From an uncultured virus (IMG/VR IMGVR_UViG_3300031088_000821) (taxonomy: Duplodnaviria > Heunggongvirae > Uroviricota > Caudoviricetes), in IMG/VR virus record IMGVR_UViG_3300031088_000821: a DNA stretch of 64,000 bases; one strand, written 5' to 3'. The stretch's first letter is position 1, and each line of letters opens with the position of its first letter. Positions 1 through 64,000 of the stretch are shown piece by piece. The notes beneath the pieces are model-generated. The model saw nothing but the letters and a program-made list of their open reading frames with translations. It did not search any database and was not told the origin of the DNA. The position numbers were made by a program, and so were the translations under genes.

Positions 1-150
1 CTCCTCACAGACTACAGGTACACCGTGCTAAACGGTGAAGTCACCCCCAAGAACCAGAGCTTCATTCGGGCCTATGAGCGTAGCCGCGTGAACGAGTCTG
101 GTGATCTGGTGGACACAGAGGATGTAGCTGCAGCTAGAGGACTCAAGTAG
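1..150 (+). CDS. 3' end of a CDS entering from the left (…DVAAARGLK*), unknown product
   Basis: Frame 1 is open from base 1 to TAG at 148-150, 4 nt before the next ATG. Confidence 0.6.
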   Translation, partial: LLTDYRYTVLNGEVTPKNQSFIRAYERSRVNESGDLVDTEDVAAARGLK

Positions 151-154
151 CCCC

Positions 155-1009
155 ATGGATAAGAAAAAGTTCATTCTCTATAGCTCCATTTTGGCGGCTA
201 TAGCGGTGATTGCTCTGGGTTTCTTCCTTTGGCCTCAAGCCACTACACTCGATGATGATCTCGCGGGCGGTTCCTATGAGATTAGCAAAGAAGATAAGCT
301 CCAAATCGAACTAGCAGCCTCCAACTTTGTAGGACTTGCAGGCATCATGGGTATCGATGTGGAAGCTGCACAGCAGGGAGAGGGAATCAGCGCCGAAAAG
401 GCTGAAATGCTGGTTGTGAGCCAGGCTCTCAACTTCTCCGCCCCCAATGGCGCCAGTGACTACGATGGACTTCTCTATTTCCTCTCCGCCACTCGCGCCT
501 ACGAATCTGCCGCTGAGGTCTTTCTTCCCGGCTCAACGAGCTTTCCCACAGCTGGCAACACAGGCTCTGTGAACAATGAGCTGCTGACTGAAGATCTCGT
601 AAGCTTTCACAGCTCCTATCTGTCCACGGAGTTTCCCTCTCGTGGATCCTATTACGTGCCAAGCGGAGCGGATGCAGAGGCAGCGCTACCTTCGGTCACA
701 GTTGTCGTTTCCACGGATTCGGAGATAAGTTCCCGAAAGATGACAGATTTTGAGGCTGATGGCACAGCGACCATGGCGAAGACGAGCTGGGAAGGAACAC
801 ACCAGACTAAGCTCAGATTTGTAAAAGATGGGGATAGTTGGCTCATCGAGTCTGTGATAACTATGGATGATGGCTTCCCCGTTTTCCCGATGGAGACCGA
901 AGAGCTCACCAGGGGCAATCTCCAGCTGGCCCTGGAAAAGGGCCACACCACGGAGAGCCGAGTCCAGCTCTTCTCCAATTCCGACGAAGAGACCCAAACA
1001 GAGGAGTAA
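155..1009 (+). CDS. Hypothetical protein with N-terminal membrane anchor
   Basis: 284-aa ORF; basic N-terminus followed by a hydrophobic helix; tight packing with neighbours. Confidence 0.75.
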   Translation: MDKKKFILYSSILAAIAVIALGFFLWPQATTLDDDLAGGSYEISKEDKLQIELAASNFVGLAGIMGIDVEAAQQGEGISAEKAEMLVVSQALNFSAPNGASDYDGLLYFLSATRAYESAAEVFLPGSTSFPTAGNTGSVNNELLTEDLVSFHSSYLSTEFPSRGSYYVPSGADAEAALPSVTVVVSTDSEISSRKMTDFEADGTATMAKTSWEGTHQTKLRFVKDGDSWLIESVITMDDGFPVFPMETEELTRGNLQLALEKGHTTESRVQLFSNSDEETQTEE

Positions 1010-1011
1010 GC

Positions 1012-1659
1012 ATGGCTGAAAACAAACCTCATACAGATGGCGATCTAACGGCCGCTAATACCGAAGATGATGTGACTGTCGATGGCGCCGCAGAAGTCGC
1101 TCAGACAGCGTCCTCGAGCCATCTAGAGGCCCAACAAGACAAATCCGATGAGAGCATCGCGCTCCAGGAGCAGCTGTTGGAGGACCTCGACAGCCAGGAG
1201 CCAGAAGGGGAAGCCCTCGAGGGGAGCCCCACCAAATCGGACGACTACTTCGAAGATGACGAGCTCGCCCTCTCCCGAGATGAAATCCTTTCGGAAGATA
1301 GCTCTTCGGTTATAGCGAAACAACAGGAGGGGGTTGTCTCCTGGGAGATATCGGGCGTCTATGACGAGAACGGCAAAGTTCGAAGCAAGTACGCTCTGCG
1401 AAATAGTCCTCCTTTGCTACAGGTGAGAGACTCGCTGGGCAATCAGGCTGATTTCCTTCTAACCAAAGATCTTTCTGGCTCTTTGGCTAAAAACTTCGAT
1501 GATCTTCACAGAGCCTACTACGGCATTAGACCTCGCTCAGAAATGACCACTAGGGAAAAGCTCGGTGAGATCAAATCGGGGCTCCGAGATCACATGGGTA
1601 AAGTCATCGTGGTGGGCGGAATACTTTTGGCGCTCATCGTGTTTGGCATTTTTTACTAA
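1012..1659 (+). CDS. Hypothetical acidic protein with C-terminal TM helix
   Basis: GAGGAG RBS; ends VIVVGGILLALIVFGIFY. Confidence 0.75.
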   Translation: MAENKPHTDGDLTAANTEDDVTVDGAAEVAQTASSSHLEAQQDKSDESIALQEQLLEDLDSQEPEGEALEGSPTKSDDYFEDDELALSRDEILSEDSSSVIAKQQEGVVSWEISGVYDENGKVRSKYALRNSPPLLQVRDSLGNQADFLLTKDLSGSLAKNFDDLHRAYYGIRPRSEMTTREKLGEIKSGLRDHMGKVIVVGGILLALIVFGIFY

Positions 1660-1755
1660 GTCCGATCCATCGTTCAGCCAGACAGACATCGCCCAACTAA
1701 TGGGAGCGTCAGCCCTTAGCTCAGCGATATTGGCTGTCATCTATAAGCTTCAGCC

Positions 1756-2292
1756 TTGGAAGGGTGGAAATCTGTGTCTAGCTCGCCTGGCATCAGCGCT
1801 TCAGAGGTGAGGATAGCCAAGAAAATCGCCTATAAGATATGGGCTAAAAAGGCTCTGCGAGCCATCTTGGGCCTCTTCGTTGTGGCGCTCATTGGCTATG
1901 CGCTCATAGCGGCCACCATGACTCGCTTCGTACCCACTAATTTGGGTGTGGTGGAAGTTGTTTCCCCCAACTTCCCCGGGGGCCAAGCTAACCCTGGAAC
2001 AGTAGTGCTCATAGATCCCACAAAGAGCTACGATCCAAAAAACATTTTCACCAATCTTCTCATGGCAATTAGCCCCCACGCTAATGTGCTCAAAGTGGAG
2101 ATCCTCGAAGGACCCTACGGAACTACGAATTGGGATAAGTACGACATTGATAGAGCCGAGGACTCTCCCCTCGATGGCGAGTACGTTTTCAAATGTCTAG
2201 AAGGCTGTGGCCAGGGTGAAGACACCATCACATATGGGGCGATGGATCCCCTATGGATTCTTGGCGTTCCTGTTGATAGAGAGGCTAGCTAA
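1756..2292 (+). CDS. Hypothetical single-TM protein (start may be GTG at 1774)
   Basis: TM segment AILGLFVVALIGYALIAA; operon packing. Confidence 0.7.
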   Translation: MEGWKSVSSSPGISASEVRIAKKIAYKIWAKKALRAILGLFVVALIGYALIAATMTRFVPTNLGVVEVVSPNFPGGQANPGTVVLIDPTKSYDPKNIFTNLLMAISPHANVLKVEILEGPYGTTNWDKYDIDRAEDSPLDGEYVFKCLEGCGQGEDTITYGAMDPLWILGVPVDREAS

Positions 2293-2294
2293 CT

Positions 2295-2603
2295 ATGGCG
2301 ATGTTCGAGGAGCTCTTTAGCCGCCGCAAGCAAGCGCGAACGAAGAGGGTGGAGCGAGAAGTCGACGCTATCACAAAAAAGAGTGGCAAGAGTCGCCGAA
2401 ATCCCCACTCTTCCATGACTGTGACCGCCTATCTCTGGGGCGCACGGTCCATAGTCACAGTAATCATTCTCATTGGTTTGGTTATCATAGGTATTCAGGG
2501 GTATGGCCTCGTAGATGATTTTCTTGTCCACTCTCCGGGATCCTCCACTCAGGAGCTCACCGGTGACAGTAGCGGAAACCCAGGGAAAGATTCTACCAAT
2601 TGA
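2295..2603 (+). CDS. Small hypothetical membrane protein
   Basis: One TM helix; GAGG RBS. Confidence 0.65.
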   Translation: MAMFEELFSRRKQARTKRVEREVDAITKKSGKSRRNPHSSMTVTAYLWGARSIVTVIILIGLVIIGIQGYGLVDDFLVHSPGSSTQELTGDSSGNPGKDSTN

Positions 2604-2643
2604 CTATCTTCCTGGTAACGGGAGCTAGAGACGGGTTGAAAGC

Positions 2644-3054
2644 ATGAGCAATAGGCGCATGGAGCTACAGCAGCTATTGGATAGCGTCGCAGTGGCAGAG
2701 CACCCGTCTGGGCAGACCTCCGAGAAGATCCGCTCCATCATCCTCGAAGACCCCGAATACGCTCGCGGCTTTTTCAGCAGCATTGTCTCCAGAATGATGA
2801 AAATACTCTCCCCCGTTGTGAGCAAACAGGACGGCAGACCTTTTCACCTAGAGGCCGCTATAGTGGGCATCGAGGCTAAAGACCCCCGCTTGGTTCTTGG
2901 ATTGTCCTTTTGCCCCAAAAGAGGGGATGATGAAGAAGCCCTTGAGGCTCTTCTCGCCGAAGAGATCGTGGGGGTAGCCTCCATGCGGGGCTTCAAAGAT
3001 CTGCTGAGAGCGGTTGCTATCAACGGTTCTTTGAGGTTTTCCCAAAAGCCTTGA
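2644..3054 (+). CDS. Hypothetical protein
   Basis: 136-aa ORF in the co-oriented gene array. Confidence 0.6.
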   Translation: MSNRRMELQQLLDSVAVAEHPSGQTSEKIRSIILEDPEYARGFFSSIVSRMMKILSPVVSKQDGRPFHLEAAIVGIEAKDPRLVLGLSFCPKRGDDEEALEALLAEEIVGVASMRGFKDLLRAVAINGSLRFSQKP

Positions 3055-3111
3055 GCGCTAGCCATAAGCAATAGTCACAGACGATATAGTTCTACCTACG
3101 AAGGAGAGGCT

Positions 3112-3552
3112 ATGAATGCTGACGAGACTACTGGGTCACCTCGAAAATCACCGAGGATCATACCGCGAGCGACAATGGTTGATGTTGTAGCTCCATCATC
3201 TAGCGGAGGAATCTCTGCCAAAAATCTTGCCTTCATAGCGCAGCTCAACGGAGAGCTACGCGCCGCAGGAGTCCTTGGCGATGGCGACACCATGAGGGGC
3301 ATCCACGACGAGGATGAGATTTCGGAAGTTCTCAGGGATGCCGAAGAGCGATCTCTTTCGGAAGAGGAACTCAATCCCGAGTACTACAATCCTCGGCTTG
3401 ACCAAGAGCTCATGGCTCTGGACGCCGATGAAATAAATCCCCTCATGCAGAAGTTCGATGACTATGAGGGTCTCGACTATAATCCTGCCTTCAGGGCTCG
3501 CGACCGCAGAGCCAGCATCCTCGAAGGAAGCAAAAAGCGAAGAAAGATCTAA
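3112..3552 (+). CDS. Hypothetical protein
   Basis: AAGGAGAGG RBS; 146-aa ORF. Confidence 0.7.
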   Translation: MNADETTGSPRKSPRIIPRATMVDVVAPSSSGGISAKNLAFIAQLNGELRAAGVLGDGDTMRGIHDEDEISEVLRDAEERSLSEEELNPEYYNPRLDQELMALDADEINPLMQKFDDYEGLDYNPAFRARDRRASILEGSKKRRKI

Positions 3553-3582
3553 CCAATCGATCTACAAGCGCCTAGGCCCGAG

Positions 3583-3611
3583 TTGACAGTCCCCATTTCC
3601 CGTATTACAAT
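3583..3611 (+). promoter_or_regulatory. Near-consensus housekeeping sigma-70 promoter for the RpoD-like gene
   Basis: TTGACA (3583-3588), 17 nt spacer, TACAAT (3606-3611). Confidence 0.75.
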
Positions 3612-3762
3612 GGGAATAACGGGTCATCGATCCCGCCCAAAGCGCTAGAGGTGGGTTCATGGCCCTTATGTGTTTCCAGGTCAACTATCTGGAACCAGTG
3701 GCATGAGCTTTCATCTCTCCTCCCCCGACTAAAGCCCCGACTAGCACAAAGAGACACACAGA

Positions 3763-4962
3763 ATGAACCAAGAGCAGCAGATTAGCACTCCCGGTAAGTG
3801 GCAGATCAAGGCCGCCCCCTACCTCAGCCTTGAGGAGGAGCTTGCCCACGGAGAACTCATTCAGAAGAAGCTGGCTGCAGAATACGCCCAGCTTCTGGAA
3901 TCAGAATCCTTTGAGAGCTATGAAAAGCTCAAAGCGGAAACCAATGGCGGTTTGAAGGCCATGGATATCAAGCGTCGCCAGCAGGTGTCTTCGGCTCTCG
4001 CTGGCGAGCTCAATGGTAAGGAAATCGATAAGCTCATGGGCTGGGCGGATTCCCTGGAGTCCTTTGGCCCCGAAGCGGTGGCCATTCTCAAGGATGGCTG
4101 GACACCAGAGAAGATCCAGAGCTTTGAAACGCTCTGCCAAAAGCGCGGCATTTCAGTGGGAATCCACGCGGGCAATAGCGCCATGACAGCCCGAGAGCGC
4201 TCTATGGCTATCAGCCGGGGCAATAGGGCGGCAGATTCTCTGGTCCGATCCAACGTGAAGCTGGTCTATAGCGAAGCCAATAAGCAGGCTCGCGCCCTTA
4301 ACCGCATGGGCGACTTCGAAGAGATGGCCTCAGCTGGCCTCATTGGCCTTTGGAAGGCTGTCCTTAAGTATGATCCCCGCAGGGGCAACAAGTTCTCCAC
4401 AGTAGCTACCCATTGGATTCGCCAGTCCATTGTCCGCGAGAACAACAACACTTCCAGGCTCGTGAGACTTCCAGAGAACAGGATTGCGGACCTAACCAAT
4501 CTGCTCCGATTCCGGCGGGAGCTTCCAGACGGCACTACGGAAGCTGAATTCCTGGAGCAAGCCTCAAAGAAATTCAAGCTCACCCCCGAAAAGATCGAAG
4601 AGATCTCCAATGCGGCAAACCGCCACACTTCTCTCAACAAGCCCGTGGGGGATGACGGAGAAAAGGAGCTACTCCACTACGTGGCTGGCGCTGCAGAGCC
4701 CGCCGAGGAGAGAGCGGTCGAGAACCAGATGATGACCATTCTCAATGAGGCCATCGACTCTCTGGAGCTCGATGAGGCTAGGATTCTCTCCAATGCTTTC
4801 AAGATGAGCCATTTCGGCGAAGAGCCTCAGACAGTCGCCGACTATTGCCGTGTGAATAAGATCACCTCTTCCCATTACCGTCGAGTTTCTTCGCGGGCAA
4901 TCGCCAGGGTTCGAGAAGTTCTGGACTCCTACGGCGTAGAATTTGGAGACTTCTTCGACTGA
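3763..4962 (+). CDS. RNA polymerase sigma-70 factor, RpoD/SigA-like
   Basis: Region 2 motifs LVRSNVKLV, AGLIGLWKAVLKYDPRRGNKFSTVATHWIRQSI and SRLVRLP; region 3 SLNKPVGDDG; divergent region 4. Confidence 0.9.
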   Translation: MNQEQQISTPGKWQIKAAPYLSLEEELAHGELIQKKLAAEYAQLLESESFESYEKLKAETNGGLKAMDIKRRQQVSSALAGELNGKEIDKLMGWADSLESFGPEAVAILKDGWTPEKIQSFETLCQKRGISVGIHAGNSAMTARERSMAISRGNRAADSLVRSNVKLVYSEANKQARALNRMGDFEEMASAGLIGLWKAVLKYDPRRGNKFSTVATHWIRQSIVRENNNTSRLVRLPENRIADLTNLLRFRRELPDGTTEAEFLEQASKKFKLTPEKIEEISNAANRHTSLNKPVGDDGEKELLHYVAGAAEPAEERAVENQMMTILNEAIDSLELDEARILSNAFKMSHFGEEPQTVADYCRVNKITSSHYRRVSSRAIARVREVLDSYGVEFGDFFD

Positions 4963-5044
4963 CATTCCGAGGGTATAACATAGGATCTCCGACTTGCGTT
5001 AGGGTGAACCAATCGTTCGCAGCAATCCATAATAGGTAGGTCCC

Positions 5045-5350
5045 ATGGCGAAGTCCACCCGAGCCAACAAAGTCGCTGTAGCCTTTCATATTCCAGCAGA
5101 CTACTCTACGGAGAAAGCGCTCCTAGAGCTCAATCCAACCATCGAAGATCTCTTTGGAGCTGATGCCCGTAGAGTGAAGACAACTGTGTCGATTGTGGAT
5201 GAAGTTATGTGGGCCATAGATGGCCCACTTCTAGAGAACCATGACACCAAAGAGGCTTTTTTCAAAAACCTCCAGCGGCTACTCGTTCGAACTGCGATTT
5301 ACGAACCCCACTTCACTCAACTTCCCAGCTTTGATGAGAGCGAGCTCTAA
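5045..5350 (+). CDS. Hypothetical protein
   Basis: AGGTAGG RBS; stop abuts the next ATG at 5352. Confidence 0.6.
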   Translation: MAKSTRANKVAVAFHIPADYSTEKALLELNPTIEDLFGADARRVKTTVSIVDEVMWAIDGPLLENHDTKEAFFKNLQRLLVRTAIYEPHFTQLPSFDESEL

Positions 5351-5351
5351 G

Positions 5352-6632
5352 ATGTCAGTATCAGCAATGATGGGCCCTTCTGTCTACACGAAGGCTCAAC
5401 TCGCCAAGGAACCGGTCGATTTTAGAATCGAGGCCATTGTTTCCGATGGCATGTGGTACTCCATTGAGAAGTGGAAGAGGCTGGCGAGTGTTACCGAAGA
5501 GCAGCTTCAAGACTGGATTGACCGGGGGCTCAAAGGTGGCTATCTTCACCAATCTAAGACGGGAGCAAAGTCCTATCGGGTGGGCCACGAATATGTGAAT
5601 GAGTGGTACAGGAAACATCCAGTACCCCCAGGTAAGCAGCTGTTGAGTTTTCTCTTCCCTCCTCGACTCTGGGGTGGCATCACAGAGGTGGAAGGGTTCC
5701 TTCAGGCTCCTCTCCGGGAAATCAGCATTGTCTCCTTTATCTGCTCTTCGGAGGTGGCGGCAGAGGTCACTGAGGCGCTTCGAGGTGTGGCTCGGGTGCG
5801 AGTTGATCGCAGGGGAGACTACAAGGCCTACGGCCTTTCTGTGCCATACATCAAATCCATCATCGAGGGTGTCTTTGCGAAGTACCCATCTTCGGAAACT
5901 GGAAGAATCTATTCCCGCAATAAGTTCTTTCGCAGGGAAATGGTGGATTTCCCCAAGGCCTATGCAAATGAGATCGTGAACTTCTATGTGGAGTTCAGCA
6001 AGTCTCTTACGAAATCCCAAAAGGAAACCATACAGATCTTCCTCCCCAACCCCGAGGATCAGAAGACACAGATGGTGATCTGGGTAATAACCGCCATAGA
6101 GAAGCTCGACGAGAAAGCTTCGGTGCCCTTTAGTGGGTATCTGGATTCCGTGCTCAAGAGGTGGCCTTTTGATCTACCCATGGATCTCCTCGGCAAGGAC
6201 CTCAGCTCCTTTCAGAGGGAAAGATCGAAGGCTATAGCCAGGCTTCGGGAAAAGCACGGCGAAGATAACGCCAAGAGCTTCCCAGCTGCGGAGATTGCCC
6301 TGGAGATGGGCATCAACACAGAAGAGTTCTCGGATTTTGAAGAGAGCCATAAGGCTTGGGCGCGATCTCAAAACGCTACGAGCCTCACCTGGGCTGAGAC
6401 CTCCGAAGAAAAGCCCGCAGAGGATCTCATGACTGCAACCTCCTCTTCCTTCGATTTTGGTCTCGCCCACAGAATCTCCAAGGCCGCCGTAGAAGCCGCT
6501 CTGAAAACGGGCCACTATGACGATGCCTTCGCTATCATGGAACAGCTCGATATTCACGATGTGGACATGGCTAGGATAGAGGAGCTTTCTCCTGAGTTCA
6601 TAGTAGCGCTAGGAGAGGCTCTCACAGATTAG
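5352..6632 (+). CDS. Divergent sigma-70-like protein with long N-terminal extension
   Basis: VITAIEKLDEKASVPFSGYL resembles sigma region 2.2-2.3; FPAAEIALEMGINTEEF resembles the region 3 HTH. Start moved to ATG 5352 to avoid overlap. Confidence 0.55.
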   Translation: MSVSAMMGPSVYTKAQLAKEPVDFRIEAIVSDGMWYSIEKWKRLASVTEEQLQDWIDRGLKGGYLHQSKTGAKSYRVGHEYVNEWYRKHPVPPGKQLLSFLFPPRLWGGITEVEGFLQAPLREISIVSFICSSEVAAEVTEALRGVARVRVDRRGDYKAYGLSVPYIKSIIEGVFAKYPSSETGRIYSRNKFFRREMVDFPKAYANEIVNFYVEFSKSLTKSQKETIQIFLPNPEDQKTQMVIWVITAIEKLDEKASVPFSGYLDSVLKRWPFDLPMDLLGKDLSSFQRERSKAIARLREKHGEDNAKSFPAAEIALEMGINTEEFSDFEESHKAWARSQNATSLTWAETSEEKPAEDLMTATSSSFDFGLAHRISKAAVEAALKTGHYDDAFAIMEQLDIHDVDMARIEELSPEFIVALGEALTD

Positions 6633-6645
6633 GAGTAAGAAACCA

Positions 6646-7077
6646 ATGGCTGAACTTTCTCCCGCAGAGAGGGATTTCCTGAGCACCAGCGCTCAGGGAA
6701 GATCCTATCTTTCAGGGGAGAAGCCCGAGCCTCGTAGGACTGTCCGCGAACAGGCGTCTTCGAAGCTCGGAGAAATAGGTGCGGGACTTATTAGATCCAT
6801 ACCTCTCATCCTAGGAATAGCCACCATCGCCGCCACTGTGATTTTGGTCTATTTTTACTTCATGGTAAGCACCTATTTGGGGGGAAACACCAGCGAATCT
6901 TTGGAGTCTCTGAAGTCCTATGGGGGCGCTCTTCAGCTAGATGATTCCACTATCAGTGCTCTCGAGTCACTGGAGAGTCTCCAGCAGACTCTTCCTTGGA
7001 TCATTTTTGGAGCACTTTCCGTGGGGTTTGTCTTGACGGTGCTTTCCTTCTACATAATCAGGAGAAAAAATGGCTAA
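6646..7077 (+). CDS. Hypothetical 2-TM membrane protein
   Basis: Two hydrophobic helices; AGGAG RBS. Confidence 0.7.
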   Translation: MAELSPAERDFLSTSAQGRSYLSGEKPEPRRTVREQASSKLGEIGAGLIRSIPLILGIATIAATVILVYFYFMVSTYLGGNTSESLESLKSYGGALQLDDSTISALESLESLQQTLPWIIFGALSVGFVLTVLSFYIIRRKNG

Positions 7078-7747
7078 GAAATCGACCAGCCTCAGCGACC
7101 TCGAACGGTCCAAGGGAGTAAGGATCACGCCTCTCTACAAGGTGCTTTTTGCTCTGCTTCTAGTGCTAGTCATCGGAGCAGGTTTCTTTGCTGTGTCTCA
7201 GTCTATTTCCGCCAATAGCGCTAAAACCCAAGAGGACCCCACGGCTGTGGAGCAGATGGATAGGACTCTCTCGGGTAAGAGCCTCGATGAAGACCGGGCA
7301 GACGCCCTGGCATCAGCCACCGCCCTTCTCCAGGCCACCGGCGCCACCCAGGACCTAGAGGAGACCGAGGTCACCGTTGAGAAGATGGATGGTGGCGATT
7401 TCAGCATGTTGCCAGAAGACTTCGATTCACGGGTCAGGTACTACGACTCCTATGCGGGGGATGAGGCCTTTAAAAACGAGGTGAGGATAAGCGTCTTCAC
7501 CCTGGCTGCCTATGCAAAAAACGCGGCGAAGACGGATGAACTTGCACCCGACGCTGGCAGGCTATCAACCGTGAGAGTCGACCAGGAGACTGGCATCGCT
7601 CAGGTGCCCTTGGAGCTCTATTTCGGCAGCTCAAATCTGCTGAGCCTGGAGATGGTCTATGTGGACGGCCAATGGCTCTTGGAGCCCCACAGTCTCACTA
7701 GCTACATTCGTCTTTCCTACCTCTCTTCCCAGCAGTCCTCGGAGTAG
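7070..7747 (+). CDS. Hypothetical membrane-anchored extracytoplasmic protein
   Basis: N-terminal TM; overlaps the upstream stop; AGGAG RBS. Confidence 0.7.
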   Translation: MAKKSTSLSDLERSKGVRITPLYKVLFALLLVLVIGAGFFAVSQSISANSAKTQEDPTAVEQMDRTLSGKSLDEDRADALASATALLQATGATQDLEETEVTVEKMDGGDFSMLPEDFDSRVRYYDSYAGDEAFKNEVRISVFTLAAYAKNAAKTDELAPDAGRLSTVRVDQETGIAQVPLELYFGSSNLLSLEMVYVDGQWLLEPHSLTSYIRLSYLSSQQSSE

Positions 7748-7769
7748 CCGAGAGTTCGGAAAGGGCAAT

Positions 7770-7925
7770 CTCAGCACCGCGTCTAGAAGCGTGCAGATAG
7801 CGCCGCTCTAGATCGACTTCAGCGCTGTAAAAACTGCCATTGGCGGCCCAAGGCCCACTTCGCATGATGATGCGCAAGTGGTCTATTTTCACCAAAAGTT
7901 CGCATTTTCAGCAGCTGTTTTCAGC
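7770..7925. repeat. Long imperfect intergenic hairpin element upstream of sbcC, related to 29686-29835
   Basis: CCACTTCGCAT-GATG-ATGCGCAAGTGG stem; CGCATGATGAT-N16-TTCACCAAAAGTT shared with 29776-29815. Confidence 0.6.
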
Positions 7926-7986
7926 GGCCAATCTACGTTAGGATGGCAATGATTTTAGCACACTGCTATAGGCTAGGAGCAGAGAT

Positions 7987-10251
7987 TTGAGCCTACTACT
8001 GAAGAGCATCGAGCTCTCCAACATTAGATCCCATGAGCACTTCATTTTTGAGCCAGCGGAGGAAGGCCTCACGGCCATTTCTGGCCCTACGGGTTCGGGG
8101 AAGTCCACCATCGTGGACTCTTTGGCTTGGACTCTCTTCGGCACTAAGCCAAAGGGCGTAAGCAAGAACTCCGCCATCGCCCGCGAAGGCATGGATTTCA
8201 AGGAGGATCGCTGCTTTTCCCGCATTGAAATCTATCTGGGAGAGGATCTCCTCAAGGTGGAGCGGAAGATGATCTCCAAGGGCGGGGCAGCTGCCTGCAA
8301 TGTTTGGCAATGGGATGGAGACCAGGAAGAGTGGACCCACATGGCTGGAGAGTCGGTGTCCCACGCTGAAGCCTACATTCGCAAGCGGCTAAAAATGGAC
8401 GAAAAGGGCTTTCTCACCTCCGTGCTGGTCCAGCAGAAGCAGGTGGATCAGCTGATCTCCGCCGGGCCTCCCGAGCGGGCAAGGGTCATCGAAAAGCTCA
8501 CGGGAATCTCCGCCATCAGCGCGGGCATTGTGGCGGCTAGGCAGGAGCAAAACAGCATTAAGAAGGCCACCCAGCTCTCCAATGTCGATGAGTCGGAGTA
8601 TGCCGCAGTCAAAGCTAGTTTGGCCAAAGAAAAGGAGTCTTTGAACGCGCTAAAGGAGCGCTATGGGAAGGCCCAGGTCAAAATCAAAGAGGCCAAAGAA
8701 AAGCTCTCTAGCCAGGAAGACAGACTAGAGCTGGAGGAGGCCAATTTCAGCGAAACAAGCGAAGCTCGCAGGGAGCTCGAGTCCCTCGAAGTGAAGATCG
8801 AATCTCTTGAGTCTATTCTCGAAGAAGCTATCGAAGAAAAGAACGAGCTCCGCGGTAAAGTGCCGCAAGGCGCTCAGGGTGGAGACTTCGAAGAGTCAAC
8901 CAGGAAAATAAACGCTTTGCGCCGTAATCTAGCAGAGCATAAGGCGGCTTCAAAGTCGAACGAACGGCAAACAGCTATCTCTAGGAAATCCCTCGAAGAG
9001 CTGCAGAAAAATCTGTCAGCTCTTCCAGAGGTAGATAGTGCTATCACCATTGAGTCCCTCGAAGAGAAGCAAAAAGAGCTGGAAGCAGTAGAAAAAGATT
9101 CATACAGCGCCGCTAAAAAGCTCGATGGGAAAATAACGCAGCTAGAAAGCGCTATTGAGGTTGTTTCCCATGGAGATAACTGCCCAACTTGTTTGCAGAA
9201 AGTGGAAGATGTAAAAGCCGCTGTGCAGTCTCTCGAAGCTTCCCTAGAGGGCTATAGATCTACTAAGAATAGCCATTTGGAGGACTCTGAAAAGGCTTCT
9301 AAAAAGATTCTGAAGATCAGAGAGCAAATCAAGAATCTCAATGCTCGCTCAGATTACGAAGAGGCCATTAGGGATACGGAAAGTGAGCTCGAAGGGCTTG
9401 TTAGTGCCCTCAGGGAAATTAGCTCTTCTGTAAAAAAGGAGGAGGTCGAGCTCAAGGCCCTTGAAAAAATCCATCGGGGCTTAGAAGCCGAAGAATCCAA
9501 CAGGCGGCTCTATGCCGCCTCTCTGAAGAGGGTTCAGAAGACCATAGAGGACATTGAAAAGCTCAAGGCTAAACGAGCTAATGCTGAGGCGTTGGTGGCT
9601 AACTCTAAAGCCCTATCCGAATCAAAGCTCAACAGCTTTAGGAAAAAGACCTATGAGCTCAGAAATCGCTACCAAGCGATGGTAGTTGCCATCAGCGAGA
9701 TCAAGTCCGATGCGCGGCTATTGAACCAATCCATTAAGCATCTGGATGAGAAGAAGGCTCTGCTTAAGCGCGAGCTCAAAAAGCACAAAGATCTGTTGAA
9801 ATCTCTGGAGACATCAACTCTCACCCTGGAGACTCTCACAGAGTTCCGTGCAAACAGGGTGAAGACAGTGCTTCCGGCAATTGAGGCCACAGCTTCGGAG
9901 CTTTTGAGTAGATTTACAGATGGCAAGTTTATTGGCTTGAAGCTCGATGAGAAATTCAATGCTAGTGTAGTTCTTTCATCGGGCGTCGAACGGCCCGTGG
10001 GGCTTCTCTCGGGTGGTGAGCTCTCCGCTGCCTCCATTGCCCTGAGGTTGGCTATTAGCACCATGCTGAATGGCTCCGATGGCAGAGGACTCATCATTCT
10101 CGACGAGGTGCTTGTCTCCCAGGATGCGGATAGATCTGATCTCATTCTTTCCACAATTGGCGATGTCTGTGAGGGGCAGGTAGTTCTCATTGCTCACGGT
10201 GAGGGAGTGACCGCCATTGCCGACAAAAAGGTGGAGATGGCGACTTCCTAG
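7987..10251 (+). CDS. sbcC: SbcC/Rad50-family SMC-like ATPase
   Basis: Walker A GPTGSGKS, long coiled coil, zinc hook CPTC, signature LSGGE, Walker B LIILDE. Confidence 0.88.
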   Translation: MSLLLKSIELSNIRSHEHFIFEPAEEGLTAISGPTGSGKSTIVDSLAWTLFGTKPKGVSKNSAIAREGMDFKEDRCFSRIEIYLGEDLLKVERKMISKGGAAACNVWQWDGDQEEWTHMAGESVSHAEAYIRKRLKMDEKGFLTSVLVQQKQVDQLISAGPPERARVIEKLTGISAISAGIVAARQEQNSIKKATQLSNVDESEYAAVKASLAKEKESLNALKERYGKAQVKIKEAKEKLSSQEDRLELEEANFSETSEARRELESLEVKIESLESILEEAIEEKNELRGKVPQGAQGGDFEESTRKINALRRNLAEHKAASKSNERQTAISRKSLEELQKNLSALPEVDSAITIESLEEKQKELEAVEKDSYSAAKKLDGKITQLESAIEVVSHGDNCPTCLQKVEDVKAAVQSLEASLEGYRSTKNSHLEDSEKASKKILKIREQIKNLNARSDYEEAIRDTESELEGLVSALREISSSVKKEEVELKALEKIHRGLEAEESNRRLYAASLKRVQKTIEDIEKLKAKRANAEALVANSKALSESKLNSFRKKTYELRNRYQAMVVAISEIKSDARLLNQSIKHLDEKKALLKRELKKHKDLLKSLETSTLTLETLTEFRANRVKTVLPAIEATASELLSRFTDGKFIGLKLDEKFNASVVLSSGVERPVGLLSGGELSAASIALRLAISTMLNGSDGRGLIILDEVLVSQDADRSDLILSTIGDVCEGQVVLIAHGEGVTAIADKKVEMATS

Positions 10252-10305
10252 ATCGCCGCGATATGGGTTCTCGTAGTCTAGAAGCCGTGGAAGGACATTT
10301 TTAGC

Positions 10306-11496
10306 ATGCCTCATTTTTCCGATGACAGGTTTTGGAATAGCTGCCTCAATAAGCTAGCCCATTCGGGCGCTTCCGAGCTGGTGGCCAACGGCCCAGGACA
10401 GTTTTTCATCACCATGAATGGCATAAAGCAGAAGCTGGATGCTCCTCCCATGAGCGAGAGAGCCTATGCCAAGTTTGTGGCTGACCACATAGCGCCCCTT
10501 ATCCACACCGATGAGGAGTTCGACGAGCAGGGCTATCTTCTCGAAGGCCGCTACGAAGTTTCTGGCCCTGAGGGCTTCGAGGGCAGATGCCACATAGTTA
10601 CTGCCCCCGCTTCCTATGTTCCTCTGGTGACTATGACAAAGATCTCGGGCACCGGAAGCACCATAGAGTCCATTGCTGCTTCGGGTTCCATGACCACAGA
10701 GATGATGAACTTTCTCATTGCGTCTGTTCGGGCTAAGCTCACCATTGTTCTTTCGGGTCAGTCGGGAGCAGGTAAAACCACAACGCTTCAGGCTTTGTCG
10801 AAGTACTTCAGCGATCAGGATAGAATCGGCGTAGGCGAGGACATCCCAGAGATTCGACTTAGCCAACCGAACTGTTTCTATCTTCATTCAGTGCCCTGGA
10901 AGCCCGGCTTTGACCCCAACAAGACGGCGGACCTCTCATGGGTTGTGAAGCAGTTCCTCCGGATGAGATTGGATAGGGGAATCATCGGTGAGACCCGAGG
11001 TAAAGAGTTCGCCGACTTCCTCGTAGCGGCCAACTCGGGTATGGATGGATCCATGACAACCATCCACGCCAACGACCCATCGGGTGCCCTAGACAAGATG
11101 ACCCGCTTTGCGCTGCAGGGTTCCGAGCTCCAGCCCATTCGCTCCATCAACAAGGAAATCGGTAGCGCAGTGGATCTCGTTGTTCAGCTTGCCCGCATCG
11201 ATGGGAAACACAGAGTAACCCACATCCAAGAGATCACTAACACTGTTTCGGATTCTACAGATTCCAAACTGGCTAGCCAGACGATCTACGGCTATGATCG
11301 CAAAGCTGACAACTGGGAGAAGAAGAACGTTCTCGGCGACAAGCTCAAGGACAAGTTTGCTCTCGCTGGCATTGACATTAGACCTTTCCTCTCCTCCCCC
11401 GTGGGCTCCCGGGCCAATGCTCATCAGGCTCCCCTAGCTCAGACAAAGGAACCTGGCGACTTCCAGGGTAACCCCTTCGGAGCTCGAAACATCTAA
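10306..11496 (+). CDS. CpaF/TadA/VirB11-family secretion or pilus ATPase
   Basis: GQSGAGKTT, Asp box GEDIPEI, LRMRLDRGIIGETRG, His box SMTTIHAN. Confidence 0.88.
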   Translation: MPHFSDDRFWNSCLNKLAHSGASELVANGPGQFFITMNGIKQKLDAPPMSERAYAKFVADHIAPLIHTDEEFDEQGYLLEGRYEVSGPEGFEGRCHIVTAPASYVPLVTMTKISGTGSTIESIAASGSMTTEMMNFLIASVRAKLTIVLSGQSGAGKTTTLQALSKYFSDQDRIGVGEDIPEIRLSQPNCFYLHSVPWKPGFDPNKTADLSWVVKQFLRMRLDRGIIGETRGKEFADFLVAANSGMDGSMTTIHANDPSGALDKMTRFALQGSELQPIRSINKEIGSAVDLVVQLARIDGKHRVTHIQEITNTVSDSTDSKLASQTIYGYDRKADNWEKKNVLGDKLKDKFALAGIDIRPFLSSPVGSRANAHQAPLAQTKEPGDFQGNPFGARNI

Positions 11497-11500
11497 TCCA

Positions 11501-12550
11501 ATGACTCCAGATAAGCTCACCGTTGAAGATCTCAGGATCTATGTGCCGCTGTTTCAGGCGGGAGAGGCAGCTGCGGCTCTTCTCGACGAGAACAGGCCAA
11601 CAGAGCCCGATGAGCTGGCTAGGGCGCTTTCTGAAGTGGGCCTCAAAAAACTCGCCTTCGAGCGAATCAAAGAGCTCACCTATCCCCTCACTCGCACAGA
11701 GATCATGAAATCCATAAGCAACAGCCATCTTCGGAACGAAGCGGAGGATATTTTCCCCGCCATTTACTACGCAGGACTCGGCGGCATGGAAAAAGGTCTT
11801 CGCAAGTTCGAGGTGGATAAGCTCAATGAATCTGCCACCAACTATCTCTTTCAGTGGATAACTGTCTATGCCAACAAGGAGCTTCTGACCTTGGAGGCCC
11901 CCATGGGGGTGCCTCCATCGAGATTCCAGAAGTATAAGAAAATAGCGGCGGTGCGAAAGAAGCTCACAGTGCTATTGGGCCATGATGCTACAGACGAAGA
12001 GGTCTATGATTTCTTCCAAACTGGTGGTGCGGATCTTCGAACCTTAAACGGCCCCATCAAAAAGGCAAAGGTTAACGCATCAAATCGAAAGATCACGCTG
12101 GAGATGATCCAAGAGCAAAGGGAAGTGGAGAAAAATCTCACCTTCGCTCAGATCTACACCGATGAGGACAACAGCTATAGGTCAGACGGGCTCATGGCTG
12201 TAGAAGATTCCGACCCATTCGCAGAAACCCTCATGGGTGCTTTTCTTGGGTCTAAAGATTTTAGCACTTTTTCGAAGGCCATCATCAAATCTGAACTTCA
12301 GCGGGAACTCACCGAGGCCGAGAGCGACGCTTTGGGTGCGGCTTCTGTTACAGCCCAACGAAGCATGCTCAATCTATGGAAGAAATACCTCGCTGATCCC
12401 GACGGCGACTTCCGAAAGTTCCTCGAAGCTAATATCTCTAGCGGCTTTTCCGACTTTGACATTGGTGCCGCTATTCGAGCTATGGAATCTAACCGCAAGA
12501 CAACTAGAAGAGCTGTAAGCTATGCTAAGCTCTTCGGAGAAGGAAACTAA
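11501..12550 (+). CDS. Divergent sigma-70-like protein (regions 2-3)
   Basis: AGLGGMEKGLRKFE…ATNYLFQWI…PMGVP…LGHDATDEEV parallels sigma regions 2.2-3. Confidence 0.6.
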   Translation: MTPDKLTVEDLRIYVPLFQAGEAAAALLDENRPTEPDELARALSEVGLKKLAFERIKELTYPLTRTEIMKSISNSHLRNEAEDIFPAIYYAGLGGMEKGLRKFEVDKLNESATNYLFQWITVYANKELLTLEAPMGVPPSRFQKYKKIAAVRKKLTVLLGHDATDEEVYDFFQTGGADLRTLNGPIKKAKVNASNRKITLEMIQEQREVEKNLTFAQIYTDEDNSYRSDGLMAVEDSDPFAETLMGAFLGSKDFSTFSKAIIKSELQRELTEAESDALGAASVTAQRSMLNLWKKYLADPDGDFRKFLEANISSGFSDFDIGAAIRAMESNRKTTRRAVSYAKLFGEGN

Positions 12551-12552
12551 AG

Positions 12553-12852
12553 ATGGACACTATGAAAATCATCGCATTGGTTGCTCTTGGTATCTTCTTC
12601 TTGGGGGCAGTCATGGGTGTGCTATTCTTTGTAAAGAACCTCAGGGACAGGCGCAACTATAACACCGAAGAGCTCCCCGACTTCGAAGGAGAAGCTGAGG
12701 AAGAAACCCTACCAGACGTGGAGGAATCTTCCTTTGCGAGCATCGGGGGTGAGTTCACCAATAGCGATGAATCAGTTTCCGAAATCTATGGAGAAATCTA
12801 TGGAACGGATGAAAAGGCGGGTGGCCTACGTCGGCGCACTCGCCGCCAGTGA
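12553..12852 (+). CDS. Small membrane protein with acidic tail
   Basis: N-terminal TM helix; AAGGA RBS. Confidence 0.65.
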   Translation: MDTMKIIALVALGIFFLGAVMGVLFFVKNLRDRRNYNTEELPDFEGEAEEETLPDVEESSFASIGGEFTNSDESVSEIYGEIYGTDEKAGGLRRRTRRQ

Positions 12853-12896
12853 TATAGGATCCAGTCGGATCTACCCAACGAAGTAAGGATACAAAT

Positions 12897-13190
12897 ATGG
12901 CAGAGCTACTAAGCAAGGGCGATCTCCTCAACGGAGTTAGCGAAGATGTCCCCGGAGTTTCTAAGGCTGATGTGGGAAGGATTGTGGCTTCCCTACAGGA
13001 TCGAATCATGGCAGCCGTAGCCGAGGGTAAGTCCGTAAAGCTTTCGGGTTTTGCAGCCTTTGACCCTAAGACTAGCGCAGCTCGCACCATGAGATCTCCT
13101 CAGACCGGTGAACCCATCGAAGTTCCCGAACGCAAGAGCGTAAAGATCCGGCCACTGAGCGCTTTCATTGAGGCAGTTCGCAACGACTGA
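12897..13190 (+). CDS. hup: HU-family DNA-binding protein
   Basis: VKLSGFAAF…AARTMRSPQTGEPIEVPERKSVKIRP HU signature. Confidence 0.9.
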   Translation: MAELLSKGDLLNGVSEDVPGVSKADVGRIVASLQDRIMAAVAEGKSVKLSGFAAFDPKTSAARTMRSPQTGEPIEVPERKSVKIRPLSAFIEAVRND

Positions 13191-13201
13191 CCTCAAGCAC
13201 T

Positions 13202-13241
13202 AAGAGGGGTATGGAGCGAAAGTTCCATGCCCCTCTTTTTT
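13202..13241 (+). terminator. Intrinsic terminator after hup
   Basis: AAGAGGGGTATGGAGC-GAAA-GTTCCATGCCCCTCTT hairpin followed by a T-run. Confidence 0.8.
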
Positions 13242-13284
13242 GGTATGATGAGATTTCATACAGCTTCGAAATCCAAGGAGATCA

Positions 13285-13755
13285 ATGGCTGCCGCCAATC
13301 ACAATAGAGTAGTCTTTAACGTGGAACTTCCCGAAGACTTTCTGCAATCCATGGAGCAAGCCATGGAAGAAGAGCTTCAGATAGCCCAGCGGAAGTGGGG
13401 CGTTAGTTTAGACGATGAGCTCCAAGAGCGAGTTAAGAGACACAGCCTCAATCAGCTCGCCGCCAAAGTGGACCTTACCATGAAGGTCTCTTGGAACTTC
13501 CAGCGGGTGCTTCCCCTGAAGATCAAGGGGCTAACTAAAAGCGTTGCGGGAGAGATCCATAAAGATCTTCTGCTTCCCAGAGACTCCGCGTCCGTAAGCT
13601 CTCTGCGGCTGCTTTTGGATAGGGATGGCTACGAGGTGGACGATGAAGATTCGGATGGTGCTGTTTCCGCCGAAGATCTCCCCGATTCCGTTTTTCAGAC
13701 GATCCTCACATGGCTTCGCACGGCCATTTTCTATGGCGTGGGCTCTTTCCGATGA
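13285..13755 (+). CDS. Hypothetical protein
   Basis: AAGGAG RBS; TATGAT -10 at 13244. Confidence 0.7.
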   Translation: MAAANHNRVVFNVELPEDFLQSMEQAMEEELQIAQRKWGVSLDDELQERVKRHSLNQLAAKVDLTMKVSWNFQRVLPLKIKGLTKSVAGEIHKDLLLPRDSASVSSLRLLLDRDGYEVDDEDSDGAVSAEDLPDSVFQTILTWLRTAIFYGVGSFR

Positions 13756-14159
13756 GCGACCACGAAAAACCTCGGCCCAACTACAAGCCATCCAAACGTA
13801 GGATCCTCGATCAGGTGGCCGCCCATGCGGGCATCCGCCGGGACATCGTAGAAAAAGTGCTCGAAGGTTTCTATGAAGTCTTGGCTGAGAGAATCCTCAA
13901 CGAGGGTAGCGTTTCTCTACCCAATCTCTTTTCTCTGAGGCTGGGGAAGGCAAGTGCGGGGCTTCGCAAAGAGCCGCACCTTCAGATCAGGATGCGGGCC
14001 TCCAAGAAGCTAAAGCAGCTCTTGAGAAAGGTGGAGGCTAATCCCGGCCTCACCATCGACGCCACCAACTGGCGTCAACAGCTTCGAGAGCTCGATAGTT
14101 CCCCTCAAAAAGGCATAGATCTTAAAGATTTTCTTGCAGATGACGGAGAAGAGTACTGA
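13752..14159 (+). CDS. Second, divergent HU/IHF-like protein
   Basis: KRRILDQVAAHAGI…VEKVLEGFYEVLAERILNEGSVSLPNLFSL…IRMRASKKLK fits the HU/IHF pattern with a shortened arm; ATGA overlap with the upstream stop. Confidence 0.6.
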   Translation: MSDHEKPRPNYKPSKRRILDQVAAHAGIRRDIVEKVLEGFYEVLAERILNEGSVSLPNLFSLRLGKASAGLRKEPHLQIRMRASKKLKQLLRKVEANPGLTIDATNWRQQLRELDSSPQKGIDLKDFLADDGEEY

Positions 14160-14206
14160 TCCAAAAGCGATATTGACTCATCATCTAATCATTCTTCGAT
14201 GAAGGG

Positions 14207-14746
14207 TTGTTTCCATTGCTCAGCTATGCTTCGATGCCTCTAGAGGCCCGCAAACTCGCCAATAAGTGTTTGGGCCGAGGAGTGCTAAAATCTGTTTTCA
14301 AGGGCGCTCAAGAGTACCACCTATTGCTTAAGATCGAAGCTGGTGAACTCGTCGGTTTTGGGCTATACCATTTCGAAGAAACCACAATGGCTGGCGAAAC
14401 TCGGCTCCTCGGCATCGTGGATATTGTGCTTGTGGATGTGGCCAGCAGAAGGCAAGGCTATGGCTCGGAAATCACCTTTTCTATGCTGCGCAAGATGTCA
14501 AACTTTGGAGTTGAGCGCGTAGAAGTGCTCGTTAAAGAACCCACTGCGCTAGATAGGGATTCTGAGCCGGGGGTCCCACTAGCTGCTCCAGATGCTATCT
14601 TGGGGCTTTTGGGTTTTAGAAGGGTTTCGGCGCTTGATGGCTACTATGCCGCCGATTCTCTTAGGCACCGCTACGAGTGCGGTTTTTGCGGGAATGTGCC
14701 TGACAGTTGCAGAGCGGTGCTTTATGCCAAGGATTCTCTGAGCTAA
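14207..14746 (+). CDS. GNAT-family acetyltransferase with C-terminal Cys cluster
   Basis: Motif A VDVASRRQGYGS; LGF motif; CGFC…C. Confidence 0.75.
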   Translation: MFPLLSYASMPLEARKLANKCLGRGVLKSVFKGAQEYHLLLKIEAGELVGFGLYHFEETTMAGETRLLGIVDIVLVDVASRRQGYGSEITFSMLRKMSNFGVERVEVLVKEPTALDRDSEPGVPLAAPDAILGLLGFRRVSALDGYYAADSLRHRYECGFCGNVPDSCRAVLYAKDSLS

Positions 14747-14825
14747 AAGCAATAGATCTACAGCTCTCTGGCTGAGCCGATGATGATATGAGGGACTATT
14801 GGCTAGGCACTACTAGGATGAGGCT

Positions 14826-17800
14826 ATGGATTTGAGGAAGCACCAGGGGGCAATCTACCTCGATGGCGCAGCTCTAGCTCCAATTCGTAGAAAACCGACT
14901 GTCCGCAAGTTTGGCCAGAACTTCGGGAAAGTCACCCTAAAGGTAGCGATGGTGCTTTTGGCCTTCGTGGTGGTGAGCTCTAGCCTCAACCTCACCCTTC
15001 TCGCCTCCACGGTGCTAGAAGCTTCTGCTACTGCCCCCGACGTGGGTTCCATCGAGGATGGCGAGGACGATGGAACTGCAGATGTGAAGAAAACACTGGA
15101 AGAGTCCATGGAGGCCTCGGGATTGGATCCTGAGGATCCCAAGCAGGTTGCGGAGTTCATGAATAATCATGGCTCCGAGGACGCTAACTCCTTCAAGGGT
15201 CTCTTTAAGCGCATCTTCATGCCCTCCTACATCAACTACGCCCCAAATGCCTATGTGCCGAACGGGCAGGATTTGGATTTCGGCTGCAAAGTTTCGGAAT
15301 CCGCTAAAGGCACTATAGGCTACCACAACTGCGATGTCCCCAACCTCTCTGCGGAGTTCGTTCAGGACATCGCTCGCTTCCTCATCCCCTGGGGCGCCTA
15401 CAATGCCAATCAGGAATCCGCAGTGGCCGCCAATCGGGTTTTCGGATATCCACCCAAAGCTGTGCTTCCCGGCAACGGAGATGTGCCTGTTCAGGAATCT
15501 TCAAGATCCTACAAGTACACTGGTCTTGAGCTCTTCGGCTATAACCTTTCCTACACCGCCTATAACGGAGAGTGGGACTACATAAAGGTAATGACCAGCG
15601 CTCGGACCATGGCTAACTTCGGCACCTTCGACAAGATCGCCATGGGTGGTAAGGCCGTCATCGATGGCGTTGCCTATGCCGCCAACGAGCTGGCCTCCGA
15701 TGTCTCCCAGGGAAACATTTTTGGCGCCATCTCCGGCCTCTTTGGGGGCTACTTTGAGGGCGCAGCCACGGAGAGCATCTCCACTATTCTGGATACTTCC
15801 GACTACAACGTCTTTAACCAGTTAGCTTGGTATAGGCCCGACTTCGGAGCTACCACTTACGGCGCTCGCTCCATGAGCTCCGAAGAGCTTGCAGAGGAAT
15901 CGCTGAGACAGCTGGAGTCCTTCTTTAACTCCTTCAACCCCGAAACCTATACCCTGCCAGAGGACTTCCCTAAGAAGGGCTCCAACACCCCAAAGCGGCC
16001 ACTTGAGGCTATCTCTAGCTGCTATGTGATGGCGGGAACGTCGGGAGAGCTCAGTAGGCAATGGGGTAATACTACAGAAGCTCCAGGCCCCACCGAAGGA
16101 AACTGCAAGAGCCAGGGTGACTCAGTGAGGGCAGCCCTTGTCAATAGCCTTGATGCCGACGATGAAGACGACAAGAAACTCATCGATAAGCTCAATGGCA
16201 TGAAGACCTACGAATGGGATGAAGATGGCGTACGAGCCCAGCAGTCCATCGCGGACTGGGCTTCTTCCACGGGTTACCCATCGAGGCTAGATAAATATGG
16301 CTTTGATTGCTCACTCCCTAGCGAGGGTTCGGCGGCTTCTAGAAAATCCTCCATAGATGCTTGGTACTCCTGTAAGGACAGCCAGTGGCAAGGACGCTAT
16401 GACGCCACAATGGAGGCCGGAAAGAAGAAGGAGAACAATAAGTACTTTGAAGCGATGTTTGGAAAGCTGGCTTCAAAGTTCGTCGGTTGGTTCAGCTCTC
16501 AGAACCAGGACAAGAACTTCAATGCTGCCTATAACCGCTTTGTCTGTGTGGACTCCACAACCGGCAAGGACATGCGGGACGCCAACGGCAATCTGCTGAG
16601 GGTCTACAATAGCAAGGGTGACCCCACTGGCAACTGTGGAGAAATCCGCTCGCCCATTCAGAACGGACTTCTCGGCAACGGCTATCTCCCCACGGAGCAG
16701 CCTCAAGAGGACACTCGACGGACAGCCTTTGATCCCTTCGGCTCTTTTGCCACCGTGGGTGTGCTCACTGTGGCAGATGCTTCGCTGGGCATTGCCAGCG
16801 CGATGACTCAGTTCTCCAACACCATTTTGGGTCTGGCATTTACTCCAATCCTCGATGCGCTGGATCTTCGAGACACCATCGTTGGCCTCATCGAATCCTT
16901 CCGGGATTCCATGTTCTTCCCGCTGGCGGGTCTAGTGGCAGCGCTGGGTGCCTTCACCATTCTCTTCCGGGCTCTCCGATCCAACGCCTACACCGAAGCC
17001 TTCACGTCCTTCCTGTACATCCTCGGAGCATTCATCCTCGGCGTTGCCCTGCTCTCTAAGCCCGCAGTAGTTCTCAAGTGGGTTGACGAGGGCCCGGTGA
17101 TGGTTGAAAACACCATTCTTACAGCTCTTTTCAACAATGACGACTCCAATGATCAGCTCTGCACCACCAACGGTAGCGGCTACAAGGGCAACGGATCGGG
17201 CGGTAAAACCATCACGGGGAATACCGGCTTTGACCCCAATGGCTCCGTTCGAGTGCTCATGTGTGAGAACTGGCGCTCCTTTGTTTTCACTCCTTGGGTC
17301 TACGGCCAATGGGGCACGAGCTATCAGAACCTCTACGCCAATGGGGCAACGGGACTTCCAGCGGGTGCTAAAACCCTTTCCAACACTAACGGTGATCTCG
17401 TTGGCACCGCAAGCGTCAACTTTGGCTCCAACACCATCGTAAAGAACTGGGCAACCTACCAGCTGGCAACTCAGACCATCGGTACTTCCACCACTGCGGA
17501 CAACTCAAAGGTTTCTGGCCTCACCAACAAGAACTGGTATAGGATAGTGGACGCGCAGATGGGGCCAAACAATGGCGCTGGCACCGACTCGCGCTATGCA
17601 GAGAGCTGGTCCAAGGCAAATGGAGACATGGTATCTGCTATCTTCATGGCGCCAGTGGCTTCGGTGGTGGGAGCCGTTGTGGTTATCTCCTACACCATAG
17701 CCAAGCTCACCCTTGTCTTTACTTCGATCTTCCTTCTGGTGATCTTGCCCTTCATGCTTCTCTTGGGAGTTCATCCCACCTTTGGAAGGCAAAAATTGAA

Positions 17801-19199
17801 GGCCTATGGCGGCACCTTGATCTCCCTCATGATTCAGAGGATCTTGCTTACGGTGCTCCTGGGTGTGCTTTTCAAGTTCCTCTTCTCCATCTCCGCTGCT
17901 GCCACCTCCTACTTCCTCATAGCGCTGCTCACTATCATTGTTTCTTTGGTGTTCTTCTTCTACCGCAAGGAACTTCTGGGATTGGTGCAAAAGGCCATGG
18001 ACGAAGCAGCCGGATCCTTCGCCGGCGGCAGGCTCCATGACGTCCGCCAAATGGTGGCCGACCACACACCTAAGGGCGTCAAGAATGCACTCTCTTTGGG
18101 TGCGGCCAATGCCAAGGGCATGGCTTACGGGGCTGCGGCTGGCATGGCCCATGGCCAGAATCTCAAAGAAATGAATAAGTCCCTCAAGGACATTCGCCAC
18201 AACTTCTCCCAGAGGGCTTTGGGAGCTCAGAAGAACCAGGGCTTCGCGGGTAGCCAAAAAGCCCAACAGATCGCCACCAAGGTGGAAAGAGAGCTCAACT
18301 CTAAGTTCGCAGGAAATGAATACGAATCTGCGAGAAACCGCATCGAAGACGAGGCCTCTACCACCACTGGCTTCTACTCGGATGGGGATGGCAATGAGAT
18401 CACCGACAGAGAGTACTCCAAGCTAACCGATGAGCAGAAGTCCAACTATGTGGCCATCGACAAGGAAGTCACCACTCGGGTGAATATTGACAGGGACAGA
18501 CGTTCCGGTGGCGCAGTTTCCGATGAGATCATCACCAGTGAAAACGGGGAGGCCACTGGTGCCCCCGTGACGAGAGAGCACAGACGTGGCATCACTGGTA
18601 GGAAGACAAGCGTCGGCTCTAGTGCTGCTGTGAGGAGATCTCTCCAGAGGCAAAAGGACCTCGAAGATAAGCTCGCAAGATTGGAATCCAAAAAGACCCG
18701 ACGGCTTCAAAAGGGGGAAACCAGAGCCCTCATGGCCATGGGCTACAAGGAAGTCAAGGGCTACGACGAGAGCGGTCGAGCCATTGAGGTTGCTGAGAAC
18801 ACGGCAACTATGACGCCAGAGCGTCGAGCTGCCTATGAGGCAGATAGGGCTAGGGTTCACATGGCGCTGGTAGTGGCCGGCAATGATGGTAGACTTCGGC
18901 GAACAGCCAAAGATCAGGCTAAGGTCGATAGGACTAGCAACAAGCTCGACAGTGAGGCCCAGAGAATCGTAGACAACGAAAAGCTGAGGCCAGTTGAAGA
19001 ACGAAGAGCTCGTAGAGAGGAAGCCTTCGTGGAGCTTTCGGGTCTCGTCACCGAAGCCGTCAAGGATGCCAAAGAGGCATCCGATGAGCACTGGAAGAAA
19101 AAGTTCGAAAGAGAGCGCCAAAGAGAGCAGACTCGGGAAGATAGAAAGTTCCAAAAAGCTGTGGATAGGCTCGATAGAGATAGGGGAGGAAAGAAGTAG
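14826..19199 (+). CDS. Large polytopic membrane protein, VirB6/TrbL-like conjugation channel candidate (paralog 1)
   Basis: Large extracytoplasmic domain, clustered TM helices, CENWRSFVFTPWVYGQWG motif, charged cytoplasmic tail. Confidence 0.6.
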   Translation: MDLRKHQGAIYLDGAALAPIRRKPTVRKFGQNFGKVTLKVAMVLLAFVVVSSSLNLTLLASTVLEASATAPDVGSIEDGEDDGTADVKKTLEESMEASGLDPEDPKQVAEFMNNHGSEDANSFKGLFKRIFMPSYINYAPNAYVPNGQDLDFGCKVSESAKGTIGYHNCDVPNLSAEFVQDIARFLIPWGAYNANQESAVAANRVFGYPPKAVLPGNGDVPVQESSRSYKYTGLELFGYNLSYTAYNGEWDYIKVMTSARTMANFGTFDKIAMGGKAVIDGVAYAANELASDVSQGNIFGAISGLFGGYFEGAATESISTILDTSDYNVFNQLAWYRPDFGATTYGARSMSSEELAEESLRQLESFFNSFNPETYTLPEDFPKKGSNTPKRPLEAISSCYVMAGTSGELSRQWGNTTEAPGPTEGNCKSQGDSVRAALVNSLDADDEDDKKLIDKLNGMKTYEWDEDGVRAQQSIADWASSTGYPSRLDKYGFDCSLPSEGSAASRKSSIDAWYSCKDSQWQGRYDATMEAGKKKENNKYFEAMFGKLASKFVGWFSSQNQDKNFNAAYNRFVCVDSTTGKDMRDANGNLLRVYNSKGDPTGNCGEIRSPIQNGLLGNGYLPTEQPQEDTRRTAFDPFGSFATVGVLTVADASLGIASAMTQFSNTILGLAFTPILDALDLRDTIVGLIESFRDSMFFPLAGLVAALGAFTILFRALRSNAYTEAFTSFLYILGAFILGVALLSKPAVVLKWVDEGPVMVENTILTALFNNDDSNDQLCTTNGSGYKGNGSGGKTITGNTGFDPNGSVRVLMCENWRSFVFTPWVYGQWGTSYQNLYANGATGLPAGAKTLSNTNGDLVGTASVNFGSNTIVKNWATYQLATQTIGTSTTADNSKVSGLTNKNWYRIVDAQMGPNNGAGTDSRYAESWSKANGDMVSAIFMAPVASVVGAVVVISYTIAKLTLVFTSIFLLVILPFMLLLGVHPTFGRQKLKAYGGTLISLMIQRILLTVLLGVLFKFLFSISAAATSYFLIALLTIIVSLVFFFYRKELLGLVQKAMDEAAGSFAGGRLHDVRQMVADHTPKGVKNALSLGAANAKGMAYGAAAGMAHGQNLKEMNKSLKDIRHNFSQRALGAQKNQGFAGSQKAQQIATKVERELNSKFAGNEYESARNRIEDEASTTTGFYSDGDGNEITDREYSKLTDEQKSNYVAIDKEVTTRVNIDRDRRSGGAVSDEIITSENGEATGAPVTREHRRGITGRKTSVGSSAAVRRSLQRQKDLEDKLARLESKKTRRLQKGETRALMAMGYKEVKGYDESGRAIEVAENTATMTPERRAAYEADRARVHMALVVAGNDGRLRRTAKDQAKVDRTSNKLDSEAQRIVDNEKLRPVEERRARREEAFVELSGLVTEAVKDAKEASDEHWKKKFERERQREQTREDRKFQKAVDRLDRDRGGKK

Positions 19200-19201
19200 C
19201 T

Positions 19202-22200
19202 ATGGCAAACTACCAGACTGATGTAGCTCCCCGATCCACTAAGAAGCTGGGTGCCGCTAGGCCACTTTCCCTTGTGCTTCTTCTCACTCTTGCCTTTGCA
19301 GCCATTGTGGGAGCTCTCTCTAGTGGGGTTTTCGTCCAACAGGCTTCGAAGGAAGCCAACGCTCTAGATCCCATCAACCTCGTGGTTTGCGGCTTCTTCG
19401 ATGAAGACTCCCCCGTGAGGGTGATCTACAGGGTTACTCAAACCGATGACCTCTACTACGACCTCCAATCGAAGTCTGCAGTGAGCTCCGGTCGCAGCGA
19501 TGTGAACATGGGGCTCAACTGGATACTCATGGCCACTGGCTCCGATTTTGACGCGGTAAACGAGGATATTATCGGTCAGGAGATAGAAAAGGGCGGGGTG
19601 AGCCTGAGGCCCGAAGCCGAACTCACCGAGGAAGAGCTCAGCCAGCAGTGGAACTCCGGAAGCACAACCTACAGCGTCTATGACCGCTTTGGCATGGCCG
19701 GAACTGTTTTCACTTCCTACAATGGTGAGTGGAAGTACTACTCGGTAGATCCCTGTGCGGACTCCGAACCCGAGGACCTCCACGAGGGTGCCTACTACGA
19801 TGATCGGCTAGAGCCCCGCTCCACCTGGGAGGATCGCGCCGATTCCAAAGACCCCAGAACTATTCAGCACGTCAAGGGTGAAACTAGCCGTTTCTTCTTC
19901 GGCTTCGTCACCCTTGTGGCAAACATTATCTTCTGGATAACCAAGCTCATCACCACCCTCACCATCGCCTTTGTGAGCTTTTCCTTCTCGGACATTGTTT
20001 CCCTGATGGGGCTTGATAGCCTACTCACAGATGGCACCACAACTGGTGGACTCTTCGGGAGCCTTTTCACCAATCTCTTTTCGCCCTTCATCATTGCCAT
20101 CATCGCCATCACGGGCATAAAAATCCTCTGGGACGCTGTAAGGCGACAGTTCCGCCAGGCGATGGGAACGGCGCTCATCACAATCCTCATGTTCATCTTC
20201 GCCATTGTGGTGTCTGTGAAGCCCGCGTTCTTCGTGAATCTACCGAACCAGGCGGCTGTGGCGGTTCAGGCCGTAGTTGTCCAAGCCTTTACGGGTGGTC
20301 TCGAAGGCGGAGACGGTCTCTGCTCTACGGACATAGGGGTGAAGAAAGTCAATATCCAAGCTGGCACAGCTGGGTTGGAGGGGCAAAACTACCTCGAAGG
20401 CATCTCCAAGAACATGAGCTCTCTCATCGGCTGCTCCTTCTGGAACACCTTTGTTTTCAAGCCTTGGGCAGAGGGCCAATGGGGAACCAGTTGGAACGAG
20501 ACTTGGGCCAAGGATAACATAGCCTCCTGGGCTCCCTCGGGGGCAAAGGCCATCAGCAATACTGAAGGCAATGCTGAAATGGTGGGAGATGCCTATGTGC
20601 CCCTGGGTAACGGCAAGGTCATCAACAACTGGGCAGTTTTCAATCTCTCTACAATGACCAATGCCCACTCTCCCGTGGGCCATGATGGTAGCCTTTCGGA
20701 ATATAGCCAGGGCGTCGCCCACGACTGGTGGAGGATTGTAGATGCTCTCACTAACTACGAAGAGGAGGACGCATCCCGGAACGTCAGCATCGATGATCTA
20801 AACAGCACTGAGGAGATCACAGCTCCCACCGTTAAGGAAAACAATGTTGACAAAACGTGGGAAACCTGGAGTGGCAACAACCCCGGCACCAGGCTCATGG
20901 CTGCCCTCTCGTCCCTCTTCATCGGCGCTGTTGGATTGATTGCGCCATTCTTCCTGGGGCTCATGGCAGCTGTCTACTCTCTGGCTATGACCATAGTGAT
21001 GGCTTTCCTACCCGTGATGCTTCTCCTTGGCTGCTGGGGCGGCAGAGGTTTCAACATCTTTAAGCAGTGGGCTTTGCTCCTCTGGGGTCTTTTCACCAAG
21101 AGGGTGGCAGTGGGAATCCTTCTCATGTTGTCCATTGTTTTCGTGAATGCCGCTGTGAAACTCATGGGCACCGTGGGCTGGTGGCAGGGTGCTCTCATGT
21201 TGGTGCTTCTCACCTTTATTCTCATCAGAAGCCGCCACACCATAATGAACATGTTTGCCGCCACCAATGCCGGAAGCTTTAGCTCGGTCGCTTCTCGGAT
21301 TGGCCAGGGAGTCTCCAATGTAGGTTCTACAATAGGTGGTGTCGCGGCATCCACCGCCGGAGGTGCAGTCTACTCTAAGATTCGGGGTGGTAGCTTCCGC
21401 GATGGCGCAAAGGTGGGGCTCAAAAACGAAGCCGAAAACCTCAGCTACAGAGTACCGTTCCTGCGAGATGTTCGCATGTCGAAGGCGCAGCTCGAGTCGG
21501 GTAAGGGCGGCAACGAGCAGGTCTACGACCTCAACGGAAACGAAACTCAGTACTGCAACATGTGCGGTGAAAAGTTCGAACCCGGCTCCATGCTCACCCA
21601 GGGCCCCGACGGCATGTGGTACTGCCAGTTCTGCGCCGAGGGCGATGTTGAAATCGAAGGTGGCCAAGAGGTCTACTACAGCGGTAGGCCCGAAGGGGCA
21701 AAGCAGAAGCCCACCAATGTTGAGCCCCTCGACTCCTCCAGGGGTGCTGGAAAGATCACTCGAATCTACAGCTCCACAAAGCAGTCTCACTGGGATGAGA
21801 ACAAGAATGATGGAACGCTGGACTTCATTCCCGAAAAGTTCATCAATACTGCCTCCGCCGCCGTTCGAGAGGACGTGCTTGACAAGGTCGAGGCTGTCCG
21901 CACGGCTAAGATTGCAGAATCTTCGCTCTACGGCTCCAACATCCCCGCAGAAATCCAGCCATACCTCAATTCGGGCATGATCCAATCTCTCATTGAAAAC
22001 GAAGAGTGGGAAGCCGTTGCAAGCGCATTCATGGCTGCCTACTCCCTCAAGATCACAGAGCTTGTCAGAGAAAAGTTGGGAAGCTCCTTTGACAAGGTGG
22101 AAGATAAGCTCGAAGCCGCCCTCAATGCAAATCTGGCGGCGGTTCAAAATGACCCCCAGGGCCGCGCCACCGGAAGGCCCCATATCCGTCCAGATGATGA

Positions 22201-22234
22201 CTCGACTGATGAGCCAAAGGATAGGTCCAACTAG
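19202..22234 (+). CDS. Large polytopic membrane protein, VirB6/TrbL-like (paralog 2) with C-terminal zinc ribbon
   Basis: Shares YNGEW, FVFxPWxxGQWGTS, NWA and WxRIVDA motifs with the upstream gene; CNMC…CQFC. Confidence 0.6.
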   Translation: MANYQTDVAPRSTKKLGAARPLSLVLLLTLAFAAIVGALSSGVFVQQASKEANALDPINLVVCGFFDEDSPVRVIYRVTQTDDLYYDLQSKSAVSSGRSDVNMGLNWILMATGSDFDAVNEDIIGQEIEKGGVSLRPEAELTEEELSQQWNSGSTTYSVYDRFGMAGTVFTSYNGEWKYYSVDPCADSEPEDLHEGAYYDDRLEPRSTWEDRADSKDPRTIQHVKGETSRFFFGFVTLVANIIFWITKLITTLTIAFVSFSFSDIVSLMGLDSLLTDGTTTGGLFGSLFTNLFSPFIIAIIAITGIKILWDAVRRQFRQAMGTALITILMFIFAIVVSVKPAFFVNLPNQAAVAVQAVVVQAFTGGLEGGDGLCSTDIGVKKVNIQAGTAGLEGQNYLEGISKNMSSLIGCSFWNTFVFKPWAEGQWGTSWNETWAKDNIASWAPSGAKAISNTEGNAEMVGDAYVPLGNGKVINNWAVFNLSTMTNAHSPVGHDGSLSEYSQGVAHDWWRIVDALTNYEEEDASRNVSIDDLNSTEEITAPTVKENNVDKTWETWSGNNPGTRLMAALSSLFIGAVGLIAPFFLGLMAAVYSLAMTIVMAFLPVMLLLGCWGGRGFNIFKQWALLLWGLFTKRVAVGILLMLSIVFVNAAVKLMGTVGWWQGALMLVLLTFILIRSRHTIMNMFAATNAGSFSSVASRIGQGVSNVGSTIGGVAASTAGGAVYSKIRGGSFRDGAKVGLKNEAENLSYRVPFLRDVRMSKAQLESGKGGNEQVYDLNGNETQYCNMCGEKFEPGSMLTQGPDGMWYCQFCAEGDVEIEGGQEVYYSGRPEGAKQKPTNVEPLDSSRGAGKITRIYSSTKQSHWDENKNDGTLDFIPEKFINTASAAVREDVLDKVEAVRTAKIAESSLYGSNIPAEIQPYLNSGMIQSLIENEEWEAVASAFMAAYSLKITELVREKLGSSFDKVEDKLEAALNANLAAVQNDPQGRATGRPHIRPDDDSTDEPKDRSN

Positions 22235-22263
22235 ACCATGGGCTTCGTTGGGTCACTAGGGGC

Positions 22264-22331
22264 AATCTAAGCATCGATCCATTGCAGGTCACACAAACAC
22301 GCGAGCCTGGCCCAATCGGCGCTCAGATCGC
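22264..22331 (+). repeat. 68-nt intergenic hairpin element, copy A
   Basis: AATCTAAGC…GGCGCTCAGATCGC; same length as copies at 34661, 47119 and 57115. Confidence 0.7.
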
Positions 22332-22388
22332 AATCTGTGCGCATCTATGATATGGATCTGCGACTCTTCAGACTAAGTTAGGAAACCA

Positions 22389-23960
22389 ATGGGACTCTTG
22401 GATAAGGCAAGGAACACCCTCTCCAACCTGGGTGGAGATGAGGTCATTCGCAAGGGCGATTTTGGCTCCATCGACGGCGAAGATGAGGTGGCTCCAGAAA
22501 AAACAACTAAGGAGCCCAAGCCTTCGCGCGCTAAGAAGGTTCGTCAGCCCAAGGCACCCCGAGCCAAAAAGAAGTCTCCCGACGAATCGCCTCGGAAGCT
22601 GGAAAGCACTCTAGGTAAAACCCGAAGGCTAGCCAAGAAGATGGAATCTCGAAGCGCCGATGGAGAGGACGCCCTCGAAGAGCCAGAAGATTCCAGAGTC
22701 TACCATCAGAGCCAGAAGGGCTCACAAGATGATGATAGCTTTAATAGCGCCGGTGGAGCTTTTGAGGAATCCTTCCATGATGTGGAGAAAGCTGAAGCCA
22801 CCCAAGGATCTTCCTGGGGTTCTCGAAGATCAAAGGAAAATCGAGCTCAATCTGACGTTGCACCCGTAGATCAGGAGCAACTATCTTCCCTTTCCCGGGA
22901 CGAAGGCCAATCGCCCCAGGAAATCCTCAAATCCATGAATATCCAAGAGACCTTCATCATTGGCGAAGATATTCTCTTCCTGGATGAGGAACTTCGCAAC
23001 AAGAAGTTTTCCACGCAAGCGCCTTACGGCTATGACATGGGAGAAGTTGACTATTTCCAGGTCAAAACTCAGCGATCGGTGGCAGAATATGTGAGACTTC
23101 TTCGTCAGCGCAACGAAGATATCTTCAGGCTAGCCTCTAGACTCAGCGACCTCATGGTGAAGAACAATAATCTTCGCTTTAACGCTGAAGTAGCCAATGG
23201 CATTAACATCATGGCGGGCTCTGGGGATGATGACGCTCTAGCGGTAGAGCTAGATGAATCAAGGCTGCTTGTAGGTAAACTCAAGGAGGAAATAAAGAGG
23301 CTTACCGAAGGAGGGGCAACTGCTGCAGATAATAGTTCAGAGCTCGAAGAGCTCAGAAGCGAGCTCTCCCTGGAGCGGCGTAGAGCTGCAGCGGCCGAAG
23401 CGGAGGCCCAAGATCTCAAAGCTCATCTTCTACTCATCGAAGAGGAGTACGACATCGAGATCTTCTCCGATCAGGGTGATCTCAAATCGTCGGCAAATGG
23501 AAACAGCTATGAGCAGAGCTACGAGTCCTTTGGCCGCACCGATGCCGACAGGGCGGAACAGGAGCTCTACGCGGAGGAAGCTAACTACCAGTCGATGGGT
23601 AGGGACCACTGGCTACCTACGACAGAAGCGGGCACCGAACTTCCCCTTATGGACGAAGAGCTACCCAATGTCGAAGAGGACTACAGCGAAGACGACCAGC
23701 CTCTGGAGGACTTTGCCATCGATGATGAATCTCTGGGGGATTTCTCCACAGAAAATGGTGCAGACGAGAGCTTCGTTCAAACGGATGAGGTCTTTGCCAA
23801 CTCCGCCTTCTCTCCCGATCCCTATCAGAGCCTCGATGAGTTCATGGAGGAAAACCAAGACGCTTTCCCCGAGGATGGTTCTGTGGGAGGCTCGGCTAGC
23901 GACTATGACGAGGATCCCGACGAAGACGGATTCCGCTATAGCTTTGAACGCAGCATCTAA
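22389..23960 (+). CDS. DivIVA-domain coiled-coil protein with acidic disordered flanks
   Basis: LRNKKFSTQAPYGYDMGEVDYF matches the DivIVA N-terminal motif and is followed by a coiled coil. Confidence 0.65.
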   Translation: MGLLDKARNTLSNLGGDEVIRKGDFGSIDGEDEVAPEKTTKEPKPSRAKKVRQPKAPRAKKKSPDESPRKLESTLGKTRRLAKKMESRSADGEDALEEPEDSRVYHQSQKGSQDDDSFNSAGGAFEESFHDVEKAEATQGSSWGSRRSKENRAQSDVAPVDQEQLSSLSRDEGQSPQEILKSMNIQETFIIGEDILFLDEELRNKKFSTQAPYGYDMGEVDYFQVKTQRSVAEYVRLLRQRNEDIFRLASRLSDLMVKNNNLRFNAEVANGINIMAGSGDDDALAVELDESRLLVGKLKEEIKRLTEGGATAADNSSELEELRSELSLERRRAAAAEAEAQDLKAHLLLIEEEYDIEIFSDQGDLKSSANGNSYEQSYESFGRTDADRAEQELYAEEANYQSMGRDHWLPTTEAGTELPLMDEELPNVEEDYSEDDQPLEDFAIDDESLGDFSTENGADESFVQTDEVFANSAFSPDPYQSLDEFMEENQDAFPEDGSVGGSASDYDEDPDEDGFRYSFERSI

Positions 23961-24021
23961 TGGCATTTGTCAGAATGGATCTGATTAGACCTCCGGTCCT
24001 ACGCCCAAGAAAGAACAAACC

Positions 24022-24552
24022 ATGACAGCACAGCTGGCCTATATCCTGGCGCTCTTTGCCATTCCCCTAGTAGCTTTAGCTTTTGCCGGCTACGGCAAGC
24101 TCAAAGTAAAAGCCTTTCTAGGTGTTAGCCTTTTCTTGGGTGCTTTGAGCTTGCTCTTGAGCTATCTTACCGTTGATCTCACAGCTGCTCTGTGGCAGCT
24201 GGGGGCGCTAGCGGTGGGGTCTCTGCTTTTTGTGGTTTCCATAGGCTTTTTCGGCGAGAGATTTTCTTACAGATCTCCTATGGCGCTCTTGGCGGCGGTG
24301 GGGCTGTTCCCCTGGGGTGTTCTGATCTTCCCCGAGGGCTACACAGCTCTCATCGTTTATGGCTCATTGTTAGCGGTCAATATTCTCTTTGCTTTTTTGC
24401 TTTCAAATGCTCGAAAGAACAGCATCCAAAGGCGAAGCACGAAAGCTGAAGCATCGAAACCCGCAGACCGATTTATCATGGTAGTGCCAGCGATGCTAAC
24501 GGTTGTGGCCATGGCTCTCACCTTCTTCGCTCAGCTGGTCAGCTTCATCTAA
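24022..24552 (+). CDS. Multi-TM membrane protein
   Basis: About 5-6 hydrophobic helices. Confidence 0.7.
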   Translation: MTAQLAYILALFAIPLVALAFAGYGKLKVKAFLGVSLFLGALSLLLSYLTVDLTAALWQLGALAVGSLLFVVSIGFFGERFSYRSPMALLAAVGLFPWGVLIFPEGYTALIVYGSLLAVNILFAFLLSNARKNSIQRRSTKAEASKPADRFIMVVPAMLTVVAMALTFFAQLVSFI

Positions 24553-24645
24553 AGTTTAGATGGCAGCCAGTGGGCTAGTCAGCTCTGGCTTTCTGGCGAT
24601 ATGCTCTGTGAATCTGCCAATGAACTAACCATGGAAATAGGAGCT

Positions 24646-25743
24646 ATGACCGAAGAAAAACTCCCCGCTCAGCCAGAGGATCGGGCCAGCTCAAGCTCCC
24701 AGGCGGAGAGTGCGAAGGAAGCTTCGATTCCCGCCGGACAAAACTCCCAGCGAGACCCCATCCTCGAAGAGCTGCTTAGATCCAAGGGTGATGCCGAAGA
24801 GCCTAAGCCTCGAAAAAAGGGCAGAAAAGCCGGGGCTACGGGTACCAGCCTAGATCGAAAGAAATCTAGAGCGCCAATCATCGCTGCAGTTGTAGCGGGT
24901 GCATTGATTCTCGGTGGAGGCGCCACTGCTGGAATCATGTGGCTGACACCAGACCAAGCCCAAGTAGATCCCGATAGGGACGCTGATAAGCTCAAAGACG
25001 CCAATGGAGTCACCAGAGAAATTGACCCCGAAGAGGCGCCATGGAATAGCGGCGAAGAGGATGCTGCTTACCCCATAGATCTCGAAGATTGGCAAAAAGT
25101 CGAATCCAATAGGGCAGGCAGCAGCCCCGAAGAGCTTGCAGCTGTAAACAATGCTCTCTATGGATCTGATCTTTTTGCATCGGCTGGAATACTTCCGTCG
25201 GAAGCTGCTGGCTTCACATCAGATGATGCCCAAGCTGAACTCGAAGATGGCTCCCTGAATCCGCTCTACAGCTATTGGACCCAGGAGGTCTTCGTGGGCG
25301 AAGCTGGCGCTATCATTGAAAGATTCCTCAACCCCATCTACGGGGGATGGACCGTCTACCAGACGAGTGCACCGGGATCCGATGCGACCACTGAGCTCTT
25401 CCCCAACGTCTTCACGGATAGCTTCATTGACGCCGGAACTAGAGCTCCTATCTACGCTGACTGGGAAGGCAATGGGTACGGAAGAAGTGATCTCCAAGCC
25501 AACAACGGTATCTGGTTTGGTTCGGTGGAATCCTCCGAAACAACCTTCACTTGGGATGGCGATATGGAACAATACAGTGCCACCTTCGTGGGCAATGTGA
25601 AGTTCACAGCTTACACCAAAGATGGTGGTACAGCTACCCAAACAGGAGTACTTACCGTGGATTTTGTCGCTAATCCCGATGGCATTAAAGGTTCTGGTGG
25701 AAAAGTTCTTGTAGACAGCGCTAATCTCTCAATAGGTGGTTAA
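24646..25743 (+). CDS. Membrane-anchored extracytoplasmic protein
   Basis: AGGAG RBS before ATG 24646; single TM IIAAVVAGALILGGG. Confidence 0.7.
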   Translation: MTEEKLPAQPEDRASSSSQAESAKEASIPAGQNSQRDPILEELLRSKGDAEEPKPRKKGRKAGATGTSLDRKKSRAPIIAAVVAGALILGGGATAGIMWLTPDQAQVDPDRDADKLKDANGVTREIDPEEAPWNSGEEDAAYPIDLEDWQKVESNRAGSSPEELAAVNNALYGSDLFASAGILPSEAAGFTSDDAQAELEDGSLNPLYSYWTQEVFVGEAGAIIERFLNPIYGGWTVYQTSAPGSDATTELFPNVFTDSFIDAGTRAPIYADWEGNGYGRSDLQANNGIWFGSVESSETTFTWDGDMEQYSATFVGNVKFTAYTKDGGTATQTGVLTVDFVANPDGIKGSGGKVLVDSANLSIGG

Positions 25744-25747
25744 CAAA

Positions 25748-27907
25748 ATGAAGAAAGAGAGTATGATTGGCAAAGGCCTCAAAGGGCTTTTAGGCACACT
25801 AGCTGCTGGCGCGTTGCTTCTATCAGGTGTCGCCTTCATTGCTGGCGAGGCCCCTGGTCTCATCGAGTCCGCAGAAGCTGGAGTCTACGGCGGTGGTGGA
25901 GGAACCGGCGGTGGTGGCGGCGGCGGAGCCGCTGGGGCCATCTGGGTTCAGACAAACTTTGCTTCGATTGCTAAAGGTACCGTTGGAAACAAGCCCTCCG
26001 ACTGGAACAATTCGGTTTGTCAAGCTAATTACCAGATCTTTGCGCTCGTTCCCAACAACTCTCGCATTATAGAAAGCATCACTAACCCCAATGATTCTTG
26101 GACTTTGAATCTTTGGGGTGTAGGCGGCTACAACCCCAGTGGCGCGTTGGGTGGCTCGGCTGTTCTCTCCGCATTGACAGCTGTGGGCGAAGGTGAAGGT
26201 TACATGTATGGTAAGAATCTTATCTGCATTAGCAATCCCGATGTGATCGAAGAAACCCAAACTCGCTACAAGGTTGTTTCCAGTTCTTCTAGCGACAGCT
26301 TCAGCTTCAATGAGCCCTACAGCTACGCAACTACTGTGTCTCCTCAGCCATTAAAGCAGAGTACTAAAGATAAAGTAGATCCCGTAGGGGTAAATAATCT
26401 CAACGGGCAGTCATCTTCCCAGAAAACAAACTATGCAAAAGTTTGGGATGAGTTCATCGCAGCTACTAAGAAGCCCGGAGCAAACACCAAGGATCTCGTC
26501 AAGCAGTATGAGCAGAAGTTCAAAGACGCTATCAAGGCTGATAAGAATTTTGACCGTGGAGATCTAGATCTCAATGAGGCCAATCAGGCAGGCCTCGCTG
26601 AGGGCGGTATTCTCAATGTGAATCAAACCAGAAGAATGGCAGTCGCTAACGTTTCTACCACTACTTCTAATTATCAGCTCCAAGCATGCCCATACGCTAG
26701 ATGGAGCAAGAGCGGTTGGAAAACTAATGGCTCTTGCTCCAATGCCAACTCTGCGCCAGGAAATGCAGTATGGCTAGATAGCAACTCCAAGGAGCAGTAC
26801 GAAAGCAATGATCCTCGAAAAGGTAGTTGGACTCGCTATGCATCTTCCTCTAATAGCCATCTAGACGCTCAGAGAAACGTTGGATTTTGGCAAATGATCT
26901 CCGCCCATTGCAATGAGATCGGTTTTGCTTCCCTCAAAGCTGCCATGGGAGATAATCTTGTCCCCATGGGAACAGAGGGAAATCTCAAATACTCCGGCGT
27001 TTACAGAACTGGGTTCTACGATGAGGCTCCGTCTGTACTGCCCCTCGGCCAGGATCACCCTAGTCTTTCAGCTGCTCAGAGAGCAACTGCTGACCTTGGG
27101 TTCTTCGACAAAGAATGTCCCTTCGATTGCACTTCTGCTTCGGGTTCAAATGCAACTGGCCAAAATGGAGCAAATAACAACGTAGGAAACTCCGGCTACA
27201 AAGCTGACCAGAAGGGCACCTGGGGAGCAAAAACGGGTGATGGAGTTAACTCCAACGCCCTAGAGCTCTTCCGAGACAACACTGAAAAAACCATCGATGT
27301 GGATGTTTGGTACCCCACCAACACCAATGGCGTAAGCTATAACGGAGCTGCCGCTAAAACAACCACCATCACCCGTTGGGCTCAAGGAACTCCCTCCATC
27401 GGCGATGAGTTCCAGACCTACTACCTGGATAAGAGTGGCAACAAGCAGGCTGTCTTCGACGCGAAGAACAAGACCAAGCAGGAAAACCAGAGGAACTACG
27501 ATGGCGGGGCAGAGAGCTATAAGCGCTCCACTGCAACTCAGCTCGTGGGCGCCTACGACCACTTCATCGTTCAGGGTTCCTGGGCTTCCGATCCTGGCAA
27601 GCCCCAGTCTTTGAGCTTCGCTTGGGAATACTCACCCGCTGTTAGCTCCCCCGTGCCAGCATCTGTTGGCATTACGGGTAGCGATGTAAAGGTGGGATCC
27701 CTAGTGGATCGCCAGACCAATGTGGATGGTCGCTGCTTCAGCTACTTCGGCAAGGAAACAAATACCACCGCCGAAAAGAACACGGCGAAATCCACCATGA
27801 ATAGCAATACTGGAACGGGGGCCACCACGGAGTTCTCCACAACAAATGGTGACTACAAGAACGCTCGCAACCTTGTGCTCAACTTTGTGAGGGCAACCGG
27901 AAGCTAA
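25748..27907 (+). CDS. Large secreted protein (possible adhesin or pilus-associated protein)
   Basis: Signal peptide ending AEA, poly-Gly linker, Asn/Ser/Thr-rich, several Cys. Confidence 0.7.
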   Translation: MKKESMIGKGLKGLLGTLAAGALLLSGVAFIAGEAPGLIESAEAGVYGGGGGTGGGGGGGAAGAIWVQTNFASIAKGTVGNKPSDWNNSVCQANYQIFALVPNNSRIIESITNPNDSWTLNLWGVGGYNPSGALGGSAVLSALTAVGEGEGYMYGKNLICISNPDVIEETQTRYKVVSSSSSDSFSFNEPYSYATTVSPQPLKQSTKDKVDPVGVNNLNGQSSSQKTNYAKVWDEFIAATKKPGANTKDLVKQYEQKFKDAIKADKNFDRGDLDLNEANQAGLAEGGILNVNQTRRMAVANVSTTTSNYQLQACPYARWSKSGWKTNGSCSNANSAPGNAVWLDSNSKEQYESNDPRKGSWTRYASSSNSHLDAQRNVGFWQMISAHCNEIGFASLKAAMGDNLVPMGTEGNLKYSGVYRTGFYDEAPSVLPLGQDHPSLSAAQRATADLGFFDKECPFDCTSASGSNATGQNGANNNVGNSGYKADQKGTWGAKTGDGVNSNALELFRDNTEKTIDVDVWYPTNTNGVSYNGAAAKTTTITRWAQGTPSIGDEFQTYYLDKSGNKQAVFDAKNKTKQENQRNYDGGAESYKRSTATQLVGAYDHFIVQGSWASDPGKPQSLSFAWEYSPAVSSPVPASVGITGSDVKVGSLVDRQTNVDGRCFSYFGKETNTTAEKNTAKSTMNSNTGTGATTEFSTTNGDYKNARNLVLNFVRATGS

Positions 27908-27921
27908 GCTAAACCCCCAGA

Positions 27922-27967
27922 GGAAAGGGAACGCCGAGTCTATGGATTCGGCGTTCCCTTTCCCTTT
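27922..27967 (+). terminator. Intrinsic terminator
   Basis: GGAAAGGGAACGCCGAGTC…GATTCGGCGTTCCCTTTCC hairpin followed by TTT. Confidence 0.75.
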
Positions 27968-28015
27968 GGATGAGCTTTGTTAGGATGAGAACTCCAGAAA
28001 AGAGATGGAGCAGCC

Positions 28016-29632
28016 ATGGCAAAACCCCCAAGTTCTCGTAGAAGCTACAAGGAGCTCAGGGCAGACCCCACCATTAGAGTGCCCTTCGTAGCGTGGATTC
28101 TCGATAGGACACTACTCTACGTTGCTGTCACTGTGGTGGCTGCATTTGCTGTAGGTGCTTTTCTCTATGAGGGCTACAAGGCCAATGAGGAAATTTGGGC
28201 TCCCGCTGAGAAAGACTCTCCCTACATGGAGCTCAACCCCTCACGAACGGCAGGAACTCGCTGGGCGGTGGATTTTGCAGCTAAAGACCGAAACATTGAG
28301 AACTGGGAAGCGGTCAGCTCCACGCAGCCAACACATGGGCTCCTCCAGGAAGCTACGGGAGCTACCGCCGGAGAAGTTCCCATAACCATGCTCTCTGCCA
28401 CTGCGGGCTCTTCGGGTGCTACTAAGTCCGTTGTTCAGACCTATGGCGCCGGCCAAGCTAGACCCCAATACGATCTCTACGTGGATAGGATCTCGGCTCG
28501 AACTCCCATCGACAGCCAGGAGGTGGACGATTCAGGCATCGTGGGCGGCAAGTTTGACCATGGCTTCATCTTTGTAGCTGGCGACTCCATCGTGGCCTTT
28601 CAAACGGCCTCCAATGAGGAGCGGGATGACCTCTTTGGAACCGTCCTTGAAGATCTGAAAACAAGCCTTCCAGCATCGGGCTGTTTGGACATTTCGGGCG
28701 CCAACGGTTCGACTCGTAGTCTCTACTACGACGAGGGTTCCTTCACTGGTCTCCTGGAGAGCCAAGAAATAGACCCTGAGGTGACCACCACTAATCTGCC
28801 CACTGTGAAAGCTCTAGGCACTGGTGAGATCTCTAACCCCTACGCTGTTGAGCCCGAGGCTCCTCTGCCTGATAGTATACCTGCGCTACCTGCGGAGGTT
28901 TCGAAGCCCACAGTGGCTTCTATGCCCGAAACTGTGGATAGCTTCTCGGAGCTAGCTTCCTATAAAGTTCAGGATCCCGATGGCCCCGGCTGTGGCTGGG
29001 ACTGGAGCGCTCAAAAGCCCCTGGTCTACGATGATACGGACCTAGCTATCGCCCAGGAAGAGTCCATCGTGGCTGTGCAAAACCAGGTAAATGACAAGGC
29101 TCAAGCCTACGTGGATTCGAAGATCAGCTGGGCGCGAAGCGTTGCTCTTATCTCCCCTCGGATCAACTCCTGGAATAGCTATGTGAACTCTGTAAACAAT
29201 GTCCATGGCTTATGGGATAAGTTGGTTGCTGATAGAGAGGCGCTTAGACCCTCTTGGGAAGCATATGTGGACGCCCATGATGAGTGGTCCAGCTTCGACC
29301 AGCGTAAGGCGGACGCCACGAAGAGCTACAATGATGAGCTAAAGCTCTGCCGAGAAAAGCGCAAAGCCCACGATGAGTGGGAGAAAGAAATGGGCGAGTG
29401 GGAAAAGAAGTACGGTGGTGAGGAAGAGCAAGAGGAAGATAGGTCCACAACTCCAACCCCAACGCCGACACCAACACCCACCCCAACGCCGGATCCCCCG
29501 AAGGAGCCCGAAGATTGCCCTGAAGATCCTGTAAAGCCAGAGATCATGGACCAGTCCAAGCCAGCTGAACCCCAAGCGCCGGCTATACCAGAAGATGTGA
29601 CGATTCCTGACTCCTGGCGGAAGCCCCAGTGA
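28016..29632 (+). CDS. Membrane-anchored protein with coiled coil and Pro/Thr-rich tail
   Basis: N-terminal TM; (TP)n repeat; Pro-rich C-terminus. Confidence 0.75.
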   Translation: MAKPPSSRRSYKELRADPTIRVPFVAWILDRTLLYVAVTVVAAFAVGAFLYEGYKANEEIWAPAEKDSPYMELNPSRTAGTRWAVDFAAKDRNIENWEAVSSTQPTHGLLQEATGATAGEVPITMLSATAGSSGATKSVVQTYGAGQARPQYDLYVDRISARTPIDSQEVDDSGIVGGKFDHGFIFVAGDSIVAFQTASNEERDDLFGTVLEDLKTSLPASGCLDISGANGSTRSLYYDEGSFTGLLESQEIDPEVTTTNLPTVKALGTGEISNPYAVEPEAPLPDSIPALPAEVSKPTVASMPETVDSFSELASYKVQDPDGPGCGWDWSAQKPLVYDDTDLAIAQEESIVAVQNQVNDKAQAYVDSKISWARSVALISPRINSWNSYVNSVNNVHGLWDKLVADREALRPSWEAYVDAHDEWSSFDQRKADATKSYNDELKLCREKRKAHDEWEKEMGEWEKKYGGEEEQEEDRSTTPTPTPTPTPTPTPDPPKEPEDCPEDPVKPEIMDQSKPAEPQAPAIPEDVTIPDSWRKPQ

Positions 29633-29685
29633 AGCCACTTGGAGTTCTAGTTTTCTGAGCTGCTTTGATGGTCTGAAAAGTCGAT

Positions 29686-29835
29686 CTCAGCGAGGCGTCT
29701 ACACCGGCCCTATATGGGCCAGTGTAGACGCCTTTCTGGTCTCTAGAGTTGAACTTTTTCTGAATCTGCTACTATCGCATGATGATAGGGCAGTCGCCGT
29801 AGTTCACCAAAAGTTGACTTTTTCTGTTCAGCTGA
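29686..29835. repeat. Intergenic hairpin element upstream of ssb, related to 7770-7925
   Basis: Hairpin AGGCGTCTACAC…GTGTAGACGCCT (29693-29733), then a long imperfect stem AACTTTT…AAAAGTT with GCATGAT loop. Confidence 0.6.
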
Positions 29836-29978
29836 GGAACTGCCTAAAAACATCTCAATTTTTTCTTAGATTTGTGGCAAAAACTACTGGAACCTCGATA
29901 GGGTGAATCCACGTTGCCGACCACTCAGGGGCAACACCAACCCGCAGCTGAAACTGCGAAGAGAAAAGGAATAAGAAA

Positions 29979-30548
29979 ATGGCTAAGGTATACTCCCCGA
30001 GAACTGTCGTTGGTACAGTAGTTGACGTTTACGCTCCCCGCGAGGTTGGCAAGGAAAACGCGACTGTCGTGAACTTCACTGTCGCGATCACCAGCTCTTA
30101 CAAGGATGGCGATGAGTGGGCAGATCTTCCCACCGAGTTCGTCCGCTGCACCGCTTGGAGGGACCTCGCCGATAATGTGGTCGAGTCCTTCAACAAGGGC
30201 GATCGGATCATCGTAATCGGCCAGTACAAGATGGACAAGGCCTACACCAATGGTGATGGCGAAGAGGTCGAGGGTCGGGCTACTCTCCACGCTGACTTCG
30301 TTGGCGTGGACATCACTTATGATGCCGCTCACTCCGAGCGTGAGGCTAAGAACAAGACCACAGCTCAGAGCGATGACGAGGACGAGGCACCACGCAAGTC
30401 CAAGAGCTCCTCCAAGGGCAAGGCCTCCAACCCCTCGAAGTCCAAGGCAAGCTCCAAGCCCGCCAAGAAGGAAAAGAAGGAAGAGAACATCTTCGATGAC
30501 GAGGACGATGTCTTCGGAGATGATGACGATGATGACATCTTCAGCTGA
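29979..30548 (+). CDS. ssb: Single-stranded DNA-binding protein
   Basis: VVNFTVA…FVRCTAWRDLADNVVESFNKGDRIIVIG OB fold; acidic C-terminus ending DDIFS. Confidence 0.9.
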   Translation: MAKVYSPRTVVGTVVDVYAPREVGKENATVVNFTVAITSSYKDGDEWADLPTEFVRCTAWRDLADNVVESFNKGDRIIVIGQYKMDKAYTNGDGEEVEGRATLHADFVGVDITYDAAHSEREAKNKTTAQSDDEDEAPRKSKSSSKGKASNPSKSKASSKPAKKEKKEENIFDDEDDVFGDDDDDDIFS

Positions 30549-30581
30549 TCTAGGATCTTGAAGCCTAGAGGGAACTAAGCA

Positions 30582-30620
30582 AAAGGGCTCAGCTAATCCA
30601 ATGGGTTAGCTGGGTCCTTT
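30582..30620 (+). terminator. Intrinsic terminator after ssb
   Basis: AAAGGGCTCAGCTAATCC…GGGTTAGCTGGGTCCTTT hairpin. Confidence 0.65.
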
Positions 30621-30704
30621 CCCATTGCGCCAACTCTCCCTTGGGTTCAGCCATAGAGAGCCATGTTAGCATAATCCATAGAGTAAGAACCAAGAGACGG
30701 GAAC

Positions 30705-31535
30705 ATGATGGTAAGACCAGAATCCAACGGCGCTGAAGCTGAGAGTCGAAGTGACGAGAGCTTGGCCAAGGATGAGATCGAACCTCGCATAGGTGCTTCC
30801 TTTGGAACCATCGAAGATGAGCCACACCAGAGCTTTGACGAAATCATTGCAGAACCTGGTGGAAGAACTGCTGGCGAGGGAACAAATCCACCAGCTCCCC
30901 GCCGTAAGCGTCGCGGACTAAAAGTGCTACTCGTCGCCATTGGTTTGGTGGTTCTGGTAGCCGGCGGCTTTGGCGTAAACTACGCTTTAGATGCCCATAA
31001 TGCTCAGATCGCCCAGGAGGAGCAACAGAAGCAAGTTCAGGAACGGGAGGCTAAAAAAGCGGAAGCCATCCGCGAAGCGGACAATCCGTTCTCAGTGCTT
31101 GTGGGGCAGGTTGATCCACCCTCGGCTTCCCCCGTGGAGTCGCAAGTGGACGGTGGCCAGCTAAAGGCGGGCGGCACAACGCTAACACTTAAGGACTCAA
31201 AGCTCACAGCGCCCGTCAACGGATGTGTAGTGGAGGATGGCGCTGATATCTGCCTAGCCGCCCAGGGCACAGTGGCAGATAGCGATGTTTCCATTTTTCT
31301 CGTAAAGGACATATCCCGAACTAGATTTCTAGAGAATCCTCTGAGCTTCCAAGAGCTCAAAAAGTCTGGTAGCACCATCGCTGCCTCCATGGAAATCGAT
31401 ATGGGAGATGGAGAGAGTCCGACTCCCGTTGGAGCTCTCACCGCCAGTGGTACAACGGGATTCATCCTCATTTTCCCGTCGGAGACCTCTGCCTCAAAGG
31501 TGGAGGAAGTACTTCAGGCAGCCACAGTAGTTTAG
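30705..31535 (+). CDS. Membrane-anchored hypothetical protein
   Basis: RRKRR followed by a TM helix and a short coiled coil. Confidence 0.7.
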   Translation: MMVRPESNGAEAESRSDESLAKDEIEPRIGASFGTIEDEPHQSFDEIIAEPGGRTAGEGTNPPAPRRKRRGLKVLLVAIGLVVLVAGGFGVNYALDAHNAQIAQEEQQKQVQEREAKKAEAIREADNPFSVLVGQVDPPSASPVESQVDGGQLKAGGTTLTLKDSKLTAPVNGCVVEDGADICLAAQGTVADSDVSIFLVKDISRTRFLENPLSFQELKKSGSTIAASMEIDMGDGESPTPVGALTASGTTGFILIFPSETSASKVEEVLQAATVV

Positions 31536-31555
31536 AAGATAAGGATAGCTAAAGC

Positions 31556-32575
31556 ATGACTCTAGGAGTGGTAGCGCTCTCGATCTACGTGCTGGGCTTC
31601 CCAATTCTCACTTGGGCTCTTGCCTTTCTTTACAAGAGAGTCATCGTTCGTAGAGCCGAAGAGAAGATCCTACGAAAGAAGCTTTCAAAAAAGCCGCCCC
31701 AGCCAGTGGGGCCAAAGTGGTGGAAGCGCTTTAAGTTTACCCTAAGGGATAAGAGGCAGCTCATTCTCGGTAGGGGCAAGAAGAAGGAAGAAAAAGCCAG
31801 TGGTTTCGGCATTCGTAGAAACCTACTCTGGTGGATTCTCTGGCTGGGCGGCCTAGGATTGGCTGCGGCGAGCTTCACGGGCCAGTGGAGCTTTATCTTC
31901 TGGTCGCTATTGGCCTATGTTGTCGCCTTCTCCTACGCAGTTCAATCTGCCCATAAGGTCGTAAAAAAGCAGGAATACGTGGTCGGTAAGATCTACGAGA
32001 TAGCCCAGCCTAAGCTTGGACTGCCCAATCAGGATCCCGCCGAAAGCCATGTCCGCATCATCGAATGGCGAGACTATGTGAAGCCCGATAAGGTGGAAAT
32101 CGATGTTCCCACTAACTTCTCTTCGGATGGAGAAGAGAGCTTCATGAAACAGTTCAATCAGGTTTTCGGCAGAGAGACCGCATGGGTGCCCGACAACAAG
32201 CTCGACGAGGGCAAAATGGGTTGGGACTACGAAGAGGGCAAGGTCACCATCAGGGCTGTGCCTCCCCTCCCCATGCGAGCACCTTGGGCTGCCCACTATG
32301 TTGACAATCCTGCCATCGCTTGGAGCTTCTTCCCCATCGCTCTCGGCGTGGAGAACGGCACTACCCTCACCCATCCAGAAACTGGCGAAAGGGAATACGT
32401 GCTGGGCTTCGATCTCTCCGGCAAGCAGGCCGATGCGGCTAAAGCAGCCGGAGAGGTGATGTCTACAAAGATCACGGTGTCTCCAATGGTGCTCGTGGGG
32501 GGCGGAACAGGAGGAGGAAAGTCCCTACCGGTGGCGGAAAAGGTCGCTGTTATTCGTAAGAAGTCAACGATCTAA
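31556..32575 (+). CDS. N-terminal half of an FtsK/SpoIIIE or coupling-protein-like ATPase, ending in a putative short N-intein
   Basis: TM helices, then IALG…VLGFDL…PMVLVGGGTGGGK (Walker A), then only SLPVAEKVAVIRKKSTI*. Confidence 0.7.
   Translation: MTLGVVALSIYVLGFPILTWALAFLYKRVIVRRAEEKILRKKLSKKPPQPVGPKWWKRFKFTLRDKRQLILGRGKKKEEKASGFGIRRNLLWWILWLGGLGLAAASFTGQWSFIFWSLLAYVVAFSYAVQSAHKVVKKQEYVVGKIYEIAQPKLGLPNQDPAESHVRIIEWRDYVKPDKVEIDVPTNFSSDGEESFMKQFNQVFGRETAWVPDNKLDEGKMGWDYEEGKVTIRAVPPLPMRAPWAAHYVDNPAIAWSFFPIALGVENGTTLTHPETGEREYVLGFDLSGKQADAAKAAGEVMSTKITVSPMVLVGGGTGGGKSLPVAEKVAVIRKKSTI
32522..32575 (+). other. Putative 17-aa split-intein N fragment (block A)
   Basis: S-L-P-x-x-E-x-V-x-V directly after the P-loop GK, a common intein insertion site. 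Confidence 0.6.
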
Positions 32576-32669
32576 GAGGTAAAGTGCGGCAAAGAGTTTT
32601 GGACTATCAAAGTACCATGTGAAAAAGATTCTGAATAGCTGGTGGAATCTGCTTCGATAGGATGGGTCT

Positions 32670-32831
32670 ATGAACACTAATATGCTTAATGAAAACATGA
32701 GAGACCTCAAGAACAGCTCTACCCGCGCCATTGCCATCGGCGAGCTCAAGAGCCTGGAAGCCCAGAAGCGGAGAGCCCGCCGGGGCGGTTTTAGGGCTCT
32801 GCTGGCCCGGCTCACCGGCAGAAATCACTGA
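32670..32831 (+). CDS. Small basic 53-aa protein, probably leaderless
   Basis: ATG 6 nt after TAGGAT (32658-32663); MNTNMLNENMRDLK…LARLTGRNH*. Confidence 0.55.
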   Translation: MNTNMLNENMRDLKNSSTRAIAIGELKSLEAQKRRARRGGFRALLARLTGRNH

Positions 32832-32914
32832 CCCCTTCGCACCGAAGCTCGGCCTCGATCTGGCGATGTTTAGAGATATGCTCCATAGGAAAAACTTTTA
32901 GAAGGAGCTAACAG

Positions 32915-34153
32915 ATGGCTGGTAGATTCCACAACGGCCCCAATGGCCCCGGGCTTTGCAAGTCGACGGGAGCTAGGGGCTGCCCCTTCGATCCCGAGGG
33001 CACGGGCGCTAATCATTTTGGCTCTATGGAGGAAGCTCAGGAAGCCTATGAAGCTGAGCTCACATCTGAACATGGGCTTGTAGCGACAGCTTCTAGGAAT
33101 CCTCGAGCTAAAGCTTGGACACCATCGCCCCACGAAGCGGCGCTCAAAGCTCGAAACGCAGAGCTTGCACGGCGGCTAGTGGAAGAGCGCGCCAAGGCCA
33201 ATGTGGACGATGGCGTTATGACCGAAGCCGAAGATCCCGCGAAGCTCGAAAGGGGCACTCGACGGCTCAAGGAAGCTGTTACCTTCGCAGAAAGCAGAGG
33301 TAACACTGCTCTCACAAACAAGCTCTCTAAGGCAAAGGTGCTCCCTTCTGGTTCCTTCAGGGATGGCAACACTCGCATCGGCACTGATAAGACCATTCGA
33401 ACATATGTGGCTGACAAGTATGTCGCCGAGGGTAGAGCAGAGATCGAGGGCGCCATTCAAGCCGCTATCGACAGGGGAGACATCACCGAAGGTAAGTACA
33501 TGCACAGGGATGAGGCAGCTACCTACAGCCTCACGGTTGCTCCCGGTTTGGATCGCGGCGCCTACGAGAGACTTCCCGAAAGCCTTAGGGAAAAGATTAG
33601 TTCTCCCCGGCAAAGCCCCTCCATTGATCTTGCAAAGGAAAAGCTTCCCGCCGATCTCTACGAGAAAATCACCACTGACAGCCAGGTGATGGATTTCGTG
33701 GTTTCAAAGACTCCCGACATAGGCCAGTGGCGCGCTGGTAGGCCTGTAACCGATATCAGCGGAGATAGCTCTGAGAGTAGAGCCGAATGGGGTCTCATGA
33801 ATCTCAGTGATTGGACAGCTCGAACGGATGCTACTTTCGGCTCTAAGAAGGAGCGCACAGCTGAGCTCAACCACGCCAAGGAAGTTATCAAGAGCTCTGC
33901 CGCAAAGCATGACGGCAACATTTTTTCACCCGGTAGGGCCTACGGCAACGGAGTGCTAGTCTCTGGCCGCAGGGTCCTCAATAGGGCAGCTATGGAGGAG
34001 CATCTCACGCCCGCACAGATCAAGTCCATTACCCGCAAGGAGCTTGCTCCCGACCCAGAGAAGGCCCGTAAGGTTCTTTCGGAAGCTGACTATAAAACTG
34101 TCTTTGAGAGGAACACCGCTTCTCTGAGAGTGACACCCAAGAGGGGAAAGTAA
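32915..34153 (+). CDS. Hypothetical protein with N-terminal H-C-C-H motif and internal duplication
   Basis: AAGGAG RBS; FHNGPNGPGLCKSTGARGCPF…NHFGSMEEAQ. Confidence 0.75.
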   Translation: MAGRFHNGPNGPGLCKSTGARGCPFDPEGTGANHFGSMEEAQEAYEAELTSEHGLVATASRNPRAKAWTPSPHEAALKARNAELARRLVEERAKANVDDGVMTEAEDPAKLERGTRRLKEAVTFAESRGNTALTNKLSKAKVLPSGSFRDGNTRIGTDKTIRTYVADKYVAEGRAEIEGAIQAAIDRGDITEGKYMHRDEAATYSLTVAPGLDRGAYERLPESLREKISSPRQSPSIDLAKEKLPADLYEKITTDSQVMDFVVSKTPDIGQWRAGRPVTDISGDSSESRAEWGLMNLSDWTARTDATFGSKKERTAELNHAKEVIKSSAAKHDGNIFSPGRAYGNGVLVSGRRVLNRAAMEEHLTPAQIKSITRKELAPDPEKARKVLSEADYKTVFERNTASLRVTPKRGK

Positions 34154-34215
34154 GACTGAATCGAAGACAGTTATCTTCGATAAGGTGACGCCACATCATC
34201 CAGGAAGGAACAGAA

Positions 34216-34455
34216 ATGGCCACTAATCTTGCCGAGGCCCTAGCCGAAGACATCATTTCCTCAGGGCTCGCCAATGGAGGAGACCTTCCTGGTCAGCTCA
34301 GATCTCTAGATGGCGATGTGCTCGTAGAGCTAAGCCAAGATGGCTCTACAATTTCCCTAGCGGAAGATGGCCAGTGGGTTCTCGACCTCTCCACCACCGA
34401 CGAGGACTTTAACGAAAAGTTCATTGCCAATCTGGCATCTCTGCTCAACTTTTAG
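34216..34455 (+). CDS. Small acidic hypothetical protein
   Basis: AGGAAGGA RBS; TAAGGT -10 at 34181. Confidence 0.65.
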   Translation: MATNLAEALAEDIISSGLANGGDLPGQLRSLDGDVLVELSQDGSTISLAEDGQWVLDLSTTDEDFNEKFIANLASLLNF

Positions 34456-34597
34456 CTCAGGCTTTTAGGTTTGGTGCAATTCGGGCGCACCAAAGAAAGG
34501 AGAATCTATGGGGACGACTATTCTCTAACCATAGCTATCCACGACGAGGGGAGATCATTTGACAGGAATTGGAAACAACTAATAGAACCCTATTCGC

Positions 34598-34631
34598 GAA
34601 GGTCCTGCAGCGTCATTGCTGCAGGACCTTC
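34598..34631. terminator. Strong hairpin, possible terminator
   Basis: GAAGGTCCTGCAGC-GTCATT-GCTGCAGGACCTTC perfect 14-bp stem. Confidence 0.6.
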
Positions 34632-34660
34632 CTTATTTACCCTCTGAGCGGCTATCTAAC

Positions 34661-34728
34661 GCGATCTGAGCGACCTGGGGCGCGCCTTGCAACAATGATA
34701 CGTCCGTCCTTTTTGGCCGCTTCAGATT
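34661..34728 (-). repeat. 68-nt intergenic hairpin element, copy C
   Basis: Reverse complement reads AATCTGAAGC…GGTCGCTCAGATCGC. Confidence 0.7.
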
Positions 34729-34758
34729 GTCGCTGAGCAAAGATGTTAAGATGTGCCC

Positions 34759-35583
34759 ATGGAAATCACCGAAAAGCTGCCACAGATCGCCGTTGACGGC
34801 CCCTGGCGCGTGGAGAGCTACAGAACGGAATTGAGGCCTCTCCGTAGTGGTGGAGATTATCTATTGGTGAACCTCTTGGAGGAATCGGCCCTGGGGTTCT
34901 ATGGTGAGTTCCAATCCACCCTTCGCCATCTAGTGGGCCAAGCGACCAGTGGTAAGCTCAGAGATTCCATAGAGCTCATCGCCTTCAATCGAAGAGACGC
35001 CTTAGATGAGCTCGCGAAGCTCAGGAGGCCTAAGCTGCCCGAAGAACTGCTTGAATCTTCTGGCTGGTCCCTGGGGGAGATTCTGGAGGCACTTATGGCC
35101 TACTGCGATGGTCTCGAAGAAGCGCTCCGGAAAACTCCCTATGGCTTGGCCAACAAGAAGTTCGATCTGCTGCTGCTCCCCTGCTTCGAAGATGATTTCC
35201 ACGCATCCCAAACGGGAATGCTTCTCCAGAAATTCCTAGAGCGGGCGGCAAAGCTCAGAGTTGTTCCTGTGCTTCTAGCTACTGATCCAGCCATCGTGGA
35301 CAGCTCTATTTCAGAGCTAATTTCCACGGAGATCTTCCTGGGCGCAGCCGCTATGCGCTTCTGCAGCGATAGCTATGCTATGGAGATAGCTCGTGGCAAC
35401 CCCACTATGGAGGTTGCTGGATTTGCCTTGAGGAGAAGCTTCGAAGGGGCAAGCATAGAAGAGATCCATGAGCTTCTCTACCAGCCAACTAGAGAAACGG
35501 CCGCCCGCCGGGAAGAGGATCGTCTGGAACAGGAGCTCTACCTGGCTTATCTAGATAACTTGAGGGAAAATGGACGACAATAA
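34759..35583 (+). CDS. Hypothetical protein, possibly a degenerate FtsK-like ATPase domain
   Basis: LLLLPCFED and RAAKLRVVPVLLATDP echo the FtsK Walker B and GRAxGIHLILATQRP motifs; no Walker A; ATG 6 nt after TAAGAT. Confidence 0.5.
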   Translation: MEITEKLPQIAVDGPWRVESYRTELRPLRSGGDYLLVNLLEESALGFYGEFQSTLRHLVGQATSGKLRDSIELIAFNRRDALDELAKLRRPKLPEELLESSGWSLGEILEALMAYCDGLEEALRKTPYGLANKKFDLLLLPCFEDDFHASQTGMLLQKFLERAAKLRVVPVLLATDPAIVDSSISELISTEIFLGAAAMRFCSDSYAMEIARGNPTMEVAGFALRRSFEGASIEEIHELLYQPTRETAARREEDRLEQELYLAYLDNLRENGRQ

Positions 35584-36271
35584 AGCTCTAAGCGAAGAAC
35601 CAGCCGTTGCAGGCTTAAAGCTCGCAGAAGACGAGTATCTCGAAATCATCACCATGGGCGAAGTGAAGTCCGGCGATGTGCTAGTGGGATCCCAGGGAAG
35701 AACCCAAGTGGTTGAAACCTTCGATGAGCACATTCCTCAGGACCTCTACTCGCTGGAAACCGATTCGGGTCTTATCTTTGAAGCCTCGGGCAACCATCTT
35801 ATCTACATAGTTCACGCCATGGATAGGGACCTTCACAAGCTAAGACTGGCGACGGGTAAAAGCCTAGCCCAGAAACTCTCCAAAGAGGTAGTAGCAGAGC
35901 TCAAGGAGCTAGCGGAGGCCGAATCTACCCAGAGCCTCTATGTGGCCAATTTCATAGAGCTCATTGGAGATAGCACTCCCCCGATGGCCAATGCTGTGGT
36001 CAGGACTGCGGAGAGCCTTGGTCCTATAGCCGAGTCCAATATCTACGTGGATGATTTAGACAGTCCCGAAGGTAGCCCTCTCTATGATTCCGCTACTCCT
36101 CTCTACAGCTCAAAGCTCATGGCTCAGCAGCTGCTTTCACTTTTCTCCATTGAAAAATCTCGAAAGCGATGGCCACTCATCGTGGGAAGAGTAGTGCCCG
36201 TTTCGGAGCTACTGGACTACGACCTAGAAGACGTCTACATTCCCGACCCCATTCAAGTGGAGAAAAGCTGA
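35570..36271 (+). CDS. Stand-alone partial Hint (intein) domain lacking blocks A, F and G
   Basis: ITMGEVKSGDVLVGSQG…LYSLETDSGLIFEASGNH (block B)…GRVVPVSEL; no N-terminal nucleophile block and no terminal HN. Confidence 0.75.
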   Translation: MDDNKALSEEPAVAGLKLAEDEYLEIITMGEVKSGDVLVGSQGRTQVVETFDEHIPQDLYSLETDSGLIFEASGNHLIYIVHAMDRDLHKLRLATGKSLAQKLSKEVVAELKELAEAESTQSLYVANFIELIGDSTPPMANAVVRTAESLGPIAESNIYVDDLDSPEGSPLYDSATPLYSSKLMAQQLLSLFSIEKSRKRWPLIVGRVVPVSELLDYDLEDVYIPDPIQVEKS

Positions 36272-37134
36272 TGGCAAAAACTCAGAAATCGAAGACGGCA
36301 ACTTTTCAAAGAGCGACTAAGAACAGCCAAAGGAAGAAGACCATTTGGCGGTGGAGCATCGGGATTGCTCTTGTGGTGATTTTTGGAATCTTCATCGGTT
36401 TCCTAAACCACAGCCAGAGCCAGAAAGCCGAAGAGCGGGAGAAAAGCCAACAGGAAGAGATCGCTAGCCTACCCGAAAACAAGCCCGATCTCATTTCCTC
36501 CACGGGCAGCTTCGCCATTGGGCAGGATGGCACCCCCATAGAGCCATCAGAGGCTAGGACCGATGTGCCTCGAGTGGAGTTCATCTTCGATCTCCACTGC
36601 CCCGGTTGCCACATGGTGGACACGGCACTCAATGAAAGCCTCGTGGACCATGTGAAGGACGGCTCCATTCAGCTCTGGCTAACTCCCGTGGCCTTCACGG
36701 CTTCCCATTCTACAGACTACTACTCGGATAGGGCGGCGTCCGCTCTGGTGACTGTTGCTCAAGACCAGCCAGAGAAACTGCTTCCCTTCATGGCTAAGCT
36801 CTACCAGGAATTCCCCGATTCCGGACCTTCCTATGAGCCCGTTTCCTATGAAACCATCGGATCCTGGGCTCAGGAAGTCGGAGTTTCGGCGGAGGTTGCT
36901 GATAGCTTCTCCGAGCAGAAATACCGCTGGTTTGCTACTGAAAATGTAGAGGTGCAGAAGAATCGTTTGGAGATCTTCCCAGCTGGAGAAATGACCACGC
37001 CTACAATCCTCATCGGCGGCAGCCAGGACGACATGGGTGTGCTCGAAGATTTCTATAGGGTGAGCTTCTCGGATTCGGACGTGGTCGGTACTTTCTCAAA
37101 GGCCTTCGAGGAGGCCACTGGCCAGAGCTGGTGA
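36271..37134 (+). CDS. Membrane-anchored DsbA-like thioredoxin-fold protein
   Basis: TM helix; FDLHCPGC active site; TTPT cis-Pro loop; ATG overlaps the upstream TGA. Confidence 0.8.
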   Translation: MAKTQKSKTATFQRATKNSQRKKTIWRWSIGIALVVIFGIFIGFLNHSQSQKAEEREKSQQEEIASLPENKPDLISSTGSFAIGQDGTPIEPSEARTDVPRVEFIFDLHCPGCHMVDTALNESLVDHVKDGSIQLWLTPVAFTASHSTDYYSDRAASALVTVAQDQPEKLLPFMAKLYQEFPDSGPSYEPVSYETIGSWAQEVGVSAEVADSFSEQKYRWFATENVEVQKNRLEIFPAGEMTTPTILIGGSQDDMGVLEDFYRVSFSDSDVVGTFSKAFEEATGQSW

Positions 37135-37138
37135 CCTC

Positions 37139-38845
37139 ATGGATCCGGCTCTCCAAGAAATAGCCACTGTGCTGGCCCTTTCGGGAGCCAGCCAGGAGCG
37201 CATCGAAGCCACTTTGAAGGCCGCGGTTGGCCCCGAAGCCCAAAGGAAACTCACCCGTGAGGAGTCCGACATCTTCGCTGGCGCCGTGGCGCGAGCGGTC
37301 GCCATGATGCCATCATTCAGGGACGCCATTGCCCTCATGCGCCCCTTCAAGGATCACACCTCTTCTACGCTCTATACGGATAAGTTCAGCCGCGTTGGCA
37401 TAGGAGAGCTTTTCTTCCTGGATTCCGTGGATGTCTTCAGGCGAGCGACGCTTCTTCTCCACGAAGCTCTCCATGTGCTCAACAACCACTTCACCCGAGC
37501 AGCGGATTTTCCAATGGATCCCGAAAGCGAAAACATCGCCAAGGATCTGGAGATCAACTCCATGCTAGATAGGCATCCTCGGACGGACCTTTCAATGCTC
37601 TGCTTGCCCTCCAATGAGAACTTCCGCTTCCCCGAGTCGAAGAGCTTTGAGCAATATGCGGGCATGCTGAAGCAGAAGGGCATGGTTAAGAACCCCGATG
37701 AGATACCTGGTGGAGGCCAAAATTCCCCCGAAGCCGGGGACCAGGGGAGCCAGCAAAGCCCCCAGGGATTGGATGGAGGCGAAAGCGATGGTTCTGAGCC
37801 GGGAAATGCCAACAGCACAAACTCGGCCGGCGAGCCTAGCCAGAGCCAGGAGTCCAAGGGAAGCTCCAATGGAGACTCTTCAGATGATGGTGAACCAACT
37901 GATGGCTCATCAGATGGAGTGGCGAAAGGCGAAGAGTCCGATTCGAAGTCTGAATCATCCAATGAGGGCGCTAGCGGCATAGCTGAAATTGCAAAGCAAA
38001 GCGCTGAAAATCCTTCGGAATCCAAGCAAACTATTTCTGGCTCCTGCGATCACAGCACCAGTGAGCGGGAGAAAAAAGCCGATGAAATGGGCATAGAGAG
38101 GGCGTCTTCAACGGAGCAATCGGTTGCCCGCAACAATACTGTGGCGCGGATCCGCGAAGAGGCGGAAAAATCTAAGCAGAGGGGAGACCGCGCAGCCTTG
38201 CAGATGCTCCAGCTCATGGAGCTCGCCATGGGTCCCTCGAAGGTGGACTGGAGAACGGTTTTTAGAAGCATTTTGAGCCAATCGAAGGACTCCATTGTGC
38301 TGGGTAGGTCCGATTACACCTACAGAAGGATCAATCGGAGAATGTCTCAGGGTTCCTTCATCTTTCCAGGAATGGTCAAATATGAGCCCTCGGCCATTTT
38401 GGGTATCGATACTTCGGGTTCCATGACTCGCAAGGACTACGAGCCCGTGCTCGCTGAGCTCGAAGCCATCGTCCGCACCACTCTGAGATCTAAAGACAAG
38501 TTTCGAGCTTTCTGCGTGGACGCCGCGGCAACAGAACCTAAGGTGGTTCGTTCTGTAAAGGAGTTAGATCTCCGCGGAGGGGGCGGCACAGCTATGGAAG
38601 TTTCCATCAAGTCCGTAGAGCTCATACCTCTTCGAAACCAACCAGATATCTTCATCCTGGCTACAGATGGTGGCACTTCCTGGCCCGCCTTTAAGCGGGA
38701 GCTTTTGCGCCGCAAGGGCAAGTACAAAGTTCTGGTGCTCATCACCGATACAGACGCCTTTGAGGTGGCCAAGAAGACCCTCGAGGGCCTAGCGGATGTC
38801 ATTGACGTTTCGGAGTCCAAGCCCAAGAACTACCCCAATTTTTAG
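37139..38845 (+). CDS. Metallopeptidase-like plus VWA domain protein (DUF2201-type)
   Basis: HEALH…DLEIN; low-complexity linker; MIDAS DTSGS, GGGGT and ATDG. Confidence 0.8.
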   Translation: MDPALQEIATVLALSGASQERIEATLKAAVGPEAQRKLTREESDIFAGAVARAVAMMPSFRDAIALMRPFKDHTSSTLYTDKFSRVGIGELFFLDSVDVFRRATLLLHEALHVLNNHFTRAADFPMDPESENIAKDLEINSMLDRHPRTDLSMLCLPSNENFRFPESKSFEQYAGMLKQKGMVKNPDEIPGGGQNSPEAGDQGSQQSPQGLDGGESDGSEPGNANSTNSAGEPSQSQESKGSSNGDSSDDGEPTDGSSDGVAKGEESDSKSESSNEGASGIAEIAKQSAENPSESKQTISGSCDHSTSEREKKADEMGIERASSTEQSVARNNTVARIREEAEKSKQRGDRAALQMLQLMELAMGPSKVDWRTVFRSILSQSKDSIVLGRSDYTYRRINRRMSQGSFIFPGMVKYEPSAILGIDTSGSMTRKDYEPVLAELEAIVRTTLRSKDKFRAFCVDAAATEPKVVRSVKELDLRGGGGTAMEVSIKSVELIPLRNQPDIFILATDGGTSWPAFKRELLRRKGKYKVLVLITDTDAFEVAKKTLEGLADVIDVSESKPKNYPNF

Positions 38846-38945
38846 ATCAGAAATAGCCAAACCTTTCTTCTCCACCGTTGGTGCAGGGAGGATATCTTCG
38901 TTAGGATGATCCCATCGGATCTTTGAAAGAGAGCAGTGTAAAACT

Positions 38946-40076
38946 ATGGCAAAAGCATCATCTGCAGACGCAAAGAGCAAGGCCATCGATGATGTCCTCA
39001 AGCTCATCAATAAGGAAATCAAGTCGGAGATCAGCGATGAGGTGATTTCCAAGTTCGGAGACAAGCCTCGAAACGTGCCCACAATCCCCACGGGTTCGCT
39101 GGTGTTGGACTCCATTCTCGGTGGAGGCTTTGCCGAGGGCCGCGTAATCGAGCTATTCGGCCCCGAAGCGTCGGGTAAGACTTCCTTCGCCCTTACGGCA
39201 ATCGGAAACGTGCAGAAAAAGGGAGGTGTAGCCGCCTTCCTGGACGTGGAGCACGCACTGGATCCCTACTACGCCGAAACCCTTGGCGTGGATATGGATA
39301 ATCTTCTTGTCTCGCAGCCAGAGTACGCCGAGCAGGCCCTCAACCTCATGCTGAGGCTCATCAACTCGGATGTGGTGGATGTGATTGTTCTCGACTCCAT
39401 CGCAGCGCTCATTCCCAAGGCTGAATATGAAGGCAACTTCGAAGACCAGTCCATTGGTCTTCTTGCCCGGGTGCTTTCCAAGGCGCTTCGCCGCATTGCA
39501 GCAGATGCCGCCAAGAAGGGTGTCACTTGCATCTTCATCAACCAGGTTCGTGCGGCTATTGGTGGATTTTCGCCAATGGGAACTCCCGAGACCACTACCG
39601 GTGGTAACGCTATGAAGTTCACCGCTTCCCAGAGGGTTCGTATTGCTGGCTCCAAGCAGATCATGGAGGGCAAGGAAGCCATCGGTAAGAACACCACTCT
39701 CATCGTGAAGAAGAACAAGATTGCTCCTCCAGGGCTTCGCGGTGAAACTGTCCTCACCTTTGCCGAGGGCATCAACCAGGCAGCTGAGCTCATCGAGGTT
39801 GGACCGAAGTTCGGGGTCATCGATAAGCCCAACAATGTTTCCTACATCGAGAGGGAAACTGGGGAGAAGATCGCATCCGGAAAGGCCAATGCCATCGCTC
39901 GGCTCAAGGAAGACAAGGAGATGTTTGACAGACTTTCCAAAGCTTTTAAGGAAGCCGTGACTGAATCTGTCATGAAGCGCCGCGGCGGTGGCGCCCACGA
40001 CCCCAAGTCGGATCAGAACCCTGAGATTCCAGCTGTGGATGAGGCAGCTGACGAAATCGACGAGCTCGAAGACTGA
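38946..40076 (+). CDS. recA: RecA recombinase (divergent)
   Basis: IPTGSLVLD, GPEASGKT, DVEHALD, VLDSIAAL, FINQVR, GGNAMKF, KNKIAPP. Confidence 0.95.
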   Translation: MAKASSADAKSKAIDDVLKLINKEIKSEISDEVISKFGDKPRNVPTIPTGSLVLDSILGGGFAEGRVIELFGPEASGKTSFALTAIGNVQKKGGVAAFLDVEHALDPYYAETLGVDMDNLLVSQPEYAEQALNLMLRLINSDVVDVIVLDSIAALIPKAEYEGNFEDQSIGLLARVLSKALRRIAADAAKKGVTCIFINQVRAAIGGFSPMGTPETTTGGNAMKFTASQRVRIAGSKQIMEGKEAIGKNTTLIVKKNKIAPPGLRGETVLTFAEGINQAAELIEVGPKFGVIDKPNNVSYIERETGEKIASGKANAIARLKEDKEMFDRLSKAFKEAVTESVMKRRGGGAHDPKSDQNPEIPAVDEAADEIDELED

Positions 40077-40079
40077 TAG

Positions 40080-40111
40080 GAACTGCGGGGCTCGAAAAAG
40101 CCCCGCAGTTC
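40080..40111 (+). terminator. Hairpin after recA, likely terminator
   Basis: GAACTGCGGGGCT…AGCCCCGCAGTTC. Confidence 0.65.
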
Positions 40112-40139
40112 TCCTAGGCGCCTGAGGATAGGGGATCCT

Positions 40140-40811
40140 TTGCTGAAGCTATTGGCAATCCTCACCATGGTCATTGACCACTTGGGAGCAGTTTTCTTCC
40201 CAGATCAAATCTGGATGAGAGCCATCGGCAGGCTCACCATGCCGATCTTTGGCTATGCTATAGCTCGGGGCTTTTTCCACACGAAGAATGTGGATAAGTA
40301 CATTTTGAGAATGGCCTTGTTGGCGGTGTGTTCTCAGCTGCCTTTCACGCTTCTCTTTGGCCAGGGGCGGGATGTGGCTATAGGATCATGGGAGTTTTGG
40401 CAACCCACCCTTAACATGGTGGTGCCCTGGACCCTGGCGCTTTTGCTTCTCAAGTGGTCTCCCCTCTTCATAGCGCCAGTAGTGGGATTGCTCTACTTCC
40501 TGGTGCCTATGGATTACAGCTCCTTGGTGATTCTACTTCCCATGGTGATCTACTGGTTCTGGTTCAGAAGAAAAGATCCCTGGTTGGCGCTGATTGGCAC
40601 CAGCGGAGTTCTTGGGCTAATAGCACTAAGCTTCCAACCGATTCAATGGTTCTCCCTACTAGCCATTCCTCTGATCTATCTGCTAGAGCCCTATGATGGC
40701 AAGCTGAAGATCAAGCGCTGGTTTTTCTACTGGTTCTATCCAGTCCACATTGCGCTTTTCTTTGGCGTAGCTCTGTTCTTGGGTTACCCAACTCTACTAA
40801 CACCCGCCTAG
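40140..40811 (+). CDS. traX: TraX-family membrane protein (pilin acetylase-like)
   Basis: LKLLAILTMVIDH, IGRLTMPIF, GFFHT, DYS, FFYWFYPVH. Confidence 0.85.
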   Translation: MLKLLAILTMVIDHLGAVFFPDQIWMRAIGRLTMPIFGYAIARGFFHTKNVDKYILRMALLAVCSQLPFTLLFGQGRDVAIGSWEFWQPTLNMVVPWTLALLLLKWSPLFIAPVVGLLYFLVPMDYSSLVILLPMVIYWFWFRRKDPWLALIGTSGVLGLIALSFQPIQWFSLLAIPLIYLLEPYDGKLKIKRWFFYWFYPVHIALFFGVALFLGYPTLLTPA

Positions 40812-40858
40812 GTAATCTTCGCTAGGATGGCTATCCAACTCTAATCCGGAGGAATCCT

Positions 40859-42010
40859 TTGAGCATCACCATTGCGGAACAGACCTTGCTGGCGTCCATG
40901 AAGGCGCGAATGCCGGTGGTTCTTGTTGGTCCTCCGGGTGTGGGTAAGAGCGCTAAGCTCTACGAGCTGGGTGAGAGGATGGGCTATGAAGTCATCACGA
41001 TCATCGGCTCACAGCTGGATCCCACCGACATTGTGGGGCTGCCCAAAGCCGAAACCGTGGGGGAATCCGAGGACGGGGAACCCATCCACGGCACAGTTTA
41101 TCTTTCCCCCTGGTGGCAGGTGAGGATACTTCTCAAGAAAAAAGTAATCCTCTTCCTCGATGAGATGTCCAACACCTCTGCGGCGGTTCGCGCTTCCATG
41201 CTTGCCATGCTCCAGTCCCGAGAGTTTCCCAATGGTCAAAAAATGCCCCGAGAGACGATCATTGTGGGCGCCATGAATCCCGCCGAGCAGGCCGCCGACG
41301 GCTATGATCTCGATTACCCCACCACCAACAGAATCAACTTCATCGTTTGGTCGCCCTCCATTGAGGAATGGAAAGAGGGCATGCTCAATGCTTGGGGTAA
41401 GACAGTTTCTCCCGAGGAGCTCGTATGGCGCCAGAAAATCGTGGACTTCATTTCGGATAATCCATCGGAGCTCCAGAAGCTGCCATCAACTGTGAGCAGC
41501 CCCGAGGCCTTTGGAGTAAACCCCAGAGACGCCTCAGAGATGGAAGTACTGAGATACGCCTGGCCTTCCCGCAGGTCATGGGACAATCTTTCGAGGACAT
41601 TGCCTTTCGCCAATGACACCTTCGTTCAGGATGCGCTAGCTCAGGGTATTGTGGGCTATGCGGCCGCCGCGAAGTTCCGGGATTGGCTCCAGCGGAACTC
41701 TCAGATGTCTCCGCAAGAGCTCATGGCAAACCCCAAGGCCTTCGACTGGTCAAAGGCCAGCCAGGATGAGGCCAACTTCCTTCTGCGCTCCGTGCTGGAC
41801 TCCATCAATGACTCGAAGAGCTCCAAGCAGGCCCTGATGGTGTTTATAGAAATAGCCCGCCAGGGGAACCAAGGCGTTGGAGCGGGATTCATCAGGGAAC
41901 TTATGGCTAAAACGACGGAAAGTAGCCTCGGTAGCGATACTGTGGAACGTAACAGGAAGGGATTGCGCCAGATCACTCAGGCTTTCTCTTCGGTTGCTAG
42001 GAATATGTGA
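40859..42010 (+). CDS. MoxR/dynein-like AAA+ ATPase
   Basis: GPPGVGKS, DIVGLP, ILFLDE, GAMNP, PSRRSW. Confidence 0.85.
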   Translation: MSITIAEQTLLASMKARMPVVLVGPPGVGKSAKLYELGERMGYEVITIIGSQLDPTDIVGLPKAETVGESEDGEPIHGTVYLSPWWQVRILLKKKVILFLDEMSNTSAAVRASMLAMLQSREFPNGQKMPRETIIVGAMNPAEQAADGYDLDYPTTNRINFIVWSPSIEEWKEGMLNAWGKTVSPEELVWRQKIVDFISDNPSELQKLPSTVSSPEAFGVNPRDASEMEVLRYAWPSRRSWDNLSRTLPFANDTFVQDALAQGIVGYAAAAKFRDWLQRNSQMSPQELMANPKAFDWSKASQDEANFLLRSVLDSINDSKSSKQALMVFIEIARQGNQGVGAGFIRELMAKTTESSLGSDTVERNRKGLRQITQAFSSVARNM

Positions 42011-42024
42011 GACAAGGACAGAAT

Positions 42025-43527
42025 ATGGCAGGGGATAGAGAACCCACCACCAAGAAAAAGGACTCGAAGAATCCTGCAAAGGATCTCTACAATAGAGCCC
42101 AGGAGAGCCTCGTGGCTTGTCTTCTCGCCTCGAAGCAGGATGTTTCGGAGGTCTTTGAGATCGTTGGTCCCGACGACTTCGAGGAGCCTAAGTTCGAGCT
42201 CATCTACTCGGCGGCTATGGAGCTTTCCCGCCAGTCGGAAACCATCGATGCCTACACTGTTGGCAAGGTGCTCGAAAGCCGCGGTGAGCTCGCAACTGTG
42301 GATGGTCTTAGGGGGCTCCAACAGCTCATCCTCGAGGGCCACGAGCTGGGACTCGAAGCCCCCATCAAGATGTATGCTAAAATCCTCAAAGAATATGCCT
42401 CCAAGGAGAGAGTGCGTAAGCTCATCGAGGAATATGAGGAAGTCTTTCAAGGAGATTCCGGCCAGAGCGCTGCCGATGGGCTCTCAGAACTTCAGGCACG
42501 GCTCAATGAGCAGCTCTACAAGATCTCCAATGACTCCAACGTGGCGGAAATCTCCGATGAGGCCAATAGCTACGAAGAGCTTCTAGAGAAGCGGAAGCAG
42601 ATCAGCGAAGAGAATGCGGAGCTCGCCGATGGTCTCCAGGGCATTCCCTCTCTGTTGCCGAGCCTCAACAGATACACCACCGGCTGGAAGCCCGGTCAGC
42701 TCATCACCATCGCAGCTAAGACGGGTGTGGGAAAGTCCGTTTTCGCCATCAATGCCGCCGTGGCGGCCATTCAGGCCAACAAGTCAGTCATGTTCTTCTC
42801 CCTGGAGATGAGCGTGGAGGAAATCAATGACAGAATATTCTCCTCCATCAGCTCTATTCCCATGAACGACCTCAAACAGGGAAATCTCGATGAGGGGCAA
42901 AGGGAGGTTCTCAAAGAGGCCATTTCCGAGCTCAAACGCTCCAAGCTAACCATCGACCCCGACCCCAAGCAGACAATAGATAGCATCCGAGCCAAGGCCC
43001 TCAAGAAAGCGCAGAGCGCCGATGGCCTGGACTTCATCATCATCGACTACCTCAACCTCATCACCCCCACGGGCCGCTTTGGCTCTCGCCAGGAAGCAGT
43101 TGCTGACATGGCTAGAAACCTCAAGCTGATCTCCAAGTCCTTTGAGGTTCCCGTGATGGTGCTGACTCAGATGAACAGGGCCGAAACCGACAACGAAGAC
43201 GGCATCCCCACCATCGACAACATTCGAGAATCTGCAGCCACCGGTCAGGACTCCGACGTGGTCATCATTCTCCACAGGAAAAAGGCCATGGATGAGGACA
43301 TTCCTCCCACCTATGTGGTGCTCGCCAAGCAGAGAAATGGTGAAGCGGATAAGATCATCAAGTGCCACTCTCATCTCGAATGTTCGGTCTTTCGAGAAAT
43401 GATTGTGAAAAAGGATCTTGACGCCTATTCGGATGAGGAAATGGACTCCTTTGACGAGGAGCTAGAAAGCCAGATCGGTGATATGGACGATGAGTTGGGT
43501 GAGGAGGACTGGGATGAGTTCGACTAA
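42025..43527 (+). CDS. dnaB: Replicative DNA helicase DnaB
   Basis: AAKTGVGKS, FFSLEM, IIIDYL, LTQMNR, RESAATGQDSD, KQRNG. Confidence 0.92.
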   Translation: MAGDREPTTKKKDSKNPAKDLYNRAQESLVACLLASKQDVSEVFEIVGPDDFEEPKFELIYSAAMELSRQSETIDAYTVGKVLESRGELATVDGLRGLQQLILEGHELGLEAPIKMYAKILKEYASKERVRKLIEEYEEVFQGDSGQSAADGLSELQARLNEQLYKISNDSNVAEISDEANSYEELLEKRKQISEENAELADGLQGIPSLLPSLNRYTTGWKPGQLITIAAKTGVGKSVFAINAAVAAIQANKSVMFFSLEMSVEEINDRIFSSISSIPMNDLKQGNLDEGQREVLKEAISELKRSKLTIDPDPKQTIDSIRAKALKKAQSADGLDFIIIDYLNLITPTGRFGSRQEAVADMARNLKLISKSFEVPVMVLTQMNRAETDNEDGIPTIDNIRESAATGQDSDVVIILHRKKAMDEDIPPTYVVLAKQRNGEADKIIKCHSHLECSVFREMIVKKDLDAYSDEEMDSFDEELESQIGDMDDELGEEDWDEFD

Positions 43528-43948
43528 GAAAAGATCCAGTGCATATGGGAGCACCGCCAAGGATCCCCGCTTCAATCCCTCCAAGATAAGCCCCCTGGTC
43601 TTCGACAACTTCGAAGCACCCATCGCCATTCGGGCAGAGGATAAGGCCGCAAACTTCTGGGCCCGCTACAACGAGCTAGAAGACCCCTTCGTGAGGTTTA
43701 AGAGGTTCTGGGATAGAACAACCATCGACTTTGAGATCCACATTCGCCATGTGAAAACAACTTATGTCAAAATGGTGCTGGAAAAGAAATGGACTGAAGC
43801 AAAGTTCGTAGCTATCACGAATGAGATCTTTGACAGGGGACTCAATCCCAACTCTTTCAGCTACGATCAGATGGCTAAGCTCTATGAGGCCGGCGAGATC
43901 GGCGGCCAAAGGCGGAGGAGAAGCCAGGAGAGGAGACGCAGGCGATGA
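43514..43948 (+). CDS. Hypothetical protein between dnaB and the loader gene
   Basis: GAGGAGG RBS before ATG 43514; overlaps both neighbours. Confidence 0.65.
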   Translation: MSSTKKRSSAYGSTAKDPRFNPSKISPLVFDNFEAPIAIRAEDKAANFWARYNELEDPFVRFKRFWDRTTIDFEIHIRHVKTTYVKMVLEKKWTEAKFVAITNEIFDRGLNPNSFSYDQMAKLYEAGEIGGQRRRRSQERRRRR

Positions 43949-44691
43949 CCAAGGCTGACGGCGAACTAAGAAACCTCATGGATGGCGTCAAGGTAAGCGA
44001 CCTTGACCTCATCAGCCACAATCCCACGGACTACGAAGCCTTCAGGGATTTCAATGCAGCTATGGAAGCCCGCTATGAGGCTACCCAAAAGTCCAAGAGG
44101 GAGTCGGTGAAGGCCAAGAACTTCAGCCGCTGGCTAGAATCCATTCCACCCCGCTGGCGGAAAGCTGCTTTCAAGCGCTTTCGTGGAGATGCCTCCGCCA
44201 AGAAAAGAGCTGTAGAACTATACAGAAACAACCAGCGAGCCTACTACATTGCCGGACCCCACACTTCCGGTAAAACCTATCTAGCCTACGCCATACTCAC
44301 CAATCTCGTGGGCCAGGATAAGCTAAAACCCAGCGAGATTAAGGTCATCACGGAGAGCGACCTGCTTTCTTTGGCTTCGGGTGGCTGGGAAACCCGATCG
44401 TCCTACGAAGCGATTTTTGATCGCAAGTACAAAGCCTATTTCTTCGACAGCCTGGGATCCAAGGAGCGCTATGATGATCGCAGAGATCAGCCGGCGATCT
44501 CTAAGATCATAGAGGAAGCCTATAATAGATCCGCCTACTTCATCGCCACCAGCCACATGGATCTCGACTACTACTGCGAAGGAATACCCGAATCGGCGGC
44601 TGCGAAGCTCAAGCACATGGTGAAGGATGGTGTAGTGCTGACTGGCAAGGCCGATGACGGCTCAGATGAGCACAACAGCAAATGGGACTAG
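43945..44691 (+). CDS. DnaC/IstB-like helicase loader ATPase
   Basis: IPPRW, GPHTSGKTYLAYAI, YFFDSLG, IATSH; next to dnaB. Confidence 0.7.
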   Translation: MTKADGELRNLMDGVKVSDLDLISHNPTDYEAFRDFNAAMEARYEATQKSKRESVKAKNFSRWLESIPPRWRKAAFKRFRGDASAKKRAVELYRNNQRAYYIAGPHTSGKTYLAYAILTNLVGQDKLKPSEIKVITESDLLSLASGGWETRSSYEAIFDRKYKAYFFDSLGSKERYDDRRDQPAISKIIEEAYNRSAYFIATSHMDLDYYCEGIPESAAAKLKHMVKDGVVLTGKADDGSDEHNSKWD

Positions 44692-44751
44692 AGGTTGATT
44701 CTTCGTTAGGATTATGCTCCAGGCACTCAAACTACAATAGACAGGAAACCG

Positions 44752-47094
44752 ATGGCTAAAGAAGAAGTAGAACTCGTGGATTTTGAGGAGTTCTTCGATG
44801 GCGCTTTCGGTAAGGGTGTAGTAGAGATCCACGACTACAAGGGGAAGAGGAGTTTCTTCGGAGCCGTTGGGGCCCTGGCCGCGATGGTGGTGCTTTCGGT
44901 TATCGCTGGCGCTCTCGTGGCGGTTCCTGGCCTTGTCTACGCTTCCGCCGCTGCGCAGCTCGCTGTCCCCGTGGCGGAGTTTTGGAAAAGCCTGCCCGAG
45001 GATCTCCCCGAAGTGTCCATTGGGGAACGCAATCGGCTATTAGACAAAAACGGCAACGTCTTCGCTGAGCTTTGGACAGAAGACAGGATCACCCTCGATT
45101 CCATCGATGACATCTCTCCCCACGCCATAGAGGCGCTCATCGACACAGAAGACAAGCGCTTCTATGAGCATGGTGGCTTTGATCCCATTGGTACTGTGCG
45201 CGCCGCCCTCTCATCGGGCGGTGGCTCGGGCATCACCCAGCAGCTGGTGAAAAACCTGCAGTTCTACGACATGGCCGGTCGAGACAAGCAGGATGAGGCC
45301 ACGGAAGAGAGCTACAATAGGAAAATTCGTGAGCTCAAATACGCCATGAGCTATGAAGAGTCACACTCCAAAAATGAGATTCTTCTCACATATTTCAACA
45401 CCGTTGCTTTCGGCAAGCCCACGATCTACTCCATTGAGGCAGCTGCTAACTATTTCTTCGACAAGTCCGCCAAGGATCTCGATCTCGCCGAGTCTGCGGC
45501 GCTCGTGGGCTCGGTAAAGAATCCTTCGATTTACAATCTCGATTCCACCGATGAGGAGACAATCAAGATCTGGAAGGATCGACAGGCTACGGTTCTTGCT
45601 CGAATGGTTGACGAAGGCAGCATTAGCCAAGAGGAGGCCGATGAAGCTTCCGCCCAAGAGCTCACCATCGTGCGCAAAGCTGAGTCCGCGGGAAATTGCT
45701 CCTCCTCTAAGTACCCCTTTTATTGCAACTATGTAGTTGAGTATCTCATGGACTCTCCTAAGTTCGGAGAAACCGAGGAAGAGCGGGCCGCCATTCTAGC
45801 CAAGGGCGGACTCACCATCAATACCTACCTGGATCCCGTGGCTCTGGAGACCATGGAGAACCAGCTTCGCAACGACCTGGGTACGGAGAACAGGCTCATT
45901 GCTCCTTCGGCGATTGTAGAGCCGGGCACTGGCGGCGTAGTCGCCATAGCCTCTAACAGGCTTTACGGCGAAGGACCTGGTAAAACCACCATCATTCTTC
46001 CCAACGTGGACGCAGCCACTGGCTCCACCTATAAGATGATTGATCTTGCAGCAGCATTGGAAGTGCTACCCGAAAGGGATCTAACTTTTAGTAGTGGCTG
46101 CCCCTACGTGCCACCCGCGGGTTTCGATGCTCCTCAGGGCGGCTTCAACAACTCCAATGGCTGCGGCTATCAGTCTGGAGTGCTCAACTATAAGCAGGCA
46201 ACCGCTTGGTCCTCCAACACCTGGTTCCTTACCCTCGCAGTAAAGGCTGGCATGGACAACGTGTTGGCAATGTCCGAAAAGATGAATCTGCGGACAGATG
46301 GACTCAATGAGAGCTCTTTGGCAATGGCCATTGGCTCAAAAGAGAACTCACCTATCCGAATGGCGGCGGCCTATGCTACCTTTGCCAACGAGGGAGTTTT
46401 TTGCCCCGCTACTCCGGTCGCTTCCTATGCCTACGATGATGGCTCTTCTCCCGTGATGCCTGAGACCTACGACCCCACAGCGGACTCTTGTAGAAGCGTC
46501 ATGTCTCCCTATGCTGCCTCCAGGGTGCTTCAGGCGATGCGAGCTAACACCTATCCGGGTGAGGTGGACGGAGCTTTTGGAACTAAAGGCTATATCTCCG
46601 GCTATGATGCCGTGGGTAAGTCGGGAACCAATGAGCATCTCAACAGCGTCTGGGCTCAGGTTTCCAAGAACTACTCCATTTTCGCCAATGTCTACGACAT
46701 GGATAGCCCCAACAACGGCTTTGCTGGCTACATTCGCGGCGTCTATAACATGCAATCTCCCGCAACCACCATTGGCTCGGATCTTCTCAGGAATGTGGTT
46801 AGCGCCACTAACCCCCAGAGATCGTCGCTCAACTTTGACAGCAATGATCGGGATTACGTCGAAGTTCCAGTGGATAGAAGAGAGTTCTTCACCGTACCCT
46901 CCTTCGCGGGTCTTCAGCCCGAACAGGCTCTAGCGGTGGCTAGCTCCCTGGGGATCACCGTCCACGTGGACAAGGAAACGGTAGCCACTCCCGAGCACTA
47001 TAGCTCAGGCGTTGTGGTGGAACAGAGCATAGAGGCGGGAACTCAGCTGCCTAAGGGATCCAAGAAGGAACTCATTTTGAAGCTGGGTGAGTAG
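44752..47094 (+). CDS. Class A penicillin-binding protein (transglycosylase, transpeptidase, PASTA)
   Basis: EDKRFYEHGG, GSGITQQLVKN, RKIRE; SxxK STYK, SxN SSN, KSG; C-terminal PASTA. Confidence 0.92.
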   Translation: MAKEEVELVDFEEFFDGAFGKGVVEIHDYKGKRSFFGAVGALAAMVVLSVIAGALVAVPGLVYASAAAQLAVPVAEFWKSLPEDLPEVSIGERNRLLDKNGNVFAELWTEDRITLDSIDDISPHAIEALIDTEDKRFYEHGGFDPIGTVRAALSSGGGSGITQQLVKNLQFYDMAGRDKQDEATEESYNRKIRELKYAMSYEESHSKNEILLTYFNTVAFGKPTIYSIEAAANYFFDKSAKDLDLAESAALVGSVKNPSIYNLDSTDEETIKIWKDRQATVLARMVDEGSISQEEADEASAQELTIVRKAESAGNCSSSKYPFYCNYVVEYLMDSPKFGETEEERAAILAKGGLTINTYLDPVALETMENQLRNDLGTENRLIAPSAIVEPGTGGVVAIASNRLYGEGPGKTTIILPNVDAATGSTYKMIDLAAALEVLPERDLTFSSGCPYVPPAGFDAPQGGFNNSNGCGYQSGVLNYKQATAWSSNTWFLTLAVKAGMDNVLAMSEKMNLRTDGLNESSLAMAIGSKENSPIRMAAAYATFANEGVFCPATPVASYAYDDGSSPVMPETYDPTADSCRSVMSPYAASRVLQAMRANTYPGEVDGAFGTKGYISGYDAVGKSGTNEHLNSVWAQVSKNYSIFANVYDMDSPNNGFAGYIRGVYNMQSPATTIGSDLLRNVVSATNPQRSSLNFDSNDRDYVEVPVDRREFFTVPSFAGLQPEQALAVASSLGITVHVDKETVATPEHYSSGVVVEQSIEAGTQLPKGSKKELILKLGE

Positions 47095-47118
47095 CTGCCC
47101 TCTCAGCGGCCTCTAGAT

Positions 47119-47186
47119 GCGATCTGAGCGACTTTATGGCAAAGTTCGCATCATGTATTCAAAACGCTGTTAGAGTGTCTCAGATT
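47119..47186 (-). repeat. 68-nt intergenic hairpin element, copy D
   Basis: Reverse complement reads AATCTGAGAC…AGTCGCTCAGATCGC; flanks also match copy C. Confidence 0.7.
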
Positions 47187-47272
47187 CGACGCTGAGGACA
47201 GCGCTATTCGTAGTTTTTAGTTATGATGAACAAGCAAAATCCAAGGATAGAGATAAGGAACAACCCAAGGAT

Positions 47273-48448
47273 ATGAAACTCAGAATTAACGCAAAGGACT
47301 TCGGCAACGCCATTGCCTGGGTTATTAGCCGCTTCGACGCTCGAGATGGACAGGCCTACATGGCTATCACGGTGGAAAACACCGGCCACGTCCACCTCAC
47401 CTACGCCAACTCCACCTCTCTTTTCAAGTCACCTCTCGCTGCTCTCGAGGTCGACTTCTCGGAAGAGGAAACGGATGAGTCCTACTCAATCCCCGTGGAT
47501 GGCACCTATCTCAAGAACTTCGCTTCGGTGGTGAAAACCATCGGTGCAGAGGAGCTTCTTTTCACCAAGGACCTCACTAAGCCGGGGCCCCTAAAGGTGA
47601 AAGCAGATAAGCAGAATCTTACTGTTCCTGTTTTCCTCACGAGCGTTCCCGCAGAACCCAAGCTCATCACCCTCGGTGAAGTTAACGACCAGGAGTTCTT
47701 CGGCACGCTCCAGCGGCTCGCTAAAGTTTGTACTTCGGAGTCCGAAGACACTGGAGCGGCCACGGGCGCAGTGGCGGTAAAGCTCGGAGAAGAAAACCTC
47801 AGCTTCCTAGCTACGGACACTTACACCATCGCCGAAACAACCCTGAGCTATGAGCCCAACGCTAAGAAGATTGCAAAGTTCAAGGAGAACGCCACCAACG
47901 ATGAGACGGCTCTCATCCCCAAGGCGGCTGCTCTCACTGTAAAGCCTTCGAAGGTGGCAACTGACACAGTGGAGCTCGTCTACGAAAAGGAAGCGGGCAA
48001 GTTCGGCTACAGCTTTACCGACGGAAGAGTTGCGCTCTTCTCTCTGGATAGCTCCACTCCACTTGACATCACCTCTCTGAAGGAGAATCTTCTTGAGATC
48101 AACGAAAGCTCCGTTGATCTTCCCCTGGGAGAGCTCACTCGCTATCTCACGTCCATTGGAATCCTGAATCCCTCGGAGACGGACGTGGAAATCGAGATAG
48201 GGCAAAAGAAGGTTCAGATCCGCGACGTTCAAAACGCCAATGTGATGAGCCTCAAGCCCTCGGCTTCGGACTTCTCCGATGGGGAGACTTTCACCTTCTT
48301 CCGGGAAGTGCTTTTGAAGTCCCTGTCGGTGCTCACCAGTGATGCTGTGAGAATCTTCTTCGGCGCCTCGCCGGGTGTGGTGATCCGCCCCCTGGATTCT
48401 GACGACCTCGATGAGAACTTCTTCGTCGTGGCGGCCGTCAACGCCTGA
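47273..48448 (+). CDS. dnaN: DNA polymerase III beta clamp-like protein (divergent)
   Basis: 391 aa; MKLRINAKDFGNAIAWV start; LSFLATDTYTIA resembles ATDxxRL; ALIPK. Confidence 0.65.
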   Translation: MKLRINAKDFGNAIAWVISRFDARDGQAYMAITVENTGHVHLTYANSTSLFKSPLAALEVDFSEEETDESYSIPVDGTYLKNFASVVKTIGAEELLFTKDLTKPGPLKVKADKQNLTVPVFLTSVPAEPKLITLGEVNDQEFFGTLQRLAKVCTSESEDTGAATGAVAVKLGEENLSFLATDTYTIAETTLSYEPNAKKIAKFKENATNDETALIPKAAALTVKPSKVATDTVELVYEKEAGKFGYSFTDGRVALFSLDSSTPLDITSLKENLLEINESSVDLPLGELTRYLTSIGILNPSETDVEIEIGQKKVQIRDVQNANVMSLKPSASDFSDGETFTFFREVLLKSLSVLTSDAVRIFFGASPGVVIRPLDSDDLDENFFVVAAVNA

Positions 48449-49128
48449 TGGATCTCATTTCCTTCCTCTCCTACGGGGCTGCCGCTATTGTTTCAGCGGC
48501 AGCCCTCTACGGAGTGGCGGCTCGTAGGCGGCGCCCCATCTACGAGGGTAGCAATCCAGCTGCTGATCGCATTGCTTTCAAGGTTTCGGCAATCGTTGGT
48601 ACACTTCTGGGGCTCTTCATCGCCTCCATGGAGTCGATGGCCCCCGGTGGATTGGAACTCCTGGGCTTCGCTAGATCTAGCCTAGGAGCCATGGTGGCTT
48701 TTCTTGTGGCCCTTTCCTTTTACACCGATCACCGCTACCGCAAAGTAGACAGAGTGGTGCTTAGAGTGGCCATATTGGCGTCCATCGGCTTTGGCATTCC
48801 TCGACTCATTGAAATGAATACCGAGGCCTTTGTAGTGCTCTACATAGTGAGCATTCTCATAGCTTTGGCCACTATGTTTGTGCCAAGCATGGGAGACTCC
48901 GATGCTAGAGCTTTTGTGCTGCTCTTCGCCGCTGGCATTCCCACCTTGGGTGTGCTCTACACCTACTACGCTTTCCTTGTGGGCATCGGTCTCTGGCTGG
49001 CCTATGGCCTTGTCGTAGCCGCCAAAAAGCGCACAACTAAAGTTTCCATTCCCATGGTGCCCTACATTCTTACGCCGCTAGCTATAGCCATAGCGGCAGC
49101 ATCCCTTCTGGCGCCACCACTTCTTTAG
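48448..49128 (+). CDS. Prepilin peptidase A24-like membrane aspartic protease
   Basis: TDHRYRKV, MGDSD, IPMVPYI; multiple TM helices. Confidence 0.7.
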   Translation: MDLISFLSYGAAAIVSAAALYGVAARRRRPIYEGSNPAADRIAFKVSAIVGTLLGLFIASMESMAPGGLELLGFARSSLGAMVAFLVALSFYTDHRYRKVDRVVLRVAILASIGFGIPRLIEMNTEAFVVLYIVSILIALATMFVPSMGDSDARAFVLLFAAGIPTLGVLYTYYAFLVGIGLWLAYGLVVAAKKRTTKVSIPMVPYILTPLAIAIAAASLLAPPLL

Positions 49129-49193
49129 CTTCGTGGTGTGGTGCGCACCACGATATGAGCGCCAATAGCCTTGGCCAAGAAAGTGAGAAAACA

Positions 49194-50075
49194 ATGACTG
49201 ATATCCTCGAACTCATCGAACAGGATGGCGATGACCTCGAAGAAATCGCCGATGGTGAGCTTCTAGTCCTCGAGGACGACGGCAGCGAGCTCGAAGATTC
49301 TAGCGAGCTTTCGGAAGCTAAAGCGCGGGAGCTCACCAGCGCCATTCGCGCTGCGGCGGAGGCCACCTGCATCCTCATAGCCCGAGCCCACGAGGGCAAG
49401 GCCTACAAAGCTCTTGGCTATGCGACCTGGGCGGACTATGTGTCCAAGGAGTTCGAGTTCAGCCCCCAGCGGAGCTACCAGTACCTCTTCCAGTTCAAGG
49501 CCATCAAGGAAATCGAAGCGGCAGCTCCCGAGGGGACCATCGTTAAGCTCACCGAGGCCCAAGCTCGAGACATCAAGCGGGAGCTACCCTTCATCACCTC
49601 TCGGATCGCCGAAGAAACCGAGGGCATGGAAGTGGATGAGGCGGCAGATCGAATCGAAGAGATCGTTCAGGAGGCCAGAGACCAGAAGAAGGCCGATGAC
49701 GCCGCCATCGCCCTTAAAGAGAAGAACCTCGCAGAGGCAGAAGAGGAAGGCTATAGGGCTGGCCTCGAAGCTGGCGCAGACGCCATCCTTGCTTCGGATG
49801 GCTTTGACCTTTCCGATGGCGAAGACGAAGACGAAGATACGGGCTGGGGAGACGATGGTGGAGATAGCTCCAATGACGGCCCTGGTTTGAGCCCTCAGGT
49901 GGCAATGGACCTCCACAACTTCGTGAATGTGCTCGCAAATCAGGGAGCACTTCCCGATCCCCAGGAGCTTGTGGATGCGGTACCCGACTCGAAGTTCGCT
50001 GACATTAAGGCTCAGGCAGTCAGAGCCGAAGAGTGGTTCCACAAGTTCAACGAGCTCGCCGAGGAGCGCGATTAA
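49194..50075 (+). CDS. Hypothetical acidic protein with possible HTH-type DNA-binding segment
   Basis: AYKALGYATWADYVSKEFEFSPQRSYQ, a motif type seen in mobile-element proteins. Confidence 0.6.
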   Translation: MTDILELIEQDGDDLEEIADGELLVLEDDGSELEDSSELSEAKARELTSAIRAAAEATCILIARAHEGKAYKALGYATWADYVSKEFEFSPQRSYQYLFQFKAIKEIEAAAPEGTIVKLTEAQARDIKRELPFITSRIAEETEGMEVDEAADRIEEIVQEARDQKKADDAAIALKEKNLAEAEEEGYRAGLEAGADAILASDGFDLSDGEDEDEDTGWGDDGGDSSNDGPGLSPQVAMDLHNFVNVLANQGALPDPQELVDAVPDSKFADIKAQAVRAEEWFHKFNELAEERD

Positions 50076-50152
50076 GCTCCATTTCATATAAGCCCTGCGA
50101 TCTTTGTTATTGTGAGAACAATAGGGTAAACCACAAACGAGGAAGTCCAACT

Positions 50153-52174
50153 ATGCGTGGAGTTAAGAAGATCGGTGCCGGAGCTGACATCAAAAATCAA
50201 CCGCCTGTACCCATCAGCATCTACAACCCCGAAGATCATGTTCCTACCCTGGACATAGATACTATGGTAGAGGACTACAGGGACAGCCTAGATGTGGCGA
50301 TCTCTCAGCTTCTAGACCCCGATTGTGGAAAAGTCATTGTGACGGGTTCTGAAGTTTCGGGTAAGACCTTCTTCGCAGCTCAAATGCTCTACAACTCCAC
50401 CAAATACCTCGAGGATCGCGGCGAGGGCAAGCTAGTGCCGGTGCGAATCACCAAGTCCGATTTCAATGAGTTCGCACCACTAGTCGACTCTTTGGAGGAC
50501 TACTTCCAGAAGGTAGCTGGTCATCTGGAAATCCGCGAAGAGCAGCTCTGCATCTTTACGGACAATGCAGAAGTTGCGGGAAAGATCACCGAGTCGGGAT
50601 CCTCTGTAAAAACTATCCTAGAGGCGCCCAATTCCATGCTGAGTGCGATGCATCAGGCACAGATCGCAGGCATGACTTCAGCCTGGTCGAACTGGGCTAT
50701 CTTCGATGTGGCCGATCTCTATCTCAAGCGAAAAGATCTGGTCAACATGACCTACGATGTTCAGGTGGACAGGCTCAAGGCTACCTACCGAGTCGAGCTC
50801 AAGAAGAAATATCTCGTCGCTCTCGTGAACGAAGTTATGAGCATCTGCGCCGCCCTTCGCTTCAACGGCGATGACCCCAAAAATCCCTACGCTCTCATTA
50901 TCCCTGCCCACTTGGCTATTTTCACCCGTCGATTCATTCAGCTGATATCTAAGAACGGTGAGCCCGAGGGCAAGGACGAGCTCCACCAGGCTGTTGTGAG
51001 AACCTTGGAGCAATGTGCAGACATTGTAGAAGAGCTTCACAATCACGCTCATCAGATGCAGATGGAAGAGGCGGGGGATAGCTCCATCACCATTCGAGCA
51101 TCTTCTCCCGAAGAGGCCCGAGCTATCATGGAACAGCAGGGTCTCACCATGGAAGATGATTCCTTCTTGGATGAGCTCTTTGAGGAAACCAGCAAAAAGA
51201 AGGACGGGGAAAAGCTCGAAAGCGACTTTAAGCCCAAGTTCCGCTCTATGACTGCCTTCGAAAAAGCCCTCAAAAAGAGCATCATCGGCCAGGACCACGC
51301 CATCGACCAGGTCGTGGACGCCCTGTCGCTGCCAGCGGCTGGCATGAACCTGCCAAATAAGCCTCTGAGAACTTTCCTCTTCCTGGGGCCCACGGGTGTG
51401 GGGAAAACTGAGCTCTCCCTGCAGATCGCCAACAATCTCTTCACAGAGCCTCTCAATGTGATCCGTCTGGACATGAGCGAATACAGCACCAAGGGTGCTA
51501 CAACTGCGCTCTTCGGATCCACGCCCGGCTACATTGGCTACAGTGAAGACGGTGGAGAGCTAACCCGTGAGGTCGCCAAGAACCCCCACTCTCTGATTAT
51601 CCTCGACGAGGTGGAGAAGGCCGATCCGTCAACCTGGGACTCGTTCCTCCAGGTTCTGGATGCCGCTCGAATGACTACGGGCTCTGGGAAGATCGTGGAC
51701 TTTTCAAAGTGCGTGATCGTAATGACCTCCAACCTGGGAACTCAGGAGATGAGCGCCAAGACCATAGGCTTTGGTGAAGCTGTCAAGAAAAGCCATGAGG
51801 AACTCAAGAAGATCGCCAAGAACTCGCTGAAGCAGTACTTTAAGACAGAGTTCATCAACAGAATAGACGAGATCGTGGTCTTCAACCAGTTGGACAGCAA
51901 ATCTGCTCGAAAGATCGTGGAGAAGGAGCTCAAGAGCGTAGGCTCACTCATCGAGCCCCGTGGCCACAGCCTTGCCCGAGCCTCTAGCGATATTCTCGAC
52001 AGCCTCTTGGAGTCGTCGGAGTTCGCACTCTTCGGAGCTAGGGATATTCAGAGAACCATCCAAAAGAAGATCTCTGTTCCCCTCGCCAAGAAGATTCTCA
52101 GCTCCGGCAAGAGCGCTAAAAAGTTCAAGATCACGAAGTCCGGAGAATCTACCTTCGAGGTAGCTGAGGCCTAA
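50153..52174 (+). CDS. ClpA/ClpB-like AAA+ ATPase with intact second and degenerate first NBD
   Basis: IIGQDHAI, FLGPTGVGKTE, RLDMSEY, PGYIGY, LDEVEKA, MTSNLG, EFINRID, GARDI; N-terminal GSEVSGKT. Confidence 0.85.
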   Translation: MRGVKKIGAGADIKNQPPVPISIYNPEDHVPTLDIDTMVEDYRDSLDVAISQLLDPDCGKVIVTGSEVSGKTFFAAQMLYNSTKYLEDRGEGKLVPVRITKSDFNEFAPLVDSLEDYFQKVAGHLEIREEQLCIFTDNAEVAGKITESGSSVKTILEAPNSMLSAMHQAQIAGMTSAWSNWAIFDVADLYLKRKDLVNMTYDVQVDRLKATYRVELKKKYLVALVNEVMSICAALRFNGDDPKNPYALIIPAHLAIFTRRFIQLISKNGEPEGKDELHQAVVRTLEQCADIVEELHNHAHQMQMEEAGDSSITIRASSPEEARAIMEQQGLTMEDDSFLDELFEETSKKKDGEKLESDFKPKFRSMTAFEKALKKSIIGQDHAIDQVVDALSLPAAGMNLPNKPLRTFLFLGPTGVGKTELSLQIANNLFTEPLNVIRLDMSEYSTKGATTALFGSTPGYIGYSEDGGELTREVAKNPHSLIILDEVEKADPSTWDSFLQVLDAARMTTGSGKIVDFSKCVIVMTSNLGTQEMSAKTIGFGEAVKKSHEELKKIAKNSLKQYFKTEFINRIDEIVVFNQLDSKSARKIVEKELKSVGSLIEPRGHSLARASSDILDSLLESSEFALFGARDIQRTIQKKISVPLAKKILSSGKSAKKFKITKSGESTFEVAEA

Positions 52175-52190
52175 TTAGCTAAGGAATAGA

Positions 52191-53150
52191 ATGCCTAAAA
52201 ACGAGTTTGGCGTTGAAAGTAGCGAGTCCTCGGGCTTTGGCTTTGGCGTAGGAGACGACTTCGAAGACATGTTCGAAGACGCCATGAATCGATCGGTATC
52301 GGATGATGAGGTAGCTCCCGCCCGTAGAACTCAAGTTCATGAAGTCCCAGCCCCGGTAGAGGTTGAAATCGAAGAGGACTTTGCCGACTTTGATACTCCT
52401 ACCTTCGAGGACACCCCGCCTGTGGTTGAACCTGTTGCTGTTGAAGAGACTCCCGCGATGGAGAGCTTTGACGACATTGGCAACGACTTCGACGGCTTCG
52501 GCGGGGAGACTTCCCAGTGGGATTCCTATGGCGACGACACCCCCGTGGACGGCAATCTCACAGATATTGCTGAGCCCGAAGTAGAAGTTGAGCCCGAACC
52601 CGAACCTGTTGCGGAAGCTCCGGCACCAACGCCAGAGCCAGAACCAGTAGCTGTAGAGCCCACCTCTAAGCCGTCTTACCAGGTGTCCGCCCCAGAGCCC
52701 ACCGAAGAGGCTATCAGCTACATTGAACAAGTCATTCTCACTTCGGATGCGATTAGACAGCTTCCAGATGGCGATGAGAAAGCTGCCAACATTTTCATCA
52801 CTGGCGGCAATCCCGTGGAAAGCCATCAGGAGTTTGTCCTCGCCGCTCTGCTCGCGGACAAGCAGATCCTCAGGACTACCGAAGCTGTGCTCGAAGCCAA
52901 GAAGAAGGACTCGGTGGATAGGGCCTTCTACATTCTGGGTCTCGATGAAACCACTTTCACAGAGCTTGGGGATCTGATTTCCCATGATCTCGATTCGAAG
53001 ATCACTATTTCCTTCCATAGGGACTACGGTGGAGACAGACTTGCCTACGCTCGAAAGCTCGTGGATCTCCTCGAAGAGCTCACCCCAGCAAGCGTAAAGC
53101 GCTTTGAGGCCGTAGTGGCGGTGCTCAAAGCCGGAGAGCCCCAGGGATAG
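52191..53150 (+). CDS. Hypothetical protein with acidic Pro-rich N-half
   Basis: AAGGA RBS; stop overlaps the recG start. Confidence 0.7.
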   Translation: MPKNEFGVESSESSGFGFGVGDDFEDMFEDAMNRSVSDDEVAPARRTQVHEVPAPVEVEIEEDFADFDTPTFEDTPPVVEPVAVEETPAMESFDDIGNDFDGFGGETSQWDSYGDDTPVDGNLTDIAEPEVEVEPEPEPVAEAPAPTPEPEPVAVEPTSKPSYQVSAPEPTEEAISYIEQVILTSDAIRQLPDGDEKAANIFITGGNPVESHQEFVLAALLADKQILRTTEAVLEAKKKDSVDRAFYILGLDETTFTELGDLISHDLDSKITISFHRDYGGDRLAYARKLVDLLEELTPASVKRFEAVVAVLKAGEPQG

Positions 53151-55972
53151 TGGCTGAGATAGATCTCTGGGCAAATGACCCCCTCCCAGAAGATTTCGGC
53201 GCCCATTGGGGTGAAGAGCTAGCAGACTCTTCTCCAGAGAAACCCGCTGCTGAAGTTGTAGCTAATGGCTATGATGACAGCAGGGAAGCTGAAAATCTCC
53301 CCTGGCTGGTGGTTGCCGAAAGGCGAGCAAAGACCGTTGTTCGGACAGCCTTCATTCCCGAAGGTGTAAGCACGGTGCTTCTCGAAGAGCCCAGCGGTCG
53401 GCTTTCTATCTACTGTCGCAAGGACCTCTCGGGGCTGGAGGCCTTCAGGAGCCTGTCCTACTCGGTCCACGAGGAAGTTTCGGAGGGGTGGCACACATCC
53501 GTGCCCCTCAACCCGAACATGGCCATGGTGCTTCGAGCACTCTTGCCAAAAGATGTGGAGATTTCCAAGGAGCTAAAGCTGAAGCTCAAGGCGGAAGCGG
53601 AGGAGGCCGTCTCTCCCAGGGCTGAGCTGTCCGAAAGCGGCAAGCACATCCACTTGGATGTGCCCAACGTGAAGTACTACAGGGATCTCGCCAACAAATT
53701 GGACGCCTATCCCGTGAAGGGTGGCTACTACCGGCTGCTCATAGATAAGGCATTGGACTTGGAGTCGCTAGCTGCCTGTCTGCTCCCAGATACGGGTCGA
53801 GCCTTTCCCGCCATTGAGCTGGATGAGGCTATCTTCGAGCTCAATCGAGAGCCGATTCCCGGCTTCACGGGAAAGATCGATGAGCTCAAGGACATTTCTC
53901 CAGCTGTTCTCAATGTGGTGGCTTCTGATCTGCAGACCTGGAAGCAGAAGAAAACTAATCCAAAGACCATGGTGGATAAGCTCGCCGATTTGGGCATCAC
54001 CAATCTCCATGAGCTACTCTTCTGGCTGCCTCGGCGCTACATAGACAAGTCCGATCCACAGGACATTATGGGACTCATCGAGGGAGAGTCCGCCACCATT
54101 ATCGGAGTGGTGAAATCTGCCACTCTCATGCCCAACAATGGTGGTTCAAAGTTCAGGGTTGAAACAGAATCTGGAAGATCTGTAGATGTGATCTTCTGGC
54201 GTCAATCTTGGCTCAAGAACAAGTTCCCTGAGAACTCCGAAGTCATCGTTACCGGGAAGTTTGGTTGGTATCGGAACCAGCCCAATCTCAGCGGCGCGTC
54301 CATAGATCACTCCGACGAAGTGGCGCTGCTCCCCATTGTCCCAATCTACAACCAATCGGGCACCAAGGGTGTGAGCACGAAGTTCCTGCTCTCCGCCATA
54401 CGGGAGCTCATTTCCAGATTGGGTGATTTCCCCCTACCACCCTATCTCCAAGCCGAAGGTAGGCCCAACTACAGCGATACGCTCAGGGAGCTCCATTTCC
54501 CCACGAGTTTGGAAAACTGCAAGCAAGCCGTAGACGACATGGCTTACTACGAGCTCGTCCTCATGCAGGTTCAGCTACTAGCTAACAGAAGCACCGAGGA
54601 TAAGCGGGAAGGACTCCAGCAGCGGGGCGGCGTTAGCAGCTATCAACAGCTTGCGGAAGATTCCTTCCCCTGGCCCCTCACCGACAGCCAGAGGGAAGCA
54701 GTGGAGTTCATCAACGAGTCTCTGGCTTCTGATGAGGCATCTAGAACTTTGCTGAACTCGGATGTGGGCACGGGTAAAACGGTGGTAGCCCAGCTCGCCG
54801 CCCTCCGGTCGGTGGATTCGGGCTATCAGGCTGTGCTTGCGGCTCCAACGGAGGTTCTCGCCCGACAGCTCTATTCCACTTTCCAAAAGCTCGTGGATGG
54901 CATGGCGTCGGACCAGAAACCATCCTATGGCCTCATCGTGGGTGGCATGCCTATCCAGGAGCGCAATGCGCTGAAAAAAGGCGCCAAGGATGGCAGCCTC
55001 GATGTGCTCATTGGAACCCATTCGGTGCTCACCGGCACGATCAAATACCACAATCTGGGGATAGTGGTCATCGACGAGCAGCAGAAGTTCGGCGCCAATC
55101 AGAGAACAGATATTCTCGAAACACGCACCGATGGGAAAATGCCCGATCTTCTCATGCAGTCGGCAACTCCCATTCCCCGCTCCACGGCGCAGGTCTTCTA
55201 TGGCGACATGAAGATGATCGCCCTCAAAGGAAAGCCCAAGGGTAGAAAGCCCATCGAGACCTTCTGGACTGATGAAGACCCCAGAGAGGTTGTGGCTAAT
55301 CCATTCCATGACATTTGGAAGGACATTCTCGAGGAAACCAAGAGAGGCAATCAGGCCTTCGTGGTGACTCCCATGGTAAATGAGTCGCCAAAGGTGGACG
55401 CTGCTTCGGTGGAGAACACCTTCAGAGCGCTGAGGGCAGTTTTTGGTAAGCGGGTCGCCATGGTTCACGGTCAGATGAAGCCCGAAGAGCAGAAGAAAAC
55501 CATGGAGCTCTTCAGGGATAAGAGCTACGATGTGATCGTGGCCTCTTCGGTGGTTGAAGTTGGTGTGGACATTCCCGACGCCACGAGAGTTGCTATTCTA
55601 TCTGCGGGTCGCTTTGGGGCCTCTAGCCTCCATCAGATTCGCGGCCGCGTGGGTAGAAACGACAAGCAGGCTCGATGCTATCTTGTGGATCTCGGCAGCA
55701 CGAAATCTGCCCAAACTCGACTTCAGGCAATGGTTGACTTCACCGACGGCTATGAGATCGCAAAGGTCGACCTCCGAACGAGAGGTGAGGGAAAGATCTT
55801 TAGCACTAGCCAGTCCGGAGCTTCTGAGCTAGTTTTTGCCTCTCTGGCGCTCCATGCGGAGAAGATCCCGCAGGCCCAAGGAGAAGCCCAGAAAATACTC
55901 GATAGTGCCATGGCCACTAGAGCCCTCGAAGACGCCACCGAGAGATTTGCCAGCGAGAAGCGGCTTGCCTGA
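53150..55972 (+). CDS. recG: RecG-family helicase with N-terminal extension
   Basis: LPRRYID, SDVGTGKT, APTEVLARQ, DEQQKFG, SATPIPRS, VEVGVD, HQIRGRVGR, DLRTRGEG. Confidence 0.9.
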   Translation: MAEIDLWANDPLPEDFGAHWGEELADSSPEKPAAEVVANGYDDSREAENLPWLVVAERRAKTVVRTAFIPEGVSTVLLEEPSGRLSIYCRKDLSGLEAFRSLSYSVHEEVSEGWHTSVPLNPNMAMVLRALLPKDVEISKELKLKLKAEAEEAVSPRAELSESGKHIHLDVPNVKYYRDLANKLDAYPVKGGYYRLLIDKALDLESLAACLLPDTGRAFPAIELDEAIFELNREPIPGFTGKIDELKDISPAVLNVVASDLQTWKQKKTNPKTMVDKLADLGITNLHELLFWLPRRYIDKSDPQDIMGLIEGESATIIGVVKSATLMPNNGGSKFRVETESGRSVDVIFWRQSWLKNKFPENSEVIVTGKFGWYRNQPNLSGASIDHSDEVALLPIVPIYNQSGTKGVSTKFLLSAIRELISRLGDFPLPPYLQAEGRPNYSDTLRELHFPTSLENCKQAVDDMAYYELVLMQVQLLANRSTEDKREGLQQRGGVSSYQQLAEDSFPWPLTDSQREAVEFINESLASDEASRTLLNSDVGTGKTVVAQLAALRSVDSGYQAVLAAPTEVLARQLYSTFQKLVDGMASDQKPSYGLIVGGMPIQERNALKKGAKDGSLDVLIGTHSVLTGTIKYHNLGIVVIDEQQKFGANQRTDILETRTDGKMPDLLMQSATPIPRSTAQVFYGDMKMIALKGKPKGRKPIETFWTDEDPREVVANPFHDIWKDILEETKRGNQAFVVTPMVNESPKVDAASVENTFRALRAVFGKRVAMVHGQMKPEEQKKTMELFRDKSYDVIVASSVVEVGVDIPDATRVAILSAGRFGASSLHQIRGRVGRNDKQARCYLVDLGSTKSAQTRLQAMVDFTDGYEIAKVDLRTRGEGKIFSTSQSGASELVFASLALHAEKIPQAQGEAQKILDSAMATRALEDATERFASEKRLA

Positions 55973-56012
55973 TCTAACGGTGATATGGTGGCTTTAAGGA
56001 CAGGGAGGAAAC

Positions 56013-56489
56013 ATGTTCAAAAAAGTTGTAGCAATAGCGGCCATTGGCCTTACGGCTCTGGCGCTATCCTCTTGTGATAGTAGCGATCCTGAAAAGACTC
56101 CTTCGCCTTCACCATCTACCGTAAATTCACAGGTGATTCTTGGAGGGGCGGATATTTGGGATGGTTCTAACCAATATGAAGGTGTTTTCGAGCTCAATGT
56201 GCTCAGAATCGCAGATCTACAATCCGGCGAAGTGATTATCGGTGGATCGAGCTCATGTCCTCCCGTGCCAACTGGAGCCACCTATGAGGATGGACTTCTT
56301 GAAATTGAGCTTTCGGAGGAGGACTCCGATCGAATCTGCACTATGGATCTCCGTCAGTATGGCATTTCCGTTGAGCTCCAAGAGGGGGAATGGGACCTCC
56401 AAACCAAGGCTCGGGTCGTCCAGGGCGACCGGGTCACAGATCTCGAGGTGATCTGGCCCGAAGAGAACAGCGATGAGGACGCTCAATGA
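56013..56489 (+). CDS. Putative lipoprotein
   Basis: Lipobox LSSC; GGAGG RBS; GSSSCP…CTMD Cys pair. Confidence 0.75.
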   Translation: MFKKVVAIAAIGLTALALSSCDSSDPEKTPSPSPSTVNSQVILGGADIWDGSNQYEGVFELNVLRIADLQSGEVIIGGSSSCPPVPTGATYEDGLLEIELSEEDSDRICTMDLRQYGISVELQEGEWDLQTKARVVQGDRVTDLEVIWPEENSDEDAQ

Positions 56490-57115
56490 CCTATTTCCGG
56501 AAGTTCCTAACATGGTTGAGGAAGAACTACAACACCAGAGCTAGGAAGTATCTCCTTCTCTGGGGCCTAGTTTTTCTAGGTGCTGGAACAGCTGCGGTGC
56601 TTGTAGATATCTTCGTTCCCTTTGGTTCAGGTTGGAATCTCATTCGCACAGCTGTGCTTATGCCCCTGGCTGTCTCTATTTTTGCTCTGGGCTACGCCGT
56701 GAGCCTCACGCTCCACTACGTCAAGCGGGTGGATCCCGCATGGGTCCCCTACCGATCAAGATTTTCACCCATGTGGAGGCTGCGAATCGCCGCCATCATA
56801 GGCGCCGCCATGCTCCTATTGGTTTACGCAGCCAATGAGTCTCCGTTCTTCACTCTTTTCTCCTCTTCTGTAGCTGCTGGTGTTCTGGCTCTTGTTGCTT
56901 TCATTCGCCAAACTAATCACGAGATGAAGCGGGCCAGCCTGGGGATTCCCGACGCTAGAGATGTGGAATACGACTCCAAGGTTCAGGCTGCCCAACGGCG
57001 TCGAAAAAATGCCATTGAAGCAAAAGAGGCCGAAAAAATAGCCAAAGCGGAAGCCAAAGGGAAGCGCAAGGGTCGACTCTTCCGGCCCATTGTGTCTGAA
57101 ACGTCTGAGGATTAA
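56486..57115 (+). CDS. 4-TM membrane protein
   Basis: Four hydrophobic helices and a basic tail. Confidence 0.7.
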   Translation: MTYFRKFLTWLRKNYNTRARKYLLLWGLVFLGAGTAAVLVDIFVPFGSGWNLIRTAVLMPLAVSIFALGYAVSLTLHYVKRVDPAWVPYRSRFSPMWRLRIAAIIGAAMLLLVYAANESPFFTLFSSSVAAGVLALVAFIRQTNHEMKRASLGIPDARDVEYDSKVQAAQRRRKNAIEAKEAEKIAKAEAKGKRKGRLFRPIVSETSED

Positions 57116-57182
57116 ATCTAAGCGCAGATATCCCCCGGTGCACATCATTTTACCGGCGCTCCATTCTGGGCGCTTAGATCGC
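57115..57182 (+). repeat. 68-nt intergenic hairpin element, copy B
   Basis: AATCTAAGC…GGCGCTTAGATCGC. Confidence 0.7.
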
Positions 57183-57391
57183 CTTCTAGCGATTTCATCT
57201 AGTTGGAAATCTTTGAGATTTGGCATTGCCCCATCAAAGAGCCACATCACTTTGTTTTAGATAAGCCTGTCCCCTTTCTCATCCCTTTGTTAGGGTGAGC
57301 TAAATGGCCACACGGTTGGCCGAGCGGTGCCTGAAAGTTCAAACCAGGCAAAAGTAATAGATCGATCCACGAACCAACGAGGAGTTATATT

Positions 57392-59548
57392 TTGTCAGTT
57401 TCAGGCGTAGAGAATGTTCCAGAGGAAGTGGATTACAGATCCCTCAATGCGGAGCTCAACCTCGTTGGTGCTGACGGCAAGCTGCAGTTCTCCAAAGACA
57501 AGCAGGCTGTCCGTCAGTACTTCCTCACCCATGTGAATCGGAAGACCCAGTTCTTCCACAATCTCCGTGAGAAGCTGGACTATCTCATGGACTACAACTA
57601 CTACGAAGAGAACACCATTGAGCAGTATGAGTACAGCTTTGTGAAGTCTCTCTTCAAGAGAGCCTACGGCTACAAGTTTCGCTTTGAGAGCTTCTTGGGT
57701 GCCTACAAGTACTACACTTCCTACACCCTGAAGACCTTCGATGGCAACAACTACCTCGAGCGCTTCGAGGACAGGGTTGCTATGACCGCTCTCTATCTCG
57801 GCCAGGGCAACGAAGAGCTCGCAGAGTCCATCCTCGATTCCATCATGACTGGAGAGTTCCAGCCCGCTACTCCCACATTCCTCAATGCGGGTAAGGCCCA
57901 GCGCGGTGAGCTCGTGAGCTGCTTCCTCCTGAGAGTCGAAGATAACATGGAGTCCATCAGCCGGGCCATCACGAGCTCCCTTCAGCTCTCCAAGCGCGGC
58001 GGTGGAGTTGCCCTCAACCTCACCAACCTCCGAGAGCAGGGCGCTCCCATCAAGCACATTGAAAATCAAGCTTCGGGCGTAGTTCCCGTCATGAAGATGC
58101 TCGAAGATGCCTTCAGCTATGCCAATCAGCTGGGTGCCCGCCAGGGTGCAGGCGCTGTGTACCTACACGCTCACCACCCCGACATCATGCGCTTCCTGGA
58201 CACAAAGCGGGAAAACGCCGATGAGAAAATCCGCATTAAGACCCTATCTCTCGGTGTAGTCATTCCCGACATCACCTTTGAGCTAGCCAAGCAGAACGCG
58301 GACATGTACCTCTTCTCCCCCTATGACGTGGAGAGGGAGTACGGCGTTCCCATGTCAGAGGTGAACATCACCGAAGAGTATGAGAACCTCGTCAACAACG
58401 GAAAGATCAGCAAGACAAAGATCAAGGCTCGTAGCTTCTTCCAGACCATCGCAGAAATCCAGTTTGAATCTGGCTACCCCTACATCCTCTACGTGGACAG
58501 CGCCAACCGCGCTAACCCCATCGCGGGGCAGATCAACATGAGCAACCTCTGCTCCGAGATCCTGCAGGTCAACACTCCGTCCACCTTCGAGGCGAACGGC
58601 AGCTATGACCACATCGGTAGGGACATTTCCTGCAACCTGGGCTCCATCAACATTGCCAAGGCCTACGACTCCAAGGACTTCTCGAAGCTCATCGATTCGG
58701 CGATGCGTGCCCTCACCGCCGTTTCGGACATGAGTGACATCGAGTCCGTACCTTCGGTGGCTAACGGCAACTCCAAGTCCCACGCGGTAGGCCTTGGCGC
58801 CATGAACCTCCACGGATTCTTGGCTCGCGAGGGAATCCACTACGACTCCCCCGAAGCCGTTGAGTTCACCCGGTTCTACTTCCACGCTGTGAACTTCGAG
58901 ACCCTCAAGGCCTCCAACAGAATCGCCCGTGAGCGGGGAGAGAGCTTCTTCGAGTTCGAGAAGTCCAAGTACTACACGGGAGAGTACTTCGATGAGTACC
59001 TAGCCAAGGACTGGACTATCACCACTCCTCGGGTGAAGGAGCTCTTCGAGAACACTTCCATCAAGATTCCCACAGCTGCTGAATGGGCTCAGCTCCGCAA
59101 GGACATCAGAGAGCACGGTCTCTACCACGCCTACCGTCAGGCAGTTGCTCCCACGGGAAGCATCTCCTATGTGAACAACTCAACCTCCTCCATCCACCCC
59201 GTATCCTCTCCCATCGAGGTTCGCAAGGAGGGTAAGATCGGTCGAGTTGTCTACCCCGCCCCCTTCATGAACAACGACAACATCGAGTACTACAGGGACG
59301 CCTACAAGATCGGCCCTGAGGCCATCATCGATGTTTACGCTGCCGCTACGGAGTCGGTGGATCAGGGCATGAGCCTCACCCTCTTCTACACGGATGAATC
59401 CACCACTAGAGACCTCAACCGAGCCTATCTCTACGCTTGGAGAAAGGGCATCAAGACAATCTACTACGCCCGTGTTCGCGCGGCAGCAGTAGAGGGAACT
59501 GAGCTCGAAGGCACCGCACTGGAATTCTGCGAATCCTGCCAAATCTGA
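57392..59548 (+). CDS. nrdE: Class Ib ribonucleotide reductase alpha subunit
   Basis: [44 protein letters not shown]-terminal CESC. Confidence 0.96.
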
Positions 59549-59558
59549 GATAACTCCC

Positions 59559-59599
59559 AGGGGGATCACGCGGCTTCATTTCCGCGTGATCCCCCTTTT
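59559..59599 (+). terminator. Intrinsic terminator after nrdE
   Basis: AGGGGGATCACGCGG…CCGCGTGATCCCCCT followed by TTT. Confidence 0.8.
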
Positions 59600-59618
59600 C
59601 CTTCGTTAGGATGAGTTC

Positions 59619-60059
59619 ATGACCAATGACTCCCTCAGCGCCTCAGACTACTCTATTGAGGTGCCCGACTTCAAAGAATGGTCGATAGCTAAGTACTACG
59701 ATTACTCAGGCATCGATTCGGACTTTGAAGACCTCCAAGAGCTCAACCGACAGATAGCTGCTGCGCGAGCAGCTTTCTTCAAGCTTTCCAACAGCCTCAA
59801 CAAGGCGGAGAGGGTGGCTCGGGAGAAGAAGGTGCTCTACGAAAGAAGATACCGGAGATGCTATGTGAACTCCTCCGAAAAAACCGAGGGCGCCAAGAGG
59901 ATCAGCGCAGAGATCCAAGTGGAAGACCTAGAAAACGACTATCTCTACTATGACCAGCTCGCCAATGAGCTCAACAGAGCTCTCGGTGCTTTGCGCCAGG
60001 AGCTTCGTTCCCTTGAGGTTGCGGGAAATAACATCCGCCAGCAGATCAAGGTGAGCTAA
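59619..60059 (+). CDS. Helical coiled-coil protein (loosely UvsY-like), probably leaderless
   Basis: ATG 6 nt after TAGGAT; 146 aa with an all-helical pattern. Confidence 0.6.
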   Translation: MTNDSLSASDYSIEVPDFKEWSIAKYYDYSGIDSDFEDLQELNRQIAAARAAFFKLSNSLNKAERVAREKKVLYERRYRRCYVNSSEKTEGAKRISAEIQVEDLENDYLYYDQLANELNRALGALRQELRSLEVAGNNIRQQIKVS

Positions 60060-60640
60060 TGGATAAGGCATCAAAGGGCACCATCAGATCCATCATAGGT
60101 TTTCTCTTTTGGACACTTTTGGGTGTGGTGACAGCTCTGGCTATTTTAGTCGCTTTCTTGAAGTTCTCCCCCTACACTCTCGTGGATGTGCATGGCCCCT
60201 CAATGGAGCCCACCTTCGAGGACGGTAGTCTACTCGTTATCAGGAATGACCTCGAAGAGGGCGGGGTGGCAGATCGTAGCGCCATTGCACTCTTCTCCAC
60301 TCCTAAAGAATGGCAGGTTGCTGCAAAGCTTCCCGAAGGTCCGGATCTCATAAAGCGGGTAGTTGCTGTCCCCGGAGATCGTGTGTCCTATGGCGATTCT
60401 CGGATCACAATCGAAGCCCAAGACGGTGAGAAATACCATGTGGCCAACGGGCAGCTGACGAACTGCGTTGTGGATGAGGGTGAATCCTTGGAGCTAGCAA
60501 AAGGTCAATATATGCTCGCGGGAGATAATAGAGCCCAATCCTTCGATTCTGTAGCCGCCTGGTGCATGGGTCTCGATCCAATCATAGATGAAAAATCCAT
60601 CACCCTAGCAGGTCAGCCTACTTTCAACTTCAACTTTTAG
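60059..60640 (+). CDS. lepB: Signal peptidase I (S26)
   Basis: GPSMEPT, LIKRVVAVPGD, GDNRAQSFDS. Confidence 0.88.
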   Translation: MDKASKGTIRSIIGFLFWTLLGVVTALAILVAFLKFSPYTLVDVHGPSMEPTFEDGSLLVIRNDLEEGGVADRSAIALFSTPKEWQVAAKLPEGPDLIKRVVAVPGDRVSYGDSRITIEAQDGEKYHVANGQLTNCVVDEGESLELAKGQYMLAGDNRAQSFDSVAAWCMGLDPIIDEKSITLAGQPTFNFNF

Positions 60641-60648
60641 GGGAACCA

Positions 60649-61575
60649 ATGAAGCTATTTCTCGCCGTTAGCACTAATCCCGGCTACATCGATTTTCTCA
60701 AAGATAGAAAGCTCAGAGAATGGCAGCTGGAAAAGCCGAAGCTCGTGGAAGGCCTCAATAAGATTGGCGCTACCGCTCTATTTGGCAACGTCAGTCCCTA
60801 TTGGATGGACATTTCCGACAAGGCAAGTGCTACAAAGCTGGCTAAAGATCTCCAAGCGGTTGGCTCAGAGCGGCTAGCCAAAAAGCTCAAAGATAGCGGC
60901 TTGGTGATTTGTTGCAGCGTAGATCTTGTAGGATCTCGAGAGCTCCAGAAGGTTGTAAAGGAGATCGGTGGCGAAGTAGACGCCCGCCGCAAAGATGACA
61001 GAAGCCCCTTTGAGGACGAGGTTTTCGAAGGCGTAGAGGTATCACGGGAAGTTCGCAAATACATTCTCGATTGGGCTGGCCAGGACCGCGCAAAGCCCCT
61101 GGGGGTGCTCAACTGGTTGAGAACTCTCTCCCCTGAGCGCCAGAGAAGAGTAACCATCGATCAGATCGCTATCCAGCTCGTCGGCAACGAAGGTGAGCTC
61201 GCGCCATTCCTAGAGGAGCAGATCTTCAAGGGCAACTACATAGAGGCAGTCTCCATTGCGCGCCGAAGCAATGCCATGCCGATCATCGCCAACCTCAAGA
61301 CAAAGCTAGCTAAAATCTACAAAGTGTCCGCCCTTCGAGAGTCGGGACTCAACCTGAGCGGTGCGGAGCTCCAAGCTGCAGTGGGCCATGTGGGCAAGGG
61401 CTTCTACTACGTGGAGCGGGATGCCAAGCGCTTCTCCTTTGAGCAGGCCGAGAAGATGCTGAAACTTGTCATCGACTTCGAGGGCAAAGTGAAATCCGGA
61501 AGGGTTGTGAACGTGGACGACTCCCTGGAGGTCTTCCTCATTAGGCTATCCTTTCTGGCGACTTCAAAGGGCTAA
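60649..61575 (+). CDS. DNA polymerase III delta (HolA)-like protein, divergent
   Basis: 308 aa; ATALFG early; C-terminal AKRFSFEQAEKMLKLVIDFEGKVKSG…LEVFLIRL. Confidence 0.55.
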   Translation: MKLFLAVSTNPGYIDFLKDRKLREWQLEKPKLVEGLNKIGATALFGNVSPYWMDISDKASATKLAKDLQAVGSERLAKKLKDSGLVICCSVDLVGSRELQKVVKEIGGEVDARRKDDRSPFEDEVFEGVEVSREVRKYILDWAGQDRAKPLGVLNWLRTLSPERQRRVTIDQIAIQLVGNEGELAPFLEEQIFKGNYIEAVSIARRSNAMPIIANLKTKLAKIYKVSALRESGLNLSGAELQAAVGHVGKGFYYVERDAKRFSFEQAEKMLKLVIDFEGKVKSGRVVNVDDSLEVFLIRLSFLATSKG

Positions 61576-61623
61576 TCTTCGTCTGACCACACAAATGGGG
61601 CGAAACTTCGACACAATGAATCT

Positions 61624-63387
61624 ATGACTTCAGAAGACACCACAACAGCCATGAGCCCCTATGGAAAGCTGCTAGCTGATCCATTCCTCGGTAAGAAGAG
61701 CTATAGGGAAGCTGTAGAGGAGGCTAAGATCACCTCCCAAGCCGAAGTGCTTGCTCGGCTGCTCAACGGTGAGAACCTCTTCATTTCGGGACCCGCAGGT
61801 TCCGGAAAGACCTTCATCATCAATCGCTTCATCGAGCTGCTGAGCTATGAGTTCGAGAACAGGGTAAACGTAGCTATCACAGCTTCCACAGGCATTGCCG
61901 CCCAGCTACTGGGTGGTCAGACCATTCACAGCTGGTCCGGCATCGGCCTCAACACTAAGCCTTTCAAGGGGCCTGTGGGCCGTGAATACAGCAAGGCGGC
62001 GGACATCATCGCCTGTGATGTGCTCATCATTGACGAGATCTCCATGCTCCCAGCGTACTTCTTTTCGCGGCTAGATAAGCTCATGAAGCACCATCGGAAG
62101 TCGAAGGAGCCATTCGGTGGAGTTCAGCTCGTGGTCATGGGGGACTTCATGCAGTTGCCACCCATTCCCCAGCGGCCCAAAGAGCCCGGCGAAGAGCCAG
62201 CTGATTCGAGATTCTGCGCACGCACGGACGCCTGGAAGGAAGCAAAGCTTCGCACTTGCTATCTAGATGTGATTCGCCGCTCAAAGGACACTAAGCTTCA
62301 GGAGATCCTCGAAGCTATTTCGAACCAGGGCAATGATCCGATTGAGGATCGCCAGAACATCGCTAGGGCAAAACGGGACCTGGAAAGCAGGATCAAGCCC
62401 GACGAAGAAAAAAACTCCTCCAAGAAATATGTGAGCCTCTACACCCTCAACAGGGATGTGGACAAATACAACGAAGAGCAGCTGGCGCTCAATCCGAACC
62501 CTGCAACTTCCTACAGCTTGAGGAAGTCGGGAGATTCACGGTACTGGGAAACCATCGTCAAGTCCAATGGACTAAAAGAGCAGTTTGTCGCCAAGGAGGG
62601 GGCAACTGTGATGCTCACCGCCAATCTCTCTCCATCCTTGGCCAATGGCTCTATCGGCGAAGTCATCGAGCTCCATACAGAATACATCAGGGTCCGCTTC
62701 AACAGCGGCACCACCGCAGCAATCGGCTATAGGGACAGCGTCCACAGGGATAAAGTTCAGGTGGGAAGCCGGGAGAAAAAAGGCAAGAAAATACCCATCT
62801 ATGAGGAGAAGGAAGTTGCAAGGATCAGCTTCATCCCCCTAAAGCTCGCCTATGCCATTTCGGTCCACAAGGCCCAAGGCCAGACAATGGATGGCGTAAA
62901 GGCGGATCTCAGCAAGATCTTCACGGATGGTTTGGGCTACGTCGCCCTCTCCAGGGTGAGGAACCTCGATGATTTGATTCTCGTTCAGAAGCCCAACAGC
63001 CGGGCCTTCAAGGTCAGCAAGGAATCCATAGAGCTTTCGCGGAAAACCAAAAGGGCGGCGCGCAGAAACCGCCAGAAAATGCTCAAAAACATGGCTATCT
63101 ATGAAAGATATCTTTCGGGGAACGAGAAAAAGCTCACGGGCATCTTCGACCAGGAGGGGGCTGAGGTGGACGAGTTCGCCGATCTCGGAAGCCAAAACCT
63201 TGCCCCAACCGATCTCCAGCTCGACGGGTTTGGCGCTGGCCTAGAGCTGCTACCCGAGGATTTTGTGAGCTATGAACAGCTGCTTGCAAACCCTTGGCTC
63301 AGAAGTAGCCTCTGGGAACCTCGCATCGAAGCTACAGCCAAGAGGGTTGGATCGGACTCTCCCAGCTTCATGGAGATGTCGTTCTAA
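61624..63387 (+). CDS. PIF1/RecD-like SF1B helicase
   Basis: GPAGSGKT, TASTGIAA, TIHSW, IIDEISM, FGGVQLVVMGDFMQLPP, AYAISVHKAQGQT, YVALSR. Confidence 0.92.
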   Translation: MTSEDTTTAMSPYGKLLADPFLGKKSYREAVEEAKITSQAEVLARLLNGENLFISGPAGSGKTFIINRFIELLSYEFENRVNVAITASTGIAAQLLGGQTIHSWSGIGLNTKPFKGPVGREYSKAADIIACDVLIIDEISMLPAYFFSRLDKLMKHHRKSKEPFGGVQLVVMGDFMQLPPIPQRPKEPGEEPADSRFCARTDAWKEAKLRTCYLDVIRRSKDTKLQEILEAISNQGNDPIEDRQNIARAKRDLESRIKPDEEKNSSKKYVSLYTLNRDVDKYNEEQLALNPNPATSYSLRKSGDSRYWETIVKSNGLKEQFVAKEGATVMLTANLSPSLANGSIGEVIELHTEYIRVRFNSGTTAAIGYRDSVHRDKVQVGSREKKGKKIPIYEEKEVARISFIPLKLAYAISVHKAQGQTMDGVKADLSKIFTDGLGYVALSRVRNLDDLILVQKPNSRAFKVSKESIELSRKTKRAARRNRQKMLKNMAIYERYLSGNEKKLTGIFDQEGAEVDEFADLGSQNLAPTDLQLDGFGAGLELLPEDFVSYEQLLANPWLRSSLWEPRIEATAKRVGSDSPSFMEMSF

Positions 63388-63423
63388 GCTATGCCAGGGA
63401 AATCGAAGAGGGAGAATAGATCT

Positions 63424-64000
63424 ATGAGAACACTTTCGGGAATCATTGCAGTGGCTATAGGCTTTGGTGCAGTGTTTTTGGGAGGCAACCTTCCCGTTCC
63501 CTCTGCGCCGCAGTCCATTGGGCAAGCTGCTAATGTCTGCCAGGATTTTAAGAAAGTGTTTAAGCACTGTGAAGTCGAAGAGCTCTTTTCCGACGAAGTA
63601 GAATCCGGTGAACTGATTTCCCAGAGTGTTCCAGCGGGATTCAATCTCTTCCACGGGGATTCTATCAGATTGAGTTACTCCAAAGGCCCCGAAAGAGTGA
63701 AGTTCCCCGACATTGTTCGGATGGACTACGACAGGGCCCGTCAGCTGCTCTCAGAGCTGGGCTTTGAAGTTGTCCGTGTCAGTAAAGACGCAGAAAGCAC
63801 CATGGGCTCCAATCGCATTGTGGCGGCCTCCTATGATCGGGGAGAGCTGGCTCCCAGTGGTGCTCAGGTGGAACTTGTAGTTTCCACGGAGCAGGTAGAA
63901 CTACCTAACCTCGAGGGGAAAACGCGCCAACAGGTTGAGGTGGACCTCAATGGCCTAGATCTCGAAATCATCTTCGATGAGAAAGAGAGCGATCAGACTC
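63424..64000 (+). CDS. PASTA-repeat protein (runs off the window)
   Basis: MRTLSGIIAVAIGFGAVF signal/TM; SDEVESGELISQS…SKGP, FPDIV…ARQLLSELGF and LPNLEGKT repeats; no stop before the window end. Confidence 0.75.
   Translation, partial: MRTLSGIIAVAIGFGAVFLGGNLPVPSAPQSIGQAANVCQDFKKVFKHCEVEELFSDEVESGELISQSVPAGFNLFHGDSIRLSYSKGPERVKFPDIVRMDYDRARQLLSELGFEVVRVSKDAESTMGSNRIVAASYDRGELAPSGAQVELVVSTEQVELPNLEGKTRQQVEVDLNGLDLEIIFDEKESDQT

Follow-up and report, generated by a model that had tools for sequence, protein, structure and literature searches.

A proposed three-piece self-splicing domain that would join the separately encoded parts of a DNA-pump-like membrane ATPase in a giant mobile element

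The window, that is, the whole stretch of 64,000 nucleotides analysed here, is DNA of an uncultured virus belonging to the Caudoviricetes (IMG/VR record IMGVR_UViG_3300031088_000821). The locus under study lies at positions 31556-36271 and consists of the genes ORF1 to ORF5, which are listed below with their features.

31556-32521, plus strand: candidate N-extein, the membrane-anchored N-terminal part of an FtsK-like ATPase (ORF1), ending at the Walker A lysine K322
32501-32521, plus strand: Walker A motif GxxxxGK (G316-K322) within ORF1
32522-32575, plus strand: putative N-intein (IntN), the 17 residues S323-I339 that form the tail of ORF1 and show the pattern of intein block A, and the stop codon
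32915-34153, plus strand: ORF2, 412 aa; a 431-aa relative lies in the same interval of the related loci L002 and L004
34216-34455, plus strand: ORF3, 79 aa, acidic; a 109-aa acidic ORF is at the same place in L002 and L004
34753-35583, plus strand: ORF4, a predicted stand-alone domain of the FtsK/HerA/EccC fold without Walker A (pseudo-ATPase), from an AF2 model and Foldseek
35570-36271, plus strand: ORF5, 233 aa, putative free-standing middle Hint piece (IntM), from profile matches, family alignments, an AF2 model and ESM Atlas leads
35648-35815, plus strand: ORF5 residues 27-82, predicted N-lobe strands
35786-35797, plus strand: ORF5 block B, S73-x-x-H76
35816-36169, plus strand: ORF5 residues 83-200, predicted inserted helical domain
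36170-36268, plus strand: ORF5 residues 201-233, corresponding to the last strands of a canonical N-intein

The anatomy of ORF1 and ORF5 that a preliminary description of this DNA had given is confirmed to be real; both ORFs are present at these positions and the stretches quoted from ORF5 are found in it. ORF1 encodes 339 aa, its N-terminal segments are hydrophobic, and it stops 17 residues after the Walker A lysine, as had been described, with the stop codon at 32573-32575. The other two frames after ORF1 are rich in stop codons throughout, and no continuation of the ATPase was found in either of them, in agreement with the same description. ORF1 alone gave no significant match in Pfam and PHROGs and no match to solved structures in a single-sequence search, and its relatives were not found among representative prokaryote genomes. 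Furthermore, blastn and tblastn of phage genomes and single-protein scans of viral contigs gave no single-sequence match, and a 40-aa query consisting of the P-loop and the tail matched generic P-loop helicases and ABC proteins among solved structures at E about 1-2. The homologs of ORF1 (n = 146) are mostly 330-370 aa long, and the P-loop region of one of them (P0043) corresponds to positions 30-61 of Pfam FtsK_SpoIIIE in a weak match (E 0.022).

The tail had been proposed to fit intein block A, and its conservation in homologs had been posed as a test of this. In 119 of the 120 ORF1 homologs listed, a tail with a length of 12-60 aa (median 17) comes after GxxxxGK, and the pattern is kept in them beyond chance. 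Among these 119 tails, position 1 is Ser in 72 and Ala in 47, position 2 is Leu in 91, position 5 is Asp in 79 and Asn in 16, position 6 is Thr in 106, position 8 is Val or Ile in 116 and position 10 is Val in 89, so that the consensus reads [S/A]-L-x-x-D-T-x-[V/I]-x-V. The window tail begins S-L-P-V-A-E-K-V-A-V; it has Ser at position 1 and departs from the consensus at position 6, where it has Glu for Thr, as do 10 of the 119 tails. A block A motif is thus situated directly after the N-extein, as in split inteins and Hint domains.

ORF5 belongs to a conserved family with members of about 230 aa. Pfam and PHROGs gave no significant match to ORF5 alone, and no Hint family, so the likeness to Hint domains had to come from profiles. 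A profile of 9 family members matched the gp41-1 intein (E 7.5e-4) and DnaB mini-inteins (E 0.004), and a profile of 15 members matched gp41-1 at E 1.4e-6, query 20-78 aligning with intein residues 11-68. The class-3 mini-intein MchDnaB-1 was matched by the latter profile as well (E 3.4e-4), with query 27-78 on chain residues 15-67. S73 and H76 of block B are invariant in all aligned members (9/9 and 15/15). The intein matches of the family begin at about intein residue 11-15, which agrees with the earlier claim that the Hint homology of ORF5 starts where the ORF1 tail ends; that ORF5 might supply its own first strands had been named as an argument against the reading, and the family lacks the first 10-15 or so intein residues. 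The family alignments also bear out that ORF5 ends before blocks F and G. Pfam Hint models were reached below threshold in 8 of the 15 members (best E 0.0029), ORF5 alone found a DnaB mini-intein among solved structures only at E 0.32, and VIA-align 2 gave at least 7 intein entries among the 50 matches listed (Z 3.2-4.2). The AF2 model of ORF5 has low confidence at residues 1-56 and for the N-lobe, and Foldseek found no match to this model at E <= 0.001. Concatenated RecA chains gave better whole-sequence E-values with ORF5 and no significant single stretch, and they were treated as repeat inflation.

As far as seen, ORF2 is not part of the intein. ORF4 ends inside ORF5, its stop and the ORF5 start lying in a shared stretch of 14 nt; it was considered as the missing C-terminal half of the ATPase and was rejected. 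Single-sequence searches of ORF4 against longer proteins and against solved structures gave no match; its AF2 model (pLDDT 83) resembles EccC (1.7e-6), HerA (3.4e-6) and the FtsK motor (6e-6) in Foldseek and represents a whole FtsK/HerA/EccC-like domain without Walker A. In addition, all 9 relatives of ORF4 are stand-alone proteins of 245-284 aa, its conserved N-terminus has no His-Asn and no +1 nucleophile, a profile comparison by hhalign did not relate it to the family of the C-extein (probability 0.2), and the ORF4 family is missing from a complete relative (G001).

The preliminary description predicted a third gene with a short block F/G region ending in His-Asn, followed by Ser or Thr and by the Walker B and ATQRP motifs of FtsK. 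Such a gene was not found within the window by tblastn; among 10 related records, 7 have it, with all 5 complete ones among these 7, and so do 55 of 56 metagenome loci. A distance of 80-118 kb always separates it from the N-part gene in the relatives, and it is consequently expected outside the window. Its product begins with a C-intein of roughly 40 aa, which has an invariant block-F Cys and ends with His-Asn, and continues with Ser and the remainder of the FtsK domain, which sets in at the exact point where ORF1 breaks off. M1, P11, C16, R24-L25-F26 and H39-N40-S41 are invariant in six aligned C-intein genes, and the genes of separate lineages are 56-65% identical. The block F/G ending in His-Asn with Ser at +1 is present in 6/6 aligned genes and in 55/56 metagenome loci, and neither a P-loop upstream in frame of the C-intein motif nor a middle intein part within the C-intein gene was seen in any of the 55 metagenome loci. 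The 44-aa C-intein of one relative matches residues 110-138 of the MchDnaB-1 mini-intein chain (E 7.7e-4) and Msm DnaBi1 (6bs8, E 0.0095). The C-extein of a relative matches Pfam FtsK_SpoIIIE (PF01580) above the cut-off, at E 2.6e-12, from profile position 53, and all 7 C-part FtsK matches start at this position. The C-part of the relatives has a Walker B-like DE and ATQRP, and ORF1 has Walker A without a Pfam match; the extein is continuous between the two parts in relatives, the P-loop of the N-part lying at PF01580 positions 30-61 and the C-part starting from 53. Regarding co-occurrence, an ORF1-like gene is present in 10 records of the viral collection, of which 7 have the FtsK match from position 53 and 9 have IntM, at 0.9-8.4 kb from the ORF1-like gene. 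Both partners are present in 5/5 complete records; G004, a record that is 31% complete, has the ORF1-like gene and neither partner.

IntM and the C-intein match different stretches of MchDnaB-1, which follow each other along this one solved intein and do not overlap. The tail (17-18 aa) and the C-intein (about 40 aa) are together below the size of a Hint fold, judging from the known size of mini-inteins, and are therefore too short for this fold, so that a middle piece would be needed. The tail had been described as basic and the start of ORF5 as acidic, which holds; the end of the tail and the N-terminus of IntM are of opposite charge in 6 of 7 genome pairs, drawn from few independent lineages, and have charges of -1 and 0 in the seventh. 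A complex prediction for three pieces of one relative (residues 170-357, 1-270 and 30-247), run without controls, gave a score of 0.01 and a mark of 0.32, which is no verdict for or against binding.

Class 3 inteins, as described in passages of PMC2807308 and PMC6195587, have a non-nucleophilic residue 1, a block-F Cys, Ser or Thr at +1 and insertion sites in P-loops. A non-nucleophilic residue 1 is tolerated in the present family as well (Ala in 47/119 tails). In the relatives, Cys occupies block F position 4 in 6/6 aligned genes, belongs to the motif found in 55/56 metagenome loci and aligns with the block-F Cys region of 6rix and 6bs8. Just before His-Asn, at block G position 5, the relatives carry either Thr, as expected of class 3, or Ser, and their +1 residue is Ser in every case. 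The window has Ile78 where class 3 has Trp (block B position 12), and within the ORF5 family this Trp is found in only 4/15 members, with F, M, L, I or V in the others; this leaves the WCT triplet of class 3 incomplete. From the Ala at position 1 in about 40% of homologs and the invariant block-F Cys we infer that the chemistry is class-3-like. For the same reasons Ser1 is unlikely to be the nucleophile, contrary to what the preliminary description implied.

The three-piece reading of the preliminary description is supported when tested on relatives; three of the four tests that it had set against itself were run on them and all were passed. The locus thus probably holds two of the three pieces of a natural three-piece split intein in the P-loop of an FtsK-like ATPase, with trans-splicing that would be class-3-like and a third gene postulated by analogy. 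The interruption site would be between the Walker A Lys and Ser of the P-loop. ORF1 would be the membrane-anchored N-extein with the 17-aa N-intein, which would supply the first strands with block A, and ORF5 would be an extein-less middle intein giving the remaining N-lobe strands and the Ser-x-x-His of block B, its helical domain of about 118 aa sitting where inteins usually hold an endonuclease or a linker. By analogy with the relatives, the third gene may lie 80-120 kb away and may encode a C-intein of about 40 aa, with the block F Cys at position 4 and His-Asn in block G, fused to Ser+1 and the remainder of the ATPase (the post-P-loop helix, Walker B and ATQRP). The three chains would assemble into one Hint fold and trans-splice to give the full-length ATPase: the block-F Cys would attack the N-junction, the N-extein would move to Ser+1, and the terminal Asn would then cyclise. 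The free middle piece might act as a switch for transfer, as the preliminary description proposed. The more specific proposal is also favoured, by a narrower judgement, namely that this is a natural class-3-type three-piece split intein in which ligation of the membrane-anchored ATPase requires a 17-aa N-intein, a 40-aa C-intein whose gene lies about 100 kb off, and a diffusible extein-less middle piece that contains an inserted domain.

Other explanations have to be weighed against this one. A Hint-derived fold might assemble without splicing and serve for non-covalent docking of the two ATPase halves, which would suit a residue 1 that varies between Ser and Ala and a WCT triplet that is incomplete in the lineage of the window, where block B has Ile at position 12. 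However, residues required for chemistry only (the block-B His, the block-F Cys, the terminal His-Asn and Ser+1) are invariant across lineages with C-intein genes 56-65% identical, and an intein retained in the P-loop is expected to disturb the ATP site, a matter discussed for P-loop inteins in a part of PMC6195587, so docking alone is unlikely. It is still less probable that ORF5 is no partner of ORF1 at all and is a decayed or re-used Hint protein, for example a decoy or an inhibitor, the tail and the C-intein being a two-piece pair or inactive. The large inserted domain of ORF5, its translational coupling to ORF4 and not to ORF1, and the complex prediction that gave no verdict are on the side of this explanation, but the tail and the C-intein (about 58 aa) are without block B and most Hint strands, and IntM covers exactly the intein segment absent from these two pieces, occurs near the ORF1-like gene in 9/10 records and is complementary in charge in paired genomes.

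The absence of the third gene from the window and the Glu at position 6 of its tail, found in 10/119 tails, could also mean that the system has decayed in the window's genome, the third gene being lost and ORF1 and ORF5 being relics. This is very unlikely, because ORF1 (69-74% identical) and IntM (41-89% identical) are intact in the sub-clade of the window and block B does not vary, and because in relatives the third gene, always 80-118 kb off, is out of the window's reach. The least probable explanation, already disfavoured, is that ORF1 is a truncated ATPase pseudogene and its tail the start of the post-P-loop helix. The generic P-loop helicases and ABC proteins matched by the 40-aa query ending in the tail do have a similar hydrophobic pattern after GK[ST], but the stop is kept in 119 of the 120 homologs listed, at 35-74% identity, and it is the beginning of the C-extein, from Pfam position 53 onward, that encodes the real post-P-loop helix.

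Read as a three-piece split intein, the locus can be compared with several known systems. Engineered three-piece inteins (Ssp DnaB, Rma DnaB, Npu DnaE and gp41-1) have the same topology, that is, N-extein with a short N-intein, free middle piece, and C-intein with C-extein. Passages of 10.1101/2023.01.30.526203 describe a split intein of which the N-fragment was cut in two, all three pieces being needed, and state that natural inteins of more than two pieces have not been proved, a likely reason being that fragments of very small size are difficult to spot. Three-piece inteins were found only as engineered constructs in full-text searches of the literature. These are laboratory products of class 1, whereas the present system would be natural, conserved across many giant elements and class-3-like, with an inserted domain of about 118 aa in the middle piece and genes up to about 118 kb apart. 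The class 3 P-loop inteins (mycobacterial DnaBi1, 6bs8; MchDnaB-1, 6rix/6riy; mycobacteriophage Bethlehem DnaB) are alike in the P-loop site, Ser or Thr at +1, the block-F Cys at position 4, a lax residue 1 and the His-Asn end, as far as described in parts of PMC6195587 and PMC2807308, and both IntM and the C-intein match chains of this class by sequence. They differ in being contiguous, while here there would be three pieces, the block B Ser is at position 7, Trp is at position 12 in 4/15 IntM members, and either Thr or Ser is found at position 5 of block G.

Natural two-piece split inteins have an N-intein of about 90-100 aa, whereas here the N-intein itself would be divided. In atypical natural split inteins, such as the AceL TerL intein, a very short N-intein follows the N-extein as here, but the C-extein carries all of the long remainder, so that there are two pieces; in the present system 0/55 C-intein genes contain the middle part. 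In sequence, IntM matches gp41-1 best, and this intein, the natural two-piece split inteins and the 'fractured genes' treated in part of PMC2677866 are also phage-borne or metagenomic and reside in ATPase or replication genes. In the 'fractured genes', according to that part of PMC2677866, the halves adjoin with an endonuclease gene between them, while the gene for the C-part is distant in the present case.

Inteins have been described as one-gene or two-gene elements, to which a natural three-piece case would be an addition. If the three-piece reading is true, evolution can divide the Hint domain at sites of the kinds picked by engineers, and ligation of the ATPase would be a natural three-input AND gate. 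The many sequence variants would offer protein ligation and logic gates a ready, co-evolved set of orthogonal three-piece parts whose chemistry is of class 3. One would also have to ask why the assembly of a DNA-pump-like ATPase in a giant mobile element is tied to at least three separately encoded products. Moreover, post-P-loop tails of 12-20 aa could then be intein pieces overlooked by gene annotation.

Two further observations concern inteins in related genes. A local HMM was built from 10 contiguous mini-inteins of long ORF1 homologs; these inteins are of another lineage and occupy another site, and the pieces gave no alignment with the HMM (all E > 0.1). Up to three inteins, two of them split, are carried by this ATPase gene in some relatives.

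All long ORFs in the window are on the plus strand, and those around the interrupted ATPase gene are the following:

31556-32575, plus strand: ORF1, 339 aa, with hydrophobic N-terminal segments, a soluble domain, a hydrophobic strand, the Walker A motif (G316-K322), 17 residues and a stop
32915-34153, plus strand: ORF2, 412 aa, between ORF1 and ORF5
between ORF1 and ORF5, plus strand: ORF3, 79 aa, acidic
34753-35583, plus strand: ORF4, 276 aa, between ORF1 and ORF5, its stop overlapping the ORF5 start by 14 nt
35570-36271, plus strand: ORF5, 233 aa

The Walker A of ORF1 is a perfect match to the motif, and examination of both other frames gave no continuation of the ATPase past the ORF1 stop, in agreement with the preliminary description. 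ORF1, ORF4 and ORF5 are each unrecognised by Pfam and PHROGs, and single-sequence searches gave no close relatives in phage genomes or viral contigs. There are 146 homologs of ORF1 at E <= 0.001, and in 119 of the 120 listed the tail between GxxxxGK and the stop measures 12-60 aa (median 17). Over these tails, Ser (72) or Ala (47) stands first; Leu occupies position 2 in 91, Asp (79) or Asn (16) position 5, Thr position 6 in 106, Val or Ile position 8 in 116 and Val position 10 in 89; the tail in the window belongs to a sub-clade with frequent Glu at position 6. This conserved pattern is that of intein block A, as had been proposed from the window alone, and the tail is conserved rather than a product of truncation.

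ORF5, the candidate middle piece, has eight relatives of 219-258 aa, and further ones occur in related records. Against solved structures, a nine-member family profile matched the gp41-1 intein at E 7.5e-4 and reached E 0.004 with DnaB mini-inteins. With 15 members the profile gave E 1.4e-6 for gp41-1, where query 20-78 aligned with intein residues 11-68, and E 3.4e-4 for the MchDnaB-1 mini-intein, where query 27-78 aligned with chain 15-67. Thus, the homology of ORF5 starts after the first 10-15 intein residues. In the family alignments block B (S73-x-x-H76) is invariant and the family ends at the point where block F would begin, so that the two kinds of alignment uphold the earlier claim that ORF5 lacks the first intein strands and stops before block F; judged by these alignments, it is a putative intein piece without either end. 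The top of both match lists is occupied by artificial multi-copy RecA chains; these whole-chain E-values reflect the repeated copies, because single RecA stretches give E ~0.3-0.4 with the nine-member profile and none passes alone with the 15-member profile, and RecA kinship was set aside as a short chance likeness. The AF2 model of ORF5 has a mean pLDDT of 69, with a confident helical insertion (residues 83-200) and poorly predicted N-terminal strands, which might be what is expected of an incomplete fold. Foldseek with this model gave no significant match, and VIA-align 2 gave seven intein entries among the 50 matches listed (Z 3.2-4.2, covering model residues 48-233). Pfam Hint is touched by 8/15 family members, below the cut-off (best E 0.0029), and in the ESM Atlas its neighbours are clusters of intein fragments from viruses, which serve as leads only.

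The preliminary description had also placed outside the window a third gene, in which a C-intein ending in His-Asn is fused to the rest of the ATPase. Such a C-part gene is absent from the window and was found in relatives. Both G001, a complete record of 420 kb, and G002 contain an ORF whose match to Pfam FtsK_SpoIIIE starts only at profile position 53. The ORF is organized as follows:

L006:1381-2475: C-part ORF in a stretch of a relative, 364 aa, in three parts, namely about 40 residues with a block-F-like stretch (Cys16) and the end His39-Asn40; Ser41 and the helix that comes after a P-loop; and a Walker B-like Asp-Glu with ATQRP

Its residues 41-116 correspond to FtsK_SpoIIIE positions 53-131 (E 2.6e-12) and the P-loop of an ORF1 homolog to positions 30-61; therefore, the two exteins abut. 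The 44-aa C-intein of a relative aligns with chain 110-138 of the class 3 MchDnaB-1 mini-intein (E 7.7e-4) and with Msm DnaBi1 (6bs8, E 0.0095), and thus, by the mapped ranges, tail, middle piece and C-intein correspond to successive parts of one solved mini-intein.

The three genes occur together in related elements. An ORF1-homolog profile found 11 loci in 10 viral-collection records, of which nine also carry an ORF5-like gene and seven the FtsK match starting at position 53; both are present in each of the five records rated complete. Completeness is 31-46% for the three records that lack the C-part; one of these (G004) is also without an ORF5-like gene, and its intact FtsK-like gene is a separate one. 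Distances from the ORF1-like gene are 0.9-8.4 kb for the ORF5-like gene (3.0 kb in the window) and 80-118 kb for the C-part gene, so the absence of the latter from 64 kb is expected. A scan of metagenome contigs gave 56 loci, 55 with the C-intein motif (one of these with internal stops), the one without it being a later extein piece. An in-frame upstream P-loop is missing from all 55; in 47 of them no more than 47 open codons precede the block-F Cys, and the other eight, of the G001-like lineage, have a chance open frame antisense to a neighbouring gene. Within the length ranges searched, none of the 120 listed N-part homologs and none of the 55 C-part genes includes a fused middle piece. In G006 (L017, L018; 437,576 bases, classed with inverted terminal repeats) there are two copies of the ORF1-like and ORF5-like genes, inverted relative to each other, which may come from a genuine long repeat or from misassembly.

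Tail and C-intein amount to about 58 aa without block B and most strands of the Hint fold, so the fold needs a third piece, for which ORF5 alone is a conserved and syntenic candidate. It covers exactly the missing segment; the three together would make up one predicted splicing Hint domain. In the freely accessible full texts searched, the only three-piece inteins were engineered ones. Class 3 inteins typically reside in the P-loop of an ATPase, and their first nucleophile is the block-F Cys (PMC2807308, PMC6195587). Likeness to class 3 as so described is seen in the common Ala at tail position 1 (47/119), the invariant Cys at block F position 4 of the C-inteins of relatives and their Ser at +1. 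Unlike class 3, however, just 4/15 middle pieces have Trp at block B position 12, the window having Ile78; Trp, Cys and Thr are all present in three lineages, spread over two genes. The predicted mechanism is therefore named class-3-like and is not filed as full class 3. Charge complementarity between the tail and the start of ORF5, likewise suggested earlier, extends to relatives: when the tail end was compared with the part of the middle piece that precedes its first conserved Gly in seven genome pairs, net charges were opposite in six and -1 versus 0 in the seventh, the pairs representing few independent clades.

ORF4 is translationally coupled to ORF5 by the overlap, and the same pairing occurs in L001, a stretch of a relative (4089-4976 and 4960-5595); its family is absent from the complete relative G001. 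Its model (pLDDT 83) matched EccC, HerA, FtsK motor and TcpA domains by Foldseek (E 1.7e-6 to 2e-5), and Walker A is absent. ORF4 was ruled out as an intein piece; by its model it is a predicted stand-alone pseudo-ATPase domain of FtsK/HerA/EccC fold, and may serve the translocase as an accessory subunit.

The parent contig has 475,513 bases (one database row), and the window also encodes:

3763-4962: sigma-70-like protein
10306-11496: type II/IV secretion ATPase (T2SSE)
40140-40811: TraX
44752-47094: class A penicillin-binding protein with PASTA domain
57392-59548: ribonucleotide reductase large subunit

Relatives come from a viral collection and bear terminal repeats. None of 20 window ORFs scanned had a PHROG structural match, and Pfam Phage_capsid or Terminase_6N matched in 0/5 complete relatives; the element may be plasmid-like instead of a phage. 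A role of the ATPase in DNA transfer, packaging or secretion, and of the middle piece as a switch, is speculation. The ORF at 36169-37134 encodes a thioredoxin-like membrane protein (Pfam Thioredoxin_4, E 2.4e-7); as listed it shares about 100 nt with ORF5, and its start is therefore probably further downstream. In L001 a relative lies at 7165-8055, after the region of the ORF5-like gene. ORF2 and the otherwise different proteins at L001:2294-3340, L001:5635-7137, L004:6764-7918 and L004:8058-9353, all without Pfam match, have in common a short N-terminal motif that contains Cys and precedes EEA..A/YE.

Further inteins occur in the ATPase gene. Ten of the 120 listed ORF1 homologs, 473-486 aa long, are interrupted nine residues before the Walker A lysine by a contiguous mini-intein (140-149 aa, from Cys1 to Asn, followed by Cys+1) and also end in the short tail; therefore, the gene is a repeated intein target. 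Pfam Intein_splicing matched two of the ten, below the cut-off. In some giant contigs the C-part gene has a third intein after Walker B, with Ala or Ser first, a block-F Cys and the end Thr-His-Asn, then Thr:

P0043, P0068, P0086, P0108, P0112, P0113, P0119, P0124, P0132 and P0134, also L016 near 11357: contiguous mini-intein
L099:286-2289 and L100-L102: third intein, contiguous (~330 aa)
L103:1459-2247, L104 and L107: third intein, itself split

L109:1390-2244 looks like a C-piece matching the split form, by which the ATPase can span at least four genes. Zinc-ribbon-rich proteins are encoded beside split sites (L007:1-1278, minus strand; L103:2211-3389; L103:8-1462), with matches to Pfam DUF7487 (E 1.6e-22 and 5.4e-18) and, for one, to DUF4379 treble-clef fingers (E 6e-45); these may be free-standing homing-endonuclease-like genes in a "fractured gene" layout. 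The middle-piece profile also weakly matches (E 1e-4 to 1e-3) G001:374915-375073, G002:126020-126178 and G005:105663-105815, inside long ORFs of 667-768 aa; in G001 and G002 this ORF is located just downstream of the C-intein gene, and the matched stretch is probably another intein in a neighbouring gene. Finally, L087:639-1791 has two degenerate tandem C-extein copies without C-intein, just upstream of an intact C-intein gene.
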